Assembly (NCBI GenBank): GCA_951406725.2
Contig: OX597837.1
Span: 38,874,001 to 38,938,000, forward strand
Length of the DNA stretch: 64,000 nucleotides
Direction of reading: 5' to 3'
From: Octopus vulgaris
Taxonomy: Eukaryota
Numbering within the stretch: the stretch's first letter is position 1; each line of letters opens with the position of its first letter. The notes under the pieces were generated by a model that saw only the letters and a list, made by a program, of their open reading frames with translations, was not told the origin of the DNA and did not search any database. The position numbers were made by a program, and so were the translations under genes. Shown here piece by piece: positions 1 to 64,000 of the stretch.

Positions 1-909
1 TTTGTTTACATACATGTGTGAAATGGCAAATGTTTGTGCAGTTGTCCGAAATGGAACCAGGGTAAATGTGTGGAACTGATGTATTATAATGAATAGTCCT
101 TCTTGAACTGAAAACCAGTGGTGTAGCATATAAGATGATAAGGGATCTTCTTCTAGCCAAAATGGATGACCAGTCTGAATGGCTCACCCCTGTCACAGAC
201 ACACACGCACACACACGTTAGCTTACAATGTCTGTCAACAATTGACACTGTCGTATATATTAGCGTGTCTATGTGTCTAAAGAGGAAGTAGGAGTAATAG
301 GCAGAGTAAAGGCTTCAGAGTGAAAAGTTAAAATATTGAGTTTTCTCGAATTTTGTCTTAATTGGGGTGAAATTGAAAGAAATTTTGTATGGCATGACCG
401 AATGGGAGTACTTGTAAAAATCATAGGTAAACTGTAATTGAAGAAATTGTGTGAGGAGTAAATCGTTATGTATTTATTTGTTTCTGTTTGCTGTTTTTTT
501 TTTTTTGAGTAGTGTTGTAAGGTGCACTTGCAAAGAGAAAGTCGGAGAAATTAGGGTGATAGCATGAGTGACGCAGTTCATCCGTTTTATATAAATACTT
601 TCACTTTAATCATTGCACACTTGCAAAGAGAAAGGAGGAGAAATTAGGGTGATGGCATGAGTGAAACATTTCGCTCCGTTTGTGTGTGTGCTGTAGCCCA
701 CACTAAGAAAAGCACTTCACTTACACACCACAAAGTGAGTTTTCTCGAAATTTTGCTTAATTGGGGTTGAAATTTGAAAAACTGGACCTGGCACGACCCG
801 ATGTATTCTCTTAAAAATGCTAGGTAAATTGTAATTGAAGAAATCCTATATTGTAGATTTCTATTAGAGACAAAGGGAGGCAGATAAAATCTGCCTTTTA
901 TAATAAGAT
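1..909 (-). mobile_element. 5' portion of a non-autonomous Helitron (same family as 33380-35642), running off the window start
   Basis: Reverse complement aligns to 33380-34250, including the 5' terminus TCTTATTATAAAAGGCAG; it abuts a (TA)n tract. Confidence 0.75.
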
Positions 910-1018
910 ATATATATATATCGTGTGTGGTATGTCATGTTTGCCAGTAAGCCATAAAATAATTTCCAAACATTAATGTTTTTTGTGACTCTTTTATTTT
1001 AGAAGTCACCTATTTCAG

Positions 1019-1085
1019 CTAGGGTGAAAGAAAGGATTACACGTCAAAATATCCAACCCACAGGCAGAAAGACATTGAAGCAAAA
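1019..1085 (+). CDS. Gene A short basic linker exon (phase 1->2), ARVKERITRQNIQPTGRKTLKQ
   Basis: tatttcAG acceptor (a same-frame phase-0 ttttAG also exists at 1001-1002), AA|GTAAGT donor, open frame; the exit phase matches the acceptor of the next CARD exon; conserved at 36270-36336. Confidence 0.7.
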
Positions 1086-1489
1086 GTAAGTATTTCTAAT
1101 ATTTTTGATGTTGTAATTCCATTACCGTTGTTGTTGTTGTTGGTAGTGATGTTGTTGAACCCAAAGTGAGCCTCAAGCTATGTATATTTATATCCATGTG
1201 TATGTTTATATCATCATGGCTCGGCTTCGTGAACGAAGATCAGGAAGGCTTTCCATGTCGCATGCATGCATGCTCATGACTGAGAAGTCTGATATGGGAA
1301 AGGCAGGTCCGTGAGCAGTGTCCACAGACGAAGGTAACATCCGGTTTGGTGTCAGAGGCGGCTCACTCCTTCCTTCTGCGTCTCTTGTCTTTAAGCGCAT
1401 CTCTTCTTTGTTCCTCAAACTTGCTGTCTGCGTTGAAGATCGTGTGGTGCCAGACATCACGGTCTGCAGCCAGGTCTGACCTGCATTAA

Positions 1490-1722
1490 GTCGGCGAGCT
1501 GGCAGAAACGTTAGCACGCCAGGCGAAATGCTTAGCGGTATTTCGTCTGCCGTTACGTTGTGAGTTCAAATTCCGCCGAGGTCGACTTTGCCTTTCATCC
1601 TTTTGGGGTCGATAAATTAAGTGCCAGTTACGCACTGGGGTCGATGTAATCAACTTAATACCTGTGTCTGTCCTTGTTTGTCCCCTCTGTGTTTAACCCC
1701 TTGTGGGTAGTAAAGAAATAGG
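1490..1722 (+). mobile_element. tRNA-derived SINE, family 1 (core GCCTTTCATCCTTTCGGGGTCGATAAA)
   Basis: B-box-like GAGTTCAAATTCC; many dispersed copies (17574, 20057, 25830, 28280, 36740). The core resembles the Nin/Deu SINE domain (inference). Confidence 0.8.
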
Positions 1723-2561
1723 TCCGACCAGCATTGGTGGTTAATTTGACATAGAAAACACATATATACATGGTGTTTTGGGCTAAATTTTGATGATATT
1801 GCCTTCTTTTTCTCAGGAATATCTCGATGTATTGGTAAACGGTCATCATCATCATCATTGTTTAACGTCCGTTTTCCATACTGGCATGGGTTGGACGGTT
1901 CAAATTGGGTCTGGGTCGCCGGAAGGCTGCACCAGGCCCAGTGTGATATGGCAGTGTTTCTACTGCTGGATGCCCTTCCTAACGCCAACCACTTCGTGAG
2001 TGTAGTGGGTGCTTTTTACGTGCCACTGGCACAGGTGCCAGACAAGGCTGGCAAATGGCCACGATCGAATGGTGCTTTTTATGTGCCACTGGCACACATT
2101 TATATACTGTTGCGAAATATTTTAATATATTTTAATTTTTATGTATTAATTGTATTAATCGAATTATATTTCTATATAATTAATTACAATATGTATTTTG
2201 AATCCGCTCTACGATTTAAGGTTTTTCCTTGATTTTCTTTATAATGTATACTGAATTCATTTATTTTTGTCGCATGCTTAAGACTGTTATTTGATAAGAC
2301 CAATGAAACAAATCCATTTTTAAAGGTGTGTACTTTAACTAGTTTTGATCAAATTATTATTTCGGTTTTATTTTAACAAAACTGTCCGACGAACGGGAAC
2401 GTGAAACTCCGAGTAACAGCTTCTGTTGAATTTCTGCTGCTTTTAAATAAAGCATATTACTCTACCTCTGGTATTTGAGTACTCTCTTTTCCACCTTGTT
2501 TCACATTTATGTGCTTACTCCGGTGTATATATATATATATCATCATCATATATATATATAT

Positions 2562-3428
2562 AGGCGCAGGAGTGGCTGTGTGGTAAGTAGCTTACTAACC
2601 AACCACATGGTTCCGGGTTCAGTCCACTGCGTGACATCAAGGACATGTGTAGACTTGAAAGAAATGAAGCTAGCATGATCCGCTGGATGTGTAATGTCAG
2701 TGTGCACACACAACAGAGTGCCCTGAGAGAAATGCTGGACATAAGAAGCATCGGATGTGGCGTGCAAGAGAGACGTCTGCGCTGGTATGGTCATGTACTG
2801 CGGATTGATGAGGAGAGATGTGTGAAGTGCCACTCCCAAACAGTTGAATGTATGCGGGGTAGAAGTAGACCCAGGAAGACATGGGATGAGGTGGTCAAGC
2901 ATGACCTTCGAACGTTTGGCCTCACAGAGGCAATGACGAAAGACTGAGACCTCTGGAGATACGCTGTGACTGAGAAGACCCAACAAATCACGTGAGTTCA
3001 TGGCTGTTTCTGCACCAGCTTCACATAGAGGCCCTAGCCCTTCCAAAGTACCTTAGATTGCAGGACGGCCTGCTGTGCTTACCTTGGATCGTAGGGTAAC
3101 CTGCTGTCTTTGAGGAGACCTATTGAGTCAAGTACATCAACATCAAAATAAATATCAAATGGAAATTGTAGTTGTGATACCTGTGCCAGTGGTACATAAA
3201 AAGCACCAACCGATCGTGGCCGTTGCCAGCCTCTCCTGGCACTTGTGCCAGTGACATGTAAAAAGCACCCACTACACTCTCGGAGTGGTTGGCGTTAGGA
3301 AGTGCATCCAGCTGTAGAAATACTGCCAGATCAGACTGGTGCCTGGTGCAGCCTCCTGGCTTCCCAGACCCCGGCTGAACCGTCCAATCCATGCTAGCAT
3401 GGAAGACAGATGCTAAACGATGATGATG

Positions 3429-3430
<2 letters not shown>
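2562..3430 (+). mobile_element. SINE family-2 head fused to an RTE LINE 3' fragment (RT C-terminus, 3' UTR, (GAT)n tail); paralog at ~37834-38705
   Basis: GGCGCAGGAGTGGCTGTGTGG head; ORF 2645-2947 contains RRLRWYGHVLR..RPRKTW; ends AAACGATGATGAT. Confidence 0.8.
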
Positions 3431-3479
<49 letters not shown>

Positions 3480-6400
3480 ATAGAGAGAGAGAGAATGGAA
3501 GTAATAACAAGTGAATGAGAATAATGATGGAAGGGTTAAAAAAGTGTAAAAATAAAGATAAAATTAAATAAAACTAAAGCCAAAACATTAAAAATTATTG
3601 AAAGTGGGTAGAAATAAACACTACGTAGTGTAGTAATTCTACACTAGGGTGTCTGTAGAAAGTTGATTTTGATTTCGGAATATAAAGAGGAAAAATTCGG
3701 ATCTTGAGAATTTTCCAAAAGTCCTCTCCCCACCTCAAGATTTTCCCCACAGATTACTTTATAGTCATAATGCATGCTGTTTGGAAGGTATTTAAACAAA
3801 ATTTCAATAAAAAAATATTAATTTTCCTAACAGTTACAGGGGGAAAACTTGAATCTTGTGAATTTTCCAAAAGCCCTCTCCCCACCTCAAGATTTTCCCC
3901 ACAGATTACTTTATAGTCATAATGCATGCTGTTTGGAAGGTATTTAAACAAAATTTCAATAAAAAAATATTAATTTTCCTAACAGTTACAGGGGGAAAAC
4001 TTGAATCTTGTGAATTTTCCAAAGCCCTCTTCCCACCACCTTGGAAAAGATTTTCCCCACAAATTTCTTTATAATGGTGATGTATGCCGTTTGAATGGTA
4101 TTTCTATAAAATTTCATTGAAAAATCCCATTTTCCTAAAAGTTATGAGGGAAAAACTCAGATCTTGTGAATTTTCTGAGGTCCTCTCCCAAAATGCTTTG
4201 CGCGCATTTTAATTTTCTTTTTCAAATTCATTTCCGACATATTGTTTTACATGCTTTGTACTATTTTTTTCTGATTTTCGATTCTGGGTCAAGTTGTAAA
4301 CATTAACCCCTTTGGTCATGTTGTAAATGTTAACCCCTCCACCCACACGGTTTTCACTAATAAGGAAAAAAACTCGAATTTTTTTTTGCATGGAATCAAG
4401 TACCTGACCTTCTAGTGTGTGGCAAACCCCTCATTTTTGTTCAGAAACAAAAGTGTGTGTGTGTGTGCCCCCACTGCATCCCAGAATCATTGGAAATTTT
4501 TTTTTTCGGGGAATGAATTATGGTGGCCTCCTAACATGCTACAAAACCGATTTTTTTTGTTCCAGAAAACAAGTTGAAGTGGAACCCTTGGAAATTTTAC
4601 CCCCCCTTCTCCCCGCTCCTAACATTTTATAGAAATACGTTTTCCAGAAATACACGGATCATTATTAAATATATAAAGATTGTGAATTAATATGCTAACA
4701 TTTACGTTGTGTATTTGATGTTGAAAATAATTTTTCTGAAGTCTTAGTGTATGCATATATATATTCTGTAAATAATAACAATCGTATTTTACAAGCAATC
4801 AAGGAAAATAGTTTAATAATGGGGCATATAAACCCTTGACAGAGAAAAAGTAGGTTTTTCCATACTCGTGGGACTTTAACCGCACCTCTTTGTTTTCGCA
4901 ACAAGTATGCTACCATTACACTAGCACACAACCTGCTTCATTCCATCAGATTTTATCATCATCATCATCGTTTAGCGTCCACTTTCCATGCTGGCATGGG
5001 TTGGATGGTTCAACTGGGGTCTGGGAAGCCAGAAGGCTGCACCAGGTCCAGTCTGATCTGGCAATGTTTCTACAGCTGGATGCCCTTCCTAATGCCAACC
5101 ACTCCATGAGTGTAGTGGCTGCTTTTTACGTGCCACCAGCACAGGTGCCAGACAGGGCTGGCAAACGGCCATGATCGGATGGTGCTTTTTATGTGCCACC
5201 GGCACGGAGGCCAGACGAGGCTGGCAATGCCACGATCAGATGGTGCTCTTTATGTGCCACCGGAACGGAGGCCAGTCGGGGTGGCGCTGGCAACGGTCAC
5301 TTTTGGAAAGAACTATAATTAGTTTGTAGTGTTGTTTTTGTAAACAAACTTTCATGTGCTTTTACTGCAATGGTTTTTGTTAAGCAGCATTGATTTTTAC
5401 AGTTCTGTAAGTAATAATAATAATAATAGTGTTTTATAAGCTTAAAGCTTATAAGCGATCTCCGCTCAATGACTAAAGAAAATGGCCCAATAATAGAGCA
5501 TATAAGCCCTCGACAGAAAAATGTAGGTTTTCCTGTATGCATGGGACTCGAACCCACACCTCTTTGCTTTTACGTTGCGTACCCTCCCCTTTTTTGAGAA
5601 CAAAAATAAGGGATTTGCCGCACAATAGGCGGTCAGAGTACTTGTTTCCACGTGAAAAACCCGAGTATTTTTTGTTAGTGAAAATCGTATGGGTGAACGT
5701 ATCAAAATTTACCAATTTTGTTTTTAATCCACGTAGTTGTGATACCAGTGCCAGTGGCACGGAAGACAATCATCTGAATGTGGCCATAGCCAGCGCCGCC
5801 CCGACTGGCCTCCTGTGCCAGTGGCACGTAAAAAACACCATCCGATCGTGGCCGTTGCCAGCCTCGCCTGGCCTCCGTGCCGGTGGCACGTAAAAAGCAC
5901 CATCCGAGCATGGCCGTTTGCCAGCCTCGTCTGGCACCTGTGTCGGTGGCATGTAAAAAGCACCCACTACACTTACGGAGTGGTTGGTGTTAGGAAGGGC
6001 ATCAAGCCGTAGAAACACTACCAGATCAGACTAGGTCTGGTGCAGCCGTCTGGCTTCCCAGACCCCAGTTGAACCGTCCAACCCATGCTAGCATGGAAGC
6101 GGACGTTAAACGATGATGATGTTCAAAAATACAGAGATTACAAATCTGAGATTTTTTCTTTTTAATTAAAGTTTTTGCGGTTGTAAGGTGGTGTGGAAAA
6201 CATTTGTTTTATGTGAATTGAAAAAATATTCCCACTTTCTCTTACATATCCAACTTTCTATTGGTATTAGAAGAACTTTTGCACAGCTTCCACCTGTAAT
6301 CAACTGTTTTGCACACCTGTAATCAACTGTTTTGCTTATTTCTAACTTTTTTGACATTTTTTTTGTTTCTTTGTTTGGACTTTTTTTCCCTAATTATTTT

Positions 6401-6801
6401 TAACTTTGATTTTCGAGATGGATTAGATAATTGCAAAGATGGTCTGTAAACATAACTTATTTATCTGTACGTTTTCATAAATGCGATCACCCCTACAAAT
6501 AACTGCACACAGTTCTTGGGGGCTTGACAATTATGGCTGAAGTCGGCCACAATTTTATCTTTTGAAATTAAGAAAGATACGTAAAAATAACTTCTTTTGC
6601 ACACACACACACACACACATGTGCGCTCTAGGTAAAACTTCTGTATGTATTATAAAATTACAGCTCAACTTCAATTAAATTGACCTTTTTTTATTTTGTA
6701 ATTCATATTTGTGATGTTTATATTTTCACTCCCCATCCACCACCATCATCATAATATTTATTTTTATTTTCTATTTTTCGATCTTACCAAACTTTGCAAA
6801 G

Positions 6802-7301
6802 ATTCATCCTGACCAGTGAAAAAATGTCAGATCAACCAAAGGAAATTCGAGGCAGTCAACTGACAAAACAGAACCTGCGAAAACCCAAATCTGATCCATT
6901 GCCAAGCATGTCAGGCTGTAAAGTGCCATTTGAGAAAAGCAGTAAGAAATTCCCCAATAAGAATATTTCTCAGTTGGCATCAGTTGTTGATGAATCGACA
7001 GACAGCAATTCTGAAAAGATGATGAGTGAAGAACATAAGAAATTGGTGAAGGACAACTGTGTGGAGTTAGTGCAGAATATGTTCGCGAATGAGGTATTGG
7101 ATCATTTGTTGCAGAAGGATGTATTAACAATGTCTGAAAAGGACCGAATCAAAGCTGAAGGAGCATCTATGAATGAAAAACTCATTGATACAATCATGTG
7201 CAAACCAGATAAGGCTTTCTTTGTGTTTGTAGCTGCCCTGAAGAACACTGGTGAACCTCATTTGGCCGATTTGCTGTCACCTGCAAAAAAGCGAAAACCA
7301 G
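6802..7301 (+). CDS. Gene A linker+CARD exon (phase 2->1)
   Basis: CARD pattern EHKKLVKDNCVELVQNMFANEVLDHLLQKDVLT..E..I..LIDTIMCKPDKAFFVFVAALKNTGEPHLADLL; donor CCAG|GTAATT; phase-2 AG acceptors end at 6801 and 6816. Confidence 0.85.
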
Positions 7302-7338
7302 GTAATTTCTTTATACACAAATACACCCACCTATGCTT

Positions 7339-7371
<33 letters not shown>

Positions 7372-8203
7372 TACCCACTCTCTCGCACGCATGCATGTGA
7401 ATAGGTATGGCTCTGTGGTAAAGAAGTTCATTTTCCAGTCGGATTGTTTCCGGTTCAGTCCTACTGTATGGCACTTTGGACAAGTGTTTTCCAAATTCTT
7501 GTGAGTGTATTTGGTAGAAGGAAACTGCAAATCAACCTGTTGTATATATGTGCCTATATGTATATATACACACAATTTGCTGTCACCTGCAAAGAAGCGA
7601 AAACAAGGTAATTTCTTCACACACATACACCCACCCACTCTCTCGCACACCTGTGAATAGGTAGTTTCTTGTTATTATAAAACCTGCTTAACCATATTAG
7701 GCAGACTTTATAATGACAAGAAATGTTTAGCGGCTCTCAATTTAATATTTTGTACATTAAATAATATTTATCTTCCAGCAAATGGAGGACATTTTTTGTT
7801 GATCGGAACACTAAACTCTGTGTGTGAGTATTATGTATGTATATATGTATATATACACATACACAGACATGAATATATTAGCATATACATATATAAATAC
7901 AAGCAATAAGTTTCTTCTGTGGTTTTCCAAATCCACCCACAAGGCTTTGTTTGGGCCATGGCTATAATAGAAATCACACAGCTAAGGTGTCGCACAGTGG
8001 GACTGAACCTAACATCACATGCTTGGAAAGCAAACTACTTACCACACAGCCACATCTGTAACCATACATACATATATGCATACACACACACCCCTACCTA
8101 CATACATACATACATACATAGGTACTGTAAACTTAGAGTGAATACTTGATAAGTGTAAGCACCTGTATATGCCAGATAGTGGCAGAGGTGAGAGAGAATA
8201 TAT

Positions 8204-8823
8204 TGTTACGACACACAGGGTGGGATCACCTCGATTTTGATTCGTCAAAAAATTGATGACGTTTTACCTCAGTGGTCAAGCTTGTCGCCCTGCTTGGTCG
8301 GTTTCCTCACAAGATACAGTTATGGGTCAGACCCGATTTTGATTTGTCAAAAAATTGATGACGTTTTTCTTCCGTGGTCAAACTAGTCGTTCTGCTGGGC
8401 TAGCCACCTAACAGGATACAGTCATGGGTCAGATCTAATTTCGATTCGTAAAAAAATTGATGACGTTTTTCTTCCGTGGTCAAACTTGTCGTTCTGCTTG
8501 GTTGGTTTCCTAACAGGATACAGTTAGGGGTCTTTTCCCTATATTCGTTGAGGCTTGGTTTTGATTGGTTTGGAATTATATGACGTCAGTGAACAGTGCC
8601 AGAGACCAGGACCACCACTACTGCTCTCACAGCCACAGCTTAGCTGATATAAATCCAACAGTCACAAAATTTACCAAAATTACGCCAGCAGACGCTGACC
8701 AAGAATCATTACTGTTGCTCCCATTGGAACACAAGGTAAAATCTATAATGAACTCCTCGCCTTTTCAAGAACATGGATTCTATTGAATGTATATAGCATG
8801 GACTCTATTGAATGTATGTAACA
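8204..8823 (+). mobile_element. Possible solo LTR-like element with internal ~115-120 bp tandem repeats
   Basis: Starts TGTTAC and ends GTAACA; 3 units containing AAAAAATTGATGACGTTTT, plus GATTGG and TGACGTCA motifs; no convincing TSD. Confidence 0.4.
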
Positions 8824-9828
8824 ATTATGAACTGTTCCATTATACTCTTTATTATAAAAATTTTTTTGATAAGGTTCGTTATTTCAAGAACTGAAACATG
8901 TAAAATTAAAATTTATCTAATATAGTGGCATTTTCAAACTTCTTTTTTACATATATATATATATATATATATAAATATATATGTGTGTGTATATATATAT
9001 ATATATATATGTGTATATATATATATGTATATATATATATGTGTATGTATATTTATATATACACATATACATACATACATACATATATATATGTATATAA
9101 GCACAGTTTCGTCTTCCATGTTGTATGTTTAGAGAAAAAAACTTAAGATCCCTTCACTCAATCCAACTCTCCCTCTTTCTCCCTTCTCCCTCTCTTTCAT
9201 GCTCATTTATTATTAATATCATTATTATTATTATTATTATTATTGGTCATTTGTTAATTCATTTATCTAAGTTTGTCACAGTTTGGCTGACCAAAAACTG
9301 TTGGTTTTAGCTCTAGTTAAGAATACAAATTCCCAATTCTATCTCATTATTATTATTACTATTCTTTCACACTGGCAGCCTGAGTTTTCACTGTTTTACG
9401 GTGTGTCCATCCTTCCCACCCCCACCACCTGTACCGCAAGTCTTTATCCTCTGACCCAGTGGTTTTCAACCAGGGTTCCTCCAGTACAGTCCAGGGGTTC
9501 CGCAAAAAGTTACAAAACTGCTAAAATCGACAGTAATTTTTAATTCTCCTGTGCAGATATGTGTGCATAAGACAATTAAATTATTGCGCAGGGAATGTTT
9601 CCTTGGGGTTCCGCTCCAGCAAAAAGTTTGAAAAGCACTGCTCTGACCCCTATCAGATGTCTTTTCCCTGATCACCTCCAAAAGCTTAATACTTCCCAAT
9701 CCCTACTTAGGGTTTATCTCTTATGCAATGTAGTGATTAAATTAGTGTATAAAATGATGGTGTAGTGTGCGCAGGTTGAGGGCTATTGTATGTTTATGAG
9801 TTCTGCCAAATGCGATCTTTCTTTTCAG

Positions 9829-12437
9829 GTACACGATGCTGCCGTTACCTACCCCAGAAACGCGCGGGCCCACGCAGAGTTGGCACATTGAAAGGTAGGT
9901 CTGGTGAGATTGTTGAAATGCTTGAACTGAGATGTACTGCATCCAACAAATAAGGTGGAAAGGAAGTTCTGCTAGGTTCTTTACAGGCAAAGAATATAGG
10001 TATAAGATTTTCTGGGTAGGGAACACTGACGGGGTTGGGGGCATGGGACTACTTCTTGCGGAGAAAAAATATGGGTTGATAAGGTAATCGAGGTAGTCAG
10101 AGTTTGTCATAAAATACTTAAGCTTAGATTAGTGCTGCAACATAGGTTAGCTACCATTATCTCGGCTTACACCCTCAGCCAGGGCTACCTGATGAACAAA
10201 AGACCGATTTTATGACACCCTCTTGCAGGCTACTGTGTCGGCGAATTAAAGGGACCTTCTTTTTGTGACAGGCAACTTCAATGGGCATAGACAACATGCA
10301 GGGGGCTTCCATGGTGTACACAGTGGATATGGTTCCCACAATGCAAATGATCTTATGGTTTGTAATACACCTATTCATCTACCAGTCTCGAGGTCACACT
10401 AGTCACACTAGTCAAATTGACTACATCCTCACCAGGAAACGGGAAAGACGGCTATTTATAAATGTCAAAACCATCACAGGTGAAGAATGCACATTACAAC
10501 ATAGATTAGTAGCTAGTGACTTCAGGATCAGGGCTAAATCGATGCCCAGAAGACAACCAGCATGGAAAAAAGGGTCTGGAAGCTTAAGGATCCTGTGAAT
10601 AAATAGAGATGTATTACTTAAAGCTTTTGACAAAATAGAGGAGGATATAGCATCATATGATGTGGAAGACAACTGGAGGTTCTTACGGGACAACCTATTG
10701 AGGGCTACTGACAAGATCTGTGAATGGTGCAAAGTTTCCTCTTGACCCAAGGTAACGTAGTGGTGGAACAATGTAGTTGACAGAGCCATTAGGGAAAAGA
10801 AACAGACTTAGGAGGACTGGAAGAACGGTGGTAGTAGGGAATTGTATCAGTTTGCCAGAAGGGAAGCTAGGAGACAGGTTTACTTAGCTAGAGGTGAAGC
10901 AGATAAGAAAAATTTGCCAATTTTCTGTGTTGTGAGGACTAAAGACTTGAAGTGTTTTGTGTTGCAAGACTGTGAGAGAGAATCATGATGTTGTAGGAGA
11001 GAAATGTGTCCGCATGGATGATGGTTCACTTGCATTTAATGAGGCTGCAGAGAGATGTGGAGACGCCACTGTAAAAGGTTGCTAAATGAAGAGAATGAAT
11101 GGGAGAAAGAGAGTCTGCCGAATATCAACCCAAGAGAGGGACTAGCTATCTTAATTGACAGTACCTTGGTAGATAAAGCAATTAAGGGTATGAAGTCGGG
11201 GAAAGTCCCTGGCCCATCAGGAATCACTGTAGAGATGCTTAAAATATTTGGCAGCATTGGCTATAGTCTAGTCACCCATATAGACAATCAGGTGATACAT
11301 GAAGGAGTTATACCCAATGACTGGTGTAGCAGCACCATAGGCAACTGCTATAAAGGTAGGAATAATTGCAGAGGTATGAAGTTGTTGAATCAAGTAATGA
11401 AAGTCATGGAGAGGGTCATAGCCCAACTAATTAGAGAGAGTGTTAGATTAGATAAGACACAGTTTGGGTTTGTGCCAGGGAAAAGCACCACTGATGCTAT
11501 ATTTCTGGTAAGGCATCTGCAGGAGAAATATCTGACCAAAGATAAACCTCTGTACTTGGCTTTTGTTGACTTGGAGAAAGCCTATGACAGGGTCCCCCGA
11601 TCCCTTATCTGGTGGTCAATGCGGAAACTGGAGATAGACGAGTGGTTGGTAAGAGCTGTACAGGGATGCTGTCAGTAAGGTGAGGATTGGCAATGAGTAT
11701 AGTGAAGAATTCCGGCTAGAAGTAAGTGTTCACCAAGGATCTGTCCTCATCCCCCTCTTATTCATCATAGTCCTCCAGGCAATAAGAGAGGACTTCAAGA
11801 CAGGCTGCACATGGGAGCTCTTCTATGCTGATCGCCTTGTCACTGCCAGAACTGGGAGACAGAGTTTAGGGTGTGGAAGCAAGGTCTGGAATTGAAGGGC
11901 TTTAGGGTTAACCTAGCAAAAACCAAAGTTTTAATAAGTAGGAAGGCAGACAAATCACAAACCCCTTCAGGTGGATGGCCCTGCTCGATCTGTAAAAAAG
12001 GCATAGGTAGAAACTCCATATGAAGTGCCTGGTGTAAGCTGTAGACACACAAAAGGTGCAGTAATATCAAAGGAATGTTTACCGGAAAGATAGTTTTTGT
12101 GTATGAGAGATACACAGGAGCAAAAAACACTGAAGATGTACAGAGAACAGATTCCATCACACGACAGGGGGAAAAACTAGAAGTAGTTGATAGCTTTTGG
12201 TACCTATGTAACCAAGTCTGTAGTGGGGGTGGTTGCTTTGAGAGTGTAGCGGCTAGAATAAGAATAGCCTGGGCAAATTTCAGGGAGCTCCTACTTCTAC
12301 TGGCAACTAAGGGGCTGTTACTCAGGATGAAAGGTAGACTGTATGATGCATGTGTGCGAACTGCCATGCTACATGGCAGTGAAACATGGGCCATGACTGC
12401 TGAGGACATGTGTAGGCTTAAAAGAAATGAAGCTAGT
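9829..12437 (+). mobile_element. Decayed RTE-clade LINE (AP endonuclease + RT) in the last intron of gene A
   Basis: Fragments IDYILTRK, QFGFVPGKSTTDAIF, LAFVDLEKAYDRVP, LFYADR, AMLHGSETW, broken by stops and frameshifts. Confidence 0.9.
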
Positions 12438-12929
12438 ATAATCTGTACACACACAAACACACGCTCACACAAACACTATTGGTGCCCACACAATTTCTGT
12501 CTACCAAATTTTCTCACATTGGTTGGCCCATTCTGCCAAAATAAATGCTTTTTCATCCACATTGCCTTGAACTAATCAGGCATTATCTTGTAGCTATGAG
12601 ATTTTGATGAGGTAGCTGTTAATTTTTAAAATGATATTGTAGGATCGGTGTGAGAGACCAGATCTGGCCATTTTGAACATAAAACAGGCAGAATACTTTT
12701 GGCCGGATATGGCCAGTTTAAATGCTAAAGAGTTAAGATGCCATGGAGTGGAACTGAACCGAGAACCATGCGATTGCTAAGCTAGATTCTTAACCACACA
12801 ACCCCCAAAAATAGAGTAAAAGAAAAAAAGAAAACAAGCAAACAAAATAGAAACGAAAAAAATAAAACATATAACTGCATTTATTTATCTATTTGTTTTT
12901 TTAATTTTGTTTTTTCTGTTTCTTTCCAG

Positions 12930-12973
12930 GTCAGAATATTCCATTTTCGAAAGAGAATCTCTACAGACCTTGA
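12930..12973 (+). CDS. Gene A terminal coding exon (phase 1): GQNIPFSKENLYRP*
   Basis: Strong polypyrimidine tract plus ttccAG acceptor in unique sequence; the phase-1 reading continues the CARD exon; the same tract is the last bases of the window for gene B. Confidence 0.65.
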
Positions 12974-13352
12974 GTCCGAAGTGGTCAAGAAGGCCAGACG
13001 ATATCAATTAAGGTCCTCAAAAAAGCTGAGTACTTAATGTGATGGTGACACGGGTGGCAATGCTGGAGCATCGCTATAACAGGGTTTTAATCAAACTAAT
13101 CAAATTTACTCCATTATATTCTTTTATTTGCTTCTGTAATTTAACTGTGGCCATGCTAGAGCACCCCTTTAGTAGAACAAATCAACTCCAGGGCTTATTC
13201 TTTGTAAGCTTAGTATCTCTTCTATCAGTCTCTTTTGCTGGACTGCTAAGTTATAGAAATGTAAACACACCAACATCGGTTGTCGAGTGATGGTGGGAGA
13301 ACAAACACAGACACACAAACATATATATATATATATATACACATATATATAT

Positions 13353-13421
<69 letters not shown>

Positions 13422-13705
13422 CAACAATTGAGGGTAAAATTAATTAATTATTAATCAATTTCACCAAGTGTTCAGTATGCAAAGGGACCATTTAAGGCGA
13501 ATTCAAATTATTACATTATATAAAAGGGCTTAGTAAAATAAATTACTTTGCCGCATACTGAACTCATTAGAAATAGCAGCTAAAAAACTTTTTTAAAGCT
13601 ATTTCTAATACTTAAAGAAAATCTCTCTCATATATAGTGTTTGCTTAATTCAACTCACAAAAGTTTGGGGGTAAGGACATTAAAAAATCAAATGCTAAGG
13701 TTATT

Positions 13706-13757
13706 TGAGAACGTACGTTTCAAGATTAGTCAAAACAACACTTCTATCTTCAGCTCA
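13706..13757 (-). ncRNA. Minimal type I hammerhead ribozyme motif
   Basis: Minus strand: tgag-CTGAAGA-[imperfect stem II]-GAAA-cgtacg-TT-ctca; stem I TGAG/CTCA; palindromic stem III. Confidence 0.6.
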
Positions 13758-14250
13758 GAAACTCCTTGGTTTGGATTTGGAAACACTGAAAGTAAGAACA
13801 TACCCTTTCGAAGATCCGCTCGTAACTAACAGTGCCAACAAACCCAAATAAGCAAATGAAGAATTTCTGTTCTCCCCTTTCCACCAGCGTGGGTTAAAAT
13901 CATCAAACGCTATGCTTATTTCGGTAAAATCCGAAGCATTAATTAGAGGGAGATTAATTATAATTTCAACAATTGAGGGTAAAATTAATTAATTATTAAT
14001 CAATTTCACCAAGTGTTCAGTATGCAAAGGGACCATTTAAGGCGAATTCAAATTATTACATTATATAAAAGGGCTTAGTAAAATAAATTACTTTGCCGCA
14101 TACTGAACTCATTAGAAATAGCAGCTAAAAAACTTTTTTAAAACTATTTCTAATACTTAAAGAAAATCTCTCTCATATATAGTGTTTGCTTAATTCAACT
14201 CACAAAAGTTTGGGGGTAAGGACATTAAAAAATCAAATGCTAAGGTTATT

Positions 14251-14302
14251 TGAGAACGTACGTTTCAAGATTAGTCAAAACAACACTTCTATCTTCAGCT
14301 CA
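14251..14302 (-). ncRNA. Second copy of the minimal type I hammerhead motif
   Basis: Same as 13706-13757, in the second 545-bp unit. Confidence 0.6.
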
Positions 14303-14639
14303 GAAACTCCTTGGTTTGGATTTGGAAACACTGAAAGTAAGAACATACCCTTTCGAAGATCTGCTCGTAACTAACAGTGCCAACAAACCCAAATAAGCAA
14401 GTGAAGAATTTCTGTTCTCCCCTTTCCACCAGCGTGGGTTAAAATCATCAAACGCTATGCTTATTTCGGTAAAATCCGAAGCATTAATTAGAGGGAGATT
14501 AATTATAATTTCAACAATTGAGGGTAAAATTAATTAATTATTAATCAATTTCACCAAGTGTTCAGTATGCAAAGGGACCATTTAAGGCGAATTCAAATTA
14601 TTACATTATATAAAAGGGCTTAGTAATTAGAATTAGCAA

Positions 14640-15437
14640 TAAAGCTTAGTTCAAACTTGGAGAGGTTCCTAAACTTGGAAAATTGGTGCCTTGTGAATTG
14701 TCTGAAAGCAACTGCAAATCCCGAGTTGACATCTGCTCTTCTCTCCATTCTCGCGAACTCATTTCACTCTTTTTGGATAGTCTTGTGACTGGTGATGAAA
14801 AATGGATCTTCTGTCGAAATGTTAAACGTCGTAAACAGTGGCTTGGTAAAAGGGAAAAGGCTCAACCACAACCGAGAAGGGAATTTCATGGGAAAAAGGT
14901 TCTCTCTATGTGGTGGGATTGCAAAGGAGTAATTCACTTTGAATTGTTACCACCTAATGCAATAATCAATGCTCAAGTCTACTGTCAGCAATTAGAGTGT
15001 TTGAACCAAGCTTTGAAGAAAAAAAAACCTGCTTTAGTAAATCGAAAAGGAGTGATGTTTAATCAGGACAATGCGTGACCCCACACTGCAAAGATCACAT
15101 CACAGAAGATCGAAGACTTTGGTTGGGAAAAAAGTCCTCATCCACCTTATTCTCCTGACATTGCTCCTTCAGACTACCATTTGTTTTGTAGTTTATAGAA
15201 TCATTTGGGGGACATAACTTTCGTAAGCCAGGAGGAGGTCGAAACTGACATTTCAGAGTTCTTCGCTTTGAAACCAAAAGAGTCTTACATTGATGGGATT
15301 AAAAAGCTTGTAAATAGATGGAAGGAAGTGATAGATAATCAGGGAAAGTACATTGATGGTTAAATTTCAATTAAATATAACATTTGATCACTTGTTTTCT
15401 TTATTCAAAATTCGGAGAGAACTTATGGGATGACCTG
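14640..15437 (+). mobile_element. Mariner-type (Tc1/mariner) transposase pseudogene, 5'-truncated
   Basis: LVPCEL (WVPHEL-like), LVTGDEKW, QDNA*PH, HPPYSPDIAPSDYHLF motifs with in-frame stops. Confidence 0.9.
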
Positions 15438-15747
15438 AAAGATAATCCTGCAAAATGACATTTAATTAGATTAAATATATTCAAATATATATAATTGTTA
15501 CTTGATGCCATTAGACATTCTAAAACACTGTTAAAACATTTACAAATTGAAAATATAGAAGTTCAGACATTACATATGGGATGGCCTGGTATTTTTTTTT
15601 TTCAATTTACTTCTTTCACCTTCTTTTATTCTTGTAACCTGTTCATGCAATGTCTCCCCCTTGTCTGCCCTTCTGACAAATAAAAGAAATTTCTTCTATT
15701 GTTTTTTTGTGGTTTTTGATTACCTTGCACACATGTTTACTGAGCTC

Positions 15748-16166
15748 GGATCTTTTCGGTTTGAACGGAAGGTTTTAACATAATTTCTAGGTAACTAAAA
15801 ATTTTAAACTTCGTATACTGGTAGAATGTGTTTATAAAACACCTTTTTCTCTTGGCTTTATCGAGAAAATTCTATAGTTTGTAAGATATTTGTTGTTTTT
15901 TTCTTCAGTTTCTGCAATTTCAACCAATCACTGACGTCCATTGAGGTAAAAAACATTCTGTGCCATATGGATATGTCCCTCGTTTAAGAAACAGATTGAG
16001 TTTATTTACATTTGTGAAGAAAAAAAGATACTCTTCCCCCCACCCCTAACCAACCCTAACCCTAAAACAGATTGAAATGCAATAGATCGATACTAGGGTC
16101 ATAATTATGGGTGACAATTTCATATGACACCGCTAGAAAAAACTGCCGTTCAAACCAAAAAGATCC
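15748..16166. mobile_element. MITE with GGATC-starting TIRs and 8-bp TSD (Merlin-like, inference)
   Basis: TIRs GGATCTTTTCGGTTTGAACGG / CCGTTCAAACCAAAAAGATCC; TSD CTGAGCTC on both sides; internal CCCTAA repeats. Confidence 0.85.
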
Positions 16167-16174
16167 CTGAGCTC

Positions 16175-16620
16175 TGCATACCCCGGGAAAGATATGCAGT
16201 AACATATATCTGGAAGATCCTGGAAGGAATTGTGCCAAATTTTGGGATTGAAAGCTACACCAATGCCACAACGGCTCGACACTGCATAGTGCCAAAGGTC
16301 CCAGCAATGCCATCACGCTTCAGGACCAGTTACTGCAACATCCTGGGTTTCAAGGGCCCACAGCTTTTTAATATTCTCCCAAAGAGTCTGAGGAACTTGC
16401 ACAAAATAGATGTAGGGGTTTTTAAATCAAAGCTGGACATCTTCCTGTCGAGAGTCCCAGATGAACCTACCTCATGGCAAGAGGTGCAAATGAGAGTAGC
16501 TATATCAAACTCCATGCTTCACCAAATGCCACCTGTTAGAGGAGGCTCTTAGTATAATAACAGTGCAGCAAAATGGCGGTGCACCAGCATGACCACAGCT
16601 CTGAGCTGAAACTAGTGAGA
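16175..16620 (+). mobile_element. CR1-like LINE 3' fragment, related to 53205-56760
   Basis: RERYAVTYIWKILEG..GPQLFNILP..LDIFLSRVPDEP resembles the C-terminus of ORF 55754-56671. Confidence 0.85.
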
Positions 16621-17059
16621 AAAAGAGAAAAAAATTTAATTTAATTTTTTTTTATTTGATGGTTTAAAAAATTAAAAAAGAATTTTTTTAGTTGTGTTTG
16701 TATTGTTAAGGAGCTTGCTTTGCAAACTTATGATTTCAAGTTCAAACCCACTGAGCAGCACCTTGAGCAAGTGTCTTCTAATATAGTTCTGGGTGAGTGA
16801 ACTTTGGACAGAAACTGTGAGGAATCCTGATGTGTGCAAAGCAAGAAAATGTGTTTCTTCATTACATGGCCATTCATAAAAAACTCAGGTGATATTACAC
16901 CTGGTGACATGAGGTAAAAGGAACTTACAGGTTGTGGTGCTCTGGTTGACTTCAAGCCAAAACTCCAGCTTGGACTGTAACTAGAAAAACCTGGGATGTT
17001 TATACCTGCCCAGCAAAGATGGGCAACTGGTAAATGTTTCAATCAAGCAGGTATGTATT

Positions 17060-17215
17060 TAATAGAGTAAAAGAATAAAAGAACGATAGAGTAGAAGGAT
17101 AACAGAATGATAGAATAAAAGAATAATAAGAGTAAAAGGATAACAATGCTAGAATAAAAGAATAGTAGAGTAAAAGGATAACAGAATGATAGAATAAAAG
17201 AGTAAAAGGATAAAC
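17060..17215. repeat. Purine-rich low-complexity repeat (AGAATAAAAG/AGTAAAAG-like)
   Basis: Direct reading. Confidence 0.7.
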
Positions 17216-17573
17216 ACAAAAAACTGGTATCGGGTGAGGTGACATGTATTTAAGCATGAGGGTTGAGTACAGGAGTACAGATCACAAGAGGACAATAAAA
17301 GATCAGCTGAAGACCATTCAGAATGTTCAGTGGCATGTAAAGAGTGCCGTTCAAGTGTGGTTGGTGCCAGTGCCGCCTGACTGGCACGTAAAAACTACCC
17401 ACTATACTTTCGGGATGGTTGAAGTTAGGAAGGGCATCCAGCTTTTCAAAAATCGATCCTGTCTGTTAAGAAAAAATCGATGCAGTTCCGATAAAGGACT
17501 GAATCAACGCTTATTGAAAAGATTGCAAAGACGGAACGAAAATTTTTGTAAAAATAAATGAGTGAAAATCAGA

Positions 17574-18653
17574 CCTATTTCTTTATTGCCCACAGGGGGC
17601 TAAACACAGAGAGGACAGACAAGCGGATTAAGTCGATTACATCGACCCCAGTGCGTAACTGGTACTTAATTTATCGACCCCGAAAGGATTAAAGGCAAAG
17701 TCGACCTTGGCGGAATTTGAACTAAAGAACGTAAAGACAGATAAAATACCTATTTCTTTACTACCCAGAGGGGGCAGACAAGAGGATTAAGTCGATTACA
17801 TCGACTCCAGTGCGTAACTGGTACTTAATTTATCGACCCCGAAAGGATTAAAGGCAAAGTCGACCTCGGCGGAATTTGAACTCAGAACGTAAAGACAGAC
17901 GAAATACCTATTTCTTTATTGCCCGCAAGGGGCTAAACACAGAGAGGACAGACAAGCGGATTAAGTCGATTACATCGACCCCAGTGCGTAACTGGTACTT
18001 AATTTATCGATCCCGAAAGGATTAAAGGCAAAGTCGACCTCGGCGGAATTTGAACTCAGAACGTAAAGACAGACGAAATACCTATTTCTTTATTGCCCAC
18101 AAGGGGCTAAACACAGAGAGGACAGACAAGCGGATTAAGTCGATTACATCGACCCCAGTGCGTAACTGGTACTTAATTTATCGATCCCGAAAGGATTAAA
18201 GGCAAAGTCGACCTCGGCGGAATTTGAACTCAGAACGTAAAGACAGACGAAATACCTATTTCTTTATTGCCCACAAGGGGCTAAACACAGAGAGGACAGA
18301 CAAGCGGATTAAGTCGATTACATCGACCCCAGTGCGTAACTGGTACTTAATTTATCGACCCCGAAAGGATTAAAGGCAAAGTCGACCTCGGCGGAATTTG
18401 AACTCAGAACGTAAAGACAGACGAAATACCTATTTCTTTATTGCCCACAAGGGGCTAAACACAGAGAGGACAGACAAGCGGATTAAGTCGATTACATCGA
18501 CCCCAGTTCGTAACTGGTACTTAATTTATCGACCCCGAAAGGATTAAAGGCAAAGTCGACCTCGGCGGAATTTGAACTCAGAACGTAACGGCAGACGAAA
18601 TACGGCTACGTATTTCGCCCGGTGTGCTAACGTTTCTGCCAGCCCCTCGCCGC
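17574..18653 (-). repeat. Tandem array of ~6 SINE family-1 bodies, 174-bp period, with one tRNA head
   Basis: TACCTATTTC recurs at 17905, 18079, 18253 and 18427; the head sequence occurs only at ~18600-18653. Confidence 0.9.
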
Positions 18654-18844
18654 CTGAAAACCAAACCAGTGACATAGTTGAATTGTTTATTGTATTGAGA
18701 CTTAATTGCCGCCATACTTTCCCGTAATTTTTTATTTATTCATGCCTTTCATTACGAGGACCCTTTTGCAGCAACAGACACAGAAAACCATGCAGTCATA
18801 CGTGCTATGATTGGGGGGAAAAAAAGAAGAAATTTCTTTCTCTC

Positions 18845-19461
18845 TTTTACTTGTTTCAGTCATTTGACTGCGGCCATGCTGGAGCACCGCTTTCAGTCGA
18901 GCAGATTGACCCCAGGACTTATTCTTTGTAAGACTAGTACTTATTCTACCGGTCTCTGGATGTGTAATGTCAGTGTCCATGCATGACAGTGTAAGCGCCC
19001 TGAGAGAAATGCTGGACATAAGAAGCATTGGATGTGATGTGCAAGAGAGACGTTTGCACTGGTTTGGTCATATACTGCGGATGGATGAGGAGAGATGTGT
19101 GAAGAAGTGCCACTCCCAAACAGTTGAAGGTATCCAGGAGAGAGGTAGACCCAGGAAGACATGGGATGAAGTGATCAAGCATGACCTTCGAACATTGGGT
19201 AAACACACCAGCATCGGTTGTCAAGTGATGTTAGGGGGACAAACAGAAACACACAAACATATACACACACATACATATATACATATATACAGATATACGA
19301 CAGGCTTCTTTCAGTTTCCGTCTACCAAATCCACTCACAAGGCTTTGGTCGGCCCGAGGCTATAGTAGAAGACACTTGCCCAAGGTGCCACGCAGTGGGA
19401 CTGAACCCCGGAACCATGTGGTTGGTAAGCAAGCTACTTACCACACAGCCACTCCTGCGCC
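18845..19461 (-). mobile_element. SINE family 2 interrupted by a + strand RTE RT fragment (~18957-19198)
   Basis: SINE tail at 18845 and head at 19461; the insert encodes RRLHWFGHILR..RGRPRKTW. Confidence 0.8.
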
Positions 19462-19859
19462 TTTGAAATGCTTCTTTTGAGGTAAGATTCCAGCAACGGG
19501 GAAGCCTTTGTGAGATTGTTTATTTTGCTAGATATAGCAGCCAAAGACACTACCGTGTCTCATTATATTAAATAGATGCCCAGATTGATTATATGTGTGT
19601 CTGTGCGACTGTATTCGAGTGTGTGTATGTGGTGGAGTAGCAAACGAAGCCATAATAACGAAATTATGAAAAGCATTCAAATATGAAGAAACCGTATTCC
19701 TAAAACAGTGCAAAACACCGCTAGAAATAAGAGGAAAATATCTAAACGTTTACACAACGTTGACAATACATGGGAGACAACTCTTATAAAGCTTTTTATA
19801 TAAGTTATCTATAAGTCTATAGCTTTAAAAAATTTTTTCTCCGTTTTCTCTTTAAAATT

Positions 19860-21043
19860 TACTGCTTCAAACGCTTCCGGTTTCGAAAAGAGTCGGGTCA
19901 CGTGGAGGACTTTAGGAGGTCGTTTGCTTTGCTAGTTATAGCAGCAAAATATCCCTCAGAGAATACCTGGTATCAATTAAATGCAAGGAATATACGATTA
20001 ATGGGCGGAATTCTGCCTTCAACACCGCAAATAAGGCTACGAAAGTGAAAAGATCCGGTATTTCGTCTGCCGCTACGTTCTGAGTTCAAATTCCGCCGAG
20101 GTCGACTTTGCCTTTCACCCTTTCGGGGTCGATTAAATAAGTACCAGTAACGCACTGGGGGTCGATATAATCGACTTAATCCCTTTGTCTGTCCTTGTTT
20201 GTCCTCTGTGTTTAGCCCCTTGTGGGTAGTAAAGAAATAGGTATTTCGTCTGCCGCTACGTTCTGAGTTCAATTTCCGCCGAGGTCGACTTTGCCTTTCA
20301 TTCTTTCGGGATCGATAAATTAATAACCAGTTACGCACTGGTGCCGATATAATCGACTTAATCCGTTTGACCTCTCTGTGTTTAGCCCCTTGTGGGCGAC
20401 CTCGGCGGAATTTGAACTCAGAACGTAACGGCAGACGAAATACCTATTTCTACTTCTTTATTACCAACAAGGGGCTAAACACAGAGGGGACAAACAAGGA
20501 CAGACATAGGTATTAAGTCGATTACATCGACCCCAGTGCGTAACTGGTACTTAATTTATCGACCCCGAAAGGATGAAAAGCAAAGTCGACCTCGGCGGAA
20601 TTTGAACCCACAACGTAACGGTAGACGAAATACCTATTTCTTTACTACCCACAAGGGGCTAAACACAGAGGGGACAAACAAGGACATACATAGGTATTAA
20701 GTGGATTACATCGACCCCAGTGCGTAACTGGTACTTAATTTATCGACCTTGAAAGGATGAAAGGCAAAGTCGACCTCGGCGGAATTTGAACTCACTACGT
20801 AACGGCAGACGAAATACCGCTAAGCATTTCGCCCGGCGTGCTAACGTTTCTGCCATCGCTGGCATCGATGTAATTGACTATACCCCCCTCCCCACCCACC
20901 TACGCAATCTTCGGTCCTTTTGCCTTTAGTTGATTGGATAATTACTATAACTCTTTTGTAAAAGAAAAATATGAAAGTAACTGCAGTGGAAAATTTAAAA
21001 CCGTCTTTCGCCGAATCGTGAATCAGGAAGTTTTGCAGATTAG
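19860..21043 (+). promoter_or_regulatory. Candidate promoter and non-coding first exon of gene B (donor AG|GTAATG at 21043/21044)
   Basis: Unique, CpG-containing sequence with CTTCCGG (ETS-like), CACGTG, GGGCGG and GAAAGTGAAA (IRF-like); the ATG exon at 24096 has an upstream acceptor and in-frame stops, which implies an upstream UTR exon. Confidence 0.35.
20057..20855. repeat. Inverted pair of SINE family-1 tandem arrays
   Basis: Two + units (20057-20397) are followed directly by - units (20397-20855). Confidence 0.85.
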
Positions 21044-21724
21044 GTAATGTTAATGGTTATTTATATTTGCATTTTATAACTGCTACTTTTAGCGATCCTT
21101 TGAAAAATGAGAGTTTAAGTGTAAGGCGACCACATCGTAGGCTATCTTTTTTATTTCCTGTAGGCTAACATGTTTATCCGGCATCGGTTCCCAACAGGGT
21201 CCCATGTAAAACCCTTGCTATTAAGATTTGTGCATAAGAATTATACTTCTATAATACACAAAATATTCGGCGAACTTCTAGCAATTTTTTTAAAAATACA
21301 ATTCCTAATAATATTTAATTACACAGCCGGTGCTACTTGAGAACAATGGTCACGGTGCGCGCACTCACGCATCCGCGCAAGCTAATCATAATTAGTCGAT
21401 CTTTACTTTGTGTTTTTTGTGTGTTAAATAAATAACATACACACTACGTCCGTCCCCCCGTGTGTATAATGAAATATATATTTAAAATATATATTTGCAA
21501 CAGATATCTCTTAGATCCTGTAGATTGAGTGTATTCACAGGTTTGTTTCAAAAACTAAAACTTTTTTCAAGGTTCAGTGAAAGGAATATCGGAAAATTTC
21601 ACACGATCTGACTTTTTTTCCCTCCATAACTTTCAGGGGAAATGGGTATACTTTTTGTAAAGGATCGAGAAGGGGGAAGGAATTTCGGATCAGACGGCCC
21701 ACATAAGTTGGAAATTGGGGCAAT

Positions 21725-22527
21725 TTGGCGATCCTTTGTTTTAACTCGAAATAATGTAATCACTGAATCGGTCATTTCCGTGACCACATGTCTTGTCAAT
21801 TTGGAATAGAAAGCTAAATGGGTTGTGCGTGCTTGTTCCTGTGTGTGTGTGTGTGTGTGTGCGAGCGCGTGCTTGTTCCTCTGTGTATGTGTGTGTGTGC
21901 GAGCGCTTGCTTGTTCTGTGTATATACTCTTTACTCTTTACTTGTTTCAGTCATTTGACTGCGGCCATGCTGGAGCACCGCCTTTAGTCGAAGAAATCGA
22001 CCCCCAGGACTTATTCTTTGTAAGCCTAGTACTTGTTCTATCGGTCTCTTTTGCCGAACCGCTAAGTTACGGGGACGTAAACACACCAGCATCGGTTGTC
22101 AAGCGATGCTAGGGGGACAAACACATGCACACACACACACATATATACATATATACGATGGGCTTCTTTCAGTTTCCGTCTACCATATCCACTCACAAGG
22201 CTTTGGTTGGCCCAGGGCTATAGTAGCAGACACTTGACCAAGGTTCCACGCAGTGGGACTGAACCCGGAACCATGTGGTTGGTAAGCAAGCTACTTACCA
22301 CACAGCCACTCCTGCGCCTATATGTGTGTCTGTTCTGTTCTTTTTTTTTTTGTATTTGTTGTGGAATGTTGAAATAACACACAGGAACAAACACACACAC
22401 ACACACACGAACAAGCACGATCGCACAATCCATTAGCTTTCTCTTCCAAATTGACAAGACAACATGTGGTCACGGAAATGACCGATTCAGTGTTTACATT
22501 ATTTCGAGTTAAAACGAAAGATTGCCT
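21725..22527. mobile_element. Foldback/MITE-like inverted repeat (~130-bp arms) with a SINE family-2 copy (-, ~21925-22320) inside
   Basis: TTTTAACTCGAAATAATGTAA..CGGTCATTTCCGTGACCACATG is mirrored at ~22440-22520. Confidence 0.75.
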
Positions 22528-23454
22528 ATTTTTAGAGGAAAATGTGTGATGTAAGGGAGATCTGGCTGTTGTTTCTAGCACATCACAAGATCTCCCTCCT
22601 TGTTTCTTTCTCACTCTCACTCCTATTGATGTTTTTCAATATCTTTCGGAAAGACTTCCTTCCCCCACACCATTTTCTCGCAAATTATTCTTTAAAAAAA
22701 TTTTTTATGTCAAAACCCCATGTTTTTGGATAGGGAGATTCCAGAAAATTGCCAAAAATCGGAATTTTGAAATTTTTTGCCCCCACCCCTTCTCCTCAAT
22801 TTCTTCATATTTCACTTTTTTCCATCACCCTAACTCTAAAACCCAACCCTAACCCTAACCTATCCCTAAAACCCCAACCCTATCTCAAAAACCCTAACCC
22901 TAGCTGTAATTAGAAAAATTTTTGTAAATTTTTTCAGAATCGTAATCTCTGTATTTTTCTGCATATTTTGACAAAACAAAAATTTGTGAAATAAAAATTT
23001 ACAAAAATTTTTGGGAATTTTTTCCAGGAAAAAAAAATTTCTGAAAAAGTTAAAAATGAAGAACGGATGGGGTGTAATTTCAAAATCCCGATTTTTGCCA
23101 ATTTTTTTGCAGATTCGTATTCTCCCTAGTCGAAAATGGGGGTTTGTGTAGAACAAAAGAAATTAAATAAAAAAAGAAAAGGGGTGTTATTGGGGGTGTA
23201 CAAAAGGACATCTTGTCTAGTTTTCTTCCCATGAACACATTTTATGGAATGATGATGCCAAAGTAACACATGCATTTAAATGGTAATTTAAATTTTTACT
23301 CTCACTTCCAACCAAATGAGTCCTTGTATTTGTAAGAAAAAAACATTTTCTAACAGAAAATTGTTATCAAAATAAATCATGTGTTACTTACCTCTTTTTA
23401 AAAACACTCTGGATATAACCTAATCAAGCTCTTCAATATTTTAGAATTATATTA

Positions 23455-23860
23455 GGCGCAGGAGTGGCTTTGTGGTAAGTAGCTTGCTTACCAACCTCAT
23501 GGTTCTGGGTTCAGTCCCACTGTGTGGCACATTGGGCAAGTGTCTTCTACTATAGCCCCGGGCCGACCAAAGCCTTCTGAGTGAATTTGGTAGACGGAAA
23601 CTGAAAGAAGCCTGTCGTATATATATGTATATATATGTGTGTGTGTATGTTTGTGTGTCTTTGTTTGTCCCCCCCCAAACATCGTTTGACAACCGATGCT
23701 GGTGTGTTTGCGTCCCCGTAACTTAGCGGTTCAGCAAAAGTGACTGATAGAATAAGTACTAGGCTTACAAAGAATAAGTCCTGGGGGTTGATTTGCTCGA
23801 CTAAAGGTGGTGCTCCAGCATGGCCACAGTCAAATGACTGAAACAAGTAAAAGAGTAAAG
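23455..23860 (+). mobile_element. tRNA-derived SINE family 2 (other copies ~44631-45050 and ~56791-57200)
   Basis: GGCGCAGGAGTGGCT..GGTTCAGTCCC head, internal (TA/TG)n, tail CAAATGACTGAAACAAGTAAAAGAG. Confidence 0.85.
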
Positions 23861-24095
23861 AAACAAGTGGGGGAAGGAGTGGGGCTAAAAAAAATCATAA
23901 ATTTTCAAATTTTTTTATAGTATGTGTTTTTATGTATGCGTTGAATTATGTATCCTCACCACTGGGCCAATCTTCTATTCATTCCCCACCCTTTTCACAA
24001 TATTTATTTATTTGTTTTGGTTATCTTTCAAATACCCAGAATCTACAACCTTTTGAGAAATTCTGTCATTGCTGGTAGTGATAGAATAGAAAGAA

Positions 24096-24621
24096 ATGGA
24101 ATCTAAGAGAAAGAAAGATCTCTCGCAATCGCAGAAAAACAAGGAATTTTATGTATGTAAAAGTAGAAATGTAACGAGCATTCCTGAGCAAGGGAACTTT
24201 TCAACAGGCATCCATAATGCTTTGCCGAGTACATCAGGCACTTTACAGGTCACCGAGGAACTTCACGATGCGAGCAATTCACAGCTGAGGCCATATGTTG
24301 ATGACTCATCAGATGATGATATAGAGATAATGAGTCCAGAAAACAAGAGGCGCCTGAATGACTGTTCTGTGAAATTGGTGGAAAATATGATTCCTGATGA
24401 AGTGCTCAATTTTTTATTGGCAAAGAAAGTATTAACAAACTATGAGATGGACACAGTTAAAAGTAAGGGAATCCGTATGGCTATGAATGAAATGCTCATT
24501 TCTTTGGTGACCTGCAAGCCAGATAAAGCATTTAGTGTACTTGTAGAGGCCCTGAAGAGATCTGGGCAAAAGCATTTGGCCAAGTTACTGACATCTACCG
24601 AGTATCGAAAACGGAAACCAG
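24096..24621 (+). CDS. Gene B first coding exon: N-terminal linker + CARD1
   Basis: ATG preceded by in-frame stops (24054, 24087) and a cccAG acceptor at 24039; divergent CARD ENKRRLNDCSVKLVENMIPDEVLNFLLAKKVLT..KPDKAFSVLVEALKRSGQKHLAKLL; same KRKP-G|GTAATT phase-1 donor as the other CARD exons. Confidence 0.85.
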
Positions 24622-24720
24622 GTAATTTCTTCACATACAAATACAGACACACTCTTTCTTTCATAAACACTCCACAACACTTCCCCTTACAAACATACAC
24701 TCTGTCTTTTTTACACATGC

Positions 24721-24752
<32 letters not shown>

Positions 24753-27700
24753 TGAGGCATACATAGCTCCAGCTCCTTGCATTTCACACTACTATTGAAA
24801 ATCAGTTAATTGTGAAACCGGTTAAGTAAATGCAACTAAATCTTGTTAAAGATACCAAGTTCATTTTCAATCTTTATCCTCTTTATACCTCCAATGTGTA
24901 AAGAAAACCCTTATGTACACACATACACTGACATGAAACATATATATATATATCATCATCATCATCATCATCATTTAGCGCCCGCTTTCCATGCTGGCAT
25001 GGGTTGGACGGTGCAACTGGGGTCTGGGAAGCCAGAAGGCTGCACCAGGCTTAGTCTGATCTGGCAATGTTTCTACGGCTGGATGCCCTTCCTAACGCCA
25101 ACCACTCCATGAGTGTAGTGAGTGCTTTTTACAAAAGAATAAGTCCCGGGGTCGAGTTGCTCGATTAAAGGCGGTGCTCCAGCATGGCCGCAGTCAAATG
25201 ACTGAAACAAGTAAAATAGTAAAAGAGAGAGAGTTTCTGTTACTTAGGATGTTGTTCCAAAAGCGTAACTGCTAGAATAAGAATAGAATGGGCAAAGTTC
25301 AGAGAGCTACTACCTCTGCTAGTAACGAAGGGGCCTCTTCCTCAGAGTGAAAGGTAGGTTGTGTGACGTCTGTGTATGAACAGCTATGCTACATAGAAGT
25401 GAAACACGGGCTGTGACTACTGAGACTTGAGAGAAATGAAGCCAGTATGCTCTGCTGGATTGGTAATGTCAATGTGCATATATGACAGAGTGTAGGTGAT
25501 TTGTGAGAAAAACTGGATATACAAGGCATGAGATGTAGTGTGCAAGAGAGAAGACTGTGCTGGTACAATCATGTAATGCATATGAATGAAGGGTTGCATC
25601 AAGTGATACCAGTCTCTAATTGTGGAATAAAGTGGTTAGAAAGTAATCTTAAGGCATTGGGCCTAATAGAGGAGATCCCAGAGGTTTGCTGTGCTTGAGG
25701 TGACAAATCAAGCTATGTAAAATCATGGTTGTCCTTGCATACAAGCACGTCCCCTAGATCACTCTTCAGTTGAGTATCCCTAATCTTGAGGGCTTGCAAG
25801 TGCTAGTGTCATGTAAAAAGCACCTATACCTATTTCTTTACTACTCACAAGGGGCTAGACACAGAGGTTACAAACAAGGACAGACAAACAGATTAAGTCG
25901 ATTACATCAACCCCAGTGCGTAACTGGTACTTAATTTATCGACCCCGAAAGGATGAAAGGCAAAGTCGACCTCGGCGGAATTTGAACTCAGAACGTAGCG
26001 GCAGACGAAATACGGCTACGCATTTCACCTGGCGAGCTAACATTTCTGCCAGCTCGCCGCCTTAAAAAGCACCTATACCAGTGCCACATAAAAGCAGCCA
26101 GAACTCTTTGTAAAGTGGTTGGCTTGAGGAAGGGCATCAAGTCATAGAAACCTTGCCTAAACACACAGGGAGCCTGGTCAGTTCTTCAGTTGGTTATCTC
26201 CTGTCAAACCAGCCAACCCATGCAGTATGGAAAACAAACATATGATGATGATGATGATTATGTGATTAAGAATCTCGCTTTGAAACTGAATGGCATTGGG
26301 TTCAGTTCTAGTGCACAGCACCATGGGCAATTGCCCTCTACTATAGCCCCAAGCTGACCAATGCCATGTGAGGGAATTTGGTAGAATGAAATTGCGAGCA
26401 AGCCACTCACTCACACACACACATTCACATGAGTGTGTGTTTGCATTTGTCCCCTTACTACCACTAGACAATCTACTGTTGGTTTGTTTACATCCCCTTA
26501 ACTTAGTGATTAAACAGAAGAAGGGAAAATAAGTTTTGGTTTAAGTTTCTTTAGCTAAGGTGGTGCCCCAGAATGACTGCAGTCCAACGACTGAAAGTGA
26601 AATATAAAAAATGATATACATCATCATCATCACCATTTAGCGTCCGCTTTCCATGCTGGCATGAGTTGGACAGGTCAACTGGGGTCTGGGAAGCCAGAAG
26701 GCTGCACCAGGCCCAGTCTGATCTGGCAATGTTTCTACGGCTGGATGCCCTTCCTAACGCCAACCACTCCATGAGTGCAGTGGGTGCTTTTTACATTTAA
26801 TGTCCGTTTTCTATGCTAGCATGGGTTGGAATATATATATATATATAAATGGCTATTTCTTGCACCAGCTTCACATAGAAGCCTCAGCCCATCTAAAGTG
26901 CCTTGGATTGCAGGACGGCCTGCACTGCTTACCTTGGATCGTAGGGCGACCTGCTGTGCTTGAGGAGACCTATTGAGTCAAGTACATCAACAACAAAAAA
27001 TGAAATGGAAATTGTAATTGTGATACCTGTGCCGGTGGCACGTTAAAAGCACCATCCGAACGTGGCCAATGCCAGAGCCGCCTTGACTGGCTTCCGTGCC
27101 AGTGGCATGTAAAATGCACCAACTGATCATGGCCGTTGCCAGCCTCCCCTGGCACCTGTGCCGGTGGCACGTAAAATGCACCCACTCCACTCACGGAGTG
27201 GTTGGTGTTAGGAAGGGCATCCAGCTGTAGAAACACTGCCAGATCAGACTGGAGCCTGGTCCAGCCTCCTGGCTTCCCAGACCCCGGTTGAACCATCGAA
27301 ACTATACTAGCATGGAAAACGGATGGTAAACGATGATGATGATGATGATATATATAGGAGAATTTGTTTTTGAAAATGCACATGGTTAAATGTTCACAGA
27401 ATTCGATGACAGAGTTAGATAATATCAAAAATGATCTTCAAAGAGTATTAAAAATGTGGATTACTGAAAGTTTGGTCATAACGAGTTATTATAGAATATG
27501 TGGACGAGAGAAAGAAGAAGAGAAGGGAGTAAAAAAAAAAAGATTTGTTTTTACAGTTTCTATCATACATGGCATTCTGCTTTTTGGAATTAGTTTATAT
27601 ACATGTTTTTCCACGAATGGACCTAATTTTTGAATCATTATAATTCTTATGACATCTTATTCTTCCTGGGGGTCAAGTTTGGCATTCTACCTGGTTGACT

Positions 27701-28097
27701 TTGTTGAAGGGAATGGCGATCAATCTTTCCGGTTGGTTCATTCTCTTAAAGGGTCAGTTTGTTTTTTTTACTGAGCATCTGGTTCTGATCAGAGGTAAAA
27801 TTTCATTGGTCTAGAGATAGGTGACATCAACAATTGACGTTTGAGAAGGTGTATGGTGTTATTGTTATCACTACCAGATATATATATATATATTTTGATG
27901 GGTGAATAAATTATCCTATGTTTACTGTCAACATGGAAAATTCGATGAACCGATACCAGGGTAGCAAATTCACATCAGAAACATGGTTGAAGCGACCTAT
28001 CCAAAGGTAGAAACTCTGGGTTCATGTGCAGAAATTTGTGTGTTATATATGAATAAATAAATAAATGGAGTTGAACGATGTTAATAAAATTCTTTTA

Positions 28098-28179
28098 CTT
28101 TCGACATATGTTTCGAAGACAACATGGTTTTATTCCAAAGGAATAAACGGTGTAAGATGCAATCTTCTCATCAGGAAAG
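28098..28179 (-). ncRNA. Type I hammerhead ribozyme motif within a Penelope-like foldback (~28046-28275)
   Basis: Minus strand: ctttc-CTGATGA-gaaga..tcttc-GAAA-catatg-TC-gaaag; perfect stems I and II, palindromic stem III, GUC site. Confidence 0.8.
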
Positions 28180-28826
28180 AAAGGGAGCCTCTCTGTCTTC
28201 GAAACATATGTTGAAAGTAAAGGAATTTTATTAACATCTTCGTTCAACTCCATTTATTTATTTATTCATATATATATATATTTCTTTACTACCCACAAGG
28301 GGCTAAACACAGAGGGGACAAACAAGGACAGACAAAGGGATTAAGTCGATTTACATCGAGACCCAGTACGCCACAGGTACTTTATTTATCGACCCCGAAA
28401 GGATGAAAGGCAAAGTCGACCTCGGCGGAATATGAACTCAGAACGTAACGACAGACGAAATACCGCTAACGTTTCTGCCAGCTTGCCGCCATACATATAT
28501 ATATATAATGAATAAGTGGGGATAGATTCTCCAGGCTGGTATCATTTGAGCGCTCGATTATAATCCGGGTTGTGGCTAACACTGTATTTCATTCAATGGG
28601 TATATACTGGGTTTGCTTCGCAAGATTATCAATATTTTACCATGTGTATATCTAAGACAATTACAATGAATATGGAGATTTGTACATCTGCATATTCTTT
28701 TATTTCCATAGTCAATTGTACAACATATTTGCTTTAAACTTATCCAACACATTTCTGCTGCATAGACATCGAGCAATTGCATTTGCATCTAGTTACTTTC
28801 AACTGATTATTAGTCTGCAACTTTAA

Positions 28827-29047
28827 CCCTTTTGATACCAACCCGGCTGAACCCACCTCTGGCTCTGAGTACAAATGTCTTGTTTTCATAAGTTTTGAAT
28901 TAAAATCTTCCACCAAACCTTAGTCACAATTTATGTTCCTAACACTAGCTTAATAATAACTAAGTTATTTTACTAAATTCTTTGTCACATTTAAAATCAA
29001 TCGAAAGAAACACAGAGCATCTCAACAGAAATATGGTAACAAAAGGG
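28827..29047. mobile_element. piggyBac-type MITE
   Basis: TTAA|CCCTTTT..AAAAGGG|TTAA; same terminal family as 52036-53105. Confidence 0.8.
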
Positions 29048-29171
29048 TTAATCTTTTTCACTCTGTGGAATCTCCACAGGTCCCATTAATATTGATGTTG
29101 AAGATATGAAAGGTGAAGATGACTTCAACAGCAATAAAATCATTCTTCCTTTCTTAAATAGCTTCTCTTAA

Positions 29172-29373
29172 CCCTTTCGTTACCAACCCGGCTGAATCTG
29201 GCTCTGTAGTACAAATGTCTTGTTTTCAAAAGTTCTGAATTAAAATCTTCCACCAAACCTTAGTCACAATTTATGTTCCTAACACGAGCTGAATGATAAT
29301 TAAGTTATTTTACTAAATTATTTATTATATTTAAAGTAATTAAAAGAAGCACATCATCTCAAAATAAATAGGG
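29172..29373. mobile_element. piggyBac-type MITE, second copy
   Basis: TTAA|CCCTTTCGTTACC..GGG|TTAA; body similar to 28827-29047. Confidence 0.75.
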
Positions 29374-29807
29374 TTAAGCAAGGTCCATCCACAGATATGG
29401 TTCAAAATGAACTAAGTGTATGTAGGCTTAGCTAGCATTATTTTCTTAGGTTACTATAGTTTTTGCGTGCAAAGAATGTGACTGAGGGATTTGGAATCCT
29501 GAATTGCTATAAAAACTGCTATGGGGTTGACCTTATCCTGACCCTAGGTTTGAAATTCAAATTGAGACTACTAGATCTTTTAATTCAAAGTATATTATTT
29601 AAAAAGCCTGAGCCTTAATTGGATTATGAATTAGTGATCTTCAGATATTGTGTACAATTATCGGTTACTAAACCAGACATAATTAAATATTGAGGTACAC
29701 CGGATATCCTTTCTCCCACCACCATTAACTGTGTCTATTCTCCCAGACCATCCTCCTCACTGTGCTGTTCTCTACATATTACCTGCACTCTCTCTTTCTC
29801 TATCTCT

Positions 29808-30013
29808 CTACTGAGACAAACACAACTTTATAATGCGCACGTATGTGCCATCAAATTGTCTCACAAACTCTTCATAAGCTTCAGGAGAGTTGTCTTGCCG
29901 TTTGATGCTGCAGAGCCATGACTTCAGTACATTACACATCTCACTTAAGCACTCTTTTCCTTTACTGTCAGAACTGGCTAAGTTCTCAATGTCAACTTGC
30001 ATGCTTATCTCCC
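29808..30013 (-). pseudogene. Antisense exon-like fragment of unknown origin
   Basis: Minus-strand acceptor tttatttttcttgcAG followed by an open 68-codon frame GEISMQVDIENLASSDSKGKECLSEMCNVLKSWL..YEEFVRQFDGTY; no family recognised. Confidence 0.35.
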
Positions 30014-30119
30014 CTGCAAGAAAAATAAACAGGCTGTTTTGGTATTTTTTCTTAGTTTTTTTTTAGTTTTAAAATATTTACTATTAGTTTCCCACCACAA
30101 AATATCAAGAAAATAGACA

Positions 30120-30420
30120 AAAACAGCACCTGTGCTTTGAAGAACTTACTCTATGTCCTCAAATATGGTGGGTGTGATAGAGACTACATAGGTCAGACTA
30201 GTTTGACCTTGAGGGACAGACTGACGGTATACAAGCAACAAATCTGGGACCCCATGACCAGGAAAATTCCCATAAGCAAACACTTAGACCAATGCCCTGC
30301 AAACATAAACCCAAAATACCAAATCGTCTCTCTCTATCAATGCACTGGAAACACTTCAACCCAATTCCAATTGAATAAGGAAAGCATATCATTAAAAATA
30401 TAAACCACAACTAAATATCC
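30120..30420 (+). mobile_element. Penelope-like element GIY-YIG endonuclease fragment
   Basis: KNLLYVLKYGGCDRDYIGQTSLTLRDRL..ISKHL fits the PLE GIY-YIG pattern. Confidence 0.75.
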
Positions 30421-30639
30421 TTTAAAAAGAAGAAAAACACTCAATTTCTCCACAGAAAAAAAGCAATCAGATACACAGACATAATTTGAAAACTTTAGTA
30501 ACAGTTTTCCTCCTATGTTTCAAAACCACAATAACACAATACACTGGAGGTAGGAGCTGGTGTTAGCAGTGTTGTAAGTATAAGCATTATGGTCATCGAA
30601 TGGTGTAGATTTAAGTTGTGTAGCAAAAATATGGATATT

Positions 30640-32888
30640 CCAAAAGAAAGAGGCTTGGAGAAGCTATTATGAAAGACTGTTGAATGTGGAGAATGAATGG
30701 GAGGAGGAGAGCCTGCCAAATGTTGATCCAGTAGAGGGACCAGCTATCCAAATAGATAGCTCCCTTGTAGTTAAGGCAATTAAGGGTATGAAACCAGGTA
30801 AAGCCCCCGGCCCATCGGGAATCACTGCTGAGAGGCTTAAAACAGCAGGTTATGTGGGCTACGGCCTAGTCACCCGTATTGTAAACCAGGTAGTTCATAA
30901 TGGAATCATACCCAATGACTGGCGTAGCAGCACCATAGTCAACTGCTACAAGGGTAAGGGTGATGCTCTTGATAGAAATAACTATAGGGGTATTAAACTG
31001 TTGGACCAGGTGATGAAGGTCACAGAGAGGGTCATAGCCCATCTCATTAGGGAGAGAATTTGCTTAGATGAGATGCAGTTCGGTTTTGTGCTGGGTAGAA
31101 GCACCACTGATGCTATATTCCTGGTCCGACAACTGCAGGAGAAATACCTAGCTAAAGATAAACCCCTCTACATAGCTTTTGTGGACTTGGAGAAAGCCTT
31201 TGACAGGGTCCCCCAATCCCTTATCTGGTGGTCGATGCGGAAACTGGAGATTGATGAATGGCTAATAAGGGCTGTACAGGCCCTATACAGAGAGGCTGTC
31301 GGCAAGGTTAGGATTGGCAACGAATATAGTGAAGAATTCCGGGTAGAAGTAGGTGTACACCAAGGCTCAGCTGTCAGTCCCCTTTTATTCATCATAGTCC
31401 TCCAGGCAATAACAGAGGAATTCAAAACAGGTTGCCCCTGGGAGCTCCTCTATGCTGATGACCTGGCTCTCATAGCAGAATCACTACCTGAACTAGAAAA
31501 GAAATTTCGGGTGTGGAAACAAGAGTTAGAATCAAAGGGCCTTAGAGTAAATATAGCAAAGATCAAAGTTATAGTAAGCAGAAAGGCAAACTCAGCACAC
31601 ACACCATCGGGCAGGTGGCCCTGCTTGATCTGTAGGAAAGGTGTAGGTAGAAACTCCATAAGATGCACCCAGTATAAGCTATGGACGCATAAGAGGTGCA
31701 GCAACATCAAAGGGAAATTAACTGATAAGATAGCAATAGACACCACAAATACTCAGAAAACAGATTCCATCACACTCCAGGGGGAGAAACTAGAAGTAGT
31801 TGATAGTTTCCGCTACCTGGGTGACCAAGTTAGTAGTGGAGGTGGATGCTCAGAGAGTGTCACCACTAGAATACAAATAGCCTGGGCAAAGTTTAGAAAG
31901 CTCCTACCCCTACTGGCGACAAAGGGTCTCTCACTCAGAGTGAAAGGTAGATTGTATGATGCATGTGTGCGAACTGCCATGCTTCACGGTAGTGAAACAT
32001 GGGCCGTGACTATAGAGGACATGCCTTGACTCGAAAGAAATGAAGCTAGCATGATCCGCTGGATGTGTAATGTCAGTGTGCATGCACGACAGAGTGTAAG
32101 CACCCTGAGAGAAATGCTGGACATAAGAAGCATCAGCTGTGGTATACAAGAGCGACGCTTGCGATGGTACGGTCATGTACTTCGGATTGATGAGGAGAGA
32201 TGTGTGAAGAAGTGCCATTCCCAAACAGTTGAAGGAATCAGGGGGAGAGGTAGACCCAGGAAGACATGGGATGAGGTAGCCAAGCATGACCTCAGAACGT
32301 TGGGCCTCATTGAGGCAATGGCGAAGGACCGAGATCTCTGGAGATGTGCTGTGACTGCAAAGACCCGAGCTGCTTCCTGCACCAGTTCCGCATAGCCCCT
32401 GCCCATTCAAAGTACCTTGGATCCCAGAACATCCCGCTGTGCTTGAGGAGACCTGTTGAGTCAAGTACATGAACATCGAAACAAATATCAATGGAAATGG
32501 TAGATGTGATACCTGTGCCGGTGGCACATAAGAAGCACCATCCGAACGTGGCCGATGCCAGCGCCACTTCGACTGGCTTCTGTGCCAGTGGCACATAAAA
32601 AGCACCATCCGAACGTGGCCGATGCCAGCTCCGCCCTGGCTGGCTTCCGTGCCGATGTGATCGTGGCCGATGCCAGACTCCTCTGGCACTTGTGCCGGTG
32701 TCACGTAAAAAGCACCCACTACACTCGCGGAGTGGTTGGCATTAGGAAGGGCATCCAGCTGTAGAAACACTGCCAGATCAGACTGGAGCCTGGTGCAGCC
32801 CGTGGCTTCCCAGACTCCGGTCGAACCATCCAACCCGTGCTAGTGCGGAAAACGGACGTTAAACGTTAAATGATGATGATGATGATGA

Positions 32889-32890
<2 letters not shown>
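30640..32890 (+). mobile_element. 5'-truncated RTE LINE with 3' UTR and (GAT)n tail
   Basis: ORF 30680-32029 (YRGIKLL, QFGF, FVDLEKAFDRVP, LLYADD) and ORF 32051-32395. Confidence 0.93.
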
Positions 32891-32926
<36 letters not shown>

Positions 32927-33379
32927 CAAATAAGAAAATGAAGAAACAAATTCAGTTTGTTCATCAACTTAATGTTGGATTATTTATTCATTTTACAAAT
33001 GAGAACATCAAAAGCATACAAAATATTATATAATACAATAGATAAAATAATAATACAAATAAAATTTCGTTTGTTTTTGATGTTCTCATTTGTAAAATGA
33101 ATAAATAATCCAACATTACAATATCCGTAAATTGATGAACAAACTAAATTTGTTTCTCCATTTTCTTATTTGTATTATAAATTTATGGTAAAAATATTTC
33201 TTTACCTTCACCCGTTTAATACAGTAAATGACTTAATTGTATTGCAATTAAAAACATTTATGTAGTAAGAATCTGGGTACTTTACCAACAGTATATTGGA
33301 TAAATGATATCCCATAGTGGGTTACACCCATAACCCCTATCTTACTTTGTATATATATGTATATATATATATATATATA

Positions 33380-35642
33380 TCTTATTATAAAAGGCAGATT
33401 TTATCTGCCTCCCTTTGTCTCTTATAGAAATCTACAATATAGGATTTCTTCAATTACAATTTACCTAGCATTTTAAAGAGTAGAATACATCGGGTCGTGC
33501 CAGGTACAGTTTTTCAAATTTCACCCCCAATTAAGCAAAATTTCGAGAAAACTCACAATGTGGTGTGTAAGTGAAGTGCTTTTCTTAGTGTGTGCTACAG
33601 CACACACACACACACACACAAATGGAGCGAACTGCTTCACTCATGCTATCACCCTAATTTCTCCTACTTTCTCTTTGCAAGTGTACCTTACAACACTACT
33701 CAAAAAAAAAACAGCAAACAGAAACAAATAAATATATAACGATTTACTCCTCACACAATTTCTTCAATTACAGTTTACCTATGATTTTTACAAGTACTTC
33801 CATTCGGTCATGCCATACAAAATTTCTTTCAATTTCACCCCCAATTAAGACAAAATTCGAGAAAACTCAATTTTTTAACATTTCACTCTTTCACTTTGAA
33901 GCCTTTACTCTGCCTATTACTCCCACTTCCTCTTTACACACATAGACACGCAAATATATAAATAAAATTGTAAGCTAACGTGTGTGTCTGTGTGTGCGTG
34001 TGTGTGTGTGTGTGTGTGCGTGTGTGTGTGTGTGCGTGTGTGAGTGTGTGTGTGTGTGTGACAGGGATGAGCCATTCAGTCTGGTCATCCCTTTTTGCTA
34101 GAAGATCCTCTATGGTCTTATATGCTACACCACTGGTTTTCAGTTCAAGAAGGACTATTCATTATAATACATCAGTTCCACACATTTACCCTGGTTCCAT
34201 TTCGGACAACTGCACAAACATTTGCCATTTCACACATGTATGTAAACAAATTCCTTTCTTAAAAATTTCAATTCAATTTCTTTTTCAATTTACGTTTCTA
34301 TACACTTTACACAAATATTTGATTAAACAACTAAAACATTTCACATTTCGAACATGTACGTAAACTACTTCCTTTCTTGCAAATCTAACTTCATTTTCTT
34401 GCATTTAACTCAAATTTCAATACATTTTACACACTCTGCTCCATACAAAGTTTTTTAGGACGAAAATAAGATCTAAAGTTATCTCTAAGTAGTAGGAAGA
34501 TCGCCCAAAAGTGTATATAGATATTTAAATGTATTTATATATTCATCTATACACAGATGTATGTATAACGTATGTGTATATATTTCCATAGAGGTAAACA
34601 TTCACTCCGCACAAAGTTTTTTAGGACGAAAATAAGATCTAAAGTTATCTCTAAGAAGCAGAAAGATCGCCCAAAAGTGTATATAGATATTTAAATGTAT
34701 TTATATATTCATCTATACACACATGTATGTATAATGTGTGTGTATATATTTCCATAGAGGTAACCATTCACTCCATACAAAGTTTTTTAGGACGAAAATC
34801 TATATATAAAAGAAAGGTTGTGTGTCTGTCTACTCCAATTTACATTCCTAACTAATCCCACATTTTGCGATGCAGTTTAACCAAAAGCGGGTATCTTTTA
34901 GTCGTGATTCATATCAAGCCCTTCTGGGTATTAGCGCGCGTCTACGATGAGTCTACGATTTTAAAAATAATTTACCATCATTTATTTCCATTTTAATGCA
35001 TATTTTTTTAAATAAAGGGAAGTAACTCTCAAACTTCACACCAATATGCGTGCTCATATGCGACGTAATATCACATCAGCAGCTTTTCCTCACACCCTCC
35101 TTGCACTTGCCGAAGGCAAAATACCAGGGGATGAAAATGGTAATATTGCCATCGATTCCATTTGTACCATTGTTAAGACGCCTTCTGATCTCAGAGATGC
35201 AGTGTTCACAGATCTACAAGCTAATTATCAGAATATGGATTGGATTGGCAAAAGGCTATACTGGCCCCGAGGAATAAAACTGTTCACCATATTAATGATG
35301 AAATGCTAAAACTCATTCCTGGGGAAGTCTATGTATATCAGTCTATCGATACAACTCCTGACCCAGACGACGTCATCAACTATCCAATAGAGGTACTCAA
35401 TTCCTTTGAGCACCCCGGACTACCACCACACATTCTCAAACTTAAAGTTGGTGCCCCTATAATGCTCATCAGAAATTTGGTTACCCCAAAACAATGCAAT
35501 GGCACACGTTTGATCGTTAAGTCCTTATCTCCCACCGTAAACTTATATCAATATTTGCCTGAATAATCATCATAATTCAGTGCAATCATTAACAGTACTT
35601 TCAAGCAATTCAGCCCCGAGCAACACCGGGCAATTCTGCTAG
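33380..35642 (+). mobile_element. Non-autonomous Helitron with a PIF1-like helicase remnant
   Basis: A|TC 5' end; 3' imperfect hairpin CCCGAGCAACACCGGG followed by CTAG|T; helicase motifs KAILAPRN, GLPPHILKLKVGAPIMLIRNL..CNGTRL. Confidence 0.88.
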
Positions 35643-35811
35643 TATATATATAAAGGGAAAGTTTCGAAAATAAACAAAAGAATAAGGCAGGTGGTGTATA
35701 AACAAACAGATGTATTAGTATAGCGCACAGGAATAGAAAAAGTCTTTTACGTTTCGAGCCTACGCTCTTCTACAGAAAGGGACACAGAAAAAACAAGGAG
35801 AAAATCATGGC

Positions 35812-36168
35812 GTATATAATGGCAAAATGTCTGTGTGCATGTCCTTTATACAAATCCACAATTTTTCTGTTAGAGGTCTCGCACTTTCTGTGATTATTCA
35901 AATCCATCCAAGGGTGGTCGTGCACATCTTTACATTTCCCTAGTCACCCCGCAAAGCCATTAAAAAATCAATAGAAGTGACTTTTTTTGTGAATTTTCTA
36001 TCCAAAATCCAATCAAAATGCCCGAAACTTGATACGCCAATTGAATGCCAGCTAGCTGTATGTGATTGGTCGGAGATTTGGACAGTACTCACGTGTATGT
36101 GTGCATGCACGCAGCTGTATATGCAGGCACTAACACTATGACCCGGTGTTGCCAGGTCATACTGCTAG
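35812..36168 (+). mobile_element. Short non-autonomous Helitron-like element
   Basis: Ends with hairpin GACCCGGTGTTGCCAGGTC followed by CTAG|T into (TA)n. Confidence 0.6.
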
Positions 36169-36269
36169 TATATATATATATATATATATATCGTGTGTGG
36201 TATGTCATGTTTGCCAGTAAGTCATAAAATGATTTCCAAACATTTTATTTTAGGAGTCACCTATTTCAG

Positions 36270-36336
36270 CTAAGGGGAAAAAAAGGATTACACGTCAAAA
36301 TATCCAACCCAAAGGCAGAAAGACATTGAAGGAAAA
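36270..36336 (+). CDS. Gene B basic linker exon (phase 1->2), AKGKKRITRQNIQPKGRKTLKE
   Basis: tatttcAG acceptor and AA|GTAAGT donor; joins CARD1 (phase 1) to CARD2 (phase 2) in frame. Confidence 0.72.
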
Positions 36337-38704
36337 GTAAGTATTTCTAATATTTTTGATGTTCTAATTCCATTACCGTTGTTGTTGTTGTTGGCAGTGA
36401 TGTTGTTGAACCCAAAGTGAGCCTCAAGCTATGTATATTTATATCCATGTGTATGCTTATATCATCATGGCTCGGCTTCGTGAACGAAGATCAGGAAGGC
36501 TTTCCATGTCGCATGCATGCATGCTCATGACTGAGAAGTCTGATATGGGAAAGGCAGGTCCGTGAGCAGTGTCCACAGACGAAGGTAACATCCGGTGTGG
36601 TGTCAGAGGCGGCTTGCGCCTTCCTCCTGCGTCTCTTGTCTTTAAGCGCGTCTCTTCTTTGTTCCTCAAACTTGCTGTCTGCGTTGAAGATCGTGTGGCG
36701 CCAGACATCACGGTCCGCAGCCAGGTCTGACCAGCATTAAGTCGGCGAGCTGGCAGAAACGTTAGCACGCCAGGCGAAATGCTTAGCGGTATTTCGTCTG
36801 CTGTTACGTTGTGAGTTCAAATTCCGCCGAGGTCGACTTTGCCTTTCATCCTTTTGGGGTCGATAAATTAAGTGCCAGTTACGCACTGGGGTCGATGTAA
36901 TCAACTTAATACCTGTGTCTGTCCTTGTTTGTCCCCTCTGTGTTTAACCCCTTGTGGGTAATGAAGAAATAGGTCCGACCAGCACTGGTGGTTAATTTGA
37001 CATAGAAAACACATATATACACACACACATATATACATGGTGTTTTGGGCTAAATTTTGATGATATTGCCTTCTTTTTCTCAGGAATATCTCGATGTATT
37101 GGTAAACGGTCATCATCATCATCATCGTTTAACGTCCGTTTTTCCATACTGGCATGGGTTGGACGGTTCAAATTGGGTCTGGGTCGCCGGAAGGCTGCAC
37201 CAGGCCCAGTGTGATATGGCAGTGTTTCTACTGCTGGATGCCCTTCCTAACGCCAACCACTTCGTGAGTGTAGTGGGTGCTTTTTACGTGCCACTGGCAC
37301 AGGTGCCAGACAAGGCTGGCAAATGGCCACGATCGAATGGTGCTTTTTATGTGCCACTGGCACACATTTATATACTGTTGTGAAATATTTTAATATATTT
37401 TAATTTTTATGTATTAATTGTATTAATCGAATTATATTTCTATATAATTAATTACAATATGTATTTTGAATCCGCTCTACGATTTAAGGTTTTTCCTTGA
37501 TTTTCTTTATAATGTATACTGAATTCATTTATTTTTGTCGCATGCTTAAGACTGTTATTTGATAAGACCAATGAAACAAATCCATTTTTAAAGGTGTGTA
37601 CTTTAACTAGTTTTGATCAAATTATTATTTCGGTTTTATTTTAACAAAACTGTCCGACGAACGGGAACGTGAAACTCCGAGTAACAGCTTCTGTTGAATT
37701 TCTGCTGCTTTTAAATAAAGCATATTATTCTACTTCTGGTATTTGAGTACTCTCTTTTCCACCTTGTTTCACATTTATGTGCTTACTCCGGTATATATAT
37801 ATATATATATCATCATCATCATATATATATATAGGCGCAGGAGTGGCTGTGTGGTAAGTAGCTTACTAACCAACCACATGGTTCCGGGTTCAGTCCCACT
37901 GCGTGACATCAAAGGACATGTGTAGACTTGAAAGAAATGAAGCTAGCATGATCCGCTGGATGTGTAATGTCAGTGTGCACACACAACAGAGTGCCCTGAG
38001 AGAAATGCTGGACATAAGAAGCATCGGATGTGGTGTGCAAGAGAGACGTCTGCGCTGGTATGGTCATGTACTGCGGATTGATGAGGAGAGATGTGTGAAG
38101 TGCCACTCCCAAACAGTTGAATGTATGCGGGGTAGAAGTAGACCCAGGAAGACATGGGATGAGGTGGTCAAGCATGACCTTCAAACGTTGGGCCTCACAG
38201 AGGCAATGACGAAAGACTGAGACCTCTGGAGATACGCTGTGACTGAGAAGACCCAACAAATCACGTGAGTTCATGGCTGTTTCTGCACCAGCTTCACATA
38301 GAGGCCCTAGCCCTTCCAAAGTACCTTAGATTGCAGGACGGCCTGCTGTGCTTACCTTGGATCGTAGGGTAACCTGCTGTCTTTGAGGAGACCTATTGAG
38401 TCAAGTACATCAACATCAAAATAAATATCAAATGGAAATTGTAGTTGTGATACCTGTGCCAGTGGTACATAAAAAGCACCAACCGATCGTGGCCGTTGCC
38501 AGCCTCTCCTGGCACTTGTGCCAGTGACATGTAAAAAGCACCCACTACACTCTTGGAGTGGTTGGCGTTAGGAAGTGCATCCAGCTGTAGAAATACTGTC
38601 AGATCAGACTGGTGCCTGGTGCAGCCTCCTGGCTTCCCAGACCCCGGCTGAACCATCCAATCCATGCTAGCATGGAAGACAGATGCTAAACGATGATGAT
38701 GATT

Positions 38705-38756
<52 letters not shown>

Positions 38757-41718
38757 ATAGAGAGAGAGAGAAAGGAAGTAATAACAAGTGAATGAGAATA
38801 ATGATGGAAGGGTTAAAAAAGTGTAAAAATAAAGATAAAATTAAATAAAACTAAAGCCAAAACATTAAAAATTATTGAAAGTGGGTAGAAATAAACACTA
38901 CGTAGTGTAGTAATTCTACACTAGGGTGTCTGTAGAAAGTTGATTTTGATTTCGGAATATAAAGAGGAAAAATTCGGATCTTGAGAATTTTCCAAAAGTC
39001 CTCTCCCCACCTCAAGATTTTCCCCACAGATTACTTTATAGTCATAATGCATGCTGTTTGGAAGGTATTTAAACAAAATTTCAATAAAAAAATATTAATT
39101 TTCCTAACAGTTACAGGGGGAAAACTTGAATCTTGTGAATTTTCCAAAGCCCTCTTCCTACCACCTTGGAAAAGATTTTCCCCACAAATTTCTTTATAAT
39201 GGTAATGTATACCGTTTGAATGGTATTTCTATAAAATTTCATTGAAAAATCCCATTTTCCTAAAAGTTATGAGGGAAAAACTCAGATCTTGTGAATTTTC
39301 TGAGGTCCTCTCCCAAAATGCTTTGCGCGCATTTTAATTTTCTTTTTCAAATTCATTTCCGACATATTGTTTTACATGCTTTGTACTATTTTTTTCTGAT
39401 TTTCGATTCTGGGTCAAGTTGTAAACATTAACCCCTTTGGTCATGTTGTAAATTTTAACCCCTCCACCCACACGGTTTTCACTAATAAGGAAAAAAACTC
39501 GAATTTTTTTTTGCATGGAATCAAGTACCTGACCTTCTAGTGTGTGGCAAACCCCTCATTTTTGTTCAGAAACAAAAGTGTGTGTGTGTGTGCCCCCACT
39601 GCATCCCAGAATCATTGGAAAATTTTTTTTCGGGGAATGAATTATGGTGGCCTCCTAACATGCTACAAAACCGATTTTTTTTGTTCCAGAAAACAAGTTG
39701 AAGTGGAACCCTTGGAAATTTCACCCCCCTTCTCCCCGCTCCTAACATTTTATAGAAATACGTTTTCCAGAAATACACGGATCATTATTAAATATATAAA
39801 GATTGTGAATTAATATGCTAACATTTACGTTGTGTATTTGATGTTGAAAATAATTTTTCTGAAGTCTTAGTGTATGCATATATATATTCTGTAAATAATA
39901 ACAATCGTATTTTACAAGCAATCAAGGAAAATAGTTTAATAATGAGGCATATAAACCCTTGACAGAGAAAAAGTAGGTTTTTCCATACTCGTGGGACTTT
40001 AACCGCACCTCTTTGTTTTCGCAACAAGTATGCTACCATTACACTAGCACACAACCTGCTTCATTCCATCAGATTTTATCATCATCATCATTGTTTAGCG
40101 TCCACTTTCCATGCTGGCATGGGTTGGATGGTTCAACTGGGGTCTGGGAAGCCAGAAGGCTGCACCAGGTCCAGTCTGATCTGGCAATGTTTCTACAGCT
40201 GGATGCCCTTCCTAATGCCAATCACTCCATGAGTGTAGTGGCTGCTTTTTACGTGCCACCAGCACAGGTGCCAGACAGGGCTGGCAAACGGCCATGATCG
40301 GATGGTGCTTTTTATGTGTCACCGGCACGGAGGCCAGACAAGGCTGGCAATGCCACGATCAGATGGTGCTCTTTATGTGCCACCGGAACGGAGGCCAGTC
40401 GGGGTGGCGCTGGCAACGGTCACTTTTGGAAAGAACTATAATTAGTTTGTAGTGTTGTTTTTGTAAACAAACTTTCATGTGCTTTTACTGCAATGGTTTT
40501 TGTTAAGAAGAATTGATTTTTACAGTTCTGTAAGTAATAATAATAATAATAGTGTTTTATAAGCTTAAAGCTTATAAGCGATCTCCGCTCAATGACTAAA
40601 GAAAATGGCCCAATAATAGAGCATATAAGCCCTCGACAGAAAAATGTAGGTTTTCCTGTATGCATGGGACTCGAACCCACACCTCTTTGCTTTTACGTTG
40701 CGTACCCTCCTCTTTTTTAAGAACAAAAATAAGGGATATGCCGCACAATAGGCGGTCAGAGTACTTGTTTCCACGTGAAAAACCCGAGTATTTTTTGTTA
40801 GTGAAAATCGTATGGGTGAACGTATCAAAATTTACCAATTTTGTTTTTAATCCACGTAGTTGTGATACCAGTGCCAGTGGCACGGAAGACAATCATCTGA
40901 ATGTGGCCATAGCCAGCGCCGCCCCGACTGGCCTCCTGTGCCAGTGGCACGTAAAAAACACCATCCGATCGTGGCCGTTGCCAGCCTCGCCTGGCCTCCG
41001 TGCCGGTGGCACGTAAAAAGCACCATCCGAGCATGGCCGTTTGCCAGCCTCGTCTGGCACCTGTGTTGGTGGCACATAAAAAGCACCCACTACACTCTCG
41101 GAGTGGTTGGTGTTAGGAAGGGCATCCAGCCGTAGAAACACTACCAGATCAGACTAGGTCTGGTGCAGCCGTCTGGCTTCCCAGACCCCAGTTGAACCGT
41201 CCAACCCATGCTAGCATGGAAAGCGGACGTTAAACGATGATGATGTTCAAAAATACAGAGATTACAAATCTGAGATTTTTTCTTTTTAATTAAAGTTTTT
41301 GTGGTTGTAAGGTGGTGTGGAAAACATTTGTTTTATGTGAATTGAAAAAATATTCCCACTTTCTCTTACATATCCAACTTTCTATTGGTATTAGAAGAAC
41401 TTTTGCACAGCTTCCACCTGTAATCAACTGTTTTGCACACCTGTAATCAACTGTTTTGCTTATTTCTAACTTTTTTGACATTTTTATTGTTTCTTTGTTT
41501 GGACTTTTTTCCCTAATTATTTTTAAGTTTGATTTTCGAGATGGATTAGATAATTGCAAAGATGGTCTGTAAACATAACTTATTTATCTGTACGTTTTCA
41601 TAAATGCGATCACCCCTACAAATAACTGCACACAGTTCTTGGGGGCTTGACAATTATGGCTGAAGTCCGCCACAATTTTATCTTTTGAAATTAAGAAAGA
41701 TACGTAAAAATAACTTTT

Positions 41719-41754
<36 letters not shown>

Positions 41755-41927
41755 GCGCTCTAGGTAAAACTTCTGTATGTATTATAAAATTACAGCTCAA
41801 CTTCAATTAAATTGGCCTTTTTTTATTTTGTAATTCATATTTGTGATGTTTTTATTTTCACTCCCCATCCACCACCATCATCATAATATTTATTTTTATT
41901 TTCTATTTTTCGATCTTACCAAATTAG

Positions 41928-42442
41928 GAACAGTTTGCAAACATTCATCCTGACCAGTGAAAAAATGTCAGATCAACCAAAGGAAATTCGAGGCAGTCAA
42001 CTGACAAAACAGAACCTGCGAAAACCCAAATCTGATCCATTGCCAAGCATGTCAGGCTGTAAAGTGCCATTTGAGAAAAGCAGTAAGAAATTCCCCAATA
42101 AGAATATTTCTCAGTTGGCATCAGTTGTTGATGAATCGACAGACAGCAATTCTGAAAAGATGATGAGTGAAGAACATAAGAAATTGCTGAAGGACAACCG
42201 TGTGGAGTTAGTGCAGAATATGATCGCGAATGACGTATTGGATCATTTGTTGCAGAAGGATGTATTAACAATGTCTGAAAAGGACCGAATCAAAGCTGAA
42301 GGAGCATCTAAGAATGAAAAACTCATTGATACAATCATGTGCAAACCAGATAAGGCTTTCTTTGTGTTTGTAGATGCCCTGAAGAACACTGGTCAACCTC
42401 ATTTGGCCGATTTGCTGTCACCTGCAAAAAAGCGAAAACCAG
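41928..42442 (+). CDS. Gene B linker + CARD2 exon (phase 2->1)
   Basis: Phase-2 AGs end at 41927 and 41933; CARD EHKKLLKDNRVELVQNMIANDVLDHLLQKDVLT..ALKNTGQPHLADLL; donor CCAG|GTAATT. Confidence 0.87.
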
Positions 42443-42479
42443 GTAATTTCTTTATACACAAATACACCCACCTATGCTT

Positions 42480-42514
<35 letters not shown>

Positions 42515-43381
42515 TACCCACTCTCTCGCACGCATGCATGTGAATAGGTATGGCTCTGTGGTAAAGAAGTTCATTTTCCAGTCGGATTGTTTCCGGTTCA
42601 GTCCTACTGTATGGCACTTTGGACAAGTGTTTTCCAAATTCTTGTGAGTGTATTTGGTAGAAGGAAACTGCAAAACAACCTGTTGTATATATGTGCCTAT
42701 ATGTATATATACACACAATTTGCTGTCACCTGCAAAGAAGCGAAAACAAGGTAATTTCTTCACACACATACACCCACCCACTCTCTCGCACACCTGTGAA
42801 TAGGTAGTTTCTTGTTATTATAAAACCTGCTTAACCATATTAGGCAGACTTTATAATGACAAGAAATGTTTAGCGACTCCCAATTTAATATTTTGTAAAT
42901 TAAATAATATTTATCTTCCAGCAAATGGAGGACATTTTTTGTTGATCTTAACTTAACGGAACACTAAACTCTGTGTGTGTGTGTATGTATATATGTATAT
43001 ATACACATACACAGACATGTATATATTAGCATATACATATATAAATACAAGCAATAAGTTTCTTCTGTGGTTTTCCAAATCCACCCACAAGGCTTTGTTT
43101 GGGCCATGGCTATAATAGAAATCACACAGCTAAGGTGTCGCACAGTGGGACTGAACCTAACATCACATGCTTGGAAAGCGAACTACTTACCACAGAGCCA
43201 CGTCTGTAACCATACATACATATATGCATACACACACACCCCTACCTACCTACATACATACATAGGTACTGTAAACTTAGAGTGAATACATGATAAGTGT
43301 AAGCACCTGTATAAGCTAGATAGTGGCAGAGGTGAGAGAGAATATATCAAATATAGATTAAAAACAGAACACAAAGGATAT

Positions 43382-43474
43382 CACGGTACACGTGTTTCAA
43401 GCTTTATAAACAATCCGTTATTACATCAGTGCATTATTGATATAAAAGATGGTTTAAAGCTCTCTTCAGCCTTA
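43382..43474 (-). ncRNA. Type I hammerhead motif (Penelope-like remnant)
   Basis: Minus strand: taagg-CTGAAGA-gagcttta..taaagctt-GAAA-cacgtg-TA-ccgtg; 8-bp stem II, palindromic stem III, imperfect stem I. Confidence 0.6.
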
Positions 43475-44498
43475 AACATTGTTAGTCCAAACAATTACAT
43501 CACTATATATAAAATATGAAAAGTACATGTAGTATTACACATTATAATAGGTTTATCATATCTCCTTGAAAAAGCGTATTTGTAAAATTTCTTAACTGTA
43601 TAAATGTATAAAGATTCATTGGATTTTGAAAATCTGCCCATGCTGTATCACCAGTCAGCATAGAGTGAATGTTAAATAGATTGGAATGAATTTATATTTA
43701 ATTCTCTTTTATAAGATAGGAAGGAAAATAAGATAGAAAGAAAAAATAATTTATATTTGATACACACATGGTGGCTGCCCCCTCATTATCGAGTATAGCC
43801 ATTGCACCAAGCTTAATCAATGTTGTTATCGTGCAAGAAGATATTTTTTTAAAGTGAGGAAAGGCTGTGCACTGAGTCAATCCCACTCACTAAGCAACAG
43901 CAGCCATAATCCGAAAAGAAGAACAAGTCAACATCATCGGTAACCACTGAGCCGCAGGTTTTATGTCGGAGTTATCCCAGTTACCTGAGTTACCTTCTCC
44001 TAGAAGGATACCCTAACAAGGGCTAGGAGTCCTTCACTCCTAATGGTTTAACCACGCGATCGAGTATTCAGTCCGTTTACTTCTATGTCCCCGCGCATGA
44101 CACAGCCTTAAGCCTTAAGAAAAAAAAAAATACACATTTATTGGATGGCCGTTGACTCCCAAGAGTTCCTCCGCCCTTTGACTGGTTTTGTTTTTCATCC
44201 TGCAGGGTGTCCAATAAACACCCTCCTCACAAAGCAAGCTTGGTGGGGTTGCCGGTTTAGTCGCCGATGGCCCAACCATGCAACAGGTTGTACTGGGTTA
44301 CATGTTACCAGTAGCACTCGAAAGTGATCTGACATAGATACATATATACATACACACATGTATGTATGTAAGCACATATCATATGAGTGTGTATATGTAC
44401 AAGTTGGTGTGTTTGTGAGTGTACATTTGTGTGGGATGTCAGTTGATTATGTTGCTACTGCTGGTGCTGATAATGATGATGATTTTTTTTCTCCTCAG

Positions 44499-44542
44499 CA
44501 TCCGGTAGAGAAAATGCCAATGCAAAAAGAATGGTGATACAG
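44499..44542 (+). CDS. Gene B 44-nt linker exon (phase 1->0), ASGRENANAKRMVIQ
   Basis: ttttttttctcctcAG acceptor and CAG|GTGAGA donor; bridges CARD2 (phase 1) to the phase-0 CARD3 exon exactly. Confidence 0.75.
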
Positions 44543-45050
44543 GTGAGAGTCAGTTGATTCATTCTGAAGTATTTCATACTTTATACTAATATGGAAAAGA
44601 AGTGCATGTCTATATATATATATATATATAGGCGCAGGAGTGGCTGTGTGGTAAGTAGATTGCTTACCAACCACATGGTTCCGGGTTCAGTTCCACTGTG
44701 TGGCATCTTGAGCACGTGTCTTCTGCTAAAGCCTCGGACCGACCAATGCCTTGTGAGTGGATTTGGTAGACAGAAACTGAAAGAAGCCTGTCGTATATAT
44801 GTATATATATATATGTATGTGTGTGTATGTTTGTGTGTCTGTGTTTGTCCCCCTAGCATTGCTTGACAACCGATGCTGGTGTGTTTATGTCCCCGTCACT
44901 TAGCGGTTCGGCAAAAGAGACCGATAGAATAAGTACTGGGCTTACAAAAGAATAAGTCCAGGGGTCGATTTGCTGACTAAAGGCGCCGCTCCAGCATGGC
45001 CGCAGTCAAATGACTGAAACAAGTAAAAGAGTAAAAGAGAGAGTAAAGAG

Positions 45051-45083
<33 letters not shown>

Positions 45084-45525
45084 GGCGGTGCTCCAGCATG
45101 GCCACAGTCAAATGACTGAAACAAGTAAAAGAGAGATATATATATAATCAATAATAACAATGGGTAAAATTAATTAATTAACTAGTAATCAATAATTTCA
45201 CCAAGTAAAATTCGGCATGAAAAAGGACCATTTCACGGTAAACCTAAGTAATACTTTATAATTAGGGTTCAGCAAAGATTTGCTTTACCACATACCGAAG
45301 TTTAGAAATAGCAGCCAAAGAACCTTAGCTATTTCCTCTACATTAAAAAGAGACTCCTGGAAAAATTACTTGTTACTTGACGACACATGTGCAGGGGAAG
45401 GTGATGAACCTCATTCATATTTATTTAATTCGGCGATACTGACGTTGAATATGATCTGTCTGATACTGTTAGTTGGAGAGGTACATTCGATTCTTCCAGT
45501 GCCTCTGGATTTAATATTGTGAAGT

Positions 45526-45608
45526 CCCATGCTGAAGAAGAAAATGTTCGGGTAAAGTGTAAATTCTACATTCTTTATACCAATCTAATTCTGAAACGCA
45601 TACATGGG
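45526..45608 (+). ncRNA. Degenerate type I hammerhead motif inside a Penelope-like foldback
   Basis: cccatg-CTGAAGA-agaa..ttct-GAAA-cgca-TA-catggg; perfect 6-bp stem I, but a C.A mismatch in stem III. Confidence 0.55.
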
Positions 45609-46031
45609 TAATCAAATATCGATTGAATTTCGTTATTTTTCCTCTCTGCCTGTGTGGATTGTTTTCGAGTACTTTGTTTTTCTTCCAGGAGTCTCTTTTT
45701 AAAGTAGAGAAAATAGCTAAGGTTCTCTGGCTGCTATTTCTAAACTTAGGTATGTGGTCAAGCAAATCTTTGCTGAACCCTAATTATAAAGTGTATATAT
45801 ATATATATATATATCTAATATAGGATAAAATCTTTTTGAAAAAAAAATTTTTATCAATGGCTAGCATATTAAAAAATACCTTTAAAGGTTAAATTTATAA
45901 ACAAGGGCAAAAGAAAAAATTTCTAATGCCAAATAAGCTGAAAATAGATAAATTGTCAATAACCATATAATTTATCACTATAAACACACATCTCGAAACA
46001 AGCCGACAGAAATTTCTAAAAAATTCCGTTA

Positions 46032-46092
46032 TTATCGTACCGGTCCCAATTTCAGAGTTAATTCATAAGAATTTTCTCCTCATCAGCGATAA
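46032..46092 (-). ncRNA. Type I hammerhead motif inside a Penelope-like foldback
   Basis: Minus strand: ttatcg-CTGATGA-ggag..ctct-GAAA-ttgg ga ccgg-TA-cgataa. Confidence 0.6.
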
Positions 46093-46219
46093 ATATGTAA
46101 GACATAAATGAAATACTTACTGATATCCATGGCTTGTTTCGAGATGCGTGTTTATAGTGATAAATTATATGGTTATTGACAATTTGTCTATTTTCGGCAT
46201 ATTTGGCATTAGAAATTTT

Positions 46220-46646
46220 GGATCTTTTCAGTTTGAACGGCAGTTTTTAACATAATTTCTAGGTAACTTAAAAATTTTAAGCTTCGTATACTGGTAGAAT
46301 GTGTTTATAAAACATCTTTTTCTCTTGACTTTATTGAGAAAATTCTATAGTTTGTAAGATATTTTTTGTTTTTTTTCTTCAATTTTGGCAATTTCAATCA
46401 ATCAGTGACGTCTATTGAGGTAAAAAAACATTCTGTGCCGTATGAATATGTCCCTCGTTTAAGAAACAGATTGGGTTTATTTACATTTGTGAAGAAAAAA
46501 AGATACCCTTCCCCCACCCCTAACCCTAACCAACCCTAACCCTAAAACAGATTGAAATGCAATAGATCGATACAAGGGTCATAATTATGGATGACAATTT
46601 CATATGACACCATTAGAAAAAACTGCCGTTCAAACTGAAAAGATCC
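46220..46646. mobile_element. MITE of the same family as 15748-16166
   Basis: GGATCTTTTCAGTTTGAACGG TIRs; 8-bp TSD GAAATTTT on both sides. Confidence 0.85.
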
Positions 46647-46678
46647 GAAATTTTTTTCTTTTGCCCTTGTTTATAAGT

Positions 46679-46741
<63 letters not shown>

Positions 46742-46869
46742 GTGTGTATTTATCTTGTTTCAGTCATTAGACTGTGGTCATGTTGGGGCACTGTCTTGAT
46801 TTTTAGTTAAATGAATTGGCCTCAGTACTTTTTCTTTTTATCTAAATTAACTACTACCTCTCATAATCC

Positions 46870-47580
46870 ACCAGAGCATACGAAGGAATCAGTTTCCAGA
46901 GTCTCTGAAGTTTTTCTGGATCCTGTACGTCTTCCACATATGAAAACCATCTTCTCTGATAGTTTTCCAATTAACTTGCTGCACCTCTTGTACACTGGGT
47001 ACACCTTATTGAGTTCTTGCCAACATCTTTCCTACAAATTGGACAGGACCACCTACCAGAAGTGGGAAGAGTCCTCTTAGTTTTCTTGCTTAACAGGACC
47101 TTAATCTTTGCTAAGTTGACCATAAGGCACTTAGATTTCTGGTTTTGCTTCCACACCTGGAATTTTTCGACAAGGTGTGATATGGAATCCGTTATGAGGT
47201 CCAGATTGTCAGCATATAATAGTTTCACAGGGGCTGCTGGTCTTGAATTTCTCTGTTATGGCCTGGAGGACAATGAGGGGCCAAGGGGGAAGTAAAGACT
47301 AAGCCTTGATGAACACTTAACACCTGTACACTAAATTCTTTGCTCTACTCGTTAGCTCTCACCTTACCGACAGCGTCTTTGTACATAGTTTGTACAGCTT
47401 TCACCAGCCAGTTGTCTATCCCTAACCTACTCAAAGCCTGCCGTATCACACAGCAGGGCACTCCAGGTGTAATGGTTTATTCTTAGCTAAGTACTTCTCT
47501 TGCAGATGCTTGACTATGAAAATAGCATCAGTAGCCCTTCTTCCCCAGATGAAGCTGAAATGCTTTTTGTCTAGCCTAAT
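46870..47580 (-). mobile_element. Old degenerate RTE RT fragment
   Basis: LLYADNLDLI..GRWSCPICRKDVGKNSIRC in ORF 46971-47228. Confidence 0.75.
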
Positions 47581-47605
47581 TGTATGTATGTATGTATTTA
47601 TGTAT

Positions 47606-50600
47606 CATCATCATCATCATCATCATCATTTAACGTCCGCTTTCCATGCTAGCATGGGTTGGACGGTTCAACTGGGGTCTGGGGAGCCCGAAGGCTGCAC
47701 CAGGCCAGTCAGATCTGGCAGTGTTTCTACAGCTGGATGCCCTTCCTAACGCCAACCACTCCGAGAGTGTAGTGGGTGATTTTATGTGCCACCGACACAG
47801 GTGCCAGACGAGGCTGGCGAACGGCCATGCTCGGATGGTGTTTTTATGTGCCACCGACACAGGTGCCAGACGAGGCTGGCGAACGGCCACGCTCGGATGG
47901 TGTTTTTATGTGCCACCGACACAGGTGCCAGACGAGGCTGACGAACGGCCACGATCGGATGGTGTTTCTTACGTGCCCACAGCATGGAGGCCAGTCGATG
48001 CGGTACTGGCTACGGCCATGTTCGGATGGTTTTCTTGTGTGCCACCGGCACTGGTACCACAAAGATACAAATTCCATTGATGTTCATCTATTTTGATTTG
48101 ATTTGATTTGATTTTCACTTGCCTCAACAGGTCTTCACAAGTGTCACAAGAAGGAAGGAAGGTAAGCACAGGTGAACTGACAACGTCCCAGGTAGGGGCC
48201 ACGGGTTATGGCCTGACTAGTCTTGCCGGGTCTTCGGATGATGTTTTTATGTGCCTCCGACACAGGTGCCAGATGGATGGTGTTTGTTACGTGCCCACAG
48301 CACGGAGGCCAGTCGATGCGGTACTGGCTACGGCCACGTTCGGATGGTTTTCTTGTGTGCCACCGGCACTGGTACCACAAAGATACAAATTCCATTGATG
48401 TTCATCTATTTTGATTTGATTTGATTTGATTTGATCACTTGTCTCAACAGGTCTTCACAAGTGTCACAAGAAGGAAGGTATGCACAGGTGGACTGACTAC
48501 GTCCCAGGTAGAGACCACGGGTTATGGCCTGACTAGTCTTGCCGGGTCTGCGGATGGTGTTTTTATGTGCCACCGACACAGGTGCCAGATGAGGCTGGCG
48601 AACGGCCATGATCGGATGGTGTTTGTTATGAGCCCACAGCACAGAGGCCAGTCGATGCGGTACTGGCTACGGCCATGTTCGGATGGTTATCTTGTGTGCC
48701 ACCGGCCCTGGTACCACAAAGATACAAATTCCATTGATGTTGATCTATTTTGATTTGTTTTGATTTGATCACTTGCCTCAACAGGTCTTCACAAGTGTCA
48801 CAAGAAGGAAGGTATGCATAGGCGGACTGACTTCGTCCCAGGTAGGGGCCACGGGTTATGGCCTGACTAGTCTTGCCGGGTCTTCAGATGGTGTTTTTAT
48901 GTGCCACCGACACAGGTGCCAGACGAGGCTGACGAACGGCCACGATCGGATGGTGTTTCTTACGTGCCCACAGCATGGAGGCCAGTCGATGCGGTACTGG
49001 CTACGGCCACGTTCGGATGGTTTTCTTGTGTGCCACCGGCACTGGTACCACAAAGATACAAATTCCATTGATGTTCATCTATTTTGATTTGATTTGATTT
49101 GATTTTCACTTGCCTCAACAGGTCTTCACAAGTGTCACAAGAAGGAAGGAAGGTAAGCACAGGTGAACTGACAACGTCCCAGGTAGGGGCCACGGGTTAT
49201 GGCCTGACTAGTCTTGCCGGGTCTTCGGATGATGTTTTTATGTGCCTCCGACACAGGTGCCAGATGGATGGTGTTTGTTACGTGCCCACAGCACGGAGGC
49301 CAGTCGATGCGGTACTGGCTACGGCCACGTTCGGATGGTTTTCTTGTGTGCCACCGGCACTGGTACCATAAAGATACAAATTCCATTGATGTTCATCTAT
49401 TTTATTTTGATTTTCACTTTCACTTGCCTCAACAGGTCTTCACAAGTGTCACAAGAAGGAAGGTATGCACAGGTGGACTGACTACGTCCCAGGTAGGGGC
49501 CACGGGTTATGGCCTGACTACTCTTGCCGGGTCTTCTCACGCACAGCATACTTCCATAGGTCTCGGTCTCTAGTCATTTCCTTGGTGAGACCTAAAGTTC
49601 GAAGGTCGTGCTTCACCACCTCGTCCCAGGTTTTCCTGGGTCTACCTCTTCCACAGGTTCCCTCAACTGCTAGGGTGTAGCACTTTTGCACACAACTATC
49701 TACAGCCATTCTCGTCACATGACCATACCAGCGCAGCCGTCTCTCTTGCACACCACAATTGACGCTTCTTAGGTTCAACTTTTCTCTCAAGGTACTTACA
49801 CTCTGACGATTATGAACACTGACATTACACATCCATCGGAGCATACTGGCTTCATTTCTTGCAAGCTTACGCATATCCTCAGCAGTCACGGCCCATGTTT
49901 CACTACCATGTAGCATGGCTGTACATACACACGCATCATATAGTCTGCCTTTTACTCTTAGCGAGAGGCCTTTTGTCACCAGCAGGGGTAAGAGCTCTCT
50001 AAACTTTGCCCAAGCTATTCTTACTCTAGCAGTTACACTTTCAGCACACCCACCCCTGCTACTGACTTGGTCTCCTAGGTAGCGGAAGCTATCAACTACT
50101 TCTAGTTTGTCTCCCTGGAACGTGGTAGAAGTTGGTCTCTGCACATTTCCAGTGTTTATTGCTCCTGAGCATCTGCCACAGACAAAAACTATTTTCCTAG
50201 TTAGCCTTCCTTTGACATTGCTGCACCTCTTATGTGTCCATAGCTTACACTTGGTGCACCTTATAGAGTTTCTACCTACACCTTTTTTACAGATCGAGCA
50301 GGGCCATCTACCTGAAGTCGTTTGTGATTGGTCCACCTTCCTACTTATTAGGACTTTGGTTTTGGCTAGGTTGATTCTAAGGCCCTTCGATTCTAATCCT
50401 TGTTTCCACACCTGAAACTTCTCCTCCAGTTCTGATAGTGACTCAGCAATTAGAGCAAGGTCATCAGCATAGAGGAGCTCCCAGGGGCATCCTGTTTGGA
50501 ATTCCTCCGTTATTGCCTGGAGGACTATGATAAATAGGAGGGGACTGAGGACTGAACCTTGGTGGACCCCAACCTCTACCCGGAATTCTTCACTGTACTC

Positions 50601-51455
50601 GTTGCCAACCCTCACCTTACTAGCAGCGTCTCTGTACATGGCTTGCACAGCTCTCACTAACCATTCATCTATCCCTAGTTTCCTCATTGACCACCAGATA
50701 AGGGATCGGGGGACCCTGTCAAAGGCTTTCTCCAAGTCAACAAAAGCCAGGTACAAGGGCTTGTCTTTGGCTAGGTATTTCTCCTGCAGCTGTCTTACCA
50801 GGAATATAGCATCAGTAGTACTTTTCCCTGGCACGAACCCAAACTGCATATCATCTAAGCTAACACTCTCTCTAATTAGTTGGGCTATAACCCTCTCCGT
50901 AACCTTCATTACCTGATCCAGCAGCTTGATGCCCCTGTAGTTATTTGTATCTAGGGCGTCGCCTTTACCTTTGTAGCAGTTGACTATTATGCTGCTACAC
51001 CAGTCATTGGGTATGACTCCCTCGTGTATCACCTGGTTAACTATACGGGTGACTAAGCTATAGCCGACACCACCAGATATTTTGAGCATCTCTGCAGTAA
51101 TTCCTGATGGGCCTGGGGCTTTCCCTGTTTTCATGCTTCTAATTGCCTTATCTACTAAGGAACTGTTAACTCGGATTGCTGGTCCCTCTGTTGGGTCGAC
51201 ATTCGGCAGGCTCTCTTTATCCCATTCATTTTCTTGATTCAGCAACCTTTCATAGTGGCGTCTCCAAGCCTCTCTCTTTGCATCCTCATTTAGCGCAAGT
51301 GAACCGTCATCCTTGCGAACACATTTCTCTCCTACCACGTCACGATTCTCTCTCACACACTGTCTTGCAACACGAAACACCTCAAGTCTTTCATCCTCAC
51401 GGCGCAGGACATTGGCAAATTTTTCCTTATCTGCCTCCCTCTGGCTAGATAGACC
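47606..51455 (-). mobile_element. Young 5'-truncated RTE LINE with an intact 620-aa RT ORF (51380-49518) and a tandemly amplified 3' end
   Basis: Uninterrupted RT (YRGIKLL, QFGF, FVDLEKAFD, GVHQGSVLSP, YADD, YLG); 3' UTR units of ~330 bp; (GAT)n tail. Confidence 0.95.
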
Positions 51456-52035
51456 TGTATGTATTTATTTATGTATGTATGTGTGTGTATGTCTATGTAT
51501 ATATATATGCATCTGTGTCTATGTATGTATGTATATAAATGTATGTATATGTGTGTGTATATGTATATGTATTCACATACATACGTATACTTGTGTGTGC
51601 ATGTGTGTCTGTATTATATATATATATAAATTAAATTAGAGTAAAACCACTATTAGGCAAAACAAACAGTGAAAAACATAAACCAAAACATAAAAATAAA
51701 AATAATATAATATACAAAATATATGAAATATAAAATTTAAAATTTAAATTATTTAAATTTAAAATTAATTTATATTTATAAATTTTTATATTAAAAAAAA
51801 ATTTTTTTAATTTAAATTAATAAATTTTAAAACTTTAAAACTTTTTTAAAAATTTGAATATATATAACTATTAAAAAGTTTAATATAAGATAAAAAGTAA
51901 AACCACTATGTAGGTATCATGCCCATAACCTAATTCGAATTACAATAATTTAAATTCAATTAATAATTCGAATTATGGTTATAGTCAATCTTCAGGTTAA
52001 TGATAATAGTTAAATAAATAAGCAAATATATTTAA

Positions 52036-53105
52036 CCCTTTTGTTACCAAACCGCCCGAAAAAAATTTTGGTTAATGTGACCAAGCCGCCCAAAACCGCC
52101 CGAATTTACCTATTCATATTTAAATGAGAATATCAGAGCAAATCTCTTTAGTACATTCGTGAAAACACGAATTATACTTCGTAAAGAGTTCAACGACAGT
52201 TTTGTACAAAAATCGAAGTGTAATTTTAATTCCGTGAATTTTGGGAGATTTTTTTCCGAAATTTGTTCCTATTGTGTTTTCAAAATTTGTAATTCTGACA
52301 AAAAATGGATACGAATTTCATTATATCAAGCAGCGAGTCAGAATTCGAAGGATTTTCTACTGAAGACCTTCATAAATCTAACTCTATGACTGAAAAAAAA
52401 AAAGCACGTGGTATTTGATAATGAATCTGATGTTTCATTTTCCGAAAGTGAAAACAGTGAATCCGAGAGCTCCGACAGCAATAAAGAAAATTAATTGGCA
52501 CCTGAATGGAGTGAAAATTTGAAAACTGTTTCTTTCGGTGATTTTTCTGAAGAAACTGGACCAAGCCACAGACTTTCCCAGAAGAGTAAAGCCTTAGACT
52601 ATTTCTTTTTACTTTTTTGAATGAGCCTATTTGAAATCATTACGGCGGAAACGAACCGTTACGCTAAATGTAAACAAAATGAAAGAAAGTGGTTTCCCAT
52701 AACCTTAAATGAAATTAAGACTATTTTGCCATAAATATTATTATGGGTATCAGAAAGTTACCCAGAATAACAAATTCTATCGTAAAATTTTGTTGTATAC
52801 CCAATTGAATATTAGCTAATAACCCATTTTCTATAGCTAATAACCCATTTTCTATTTTAATAATTTTATATTTTGTTGAATTTACCTGTATCTACCTGCA
52901 ATTAGAGTCACTTTGTGACAAAAATTATAGTATAGAATTGGTTGAGAACATTTCATTAAATTATCTTCCAAAATTCACGTTAATATATTGATAAATAAAA
53001 AAGTTATAGTTGTTTAATGAAACCAGACTAAATTTATGATTACGTTAGAAATTAATTGAAACCCATAAGGGGTGTATTTTGGTCAGAAATATAGTAACGA
53101 AAGGG
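52036..53105 (+). mobile_element. Internally deleted piggyBac element
   Basis: TTAA TSDs and CCCTTT/AAAGGG termini; transposase remnant LFEIITAETNRYA..WFPITLNEIK..IIMGIRKLP. Confidence 0.85.
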
Positions 53106-53204
53106 TTAAACAATATTTTAATATTTGGTAGAAGGAAAATCTAATTTTTCCCTGTAAATTTCGATTTACTCCTAATATTATTATTATATATTATTTATAT
53201 ATAT

Positions 53205-56200
53205 ATAAAGGAGATGAAAGAACCGAAAAAGGAAGAAAAACTGAAGCTAAAACTCAGACAAAGCCAAGGGGCAAGGCAGCCGGGGATAGAGGCAAACCTA
53301 ACTATCCATATGCCAAAAAGGATGGAAACAAGCAGCGCACACGGGTATGTTGGTTCTACCTGAAAGGTGCCTGCCGGCATGGAGAGGAAGGTGCAAGCTG
53401 CCGTTTTGCACATCCGGGACCCTGCCGCAGAAACCAACCACCGAAAGGAAATGGGATGGACCACGCATCACCTGCCCCAAAACGGAGGTACGCAGATGTG
53501 GTGTGTGCCACAAACCACCAACGTGTTGTTGAAAGGGCAGCTGCTGAGCAAGAATCTTTTTGTGCATGGCACAAAAGATTATACAGCAGCTAACCTGGCT
53601 CCATCAAACTCAAGCTCGCAGATGGAACTACCCACAGTTCACAAGACCGCCACAGCAGATGGACCCAGGGTGGACACCACCGGCAACAGCATACACCTCA
53701 CCTCGATGCTCCTACTGAACATCAGAGGACTACTAACACACAGTAACAGGACAAAAGTCCCGTTCTTGAGAGACTTTGTCGCATGCAATCAAGCCTTATG
53801 CATAGCACTCACGGAAACGCACCTGAAACCGGACATAGCAGATGCGGAATTACACATACCACAGTATGTTGTACTACGGACCAACAGAAAAGAAAGGAGT
53901 CATGGAGGAGTTGCTATGTACATCCGTGAGGACCTCACACCCCAGGTCCTTTTGTCATACTCAAACTCGGTGTGTGACACACTAATTGTACACATAAGGC
54001 AACTTGATGTAGTTGTGTGTGCTACATATCGCCCTCCAGATGCCCCAAGCCATATGGGCAAGTTTGAGGACTGCCTTATAAAAATAGAAGAAGTTCTAAT
54101 CACATTAGAACAACACATAAGTGTACTTCTCATGGGAGACTTCAATCTACCCAATGTCAGATGGCCCGAGGGCCTTTCTCTCCCAGGAATGACAAGATGT
54201 GAACGAGGACAGGCGAGGTCCCTCTGAACCTCATCAACACCCTGTACATGGAGCAAGTAATACTCCAACCAACCAGAGCAGGTAACACACTGGATCTCTG
54301 CTTCACAAATAATATGGATCTCATCCATAATGTGAAAGTGACACCGACACTACTGTCGGATCACAACATGGTAGAGCTGACCATGTACGGGTCAAAAGAG
54401 AGCACGGACATGCAGCCTACAAGAAACCCTCAGAATCTTTCCAGCTTGAACTTCAATAAGGCAAACTGGAAACAAATTGAGAAAGAGATCCTCAAACAAA
54501 ACTGGCCTGAATGTCTCTCCTCGCCGGACATCGACATGATACTTCAACAATTCATGTCTGTAATGCAAGCCATATGCTACAAATGTGTCCCAGAGAGAAA
54601 GGCCACTGTACACAAGAACAAAATCCCCAGAGAGAGGAAAATTTTAATGAGACGGCGTACAAAAATTTCAAATCGCCTAAACAAACAAATTGAAAGCAGT
54701 GAAAAGTCCCGCCTGAAGATAAAACTGTTGGAAATTGAAAATTGTCTGCAACTCTCCCATGAGAAGGAAAGAGCAGACAAAGAAGCCTGGGCTATAGACA
54801 ACATAAAAACTAACCCCAGAGCTTTCTACAGGTATGCCAAAGAAACAGCTACGGTGCACTGTAGGATAGGCCACTCCTTGAAAAGGATGGCACACTCACA
54901 GGAAAACCAATGAGGGTAAGTGATATACTGAATGAACAATTCAAGAGTGTTTTCACTCCACCCCTTGGGCATTTCCAAATCAGCAATCCAACTGACTTCT
55001 TTACCACTGCAGATATAGAATCAGAGGCGGCGACGATAAATTACATCGATATAAAGGAAGACGATGTAATCAAGGCTATAGATGAAATGAAAACAGACTC
55101 AGCTATTGGCCCCAATGGATTCCCGGCAATCCTCCTAAAAGTATGTAAGAGAGTCCTAGCAAGACCACTGCAGTTCCTCTTTCAGAGCTTCCTTGCAGCT
55201 GGCAAACTTCCAAGAAAACTGAAGGAAGGTAAAATATGCCCTATTCATAAAGGAGGTAGCAGAGCGGAGGCCAAGAACTACAGACCTATCTCTCTCACCT
55301 CACACATCAGCAAGGTCATGGAACGAATGGTCAGAAGGAAACTAATCACCTTCCTTGAAGAAAATGACTTGCTGCCTGACACCCAACATGGTTTCCGACC
55401 AGGAAGAAGCTGCTTAACTCAGCTCCTGCAGCACTATGACTGGGTGCTGAAACAACTGCTCAACCACTCAAATGTGAAAGTCATATATCTCGACTTCGCA
55501 AAGGCCTTCGATAAAGTCGATCATGGAATGATATGTCACAAACTGCGTGATCTTGGCATAGTTGGAAAACTAGGAGAATGGCTTCATGACTTTCTGAAGA
55601 ATAGAAGTCAGGTGGTAGCAGCCAATGGGGCCACTTCCATTAGCACGCAAATAGTGAGCGGTGTTCTGCAGGGCACTGTTTTGGGACCACTACTGTTCAT
55701 AATGGCCCTCTCAGACATGCCCTCAGCCACGCAGAGAGCCACGATCACAAGTTATGCAGATGATACAAAAGTTTCACAGGCAATACAGAACCCTGAAGAC
55801 ACTAAGCACCTGCAATGAAATATACAAGCTGGATGAAATATACAAGTGGGCTGAAAAGAATAGCATGCAGTTCAATGCTGAAAAGTTTCAAGCTTTATAC
55901 TATCAGCATGCAAAACTGAATGCAATACCCAATGAATACACTGGACCCGGAGGAATTGCAATCCCAGAGGCACAATCAGTGCGTGACCTGGGTATTCACA
56001 TGAGTGATGACGCGACCTTTCATGTACATGTTGCTAAACTGACAATGAAATGTAGACGGCTGGCTGGATGGATTCTTAGAACCTTTAGAACAAGAGAACA
56101 AGAAACCATGATGGTCCTCTGGAAGACACTTGTCCTAAGCCACTTTGACTATTGCTCTCAGCTATGGTCACCATCCAGTGTCAAGTTGATCACAGAACTT

Positions 56201-56757
56201 GAGGCGATCCAACGAAGCTACACGAAGAAGATAGCCTCTGTGCAGCATATGAGCTACTGGGAGAGACTCAAGAGATTAAAGCTCTATTCCCTGGAGCGTA
56301 GGCGAGAAAGATATGCCATAATATATATCTGGAAGATCCTGGAAGGTCTTGTCCCAGACTTTGGCATCGAGAGTCACACAAATGCCAGAACCGGACGCCA
56401 CTGCATAGTACCAAGGACTCCAAATTTGCCATCAAGATGTAGGACAAGATATTGTGATAGCCTGGGCTTCAGAGGCCCACGGCTCTTCAACATCCTCCCG
56501 AAGAACCTGAGGGACCTGCATGGTGTAGATGCGGATGTCTTTAAAGTAGGACTGGATCTCTTCCTGTCAGGTGTCCCGGATGAACCAACTTCACGGCAGG
56601 AGGTGCAGATGAGAGCAGCTGCATCGAACTCTCTCATGCATCAGATGGCATTTGCTAAAAAGCATCCGTGAGGTAAAACCGTGTAGCAAACCAAATGGCG
56701 GTGCCCCAGCATGGCCACAGCTCATTAGCTGAAACTGGAAAAATCAAAAATCAAAAT

Positions 56758-56760
<3 letters not shown>
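53205..56760 (+). mobile_element. CR1-like LINE: ORF1 remnant plus disrupted ORF2 (AP endonuclease + RT)
   Basis: LLNIRGL, LTETHL, YRPP, MGDFNLP, LDLCFT, SDHN; YRPISLTS, QHGFR, YLDFAKAFDKV, QGTVLGP, YADD; (AAAATC)n tail; stop at 54225 and frameshifts near 54900 and 55815. Confidence 0.92.
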
Positions 56761-56793
<33 letters not shown>

Positions 56794-57205
56794 CGCAGGA
56801 GTGGCTGTGTGGTAAGTAGCTTGTTTACCAACCACACGGTTCCGGGTTCAGTCCCACTTCATGGCACCATGGGCAAGTAAGTTCTACTATAGCCCCGGGC
56901 CGACCAAAGCCCTGTGAGTGGATTTGGTAGACGGAAACTGAAAGAAGTCCGTTGTATATATATATATATATGCATGCGTGTGTGTGTTTGTGTGTCTGTG
57001 TTTGTCTCCCTAGCATTGCTTGACAACCGATGCCGGTGTTTTTATGTCCCCGTTACTTAGCGGTTCGGCAAAAGAGACCGATAGAATAAGTACTGGGCTT
57101 ACAAAAGAATAAGTTCCGGGGTCGAGTTGCTCGATTAAAGGCGGTGCTCCAGCATGGCCGCAGTCAAATGACTGAAACAAGTAAAAGAGTAAAAGAGAGT
57201 GTGTT

Positions 57206-57253
<48 letters not shown>

Positions 57254-57494
57254 TACACACGTATATACATATATACACATGTAGATGTTTCCATATAGAT
57301 TTATACACATGCTCAGTTTGCTACATGTGGTACTGAACCCGAAGCCATGTTGTTCTAATGCAGCTTCCCAACAGCGCAACCATTGATTTGCATGGGTTTG
57401 ATTGTTGAATGAAGTGCCCTGACCACTGAGTTACTTTTCTTTTAACTCCACCATCATCACAATATTTATTTTACTTGTTTCTGTTGTTTTTCAG

Positions 57495-58060
57495 TCTTAC
57501 CAAAGCAGTATCCTGCTTAAAACAGTCACTCCGACCAGCGTGAAAGTGGAGCTGCAGAGTGAAGAAGGAGAGATATACAATGCTGGATCAAAGAATATTC
57601 TAATCGACGAGCCAAGGGAAGATAATCCTTTAATAAGCAAATTTGATCAATTGCCGAGTACATCGGCCTATGTAGAGGCGTCTGGGGAAAGCATTAAGAG
57701 CCTTCCCAATGAAGCTTTTTCTCAGTCGGGATCAGTTGATGAATCGGCAGACAGCGAAGACAGCGATTCTGTGAAGATGATGAGTGAAGTACATAAGAAA
57801 TTTGCTGAAGGACAACCGTGTGGAGTTAGTGCAGAATATGATCCCGAATGACGTATTGGATCATTTGTTGCAGAAGGATGTATTAACAATGTCTGAAAAG
57901 AAACGAATCAAAGCTGAAGGAGCATCTATGAATAAAAAACTCATTGATACAATCATGTGCAAACCAGATAAGGCTTTCTTTGTGTTTGTAGCTGCCCTGA
58001 AGAACACTGGTCAACCTCATTTGGCCGATTTGCTGTCACCTGCAAAAAAGCGAAAACCAG
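57495..58060 (+). CDS. Gene B linker + CARD3 exon (phase 0->1) with a +1 frameshift at 57801-57803
   Basis: ttttttcAG acceptor in frame with ORF 57540; the CARD continues in ORF 57784; TTT replaces the TT of the paralogs; donor CCAG|GTAATT. Confidence 0.8.
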
Positions 58061-58092
58061 GTAATTTCTTTCTACACAAATACACCCACCTA

Positions 58093-58160
<68 letters not shown>

Positions 58161-58984
58161 TACCCACTCTCTCGCACGCATGCATGTGAATAGGTATGGC
58201 TCTGTGGTAAAGAAGTTCATTTTCCAGTCGGATTGTTTCCGGTTCAGTCCTACTGTATGGCACTTTGGACAAGTGTTTTCCAAATTCTTGTGAGTGTATT
58301 TGGTAGAAGGAAACTGCAAATCAACCTGTTGTATATATGTGCCTATATGTATATATACACACAATTTGCTGTCACCTGCAAAGAAGCGAAAACAAGGTAA
58401 TTTCTTCACACACATACACCCACCCACTCTCTCGCACACCTGTGAATAGGTAGTTTCTTGTTATTATAAAACCTGCTTAACCATATTAGGCAGACTTTAT
58501 AATGACAAGAAATGTTTAGCGGCTCTCAATTTAATATTTTGTACATTAAATAATATTTATCTTCCAGCAAATGGAGGACATTTTTTGTTGATCGGAACAC
58601 TAAACTCTGTGTGTGTGTATTATGTATGTATATATGTATATATACACATACACAGACATGTATATATTAGCATATACATATATAAATACAAGCAATAAGT
58701 TTCTTCTGTGGTTTTCCAAATCCACCCACAAGGCTTTGTTTGGGCCATGGCTATAATAGAAATCACACAGCTAAGGTGTTGCACAGTGGGACTGAACCTA
58801 ACATCACATTCTTGGAAAGCAAACTACTTACCACACAGCCACATCTGTAACCATACATACATATATGCATACACACACACTCCTACCTACATACATACAT
58901 AGGTACTGTAAACTTAGAGTGAATACTTGATAAGTGTAAGCACCTGTATATGCCAGATAGTGGCAGAGGTGAGAGAGAATATAT

Positions 58985-59706
58985 TGTTACGACACACAGG
59001 GTGGGATCACCTCGATTTTGATTCGTCAAAAAATTGATGACGTTTTACCTCAGTGGTCAAGCTTGTCGCCCTGCTTGGTCGGTTTCCTCACAAGATACAG
59101 TTATGGGTCAGACCCGATTTTGATTCGTCAAAAAATTGATGACGTTTTTCTTCCGTGGTCAAACTAGTCGTTCTGCTGGGCTAGCCACCTAACAGGATAC
59201 AGTCATGGGTCAGATCTAATTTCGATTCGTAAAAAAATTGATGACGTTTTTCTTCCGTGGTCAAACTAGTCGTTCTGCTGGGCTAGCCACCTAACAGGAT
59301 ACAGTCATGGGTCAGATCTAATTTCGATTCGTAAAAAAATTGATGACGTTTTTCTTCCGTGGTCAAACTTGTCGTTCTGCTTGGTTGGTTTCCTAACAGG
59401 ATACAGTTAGGGGTCTTTTCCCTATATTCGTTGAGGCTCGGTTTTGATTGGTTTGGAATTATATGACGTCAGTGAACAGTGCCAGAGACCAGGACCACCA
59501 CTACTGCTCTCACAGCCACAGCTTAGCTGATATAAATCCAACAATCACAAAATTTACCAAAATTACGCCAGCAGACGCTGACCAAGAATCATTACTGTTG
59601 CTCCCATTGGAACACAAGGTAAAATCTATAATGAACTCCTCGCCTTTTCAAGAACATGGATTCTATTGAATGTATATAGCATGGACTCTATTGAATGTAT
59701 GTAACA
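58985..59706 (+). mobile_element. Paralog of the LTR-like element at 8204-8823, with 4 internal repeat units
   Basis: TGTTAC..GTAACA; one extra unit relative to the copy at 8204. Confidence 0.4.
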
Positions 59707-59832
59707 ATTATGAACTGTTCCATTATACTCTTTATTATAAAAATTTCTTTTGATAAGGTTCGTTATTTCAAGAACTGAAACATGTAAAATTAAAATTTAT
59801 CTAATATAGTGGCATTTTCAAACTTCTTTTTT

Positions 59833-59835
<3 letters not shown>

Positions 59836-59876
<41 letters not shown>

Positions 59877-59879
59877 GTG

Positions 59880-59926
<47 letters not shown>

Positions 59927-60017
59927 GTGTGTATATATATATATATGTGTGTGTGTGTATATATATATATGTGTGTGTGTGTGTATATATATATGTGTGT
60001 GTGTGTATATATATATA

Positions 60018-60048
<31 letters not shown>

Positions 60049-60140
60049 GTGTGTGTGTATATATATATATGTATATATATATATGTGTATATATATGTAT
60101 ATATACATACATACATACATACATATATATATGTATATAA
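59836..60140. repeat. Compound (TA)n/(TG)n microsatellite, about twice as long as its paralog at ~8950-9100
   Basis: Direct reading. Confidence 0.9.
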
Positions 60141-60261
60141 GCACAGTTTCGTCTTCCATGTTGTATGTTTAGAGAAAAAAACTTAAGATCCCTTCACTCA
60201 ATCCAACTCTCCCTCTTTCTCCCTTCTCCCTCTCTTTCACGCTCATTTATTATTAATATCA

Positions 60262-60293
<32 letters not shown>

Positions 60294-60868
60294 GGTCATT
60301 TGTTAATTCATTTATCTAAGTTTGTCACAGTTTGGCTGACCAAAAACTGTTGGTTTTAGCTCTAGTTAAGAATACAAATTCCCAATTCTATCTCATTATT
60401 ATTATTACTATTCTTTCACACTGGCAGCCTGAGTTTTCACTGTTTTACGGTGTGTCCATCCTTCCCACCCCCACCACCTGTACCGCAAGTCTTTATCCTC
60501 TGACCCAGTGGTTTTCAACCAGGGTTCCTCCAGTACAGTCCAGGGGTTCCGCAAAAAGTTACAAAACTGCTAAAATCGACAGTAATTTTTAATTCTCCTG
60601 TGCAGATATGTGTGCATAAGACTATTAAATTATTGCACAGGGAATATTTCCTTGGGGTTCCGCTCCAGCAAAAAGTTTGAAAAGCACTGCTCTGACCCCT
60701 ATCAGATGTCTTTTCCCTGATCACCTCCAAAAGCTTAATACTTCCCAATCCCTACTTAGGGTTTATCTCTTATGCAATGTAGTGATTAAATTAGTGCATA
60801 AAATGATGGTGTAGTGTGCGCAGGTTGAGGGCTATTGTATGTTTATGAGTTCTGCCATATGCAAGCTT

Positions 60869-63503
60869 TCTTTTCAGGTACACGATGCTGCCGTGCCCTA
60901 TCCCAGAAACGCGCGGGCCCACGCAGAGTTGGCACATTGAAAGGTAGCTCTGGTGAGATTGTTGAAATGCTTGAACTGAGATGTGTAGGTTTGTGCTGCA
61001 TCCAACAAATAAGGTGGAAAGGAAGTTCTGCTAGGTTCCTTACAGGCAAAGAATATAGGTATAAGATTTTCTGGGTAGGGAACACTGACGGGGTTGGGGG
61101 CATGGGACTACTTGCGGAGAAAAAATATGGGTTGATAAGGTAATCGAGGTAGTCAGAGTTTGTCATAAAATACTTAAGCTTAGAGTAGTGCTGCAACATA
61201 GGTTAGCTACCATTATCTCAGCTTACACCCCTCAGCCAGGGCTACCTGATGAACAAAAGACCGATTTTATGACACCCTCTTGCAGGCTACCTTGTCGGCG
61301 AATGACAGGGACCTTCTTTTTGTGACGGGCAACTTCAATGGGCATAGACAACATGCATGGGGCTTCCATGGTGTACATGGTGGCTATGGTTTTGGTTCCC
61401 ACAATGCAAATGATCTTATGGTTTGTAATACACCTATTCATCTACCAGTTTCGAGGTCACACTAGTAACACTGACTACATCCTCACCAGGAAACGGGAAA
61501 GACGGCTATTTATAAATGTCAAAAACATCACAGGTGAAGAATGCACATTACAACATAGATTAGTAGCTAGCGACTTCAGGATCAGGGCTAAATCGATGCC
61601 CAGAAGACAACCAGCATGGAAAAAAAGGGTCTGGAAGCTTAAGGATCCTGTGAATAAATAGAGATGTATTACTTAAAGCTTTTGACAAAATAGAGGAGGA
61701 TATAGCATCATATGATGTGGAAGACAACTGGAGGTTCTTACGGGACAACCTATTGAGGGCTACTGACAAGATCTGTGAATGGTGCAAAGTTTCCTCTTGA
61801 CCCAAGGTAACGTAGTGGTGGAACAATGTAGTTGACAGAGCCATTAGGGAAAAGAAACAGACTTAGGAGGACTGGAAGAACGGTGGTAGTAGGGAATTGT
61901 ATCAGTTTGCCAGAAGGGAAGCTAGGAGACGGGTTTACTTAGCTAGAGGTGAAGCAGATAAGAAAAATTTGCCAATTTTCTGTGTTGTGAGGACTAAAGA
62001 CTTGAAGTGTTTTGTGTTGCAAGACTGTGAGAGAGAATCATGATGTTGTAGGAGAGAAATGTGTCCGCATGGATGATGGTTCACTTGCATTTAATGAGGC
62101 TGCAGAGAGATGTGGAGACGCCACTGTAAAAGGTTGCTAAATGAAGAGAATGAATGGGAGAAAGAGAGTCTGCCGAATATCAACCCAAGAGAGGGACTAG
62201 CTATCTTAATTGACAGTACCTTGGTAGATAAAGCAATTAAGGGTATGAAGTCAGGGAAAGTCCCTGGCCCATCAGGAATCACTGTAGAGATGCTTAAAAT
62301 ATTTGGCAGCATTGGCTATAGTCTAGTCACCCATATAGACAATCAGGTGATACATGAAGGAGTTATACCCAATGACTGGTGTAGCAGCACCATAGGCAAC
62401 TGCTATAAAGGTAGGAATAATTGCAGAGGTATGAAGTTGTTGAATCAAGTAATGAAAGTCATGGAGAGGGTCATAGCCCAACTAATTAGAGAGAGTGTTA
62501 GATTAGATAAGACACAGTTTGGGTTTGTGCCAGGGAAAAGCACCACTGATGCTATATTTCTGGTAAGGCATCTGCAGGAGAAATATCTGACCAAAGATAA
62601 ACCTCTGTACTTGGCTTTTGTTGACTTGGAGAAAGCCTATGACAGGGTCCCCCGATCCCTTATCTGGTGGTCAATGCGGAAACTGGAGATAGGTGAGTGG
62701 TTGGTGAGAGCTGTACAAGTCCTGTACAGGGATGCTCTCAGTAAGGTGAGGGTTGGCAATGAGTATAGTGAAGAATTCCGGCTAGAAGTAAGTGTTCACC
62801 AAGGATCTGTCCTCATCCCCCTCTTATTCATCATAGTCCTCCAGGCAATAAGAGAGGACTTCAAGACAGGCTGCACATGGGAGCTCCTCTATGCTGATCG
62901 CCTTGTCACTGCCAGAACTGGGAGACAGAGTTTAGGGTGTGGAAGCAAGGTCTGGAATTGAAGGGCTTTAGGGTTAACCTAGCAAAAACCAAAGTTTTAA
63001 TAAGTAGGAAGGCAGACAAATCACAAACCCCTTCAGGTGGATGGCCCTGCTCGATCTGTAAAAAAGGCATAGGTAGAAACTCCATATGAAGTGCCTGGTG
63101 TAAGCTGTAGACACACAAAAGGTGCAGTAATATCAAAGGAATGTTTACCGGGAAGATAGTTTTTGTGTATGAGAGATACACAGGAGCAAAAAACACTGAA
63201 GATGTACAGAGAACAGATTCCATCACACGACAGGGGGAAAAACTAGAAGTAGTTGATAGCTTTTGGTACCTATGTAACCAAGTCTGTAGTGGGGGTGGTT
63301 GCTTTGAGAGTGTAGCGGCTAGAATAAGAATAGCCTGGGCAAATTTCAGGGAGCTCCTACTTCTACTGGCAACTAAGGGGCTGTTACTCAGGATGAAAGG
63401 TAGACTGTATGATGCATGTGTGCGAACTGCCATGCTACATGGCAGTGAAACATGGGCCATGACTGCTGAGGACATGTGTAGGCTTAAAAGAAATGAAGCT
63501 AGT
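60869..63503 (+). mobile_element. Decayed RTE LINE, paralog of 9829-12437
   Basis: ORFs 62110-62961 and 63141-63641 match those at 11055-11895 and 12075-12575. Confidence 0.9.
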
Positions 63504-63959
63504 ATAATCTGTACACACACAAACACACGCTCACACAAACACTATTGGTGCCCACACAATTTCTGTCTACCAAATTTTCTCACATTGGTTGGCCCATTCT
63601 GCCAAAATAAATGCTTTTTCATCCACATTGCCTTGAACTAATCAGGCATTATCTTGTAGCTATGAGATTTTGATGAGGTAGCTGTTAATTTTTAAAATGA
63701 TATTGTAGGATCGGTGTGAGAGACCAGATCTGGCCATTTTGAACATAAAACAGGCAGAATACTTTTGGCCGGATATGGCCAGTTTAAATGCTAAAGAGTT
63801 AAGATGCCATGGAGTGGAACTGAACCGAGAACCATGCGATTGCTAAGCTAGATTCTTAACCACACAACCCCCAAAAATAAAGTAAAAAAAGAGAAAAGAA
63901 AAACAAGCAAACAAAATAGAAATGAAAAAAATAAAACATATAACTGCATTTATTTATCT

Positions 63960-64000
63960 ATTTGTTTTTTTTTTAAATTTTGTTTTTTCTGTTTCTTTCC
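63960..64000 (+). promoter_or_regulatory. Polypyrimidine tract of the gene B terminal-exon acceptor (AG just beyond the window)
   Basis: Matches 12890-12927 (..ttttttctgtttctttcc, followed there by AG). Confidence 0.7.

Follow-up and report, generated by a model that had tools for sequence, protein, structure and literature searches.

Four young CARD/TRADD-N gene copies of Octopus vulgaris with an excess of replacement changes across most of the protein

The window, a stretch of 64,000 nucleotides of the Octopus vulgaris genome located at G000:C24:38874001-38938000, carries exons of two genes of a four-gene tandem family with the architecture CARD-[TRADD-N]-linker-(CARD)1-3. Our analysis suggests that these four young copies encode enzyme-free CARD/TRADD-N proteins and that positive selection acting on the entire protein is driving them apart, with a conflict with pathogens as the probable cause, a reading to which we assign a probability of about 0.65. 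Besides the gene structure and splicing described below, replacement changes exceed silent and intronic changes about 3-4-fold, the core of the CARD is almost unchanged, and the copies exchange sequence as mosaics. Positive selection on the copies is highly likely and, once it is granted, a pathogen is its probable driver. The signal is real and well controlled, broader than that proposed by an earlier, sequence-only reading and not centred on the CARD, and it lies in a known but uncharacterised family.

Public protein models were mapped onto 264 kb to obtain the four gene models, and 11 CARD exons were located in about 210 kb, seven of A type (86-100% identical) and four of B type (52-53%). 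The A-type CARDs are 52% identical to the first CARD of their own gene, which is of B type. In genes 1 and 3, the B-CARD is followed by a TRADD-N exon, two small linker exons and an A-CARD. Gene 2 has two A-type CARDs and gene 4 has three, giving three to four CARDs in all when the B-type is counted, and in both genes the TRADD-N exon is reduced to an inverted, decayed piece. The CARDs, which the sequence-only reading had taken as separate genes, are in fact modules of multi-CARD genes. Exon 3 is absent from gene 2; as the first exon has phase 1 and exon 4 phase 0, the first exon cannot join exon 4 in frame. No catalytic domain was found in Pfam scans of the gene models. The features within the window are as follows.

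1003-1085, + strand: gene 1 exon 4, an 83-nt basic linker exon (12 replacement and 0 silent changes among 4 copies).
6802-7301, + strand: gene 1 A-type exon with linker (6802-7018), CARD (7019-7300) and basic tail (Pfam CARD E=5.5e-16).
9829-9894, + strand: gene 1 short exon after the last CARD (junction from 7301 to this exon type in run X8).
12930-13045, + strand: final coding exon of gene 1, whose end is approximate (copies differ by small indels).
24096-24621, + strand: gene 2 first exon, encoding a basic N-terminus, a linker and a CARD of B type that shares 52% identity with A-type (Pfam CARD E=9.8e-17).
29814-30014, - strand: inverted, decayed TRADD-N exon fragment; the intact TRADD-N exon is missing from gene 2.
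36254-36336, + strand: gene 2 copy of exon 4.
41928-42442, + strand: gene 2 A-type exon with CARD2 at 42160-42441 (Pfam CARD E=8.5e-20; acceptor type used in X2, X4 and X7).
44499-44542, + strand: gene 2 44-nt spacer exon between CARD repeats (3/3 copies identical; junction from 7301 in X2, X4, X7 and X8).
57495-58060, + strand: gene 2 A'-type exon with CARD3 at 57777-58059 (in the assembly, an additional T at 57801-57803 disrupts the frame).
60878-60943, + strand: gene 2 short exon downstream of its last CARD, with an approximate end.

The reading frame of the window's first CARD starts at 7019, and the domain matches P0004, a protein named Octopus vulgaris, at 100%. In the model of P0004 the CARD has a pLDDT of 84-96, the linkers fall below 50 and the TRADD-N region contains beta-sheet; the linker at 6802-7018 is accordingly predicted with low confidence and is likely disordered. 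No public run was recorded as RNA; four that were guessed to be RNA gave spliced contigs. In these contigs, which come from four studies, the A exon is entered through either acceptor and left at 7301, the copy of origin not being assignable, and exon 4 type is joined to the CARD exon in contigs of the same kind (loose ends 6793/6796). A 9-nt deletion (window 6793-6802 vs 41920-41928) takes out the acceptor that serves genes 2 and 4, and splicing in genes 1 and 3 relies on another, in-frame acceptor close by; both junction types occur in contigs of the guessed-RNA runs. About 300 nt into the intron, at window 7576-7612 and also at 42719 and 58365, there is a short duplicate of the 3' end of the CARD exon that bears a donor-like site. 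The last CARD exon of gene 3 (L005, G000:C24:38982760-38983485) is a fusion of both linker types before one CARD, and its junction recurs in contigs X4 and X8 (guessed RNA) and in the O. sinensis isoform X9. Tandem arrays occupy 13414-14626, 17573-18603 and 47893-49536 of the window, with units of about 545, 174 and 330-650 nt, and their copy number differs between the duplicated genes.

Public runs also bear on the reality of the variants. Alternative CARD alleles were found at codons 5, 8, 10, 23, 51, 53, 72, 80 and 84 and a new allele at codon 48, and four minority or split CARD alleles (V10, K53, Q63 and D72) were found in O. sinensis. The residues private to 7019-7300 (C14, F22, E25 and E79) were not clearly seen in any of eight runs, whose contigs drop rare variants. 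In the assembly, three exons are disrupted by single-base indels within homopolymer runs. At window 7284, an extra A in the basic-tail run is seen in contigs of X2 and X8 (guessed RNA) and copy g4A has one fewer; slippage here that changes the C-terminus is possible.

The sequence-only reading rested on the absence of silent differences between young CARD pairs. The CARD at 7019-7300 and CARD2 indeed differ at exactly seven codons (V/L, C/R, F/I, E/D, M/K, A/D and E/Q) with no silent change, the linker ahead of them being identical, and CARD2 and CARD3 differ at six codons and seven bases (E/V, A/P, D/K, K/M, E/K and D/A), again with none silent. The extra T in CARD3, which that reading did not notice, shifts the frame after eight codons, and the public model P0004 ends in this shifted frame. 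As standalone evidence of selection the pair of 7019-7300 and CARD2 was rejected as within chance: seven replacements out of seven have a P of 0.10-0.21, among 282-nt non-coding windows from the same duplicated block 11% contain at least seven differences, and coding mismatches between genes 1 and 2 are not above those under shifted masks (P=0.32).

The replacement excess becomes far stronger over all copies, once a further four A-type CARDs and four exons of B type, together with the linkers and small exons, enter the data. Variable sites were counted without a tree, and multi-hit codons were resolved towards silent changes. The pooled count excluded the first two CARD codons, codon 89 (a gap), eight codons of the B-exon indel zone, the spacer exon, which does not vary, and the final two exons, whose frame is uncertain. 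This count gave 88 replacement to 9 silent changes, distributed as 26:3 in the A-CARD (7 copies), 14:1 in linker type 1 (4 copies), 15:1 in linker type 2 (3 copies), 12:3 in the B N-terminus (4 copies), 5:1 in the B-CARD (4 copies), 3:0 in TRADD-N (2 copies), 12:0 in the 83-nt exon 4 (4 copies) and 1:0 in exon 3. The neutral baseline of flanking introns that had been called for earlier was taken from the mutation spectrum of 27,045 local intron sites, including the CpG effect; it predicts 28.4 silent changes where 9 were observed, and 0 of 200,000 simulations reached nine or fewer. A flat mutation spectrum still gives P=0.001, and P remains below 0.01 when any one of the four genes is left out. 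In the parts outside the A-CARD, which the sequence-only reading did not use, the ratio is 53:6 (P 0.002-0.02, with two of the four exon 4 copies counted).

A single-ratio codon maximum likelihood model was used in place of the PAML M7/M8 comparison, site models being confounded by gene conversion. The overall omega is about 3.5-3.65 (3.65 with a likelihood ratio test P=1.4e-5; IQ-TREE P=3.8e-5). Across five gene pairs, silent divergence is 0.4-2.1%, non-coding divergence 0.6-1.3% and replacement divergence 1.7-4.6%; pairs with gene 1 show 1.7-3.8% replacement against 0.6-1.1% non-coding divergence, and the other two pairs 4.0-4.6% against 1.0-1.3%. As silent divergence is of the same order as non-coding divergence and replacement divergence is higher, replacements are raised rather than silent sites suppressed. 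Within the CARD, replacement sites (26/206) differ from the intron (24/720) with P=2e-6 and silent sites (3/67) do not (P=0.49). As a control, 10 transposon ORFs carried in the same duplications and run through the same code gave 68:38 and an omega of 0.71, arguing against a pipeline bias. A mutation-bias artefact of GC or CpG was also rejected, since GC at codon positions 1 and 2 is close to that at position 3 and the measured spectrum raises the silent expectation.

Several results count against this reading. Taken by itself the A-CARD is weak: the four A-CARDs outside the window (18:3) stand at P=5e-4 against their intron but are not significant against silent sites (P 0.13-0.36), and 0-fold versus 4-fold sites of the A-CARD give P=0.31. 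The coding excess of the youngest duplicated block reaches only P=0.076. The B-type CARD is slow-changing. Omega is below 1 for the older splits, at 0.41 between CARD types A and B and about 0.7 between the linker types.

All four window copies that were scanned match the Pfam CARD (PF00619) at 58.8-71 bits against a cut-off of 23.9, and the CARD model shows the six helices of the death fold; Foldseek matches it to the Apaf-1 CARD with an rmsd of 0.7 and a TM by target of 0.93. A model of the CARD built from its single sequence had no Foldseek match at E<=0.001, and no TRADD-N structure was among the matches listed for the full model. The TRADD-N exon of O. vulgaris alone stays under the PF20694 cut-off (15.2 bits, E=0.019), but it is 70% identical to P0013, the O. 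bimaculoides orthologue, which passes (30.5 bits vs 23.7), and its nearest clusters are TRADD-like_N (0.93). Proteins in which TRADD-like_N comes after a CARD are present in Bulinus, the limpet Patella and Capitella; an alignment over this region was also obtained with a Physella protein. Pfam lends no support to the names 'kinesin-related protein 4-like' and 'type III domain-containing 3B' given in databases. P0013 bears the locus name LOC106877111 and is 69% identical over the CARD-TRADD-N region; this locus is catalogued as CARD+TRADDN-DEDD2+CARD in Fig. 4 source data 1 of Kaur et al. 2021 (PMC8195603), a source available in part, and so the family has already been catalogued. Our DEDD2-clade assignment is taken from the row for this orthologue in that supplement.

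Because a conserved basic motif follows the CARD, the main rival to a pathogen is a conflict in the nucleus or germ line, over reproduction or transposons, in which selection is equally real and acts on a nuclear DEDD2-like protein. The motif is shared by octopus and most of the relatives from snails and limpets; the N-terminus is likewise basic. Protein-wide acceleration that includes linkers is typical of reproductive genes, which counts in the same direction. DEDD2, the vertebrate member of the clade, is moreover described as nucleolar in the available part of PMC8195603. However, the same part of that paper reads the death-fold/TRADD-N expansions of marine invertebrates as anti-invader systems, and the spliced contigs come from guessed-RNA runs of four studies, whose tissues are not given. 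We consider this rival unlikely.

A second explanation is that constraint has been relaxed in young, redundant copies, with pseudogenes among them, and that chance together with patches converted from older paralogues accounts for the shortage of silent changes. It draws on the frameshifts in three exons, the loss of TRADD-N in two genes, gene 2 being out of frame, the chance-level pair of the sequence-only reading and the mosaic nature of the copies; the four-gamete test is failed by 93 of 190 informative site pairs, implying that copies exchange sequence. Relaxation predicts an omega of up to 1, however, whereas 2.3-5 was observed against 0.71 in the neutral transposon control. The excess does not depend on broken gene 2 (78:8 without it) or on copy g1A (74:8 without it), the CARD core is spared, and patches from older paralogues would bring many silent differences (dS 0.57-0.75) that are absent here. 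Some linker differences may nevertheless have been copied in from an older paralogous linker. Relaxed constraint is thus disfavoured, and we regard it as improbable.

Comparison of the CARDs with the linkers gives no support for CARD-specific selection, and the replacement excess spans most of the protein. The concentration of changes in the CARD noted earlier holds for the original pair (P=0.019) but not for the family: in matched copies, the share of replacement sites that vary is 30/414 (7.3%) in the CARDs and 29/364 (8.0%) in the linkers (P=0.79). Diversifying selection, which the sequence-only reading had proposed, is supported with all copies, whereas its targeting to the CARD is not, as the linkers have an equal or higher omega: about 4-4.5 with P about 1e-4, compared with 2.3 and P about 0.09-0.096 for the A-CARD, on which IQ-TREE agrees.

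Within the CARD, the hydrophobicity of each alignment column across 55 relatives served as a proxy for burial. Variable residues occupy 1 of 21 hydrophobic core positions and 20 of 64 elsewhere (P=0.01), and thus avoid the core; no clustering of variable residues in one part of the sequence was seen (P=0.35). The suggested bias towards changes of charge was supported, with 16 of 24 changes altering charge against an expected fraction of 0.40 (P about 0.008; 0.035 among non-core sites), and the net charge of the CARD spans -4 to +3 among copies. The spared core together with these surface and charge changes indicates that the CARD fold is kept while its surface alters. CARD positions that have diverged from O. 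bimaculoides show overlap with the variable ones (8/15, P=0.01), and five minority alleles equal the O. bimaculoides residue, implying that some of the variation is old or recurrent and not all of it new and independent. A narrower explanation, with selection confined to CARD interface residues for partner specificity and the linkers as passengers, would account for the surface and charge bias and for the overlap with O. bimaculoides differences, but it is very improbable given the linkers alone (41:5, P 0.002-0.024, with two of the four exon 4 copies counted), their omega of about 4, the lack of clustering within the CARD, and a CARD that is the best conserved part across species (78-82% identity to O. 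bimaculoides, vs 70% for TRADD-N and 52-70% for the linkers).

Among known systems, the DEDD2-clade TRADD-N + CARD proteins in the available part of PMC8195603 are orthologous, and their architecture matches genes 1 and 3, in which TRADD-N follows an N-terminal death-fold domain. Genes 2 and 4 retain only the inverted, decayed fragment of this domain and are derived, TRADD-N-less members of the family. Motile cephalopods have very few TRADD-N proteins according to that source, whose supplement holds one such locus among its O. bimaculoides rows, compared with four genes and 11 CARDs in O. vulgaris. Two of the O. vulgaris genes have lost TRADD-N, and no effector domain occurs in any of the four. 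The available part of PMC8195603 contained no selection test on the DEDD2-clade octopus gene, and literature searches found no paper on this locus or its selection; they likewise turned up no published account of the expansion of the cluster, of its selection signal or of the two copies that lack TRADD-N.

The primate CASP1/CARD16-17-18 locus, as described in the available part of PMC11630849, likewise has CARD genes duplicated in tandem and CARD proteins that are enzyme-free, along with gene loss, pseudogenisation and recurrent conversion between genes. However, the primate CARD-only proteins are single CARDs copied from a neighbouring caspase, whereas the octopus CARDs were copied from the gene's own first CARD and number two to four per protein. 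Membership in the CARD16/17/18 type was rejected, as each model has 2-4 CARDs and the best caspase CARD among 20 loci fetched from the genome is 32% identical. A predicted complex between CARD2 and the caspase L050 CARD reached a score of 0.01, which argues neither for nor against their pairing. The CARD8/NLRP1 tripwire sensors (available part of PMC10249858) are also CARD proteins with the strongest positive selection in a disordered region, and the octopus linkers are both disordered by prediction (pLDDT <50) and positively selected (omega about 4). No FIIND domain was found in Pfam scans of any of the four models, so the known CARD8/NLRP1 release mechanism is absent; with FIIND missing and several CARDs per protein, membership in this sensor type was rejected. 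Both systems may thus be viewed as functional analogues to which the octopus family does not belong. In the red/green opsins (available part of PMC3924837), introns are likewise more similar than exons in converting duplicates. The opsin differences peak around two fixed sites, whereas the octopus changes run across most exons and many are private to one copy.

In our preferred reading of whole-protein selection, probably by pathogens, the proteins would likely act as death-fold signalling adaptors or decoys. Their CARDs could nucleate or block CARD-CARD assemblies, and charge changes on the CARD surface might retune partners or allow escape from an antagonist. The fast linkers may be contact or cleavage sites for pathogen proteins, and the TRADD-N-less copies may serve as competing decoys. 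Gene conversion would homogenise introns and silent sites, and selection would fix or protect amino acid differences. A more speculative and rather doubtful extension is a FIIND-independent tripwire, in which pathogen proteases or antagonists would engage the disordered linkers, CARDs would be released or exposed and a death signal nucleated, the TRADD-N-less paralogues would be tunable decoys, and exon shuffling and gene conversion would generate the repertoire.

Other CARD clusters were observed in the octopus genome. One (G000:C14:75541259-75629820, L032-L037) contains at least six CARD genes with pairwise omega about 1.4-2.0, uncorrected, and four of them carry a second helical domain after the CARD that is Death-like by eye. 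Another (G000:C26:30946494-30983183, L038-L042) holds five single-exon genes with a CARD followed by internal repeats that vary in number, one ORF reaching 1840 aa, and pairwise omega about 1.2-2.8, uncorrected. A third (G000:C26:33728296-33814135, L043-L046) consists of tandem CARD-caspase-like genes; two copies stop alike after 216 aa, and the catalytic motif looks altered by eye in L043 and L044. For a caspase pair, omega was 0.7. Since two of these clusters appear alike to the family studied here (omega 1.2-2.8, uncorrected), the pattern may be general.

The intracellular immunity of cephalopods is poorly charted. Here, a recent expansion with an omega near 3-4 over the whole protein and a built-in neutral control is found in animals supposed to be poor in TRADD-N proteins, and its variable surface and linker residues provide a short list with which an opposing pathogen factor may be sought.

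What the first reader, a model, noticed from the sequence alone, without database searches (positions are those of the whole stretch)
6802..8203. Gene A appears to be an unequal-crossover hybrid of CARD2 and CARD3 (CARD-number accordion)
Seen: upstream, gene A matches the CARD2 region (offset ~35 kb); downstream it matches the CARD3 region (offset ~51 kb). The difference equals the 15.6-kb CARD2-CARD3 spacing. Diagnostic intron bases are CARD2-like at ~7311-7340 and CARD3-like from ~7531 onward. Gene A lacks the 44-nt exon and one CARD unit yet stays in frame because all CARD exons end in phase 1. Inference: recombination changes CARD valency without breaking the ORF.
Basis: partly seen in the sequence, partly recalled or inferred. 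Interest (0 to 1): 0.7.

Follow-up and report, generated by a model that had tools for sequence, protein, structure and literature searches.

The report
Octopus CARD-number accordion gene array
Four near-identical octopus immune-type genes lying side by side carry 2, 3, 2 and 4 CARD interaction domains, and the copy examined here has the front of one CARD repeat joined to the back of another, likely because unequal recombination deleted a frame-preserving unit; the mechanism is familiar, but we found no description of this locus.

Summary
The hybrid pattern is real. Gene A follows B's CARD2 region for about 7 kb upstream and B's CARD3 region for about 10 kb downstream, switching inside a 1.2-kb repeat. 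The missing unit (44-nt exon plus CARD3 exon, 609 nt in D) is frame-neutral. Outgroups favour loss in A: O. bimaculoides and O. sinensis both have the CARD3 linker and the 44-nt exon.

Corrections: the offset arithmetic is a tautology; the 7311-7340 bases are not diagnostic once seven paralogous repeats are compared, so the switch lies anywhere in 7016-7531; B is broken in this assembly (three lesions).

Beyond the window the array has four copies (2/3/2/4 CARD exons). C lost a CARD core through a separate junction at a 4-bp microhomology; D carries a reciprocal-type repeat. A and C keep a TRADD-like N-terminal exon that an inversion broke in B and D. The family likely descends from a molluscan single-CARD/TRADD-N gene; no caspase domain was found.

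Not shown: reads spanning A, or selection on CARD number (22 nonsynonymous versus 3 synonymous variants, p=0.20 against neutrality).

The parts
1003..1085 (+). Gene A 83-nt linker exon (phase 0 to 2). A's CARD1 exon, TRADD-like exon and 47-nt exon lie upstream of the window, about 21.7, 14.9 and 10.1 kb before base 1
6783..6801 (+). A/C-type splice acceptor: net 9 bp shorter than in B and D, with a new AG at 6800-6801; shared only by A and C
6802..7301 (+). Gene A hybrid CARD exon, 500 nt, phase 2 to 1: CARD2-type linker (238 of 238 nt identical to B2) plus CARD core (PF00619, 58.7 bits) with 4 private nonsynonymous changes
7016..7531 (.). Interval that holds the switch from CARD2-type to terminal CARD3-type sequence (narrowest single-switch reading 7033-7232)
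7043..8203 (.). Homology tract shared by all seven CARD2/3-type repeats (CARD core plus 0.9 kb of intron); the likely recombination substrate
9829..9894 (+). Gene A first tail exon, 66 nt, phase 1 to 1; identical in A and C over the 141 bases compared
   Evidence: a CARD core joined to a D-type copy of this exon in run X2
12930..13040 (+). Gene A last exon (short basic tail; end approximate)
24032..24621 (+). Gene B CARD1 exon; the acceptor reads AA instead of AG
29826..30643 (-). Inverted fragment in B holding the first ~60 codons of the TRADD-like exon; the adjacent deletion removes the 47-nt exon
36254..36336 (+). Gene B 83-nt exon (phase 0 to 2)
41928..42442 (+). Gene B CARD2 exon, 515 nt, phase 2 to 1
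44499..44542 (+). 44-nt exon, phase 1 to 0; absent from A and C
   Evidence: joined to a CARD core in runs X4 and X7
57495..58060 (+). Gene B CARD3 exon, 566 nt, frameshifted by one extra T in the run at 57801-57803
60878..60943 (+). Gene B first tail exon

Best explanation
Gene A carries a CARD2-type front joined to a terminal CARD3-type back, and it likely arose when unequal homologous recombination inside the shared 1.2-kb CARD-plus-intron repeat deleted one frame-neutral unit (44-nt exon plus CARD3 exon) from an ancestor with three or more CARDs. Shown: the flank switch, the exon phases, the 2/3/2/4 CARD-exon counts, a patchwork of affinities among the four copies, and the age of the missing unit. 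Inferred: the crossover itself, its direction, and gene conversion as the reason why CARD2 and CARD3 cores stay 97.6% identical while their linkers are 77.5% identical. The predicted product of A (553 aa: CARD, TRADD-like N domain, linker, CARD, short tail) would be a non-enzymatic death-fold adaptor that recruits partners by CARD-CARD contacts; copies with more CARDs and no TRADD-like domain would act as higher-valency scaffolds or decoys if they are translated. That function is inferred from domain families and is untested.
For: Flank switch over 7 kb and 10 kb. At 39 sites where B2=D2 differ from B3=D4, A is CARD2-type at all 28 up to 7032 and CARD3-type at 10 of 11 from 7233; 0 of 200,000 shuffles gave as few switches, though most of the 28 lie in the divergent linker. 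Unit length 609 nt, phase 1 to 1. Outgroups: O. sinensis models have CARD1-2-3 with the 44-nt exon; O. bimaculoides P0043 has the CARD3-type linker (53 of 73 aa to B3, 28 of 75 to A) followed by the 44-nt exon peptide. C, which shares A's acceptor, TRADD-like exon and 99.3% identity over 19 kb, retains most of a CARD3 linker, so the A/C ancestor had CARD3. D3 is the mirror image: CARD3 linker followed by 2.2 kb of CARD2 downstream sequence, 96.6%. Contigs of four RNA-like runs join exons at the predicted boundaries: core to 44-nt exon (X4), core to 44-nt exon to CARD3 linker (X7), core to tail exon (X2), 83-nt exon to CARD2 acceptor (X2, X7).
Against: No read or contig spans A from its linker to its 3' flank (searches gave short-read contigs only). 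One site after the switch (8021) is CARD2-type, and core alleles are shuffled across repeat classes, so conversion blurs the breakpoint. A is a patchwork overall (C-like from about -16.7 kb to +1.2 kb, B/D-like 1.8-7.0 kb, C-like again 8.3-10.8 kb), so one clean crossover is a simplification. Functional valency is doubtful in this assembly: B stops after 181 codons, D after 405 with its usual donor, and A's first ATG after 23; only C reads open from its first ATG through the exons joined. CARD-core variants show no excess of synonymous change (22 nonsynonymous, 3 synonymous; pN/pS 1.95; p=0.20 against neutrality), which fits decay as well as diversifying selection.
Confidence: 0.62

Rival explanations
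1. Two steps: the A/C ancestor first lost the CARD2 core and 44-nt exon through the 4-bp microhomology junction seen in C; A then lost the leftover CARD3 linker by recombination between the two similar linker ends, or by conversion from a CARD2 template. A would still be a CARD2/CARD3 hybrid, but not the product of one 15.6-kb crossover.
For: A and C share the new acceptor, the intact TRADD-like exon, identical 47-nt and first tail exons, 99.3% identity over 19 kb and C-like sites at 8.3-10.8 kb. The switch interval includes the linker end. The C-type junction appears old: O. sinensis isoform P0005 has it; contigs in X11 and X17 end at L010 4991-4994 and begin at 4996, next to the one base where C differs; C's 30-bp linker deletion is bridged in both runs. 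Run X17 has the A/C acceptor on an A-type linker.
Against: A's linker is identical to B2 (238 of 238) and 94.8% identical to C; A's core and tract differ from C at 20 sites against 13 for D4 and 17 for B3.
Confidence: 0.18
2. Assembly artefact: A is a mis-join across the 1.2-kb repeat, or A and C are two haplotypes of one locus placed in tandem.
For: A and C differ at only a few sites per kilobase over about 18 kb. Three homopolymer-type single-base indels break frames in A, B and D, as consensus errors in segmental duplications would.
Against: A has private substitutions and its own insertion pattern; C and D meet tail to tail, which haplotype duplication does not normally give (inference); C-type sequence coexists with other linker types in single DNA runs X11 and X17; no N gaps lie in the 264 kb. 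Even if A and C were alleles, CARD content would still vary between haplotypes.
Confidence: 0.12
3. A is the ancestral two-CARD state; B and D gained CARD3 by internal duplication, and gene conversion later homogenised the copies.
For: Conversion can clearly homogenise old repeats here (cores 97.6%, linkers 77.5%). Six bivalve, gastropod or unnamed homologues scanned have a single CARD plus the TRADD-like region, so CARD number did grow at some time.
Against: The CARD3 linker and 44-nt exon predate the split from O. bimaculoides; A's closest copy C keeps a CARD3 linker; A would have had to be converted over its whole ~45 kb while keeping the gap.
Confidence: 0.05

Closest known systems
Invertebrate CARD + TRADD-N (DEDD2 clade) proteins, Kaur et al. 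2021 (PMC8195603; passages, section 11 and searches in supplement file 4 seen)
   Same: CARD followed by a TRADD-like N domain; the supplement lists CARD+TRADDN-DEDD2 in Lingula and Capitella and one CARD+TRADDN-DEDD2+CARD in Lingula.
   Different: The paper states that cephalopods have very few or no TRADD-N domains. Here a four-copy array varies CARD number by recombination and has lost the TRADD-like exon in two copies. The paper proposes retrotransposition as a source of new architectures; this locus points to homologous recombination. Clade (DEDD2 or NCOA6) was not tested.
Primate CASP1 / CARD16 / CARD17 / CARD18 locus (PMC11630849; passages seen)
   Same: Tandem CARD genes, repeated gene conversion that keeps CARDs alike, duplication and pseudogenisation.
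   Different: Those are single-CARD offshoots of a caspase; here there is no caspase domain in the six models scanned, and the number of CARDs within one gene changes.
Molluscan single-CARD/TRADD-like orthologues (Solemya P0016, Pecten P0021, Saccostrea P0025, Patella P0028; O. bimaculoides P0013)
   Same: CARD directly followed by the homologous 150-aa domain; 27-33% identity in bivalves and limpet, 68% in O. bimaculoides.
   Different: They have one CARD; the octopus genes add one to three CARD exons behind the domain.
Repeat-unit accordions by non-allelic recombination in tandem immune genes, such as KIR hybrids, CFH/CFHR hybrids and CR1 long homologous repeats (recalled, from no call)
   Same: Symmetric-phase modules gained and lost between near-identical repeats.
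   Different: Those change extracellular domains; here the unit is an intracellular death-fold domain.

Membership tests
CARD domain (PF00619) | HMM score above the curated cut-off (23.9 bits) | tested here: met
   4 of 4 window CARD exons: 58.7, 61.3, 70.9, 71.8 bits
Hybrid by non-allelic homologous recombination | 5' flank from one repeat and 3' flank from the other | tested here: met
Hybrid by non-allelic homologous recombination | Junction inside a long, highly identical tract with no scar | tested here: met
   tract 7043-8203, no indel or inserted sequence at the switch
Hybrid by non-allelic homologous recombination | Ancestral state carried both repeats | tested here: met
   outgroup proteins and copy C; rests on protein models, no outgroup DNA was on hand
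Hybrid by non-allelic homologous recombination | Reciprocal product with the same breakpoint | tested here: inconclusive
   D3 is reciprocal in type but switches at 7738-7802 (A coordinates), A before 7532
Hybrid by non-allelic homologous recombination | Single molecules spanning the junction | not testable with these tools
   only short-read contigs were offered
TRADD-like N domain (PF20694) | HMM score above cut-off (23.7 bits) | tested here: inconclusive
   A model P0004 scores 14.6 bits; the 68%-identical O. bimaculoides P0013 scores 30.5 bits, and 6 of 18 homologues scanned pass
TRADD-like N domain (PF20694) | Fold and feature similarity to the family | tested here: inconclusive
   Atlas: top three clusters are TRADD-like_N at 0.93, TM 0.65/0.75 to one; own model pLDDT 73.9 gave no clear PDB match
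DEDD2 clade of TRADD-N | Placement in the clade by phylogeny | not tested
   no tree of TRADD-N domains was built
Caspases | Peptidase C14 domain | tested here: not met
   no hit in 6 of 6 full-length models
CARD-only proteins (CARD16/17/18 type) | A single CARD as the only domain | tested here: not met
   A has two CARDs and the TRADD-like exon; B's predicted 181-aa product would be CARD-only if made

The most novel reading that the evidence does not exclude
Octopuses keep a live, selected valency switch in a death-fold adaptor: recombination between converted CARD repeats dials CARD number up and down among haplotypes, and copies split into two classes, two CARDs with an intact TRADD-N switch (A, C) and three or four CARDs without it (B, D) that act as decoys or nucleators. 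It would be a cephalopod counter-example to the view that motile molluscs lack diversifying TRADD-N immune genes.
Probability: 0.15. Interest if true: 0.7.

Novelty: new variant of a known kind. Interest (0 to 1): 0.42.

Why it matters
CARD number sets how avidly an adaptor nucleates signalling complexes (established knowledge, e.g. tandem CARDs). A locus where near-identical copies differ in CARD number through at least two different junctions gives a natural series for testing this in an invertebrate. It also corrects public gene models: P0004, named kinesin-related, joins A's exon to B's 44-nt exon and broken CARD3 across about 37 kb. If the copies are merely decaying, it is an ordinary segmental-duplication patchwork.

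Tried and rejected
Offset arithmetic as evidence: rejected, it is automatic. The 7311-7340 bases as breakpoint markers: rejected. A's private core alleles at 7082, 7093 and 7253 were not in the contigs listed for X1, X11, X4 and X2, and B3's extra T was in none of the six runs laid; contigs drop rare variants, so this shows nothing either way. No contig bridging C's junction was among the rows shown (27 not shown). Contig depths were not used as copy numbers. No holder was on record as RNA; 'RNA-like' rests on the tool's guess and on exon joints. Run X1 may not be independent of the assembly. Fold searches of the TRADD-like model: Foldseek no match at E<=0.001; VIA best Z 5.9 on a helical hairpin only. 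Search for 91-291-aa homologues of the CARD2 exon: 0 of 59 candidates. CARD tree: quick method only, 16 rows; the four bivalve and limpet CARDs were dropped by my motif filter, so it is unrooted; it separates CARD1 from CARD2/3 (support 100) with O. bimaculoides on both sides. DNA alignment of the 44-nt and 47-nt exons failed, so their homology is not shown. Literature: five topical searches listed no paper on this locus; PMC11463336 passages had no octopus mention; LOC106877111 was not in supplement file 4 of PMC8195603, but that file was cut when stored and file 13 was not searched. One search was seen as a listing only and not used. Earlier findings: none shown. No complex prediction was run.

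Full report
Setting. The window is G000:C24:38874001-38938000. Public models that match it letter for letter are named Octopus vulgaris by their sources. I added 50 kb upstream and 150 kb downstream and give outside positions in extended window coordinates. All 12 genome matches to A's CARD exon lie within about 206 kb (a lower bound).

The observation. A aligns to B's CARD2 region from 908 to 8203 (96.0-97.6%) and to B's CARD3 region from about 7000 to 17212 (93-99%). The B2 match ends at 8203; the B3 match fades upstream of the CARD core. In the three-way comparison 9 of 11 informative sites before 7532 are B2-like and 12 of 15 after are B3-like. The equality of offset difference and spacing (15,618) is automatic.

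Gene anatomy. Exon mapping with public models and splice motifs gives: CARD1 exon (ends phase 1), 450-nt TRADD-like exon (1 to 1), 47-nt exon (1 to 0), 83-nt exon (0 to 2), CARD2 exon (2 to 1), a repeatable unit of 44-nt exon (1 to 0) plus CARD3 exon (0 to 1) of 609 nt, a 66-nt tail exon (1 to 1) and a last exon. Contigs from RNA-like runs join a core to the 44-nt exon (X4), on to the CARD3 linker (X7), a core to the tail exon (X2) and the 83-nt exon to the CARD2 acceptor (X2, X7). They cannot be assigned to one copy.

Four copies. A (two CARD exons), B (three), C (two) lie in tandem; D (four) is inverted, tail to tail with C. C lost the CARD2 core and 44-nt exon through a junction inside the exon: the CARD2 linker runs into the CARD3 linker where both parents share GAAA, with one later substitution. 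O. sinensis isoform P0005 has the same junction at protein level; as the skipped piece has no GT-AG ends there, I infer that it reflects a C-type gene. In runs X11 and X17 contigs end and begin on either side of the one distinguishing base, and C's 30-bp linker deletion is bridged: indirect support for C outside this assembly. D's third CARD has a CARD3 linker followed by 2.2 kb of CARD2 downstream sequence with its own 44-nt exon; the next intron is about 12 kb shorter than in B and joins within a repeat present at B 44611-45079 and 56771-57238. That is the mirror image of A, with a different switch point. Whether D gained or the others lost this unit is open, since O. bimaculoides also has a CARD3 unit followed by the 44-nt exon.

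Breakpoint. With seven repeats aligned, sites 7313, 7334 and 7335 are not class markers. At 39 sites where B2=D2 differ from B3=D4, A is CARD2-type through 7032 and CARD3-type at 10 of 11 from 7233. Sites 7032 and 7233 are not consistent in C and D3, so the safe interval is 7016-7531. The whole of A is a patchwork of C-like and B/D-like segments, as expected under conversion.

Direction. CARD2 and CARD3 linkers are 77.5% identical, their cores 97.6%, and A's linker equals B2's. O. sinensis models have three CARDs. O. bimaculoides has CARD1 plus the TRADD-like domain (P0013) and a CARD3-type unit (P0043). C, A's closest copy on both flanks, keeps a CARD3 linker. Loss in A is therefore the best reading; a two-step route through a C-like gene remains possible.

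A and C keep the TRADD-like exon; B and D share an inversion that cuts it after about 60 codons. An HMMER search with this exon found 32 proteins at E<=0.001; of 18 scanned, 9 have a CARD and 13 hit PF20694 at E<=0.01, 6 above its cut-off; named ones are molluscan. The Atlas agrees; PDB searches were inconclusive. CARD+TRADD-N architectures are already catalogued in brachiopods and annelids, and cephalopods are said to have few such domains (PMC8195603).

Intactness. As assembled, B has a mutated CARD1 acceptor, no 47-nt exon and an extra T in CARD3; D has a one-base loss at the end of CARD2; A has a one-base gain early in CARD1 and reads 553 codons from a second ATG; C is open. The three single-base indels are in homopolymers and may be errors. 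Core variants across seven repeats are 22 nonsynonymous and 3 synonymous, not different from neutral (p=0.20).

Verdict. The hybrid is in the sequence, and the accordion is better supported than the window alone showed. The mechanism, unequal recombination and conversion between symmetric-phase repeats, is of a known kind (compare PMC11630849). The locus was not found in five searches. Function and selection are untested. Interest 0.42.

Noticed in passing
window 7574-7640 (and the same place in all seven repeats): A short intronic copy of the CARD exon end, including a GT donor-like site, 270 bases behind the true donor.
   Followed up: no
window 7301-7304, run X2: A loose end behind the CARD exon that matches nothing in the 264-kb region at up to 2 mismatches; possibly another terminal exon in organism B.
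   Followed up: partly
window 44499-44542 and the 47-nt exon 10.1 kb upstream of the window: The 44-nt and 47-nt exons share phases (1 to 0) and their first three and last five bases; they may be old paralogues, but alignment failed.
   Followed up: partly
window 12930-13040; D last exon at extended 128926-128818: D's annotated tail ends in a YPLRS motif resembling the C-terminal YxLRS of bivalve and limpet homologues; A's copy has small deletions and stops before it.
   Followed up: no
public model P0004 (CAI9740338.1): Joins A's CARD exon to B's 44-nt exon and frameshifted CARD3, skipping A's tail and B's first two CARDs; probably a mis-annotation, named kinesin-related.
   Followed up: partly
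O. sinensis isoform P0003: Begins with the 3' part of the TRADD-like exon, close to where the B/D inversion cuts it; the inversion may predate the species split.
   Followed up: partly
window 8232-8532, 13414-14626, 17573-18603, 47893-49536, 59013-59415: Tandem arrays of about 102, 545, 174 and 330 bp units whose unit counts differ between the four copies.
   Followed up: no
window 30584-32029, 49518-51464, 53364-56671: Non-LTR retroelement frames (reverse transcriptase, endonuclease) inside introns of B; related copies at 10874-12443 and 61929-63509.
   Followed up: no
G000:C24 about 39064000-39071000 (extended 190-197 kb): A further partial copy of the inter-gene spacer upstream of D, suggesting a lost or truncated fifth unit.
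   Followed up: no
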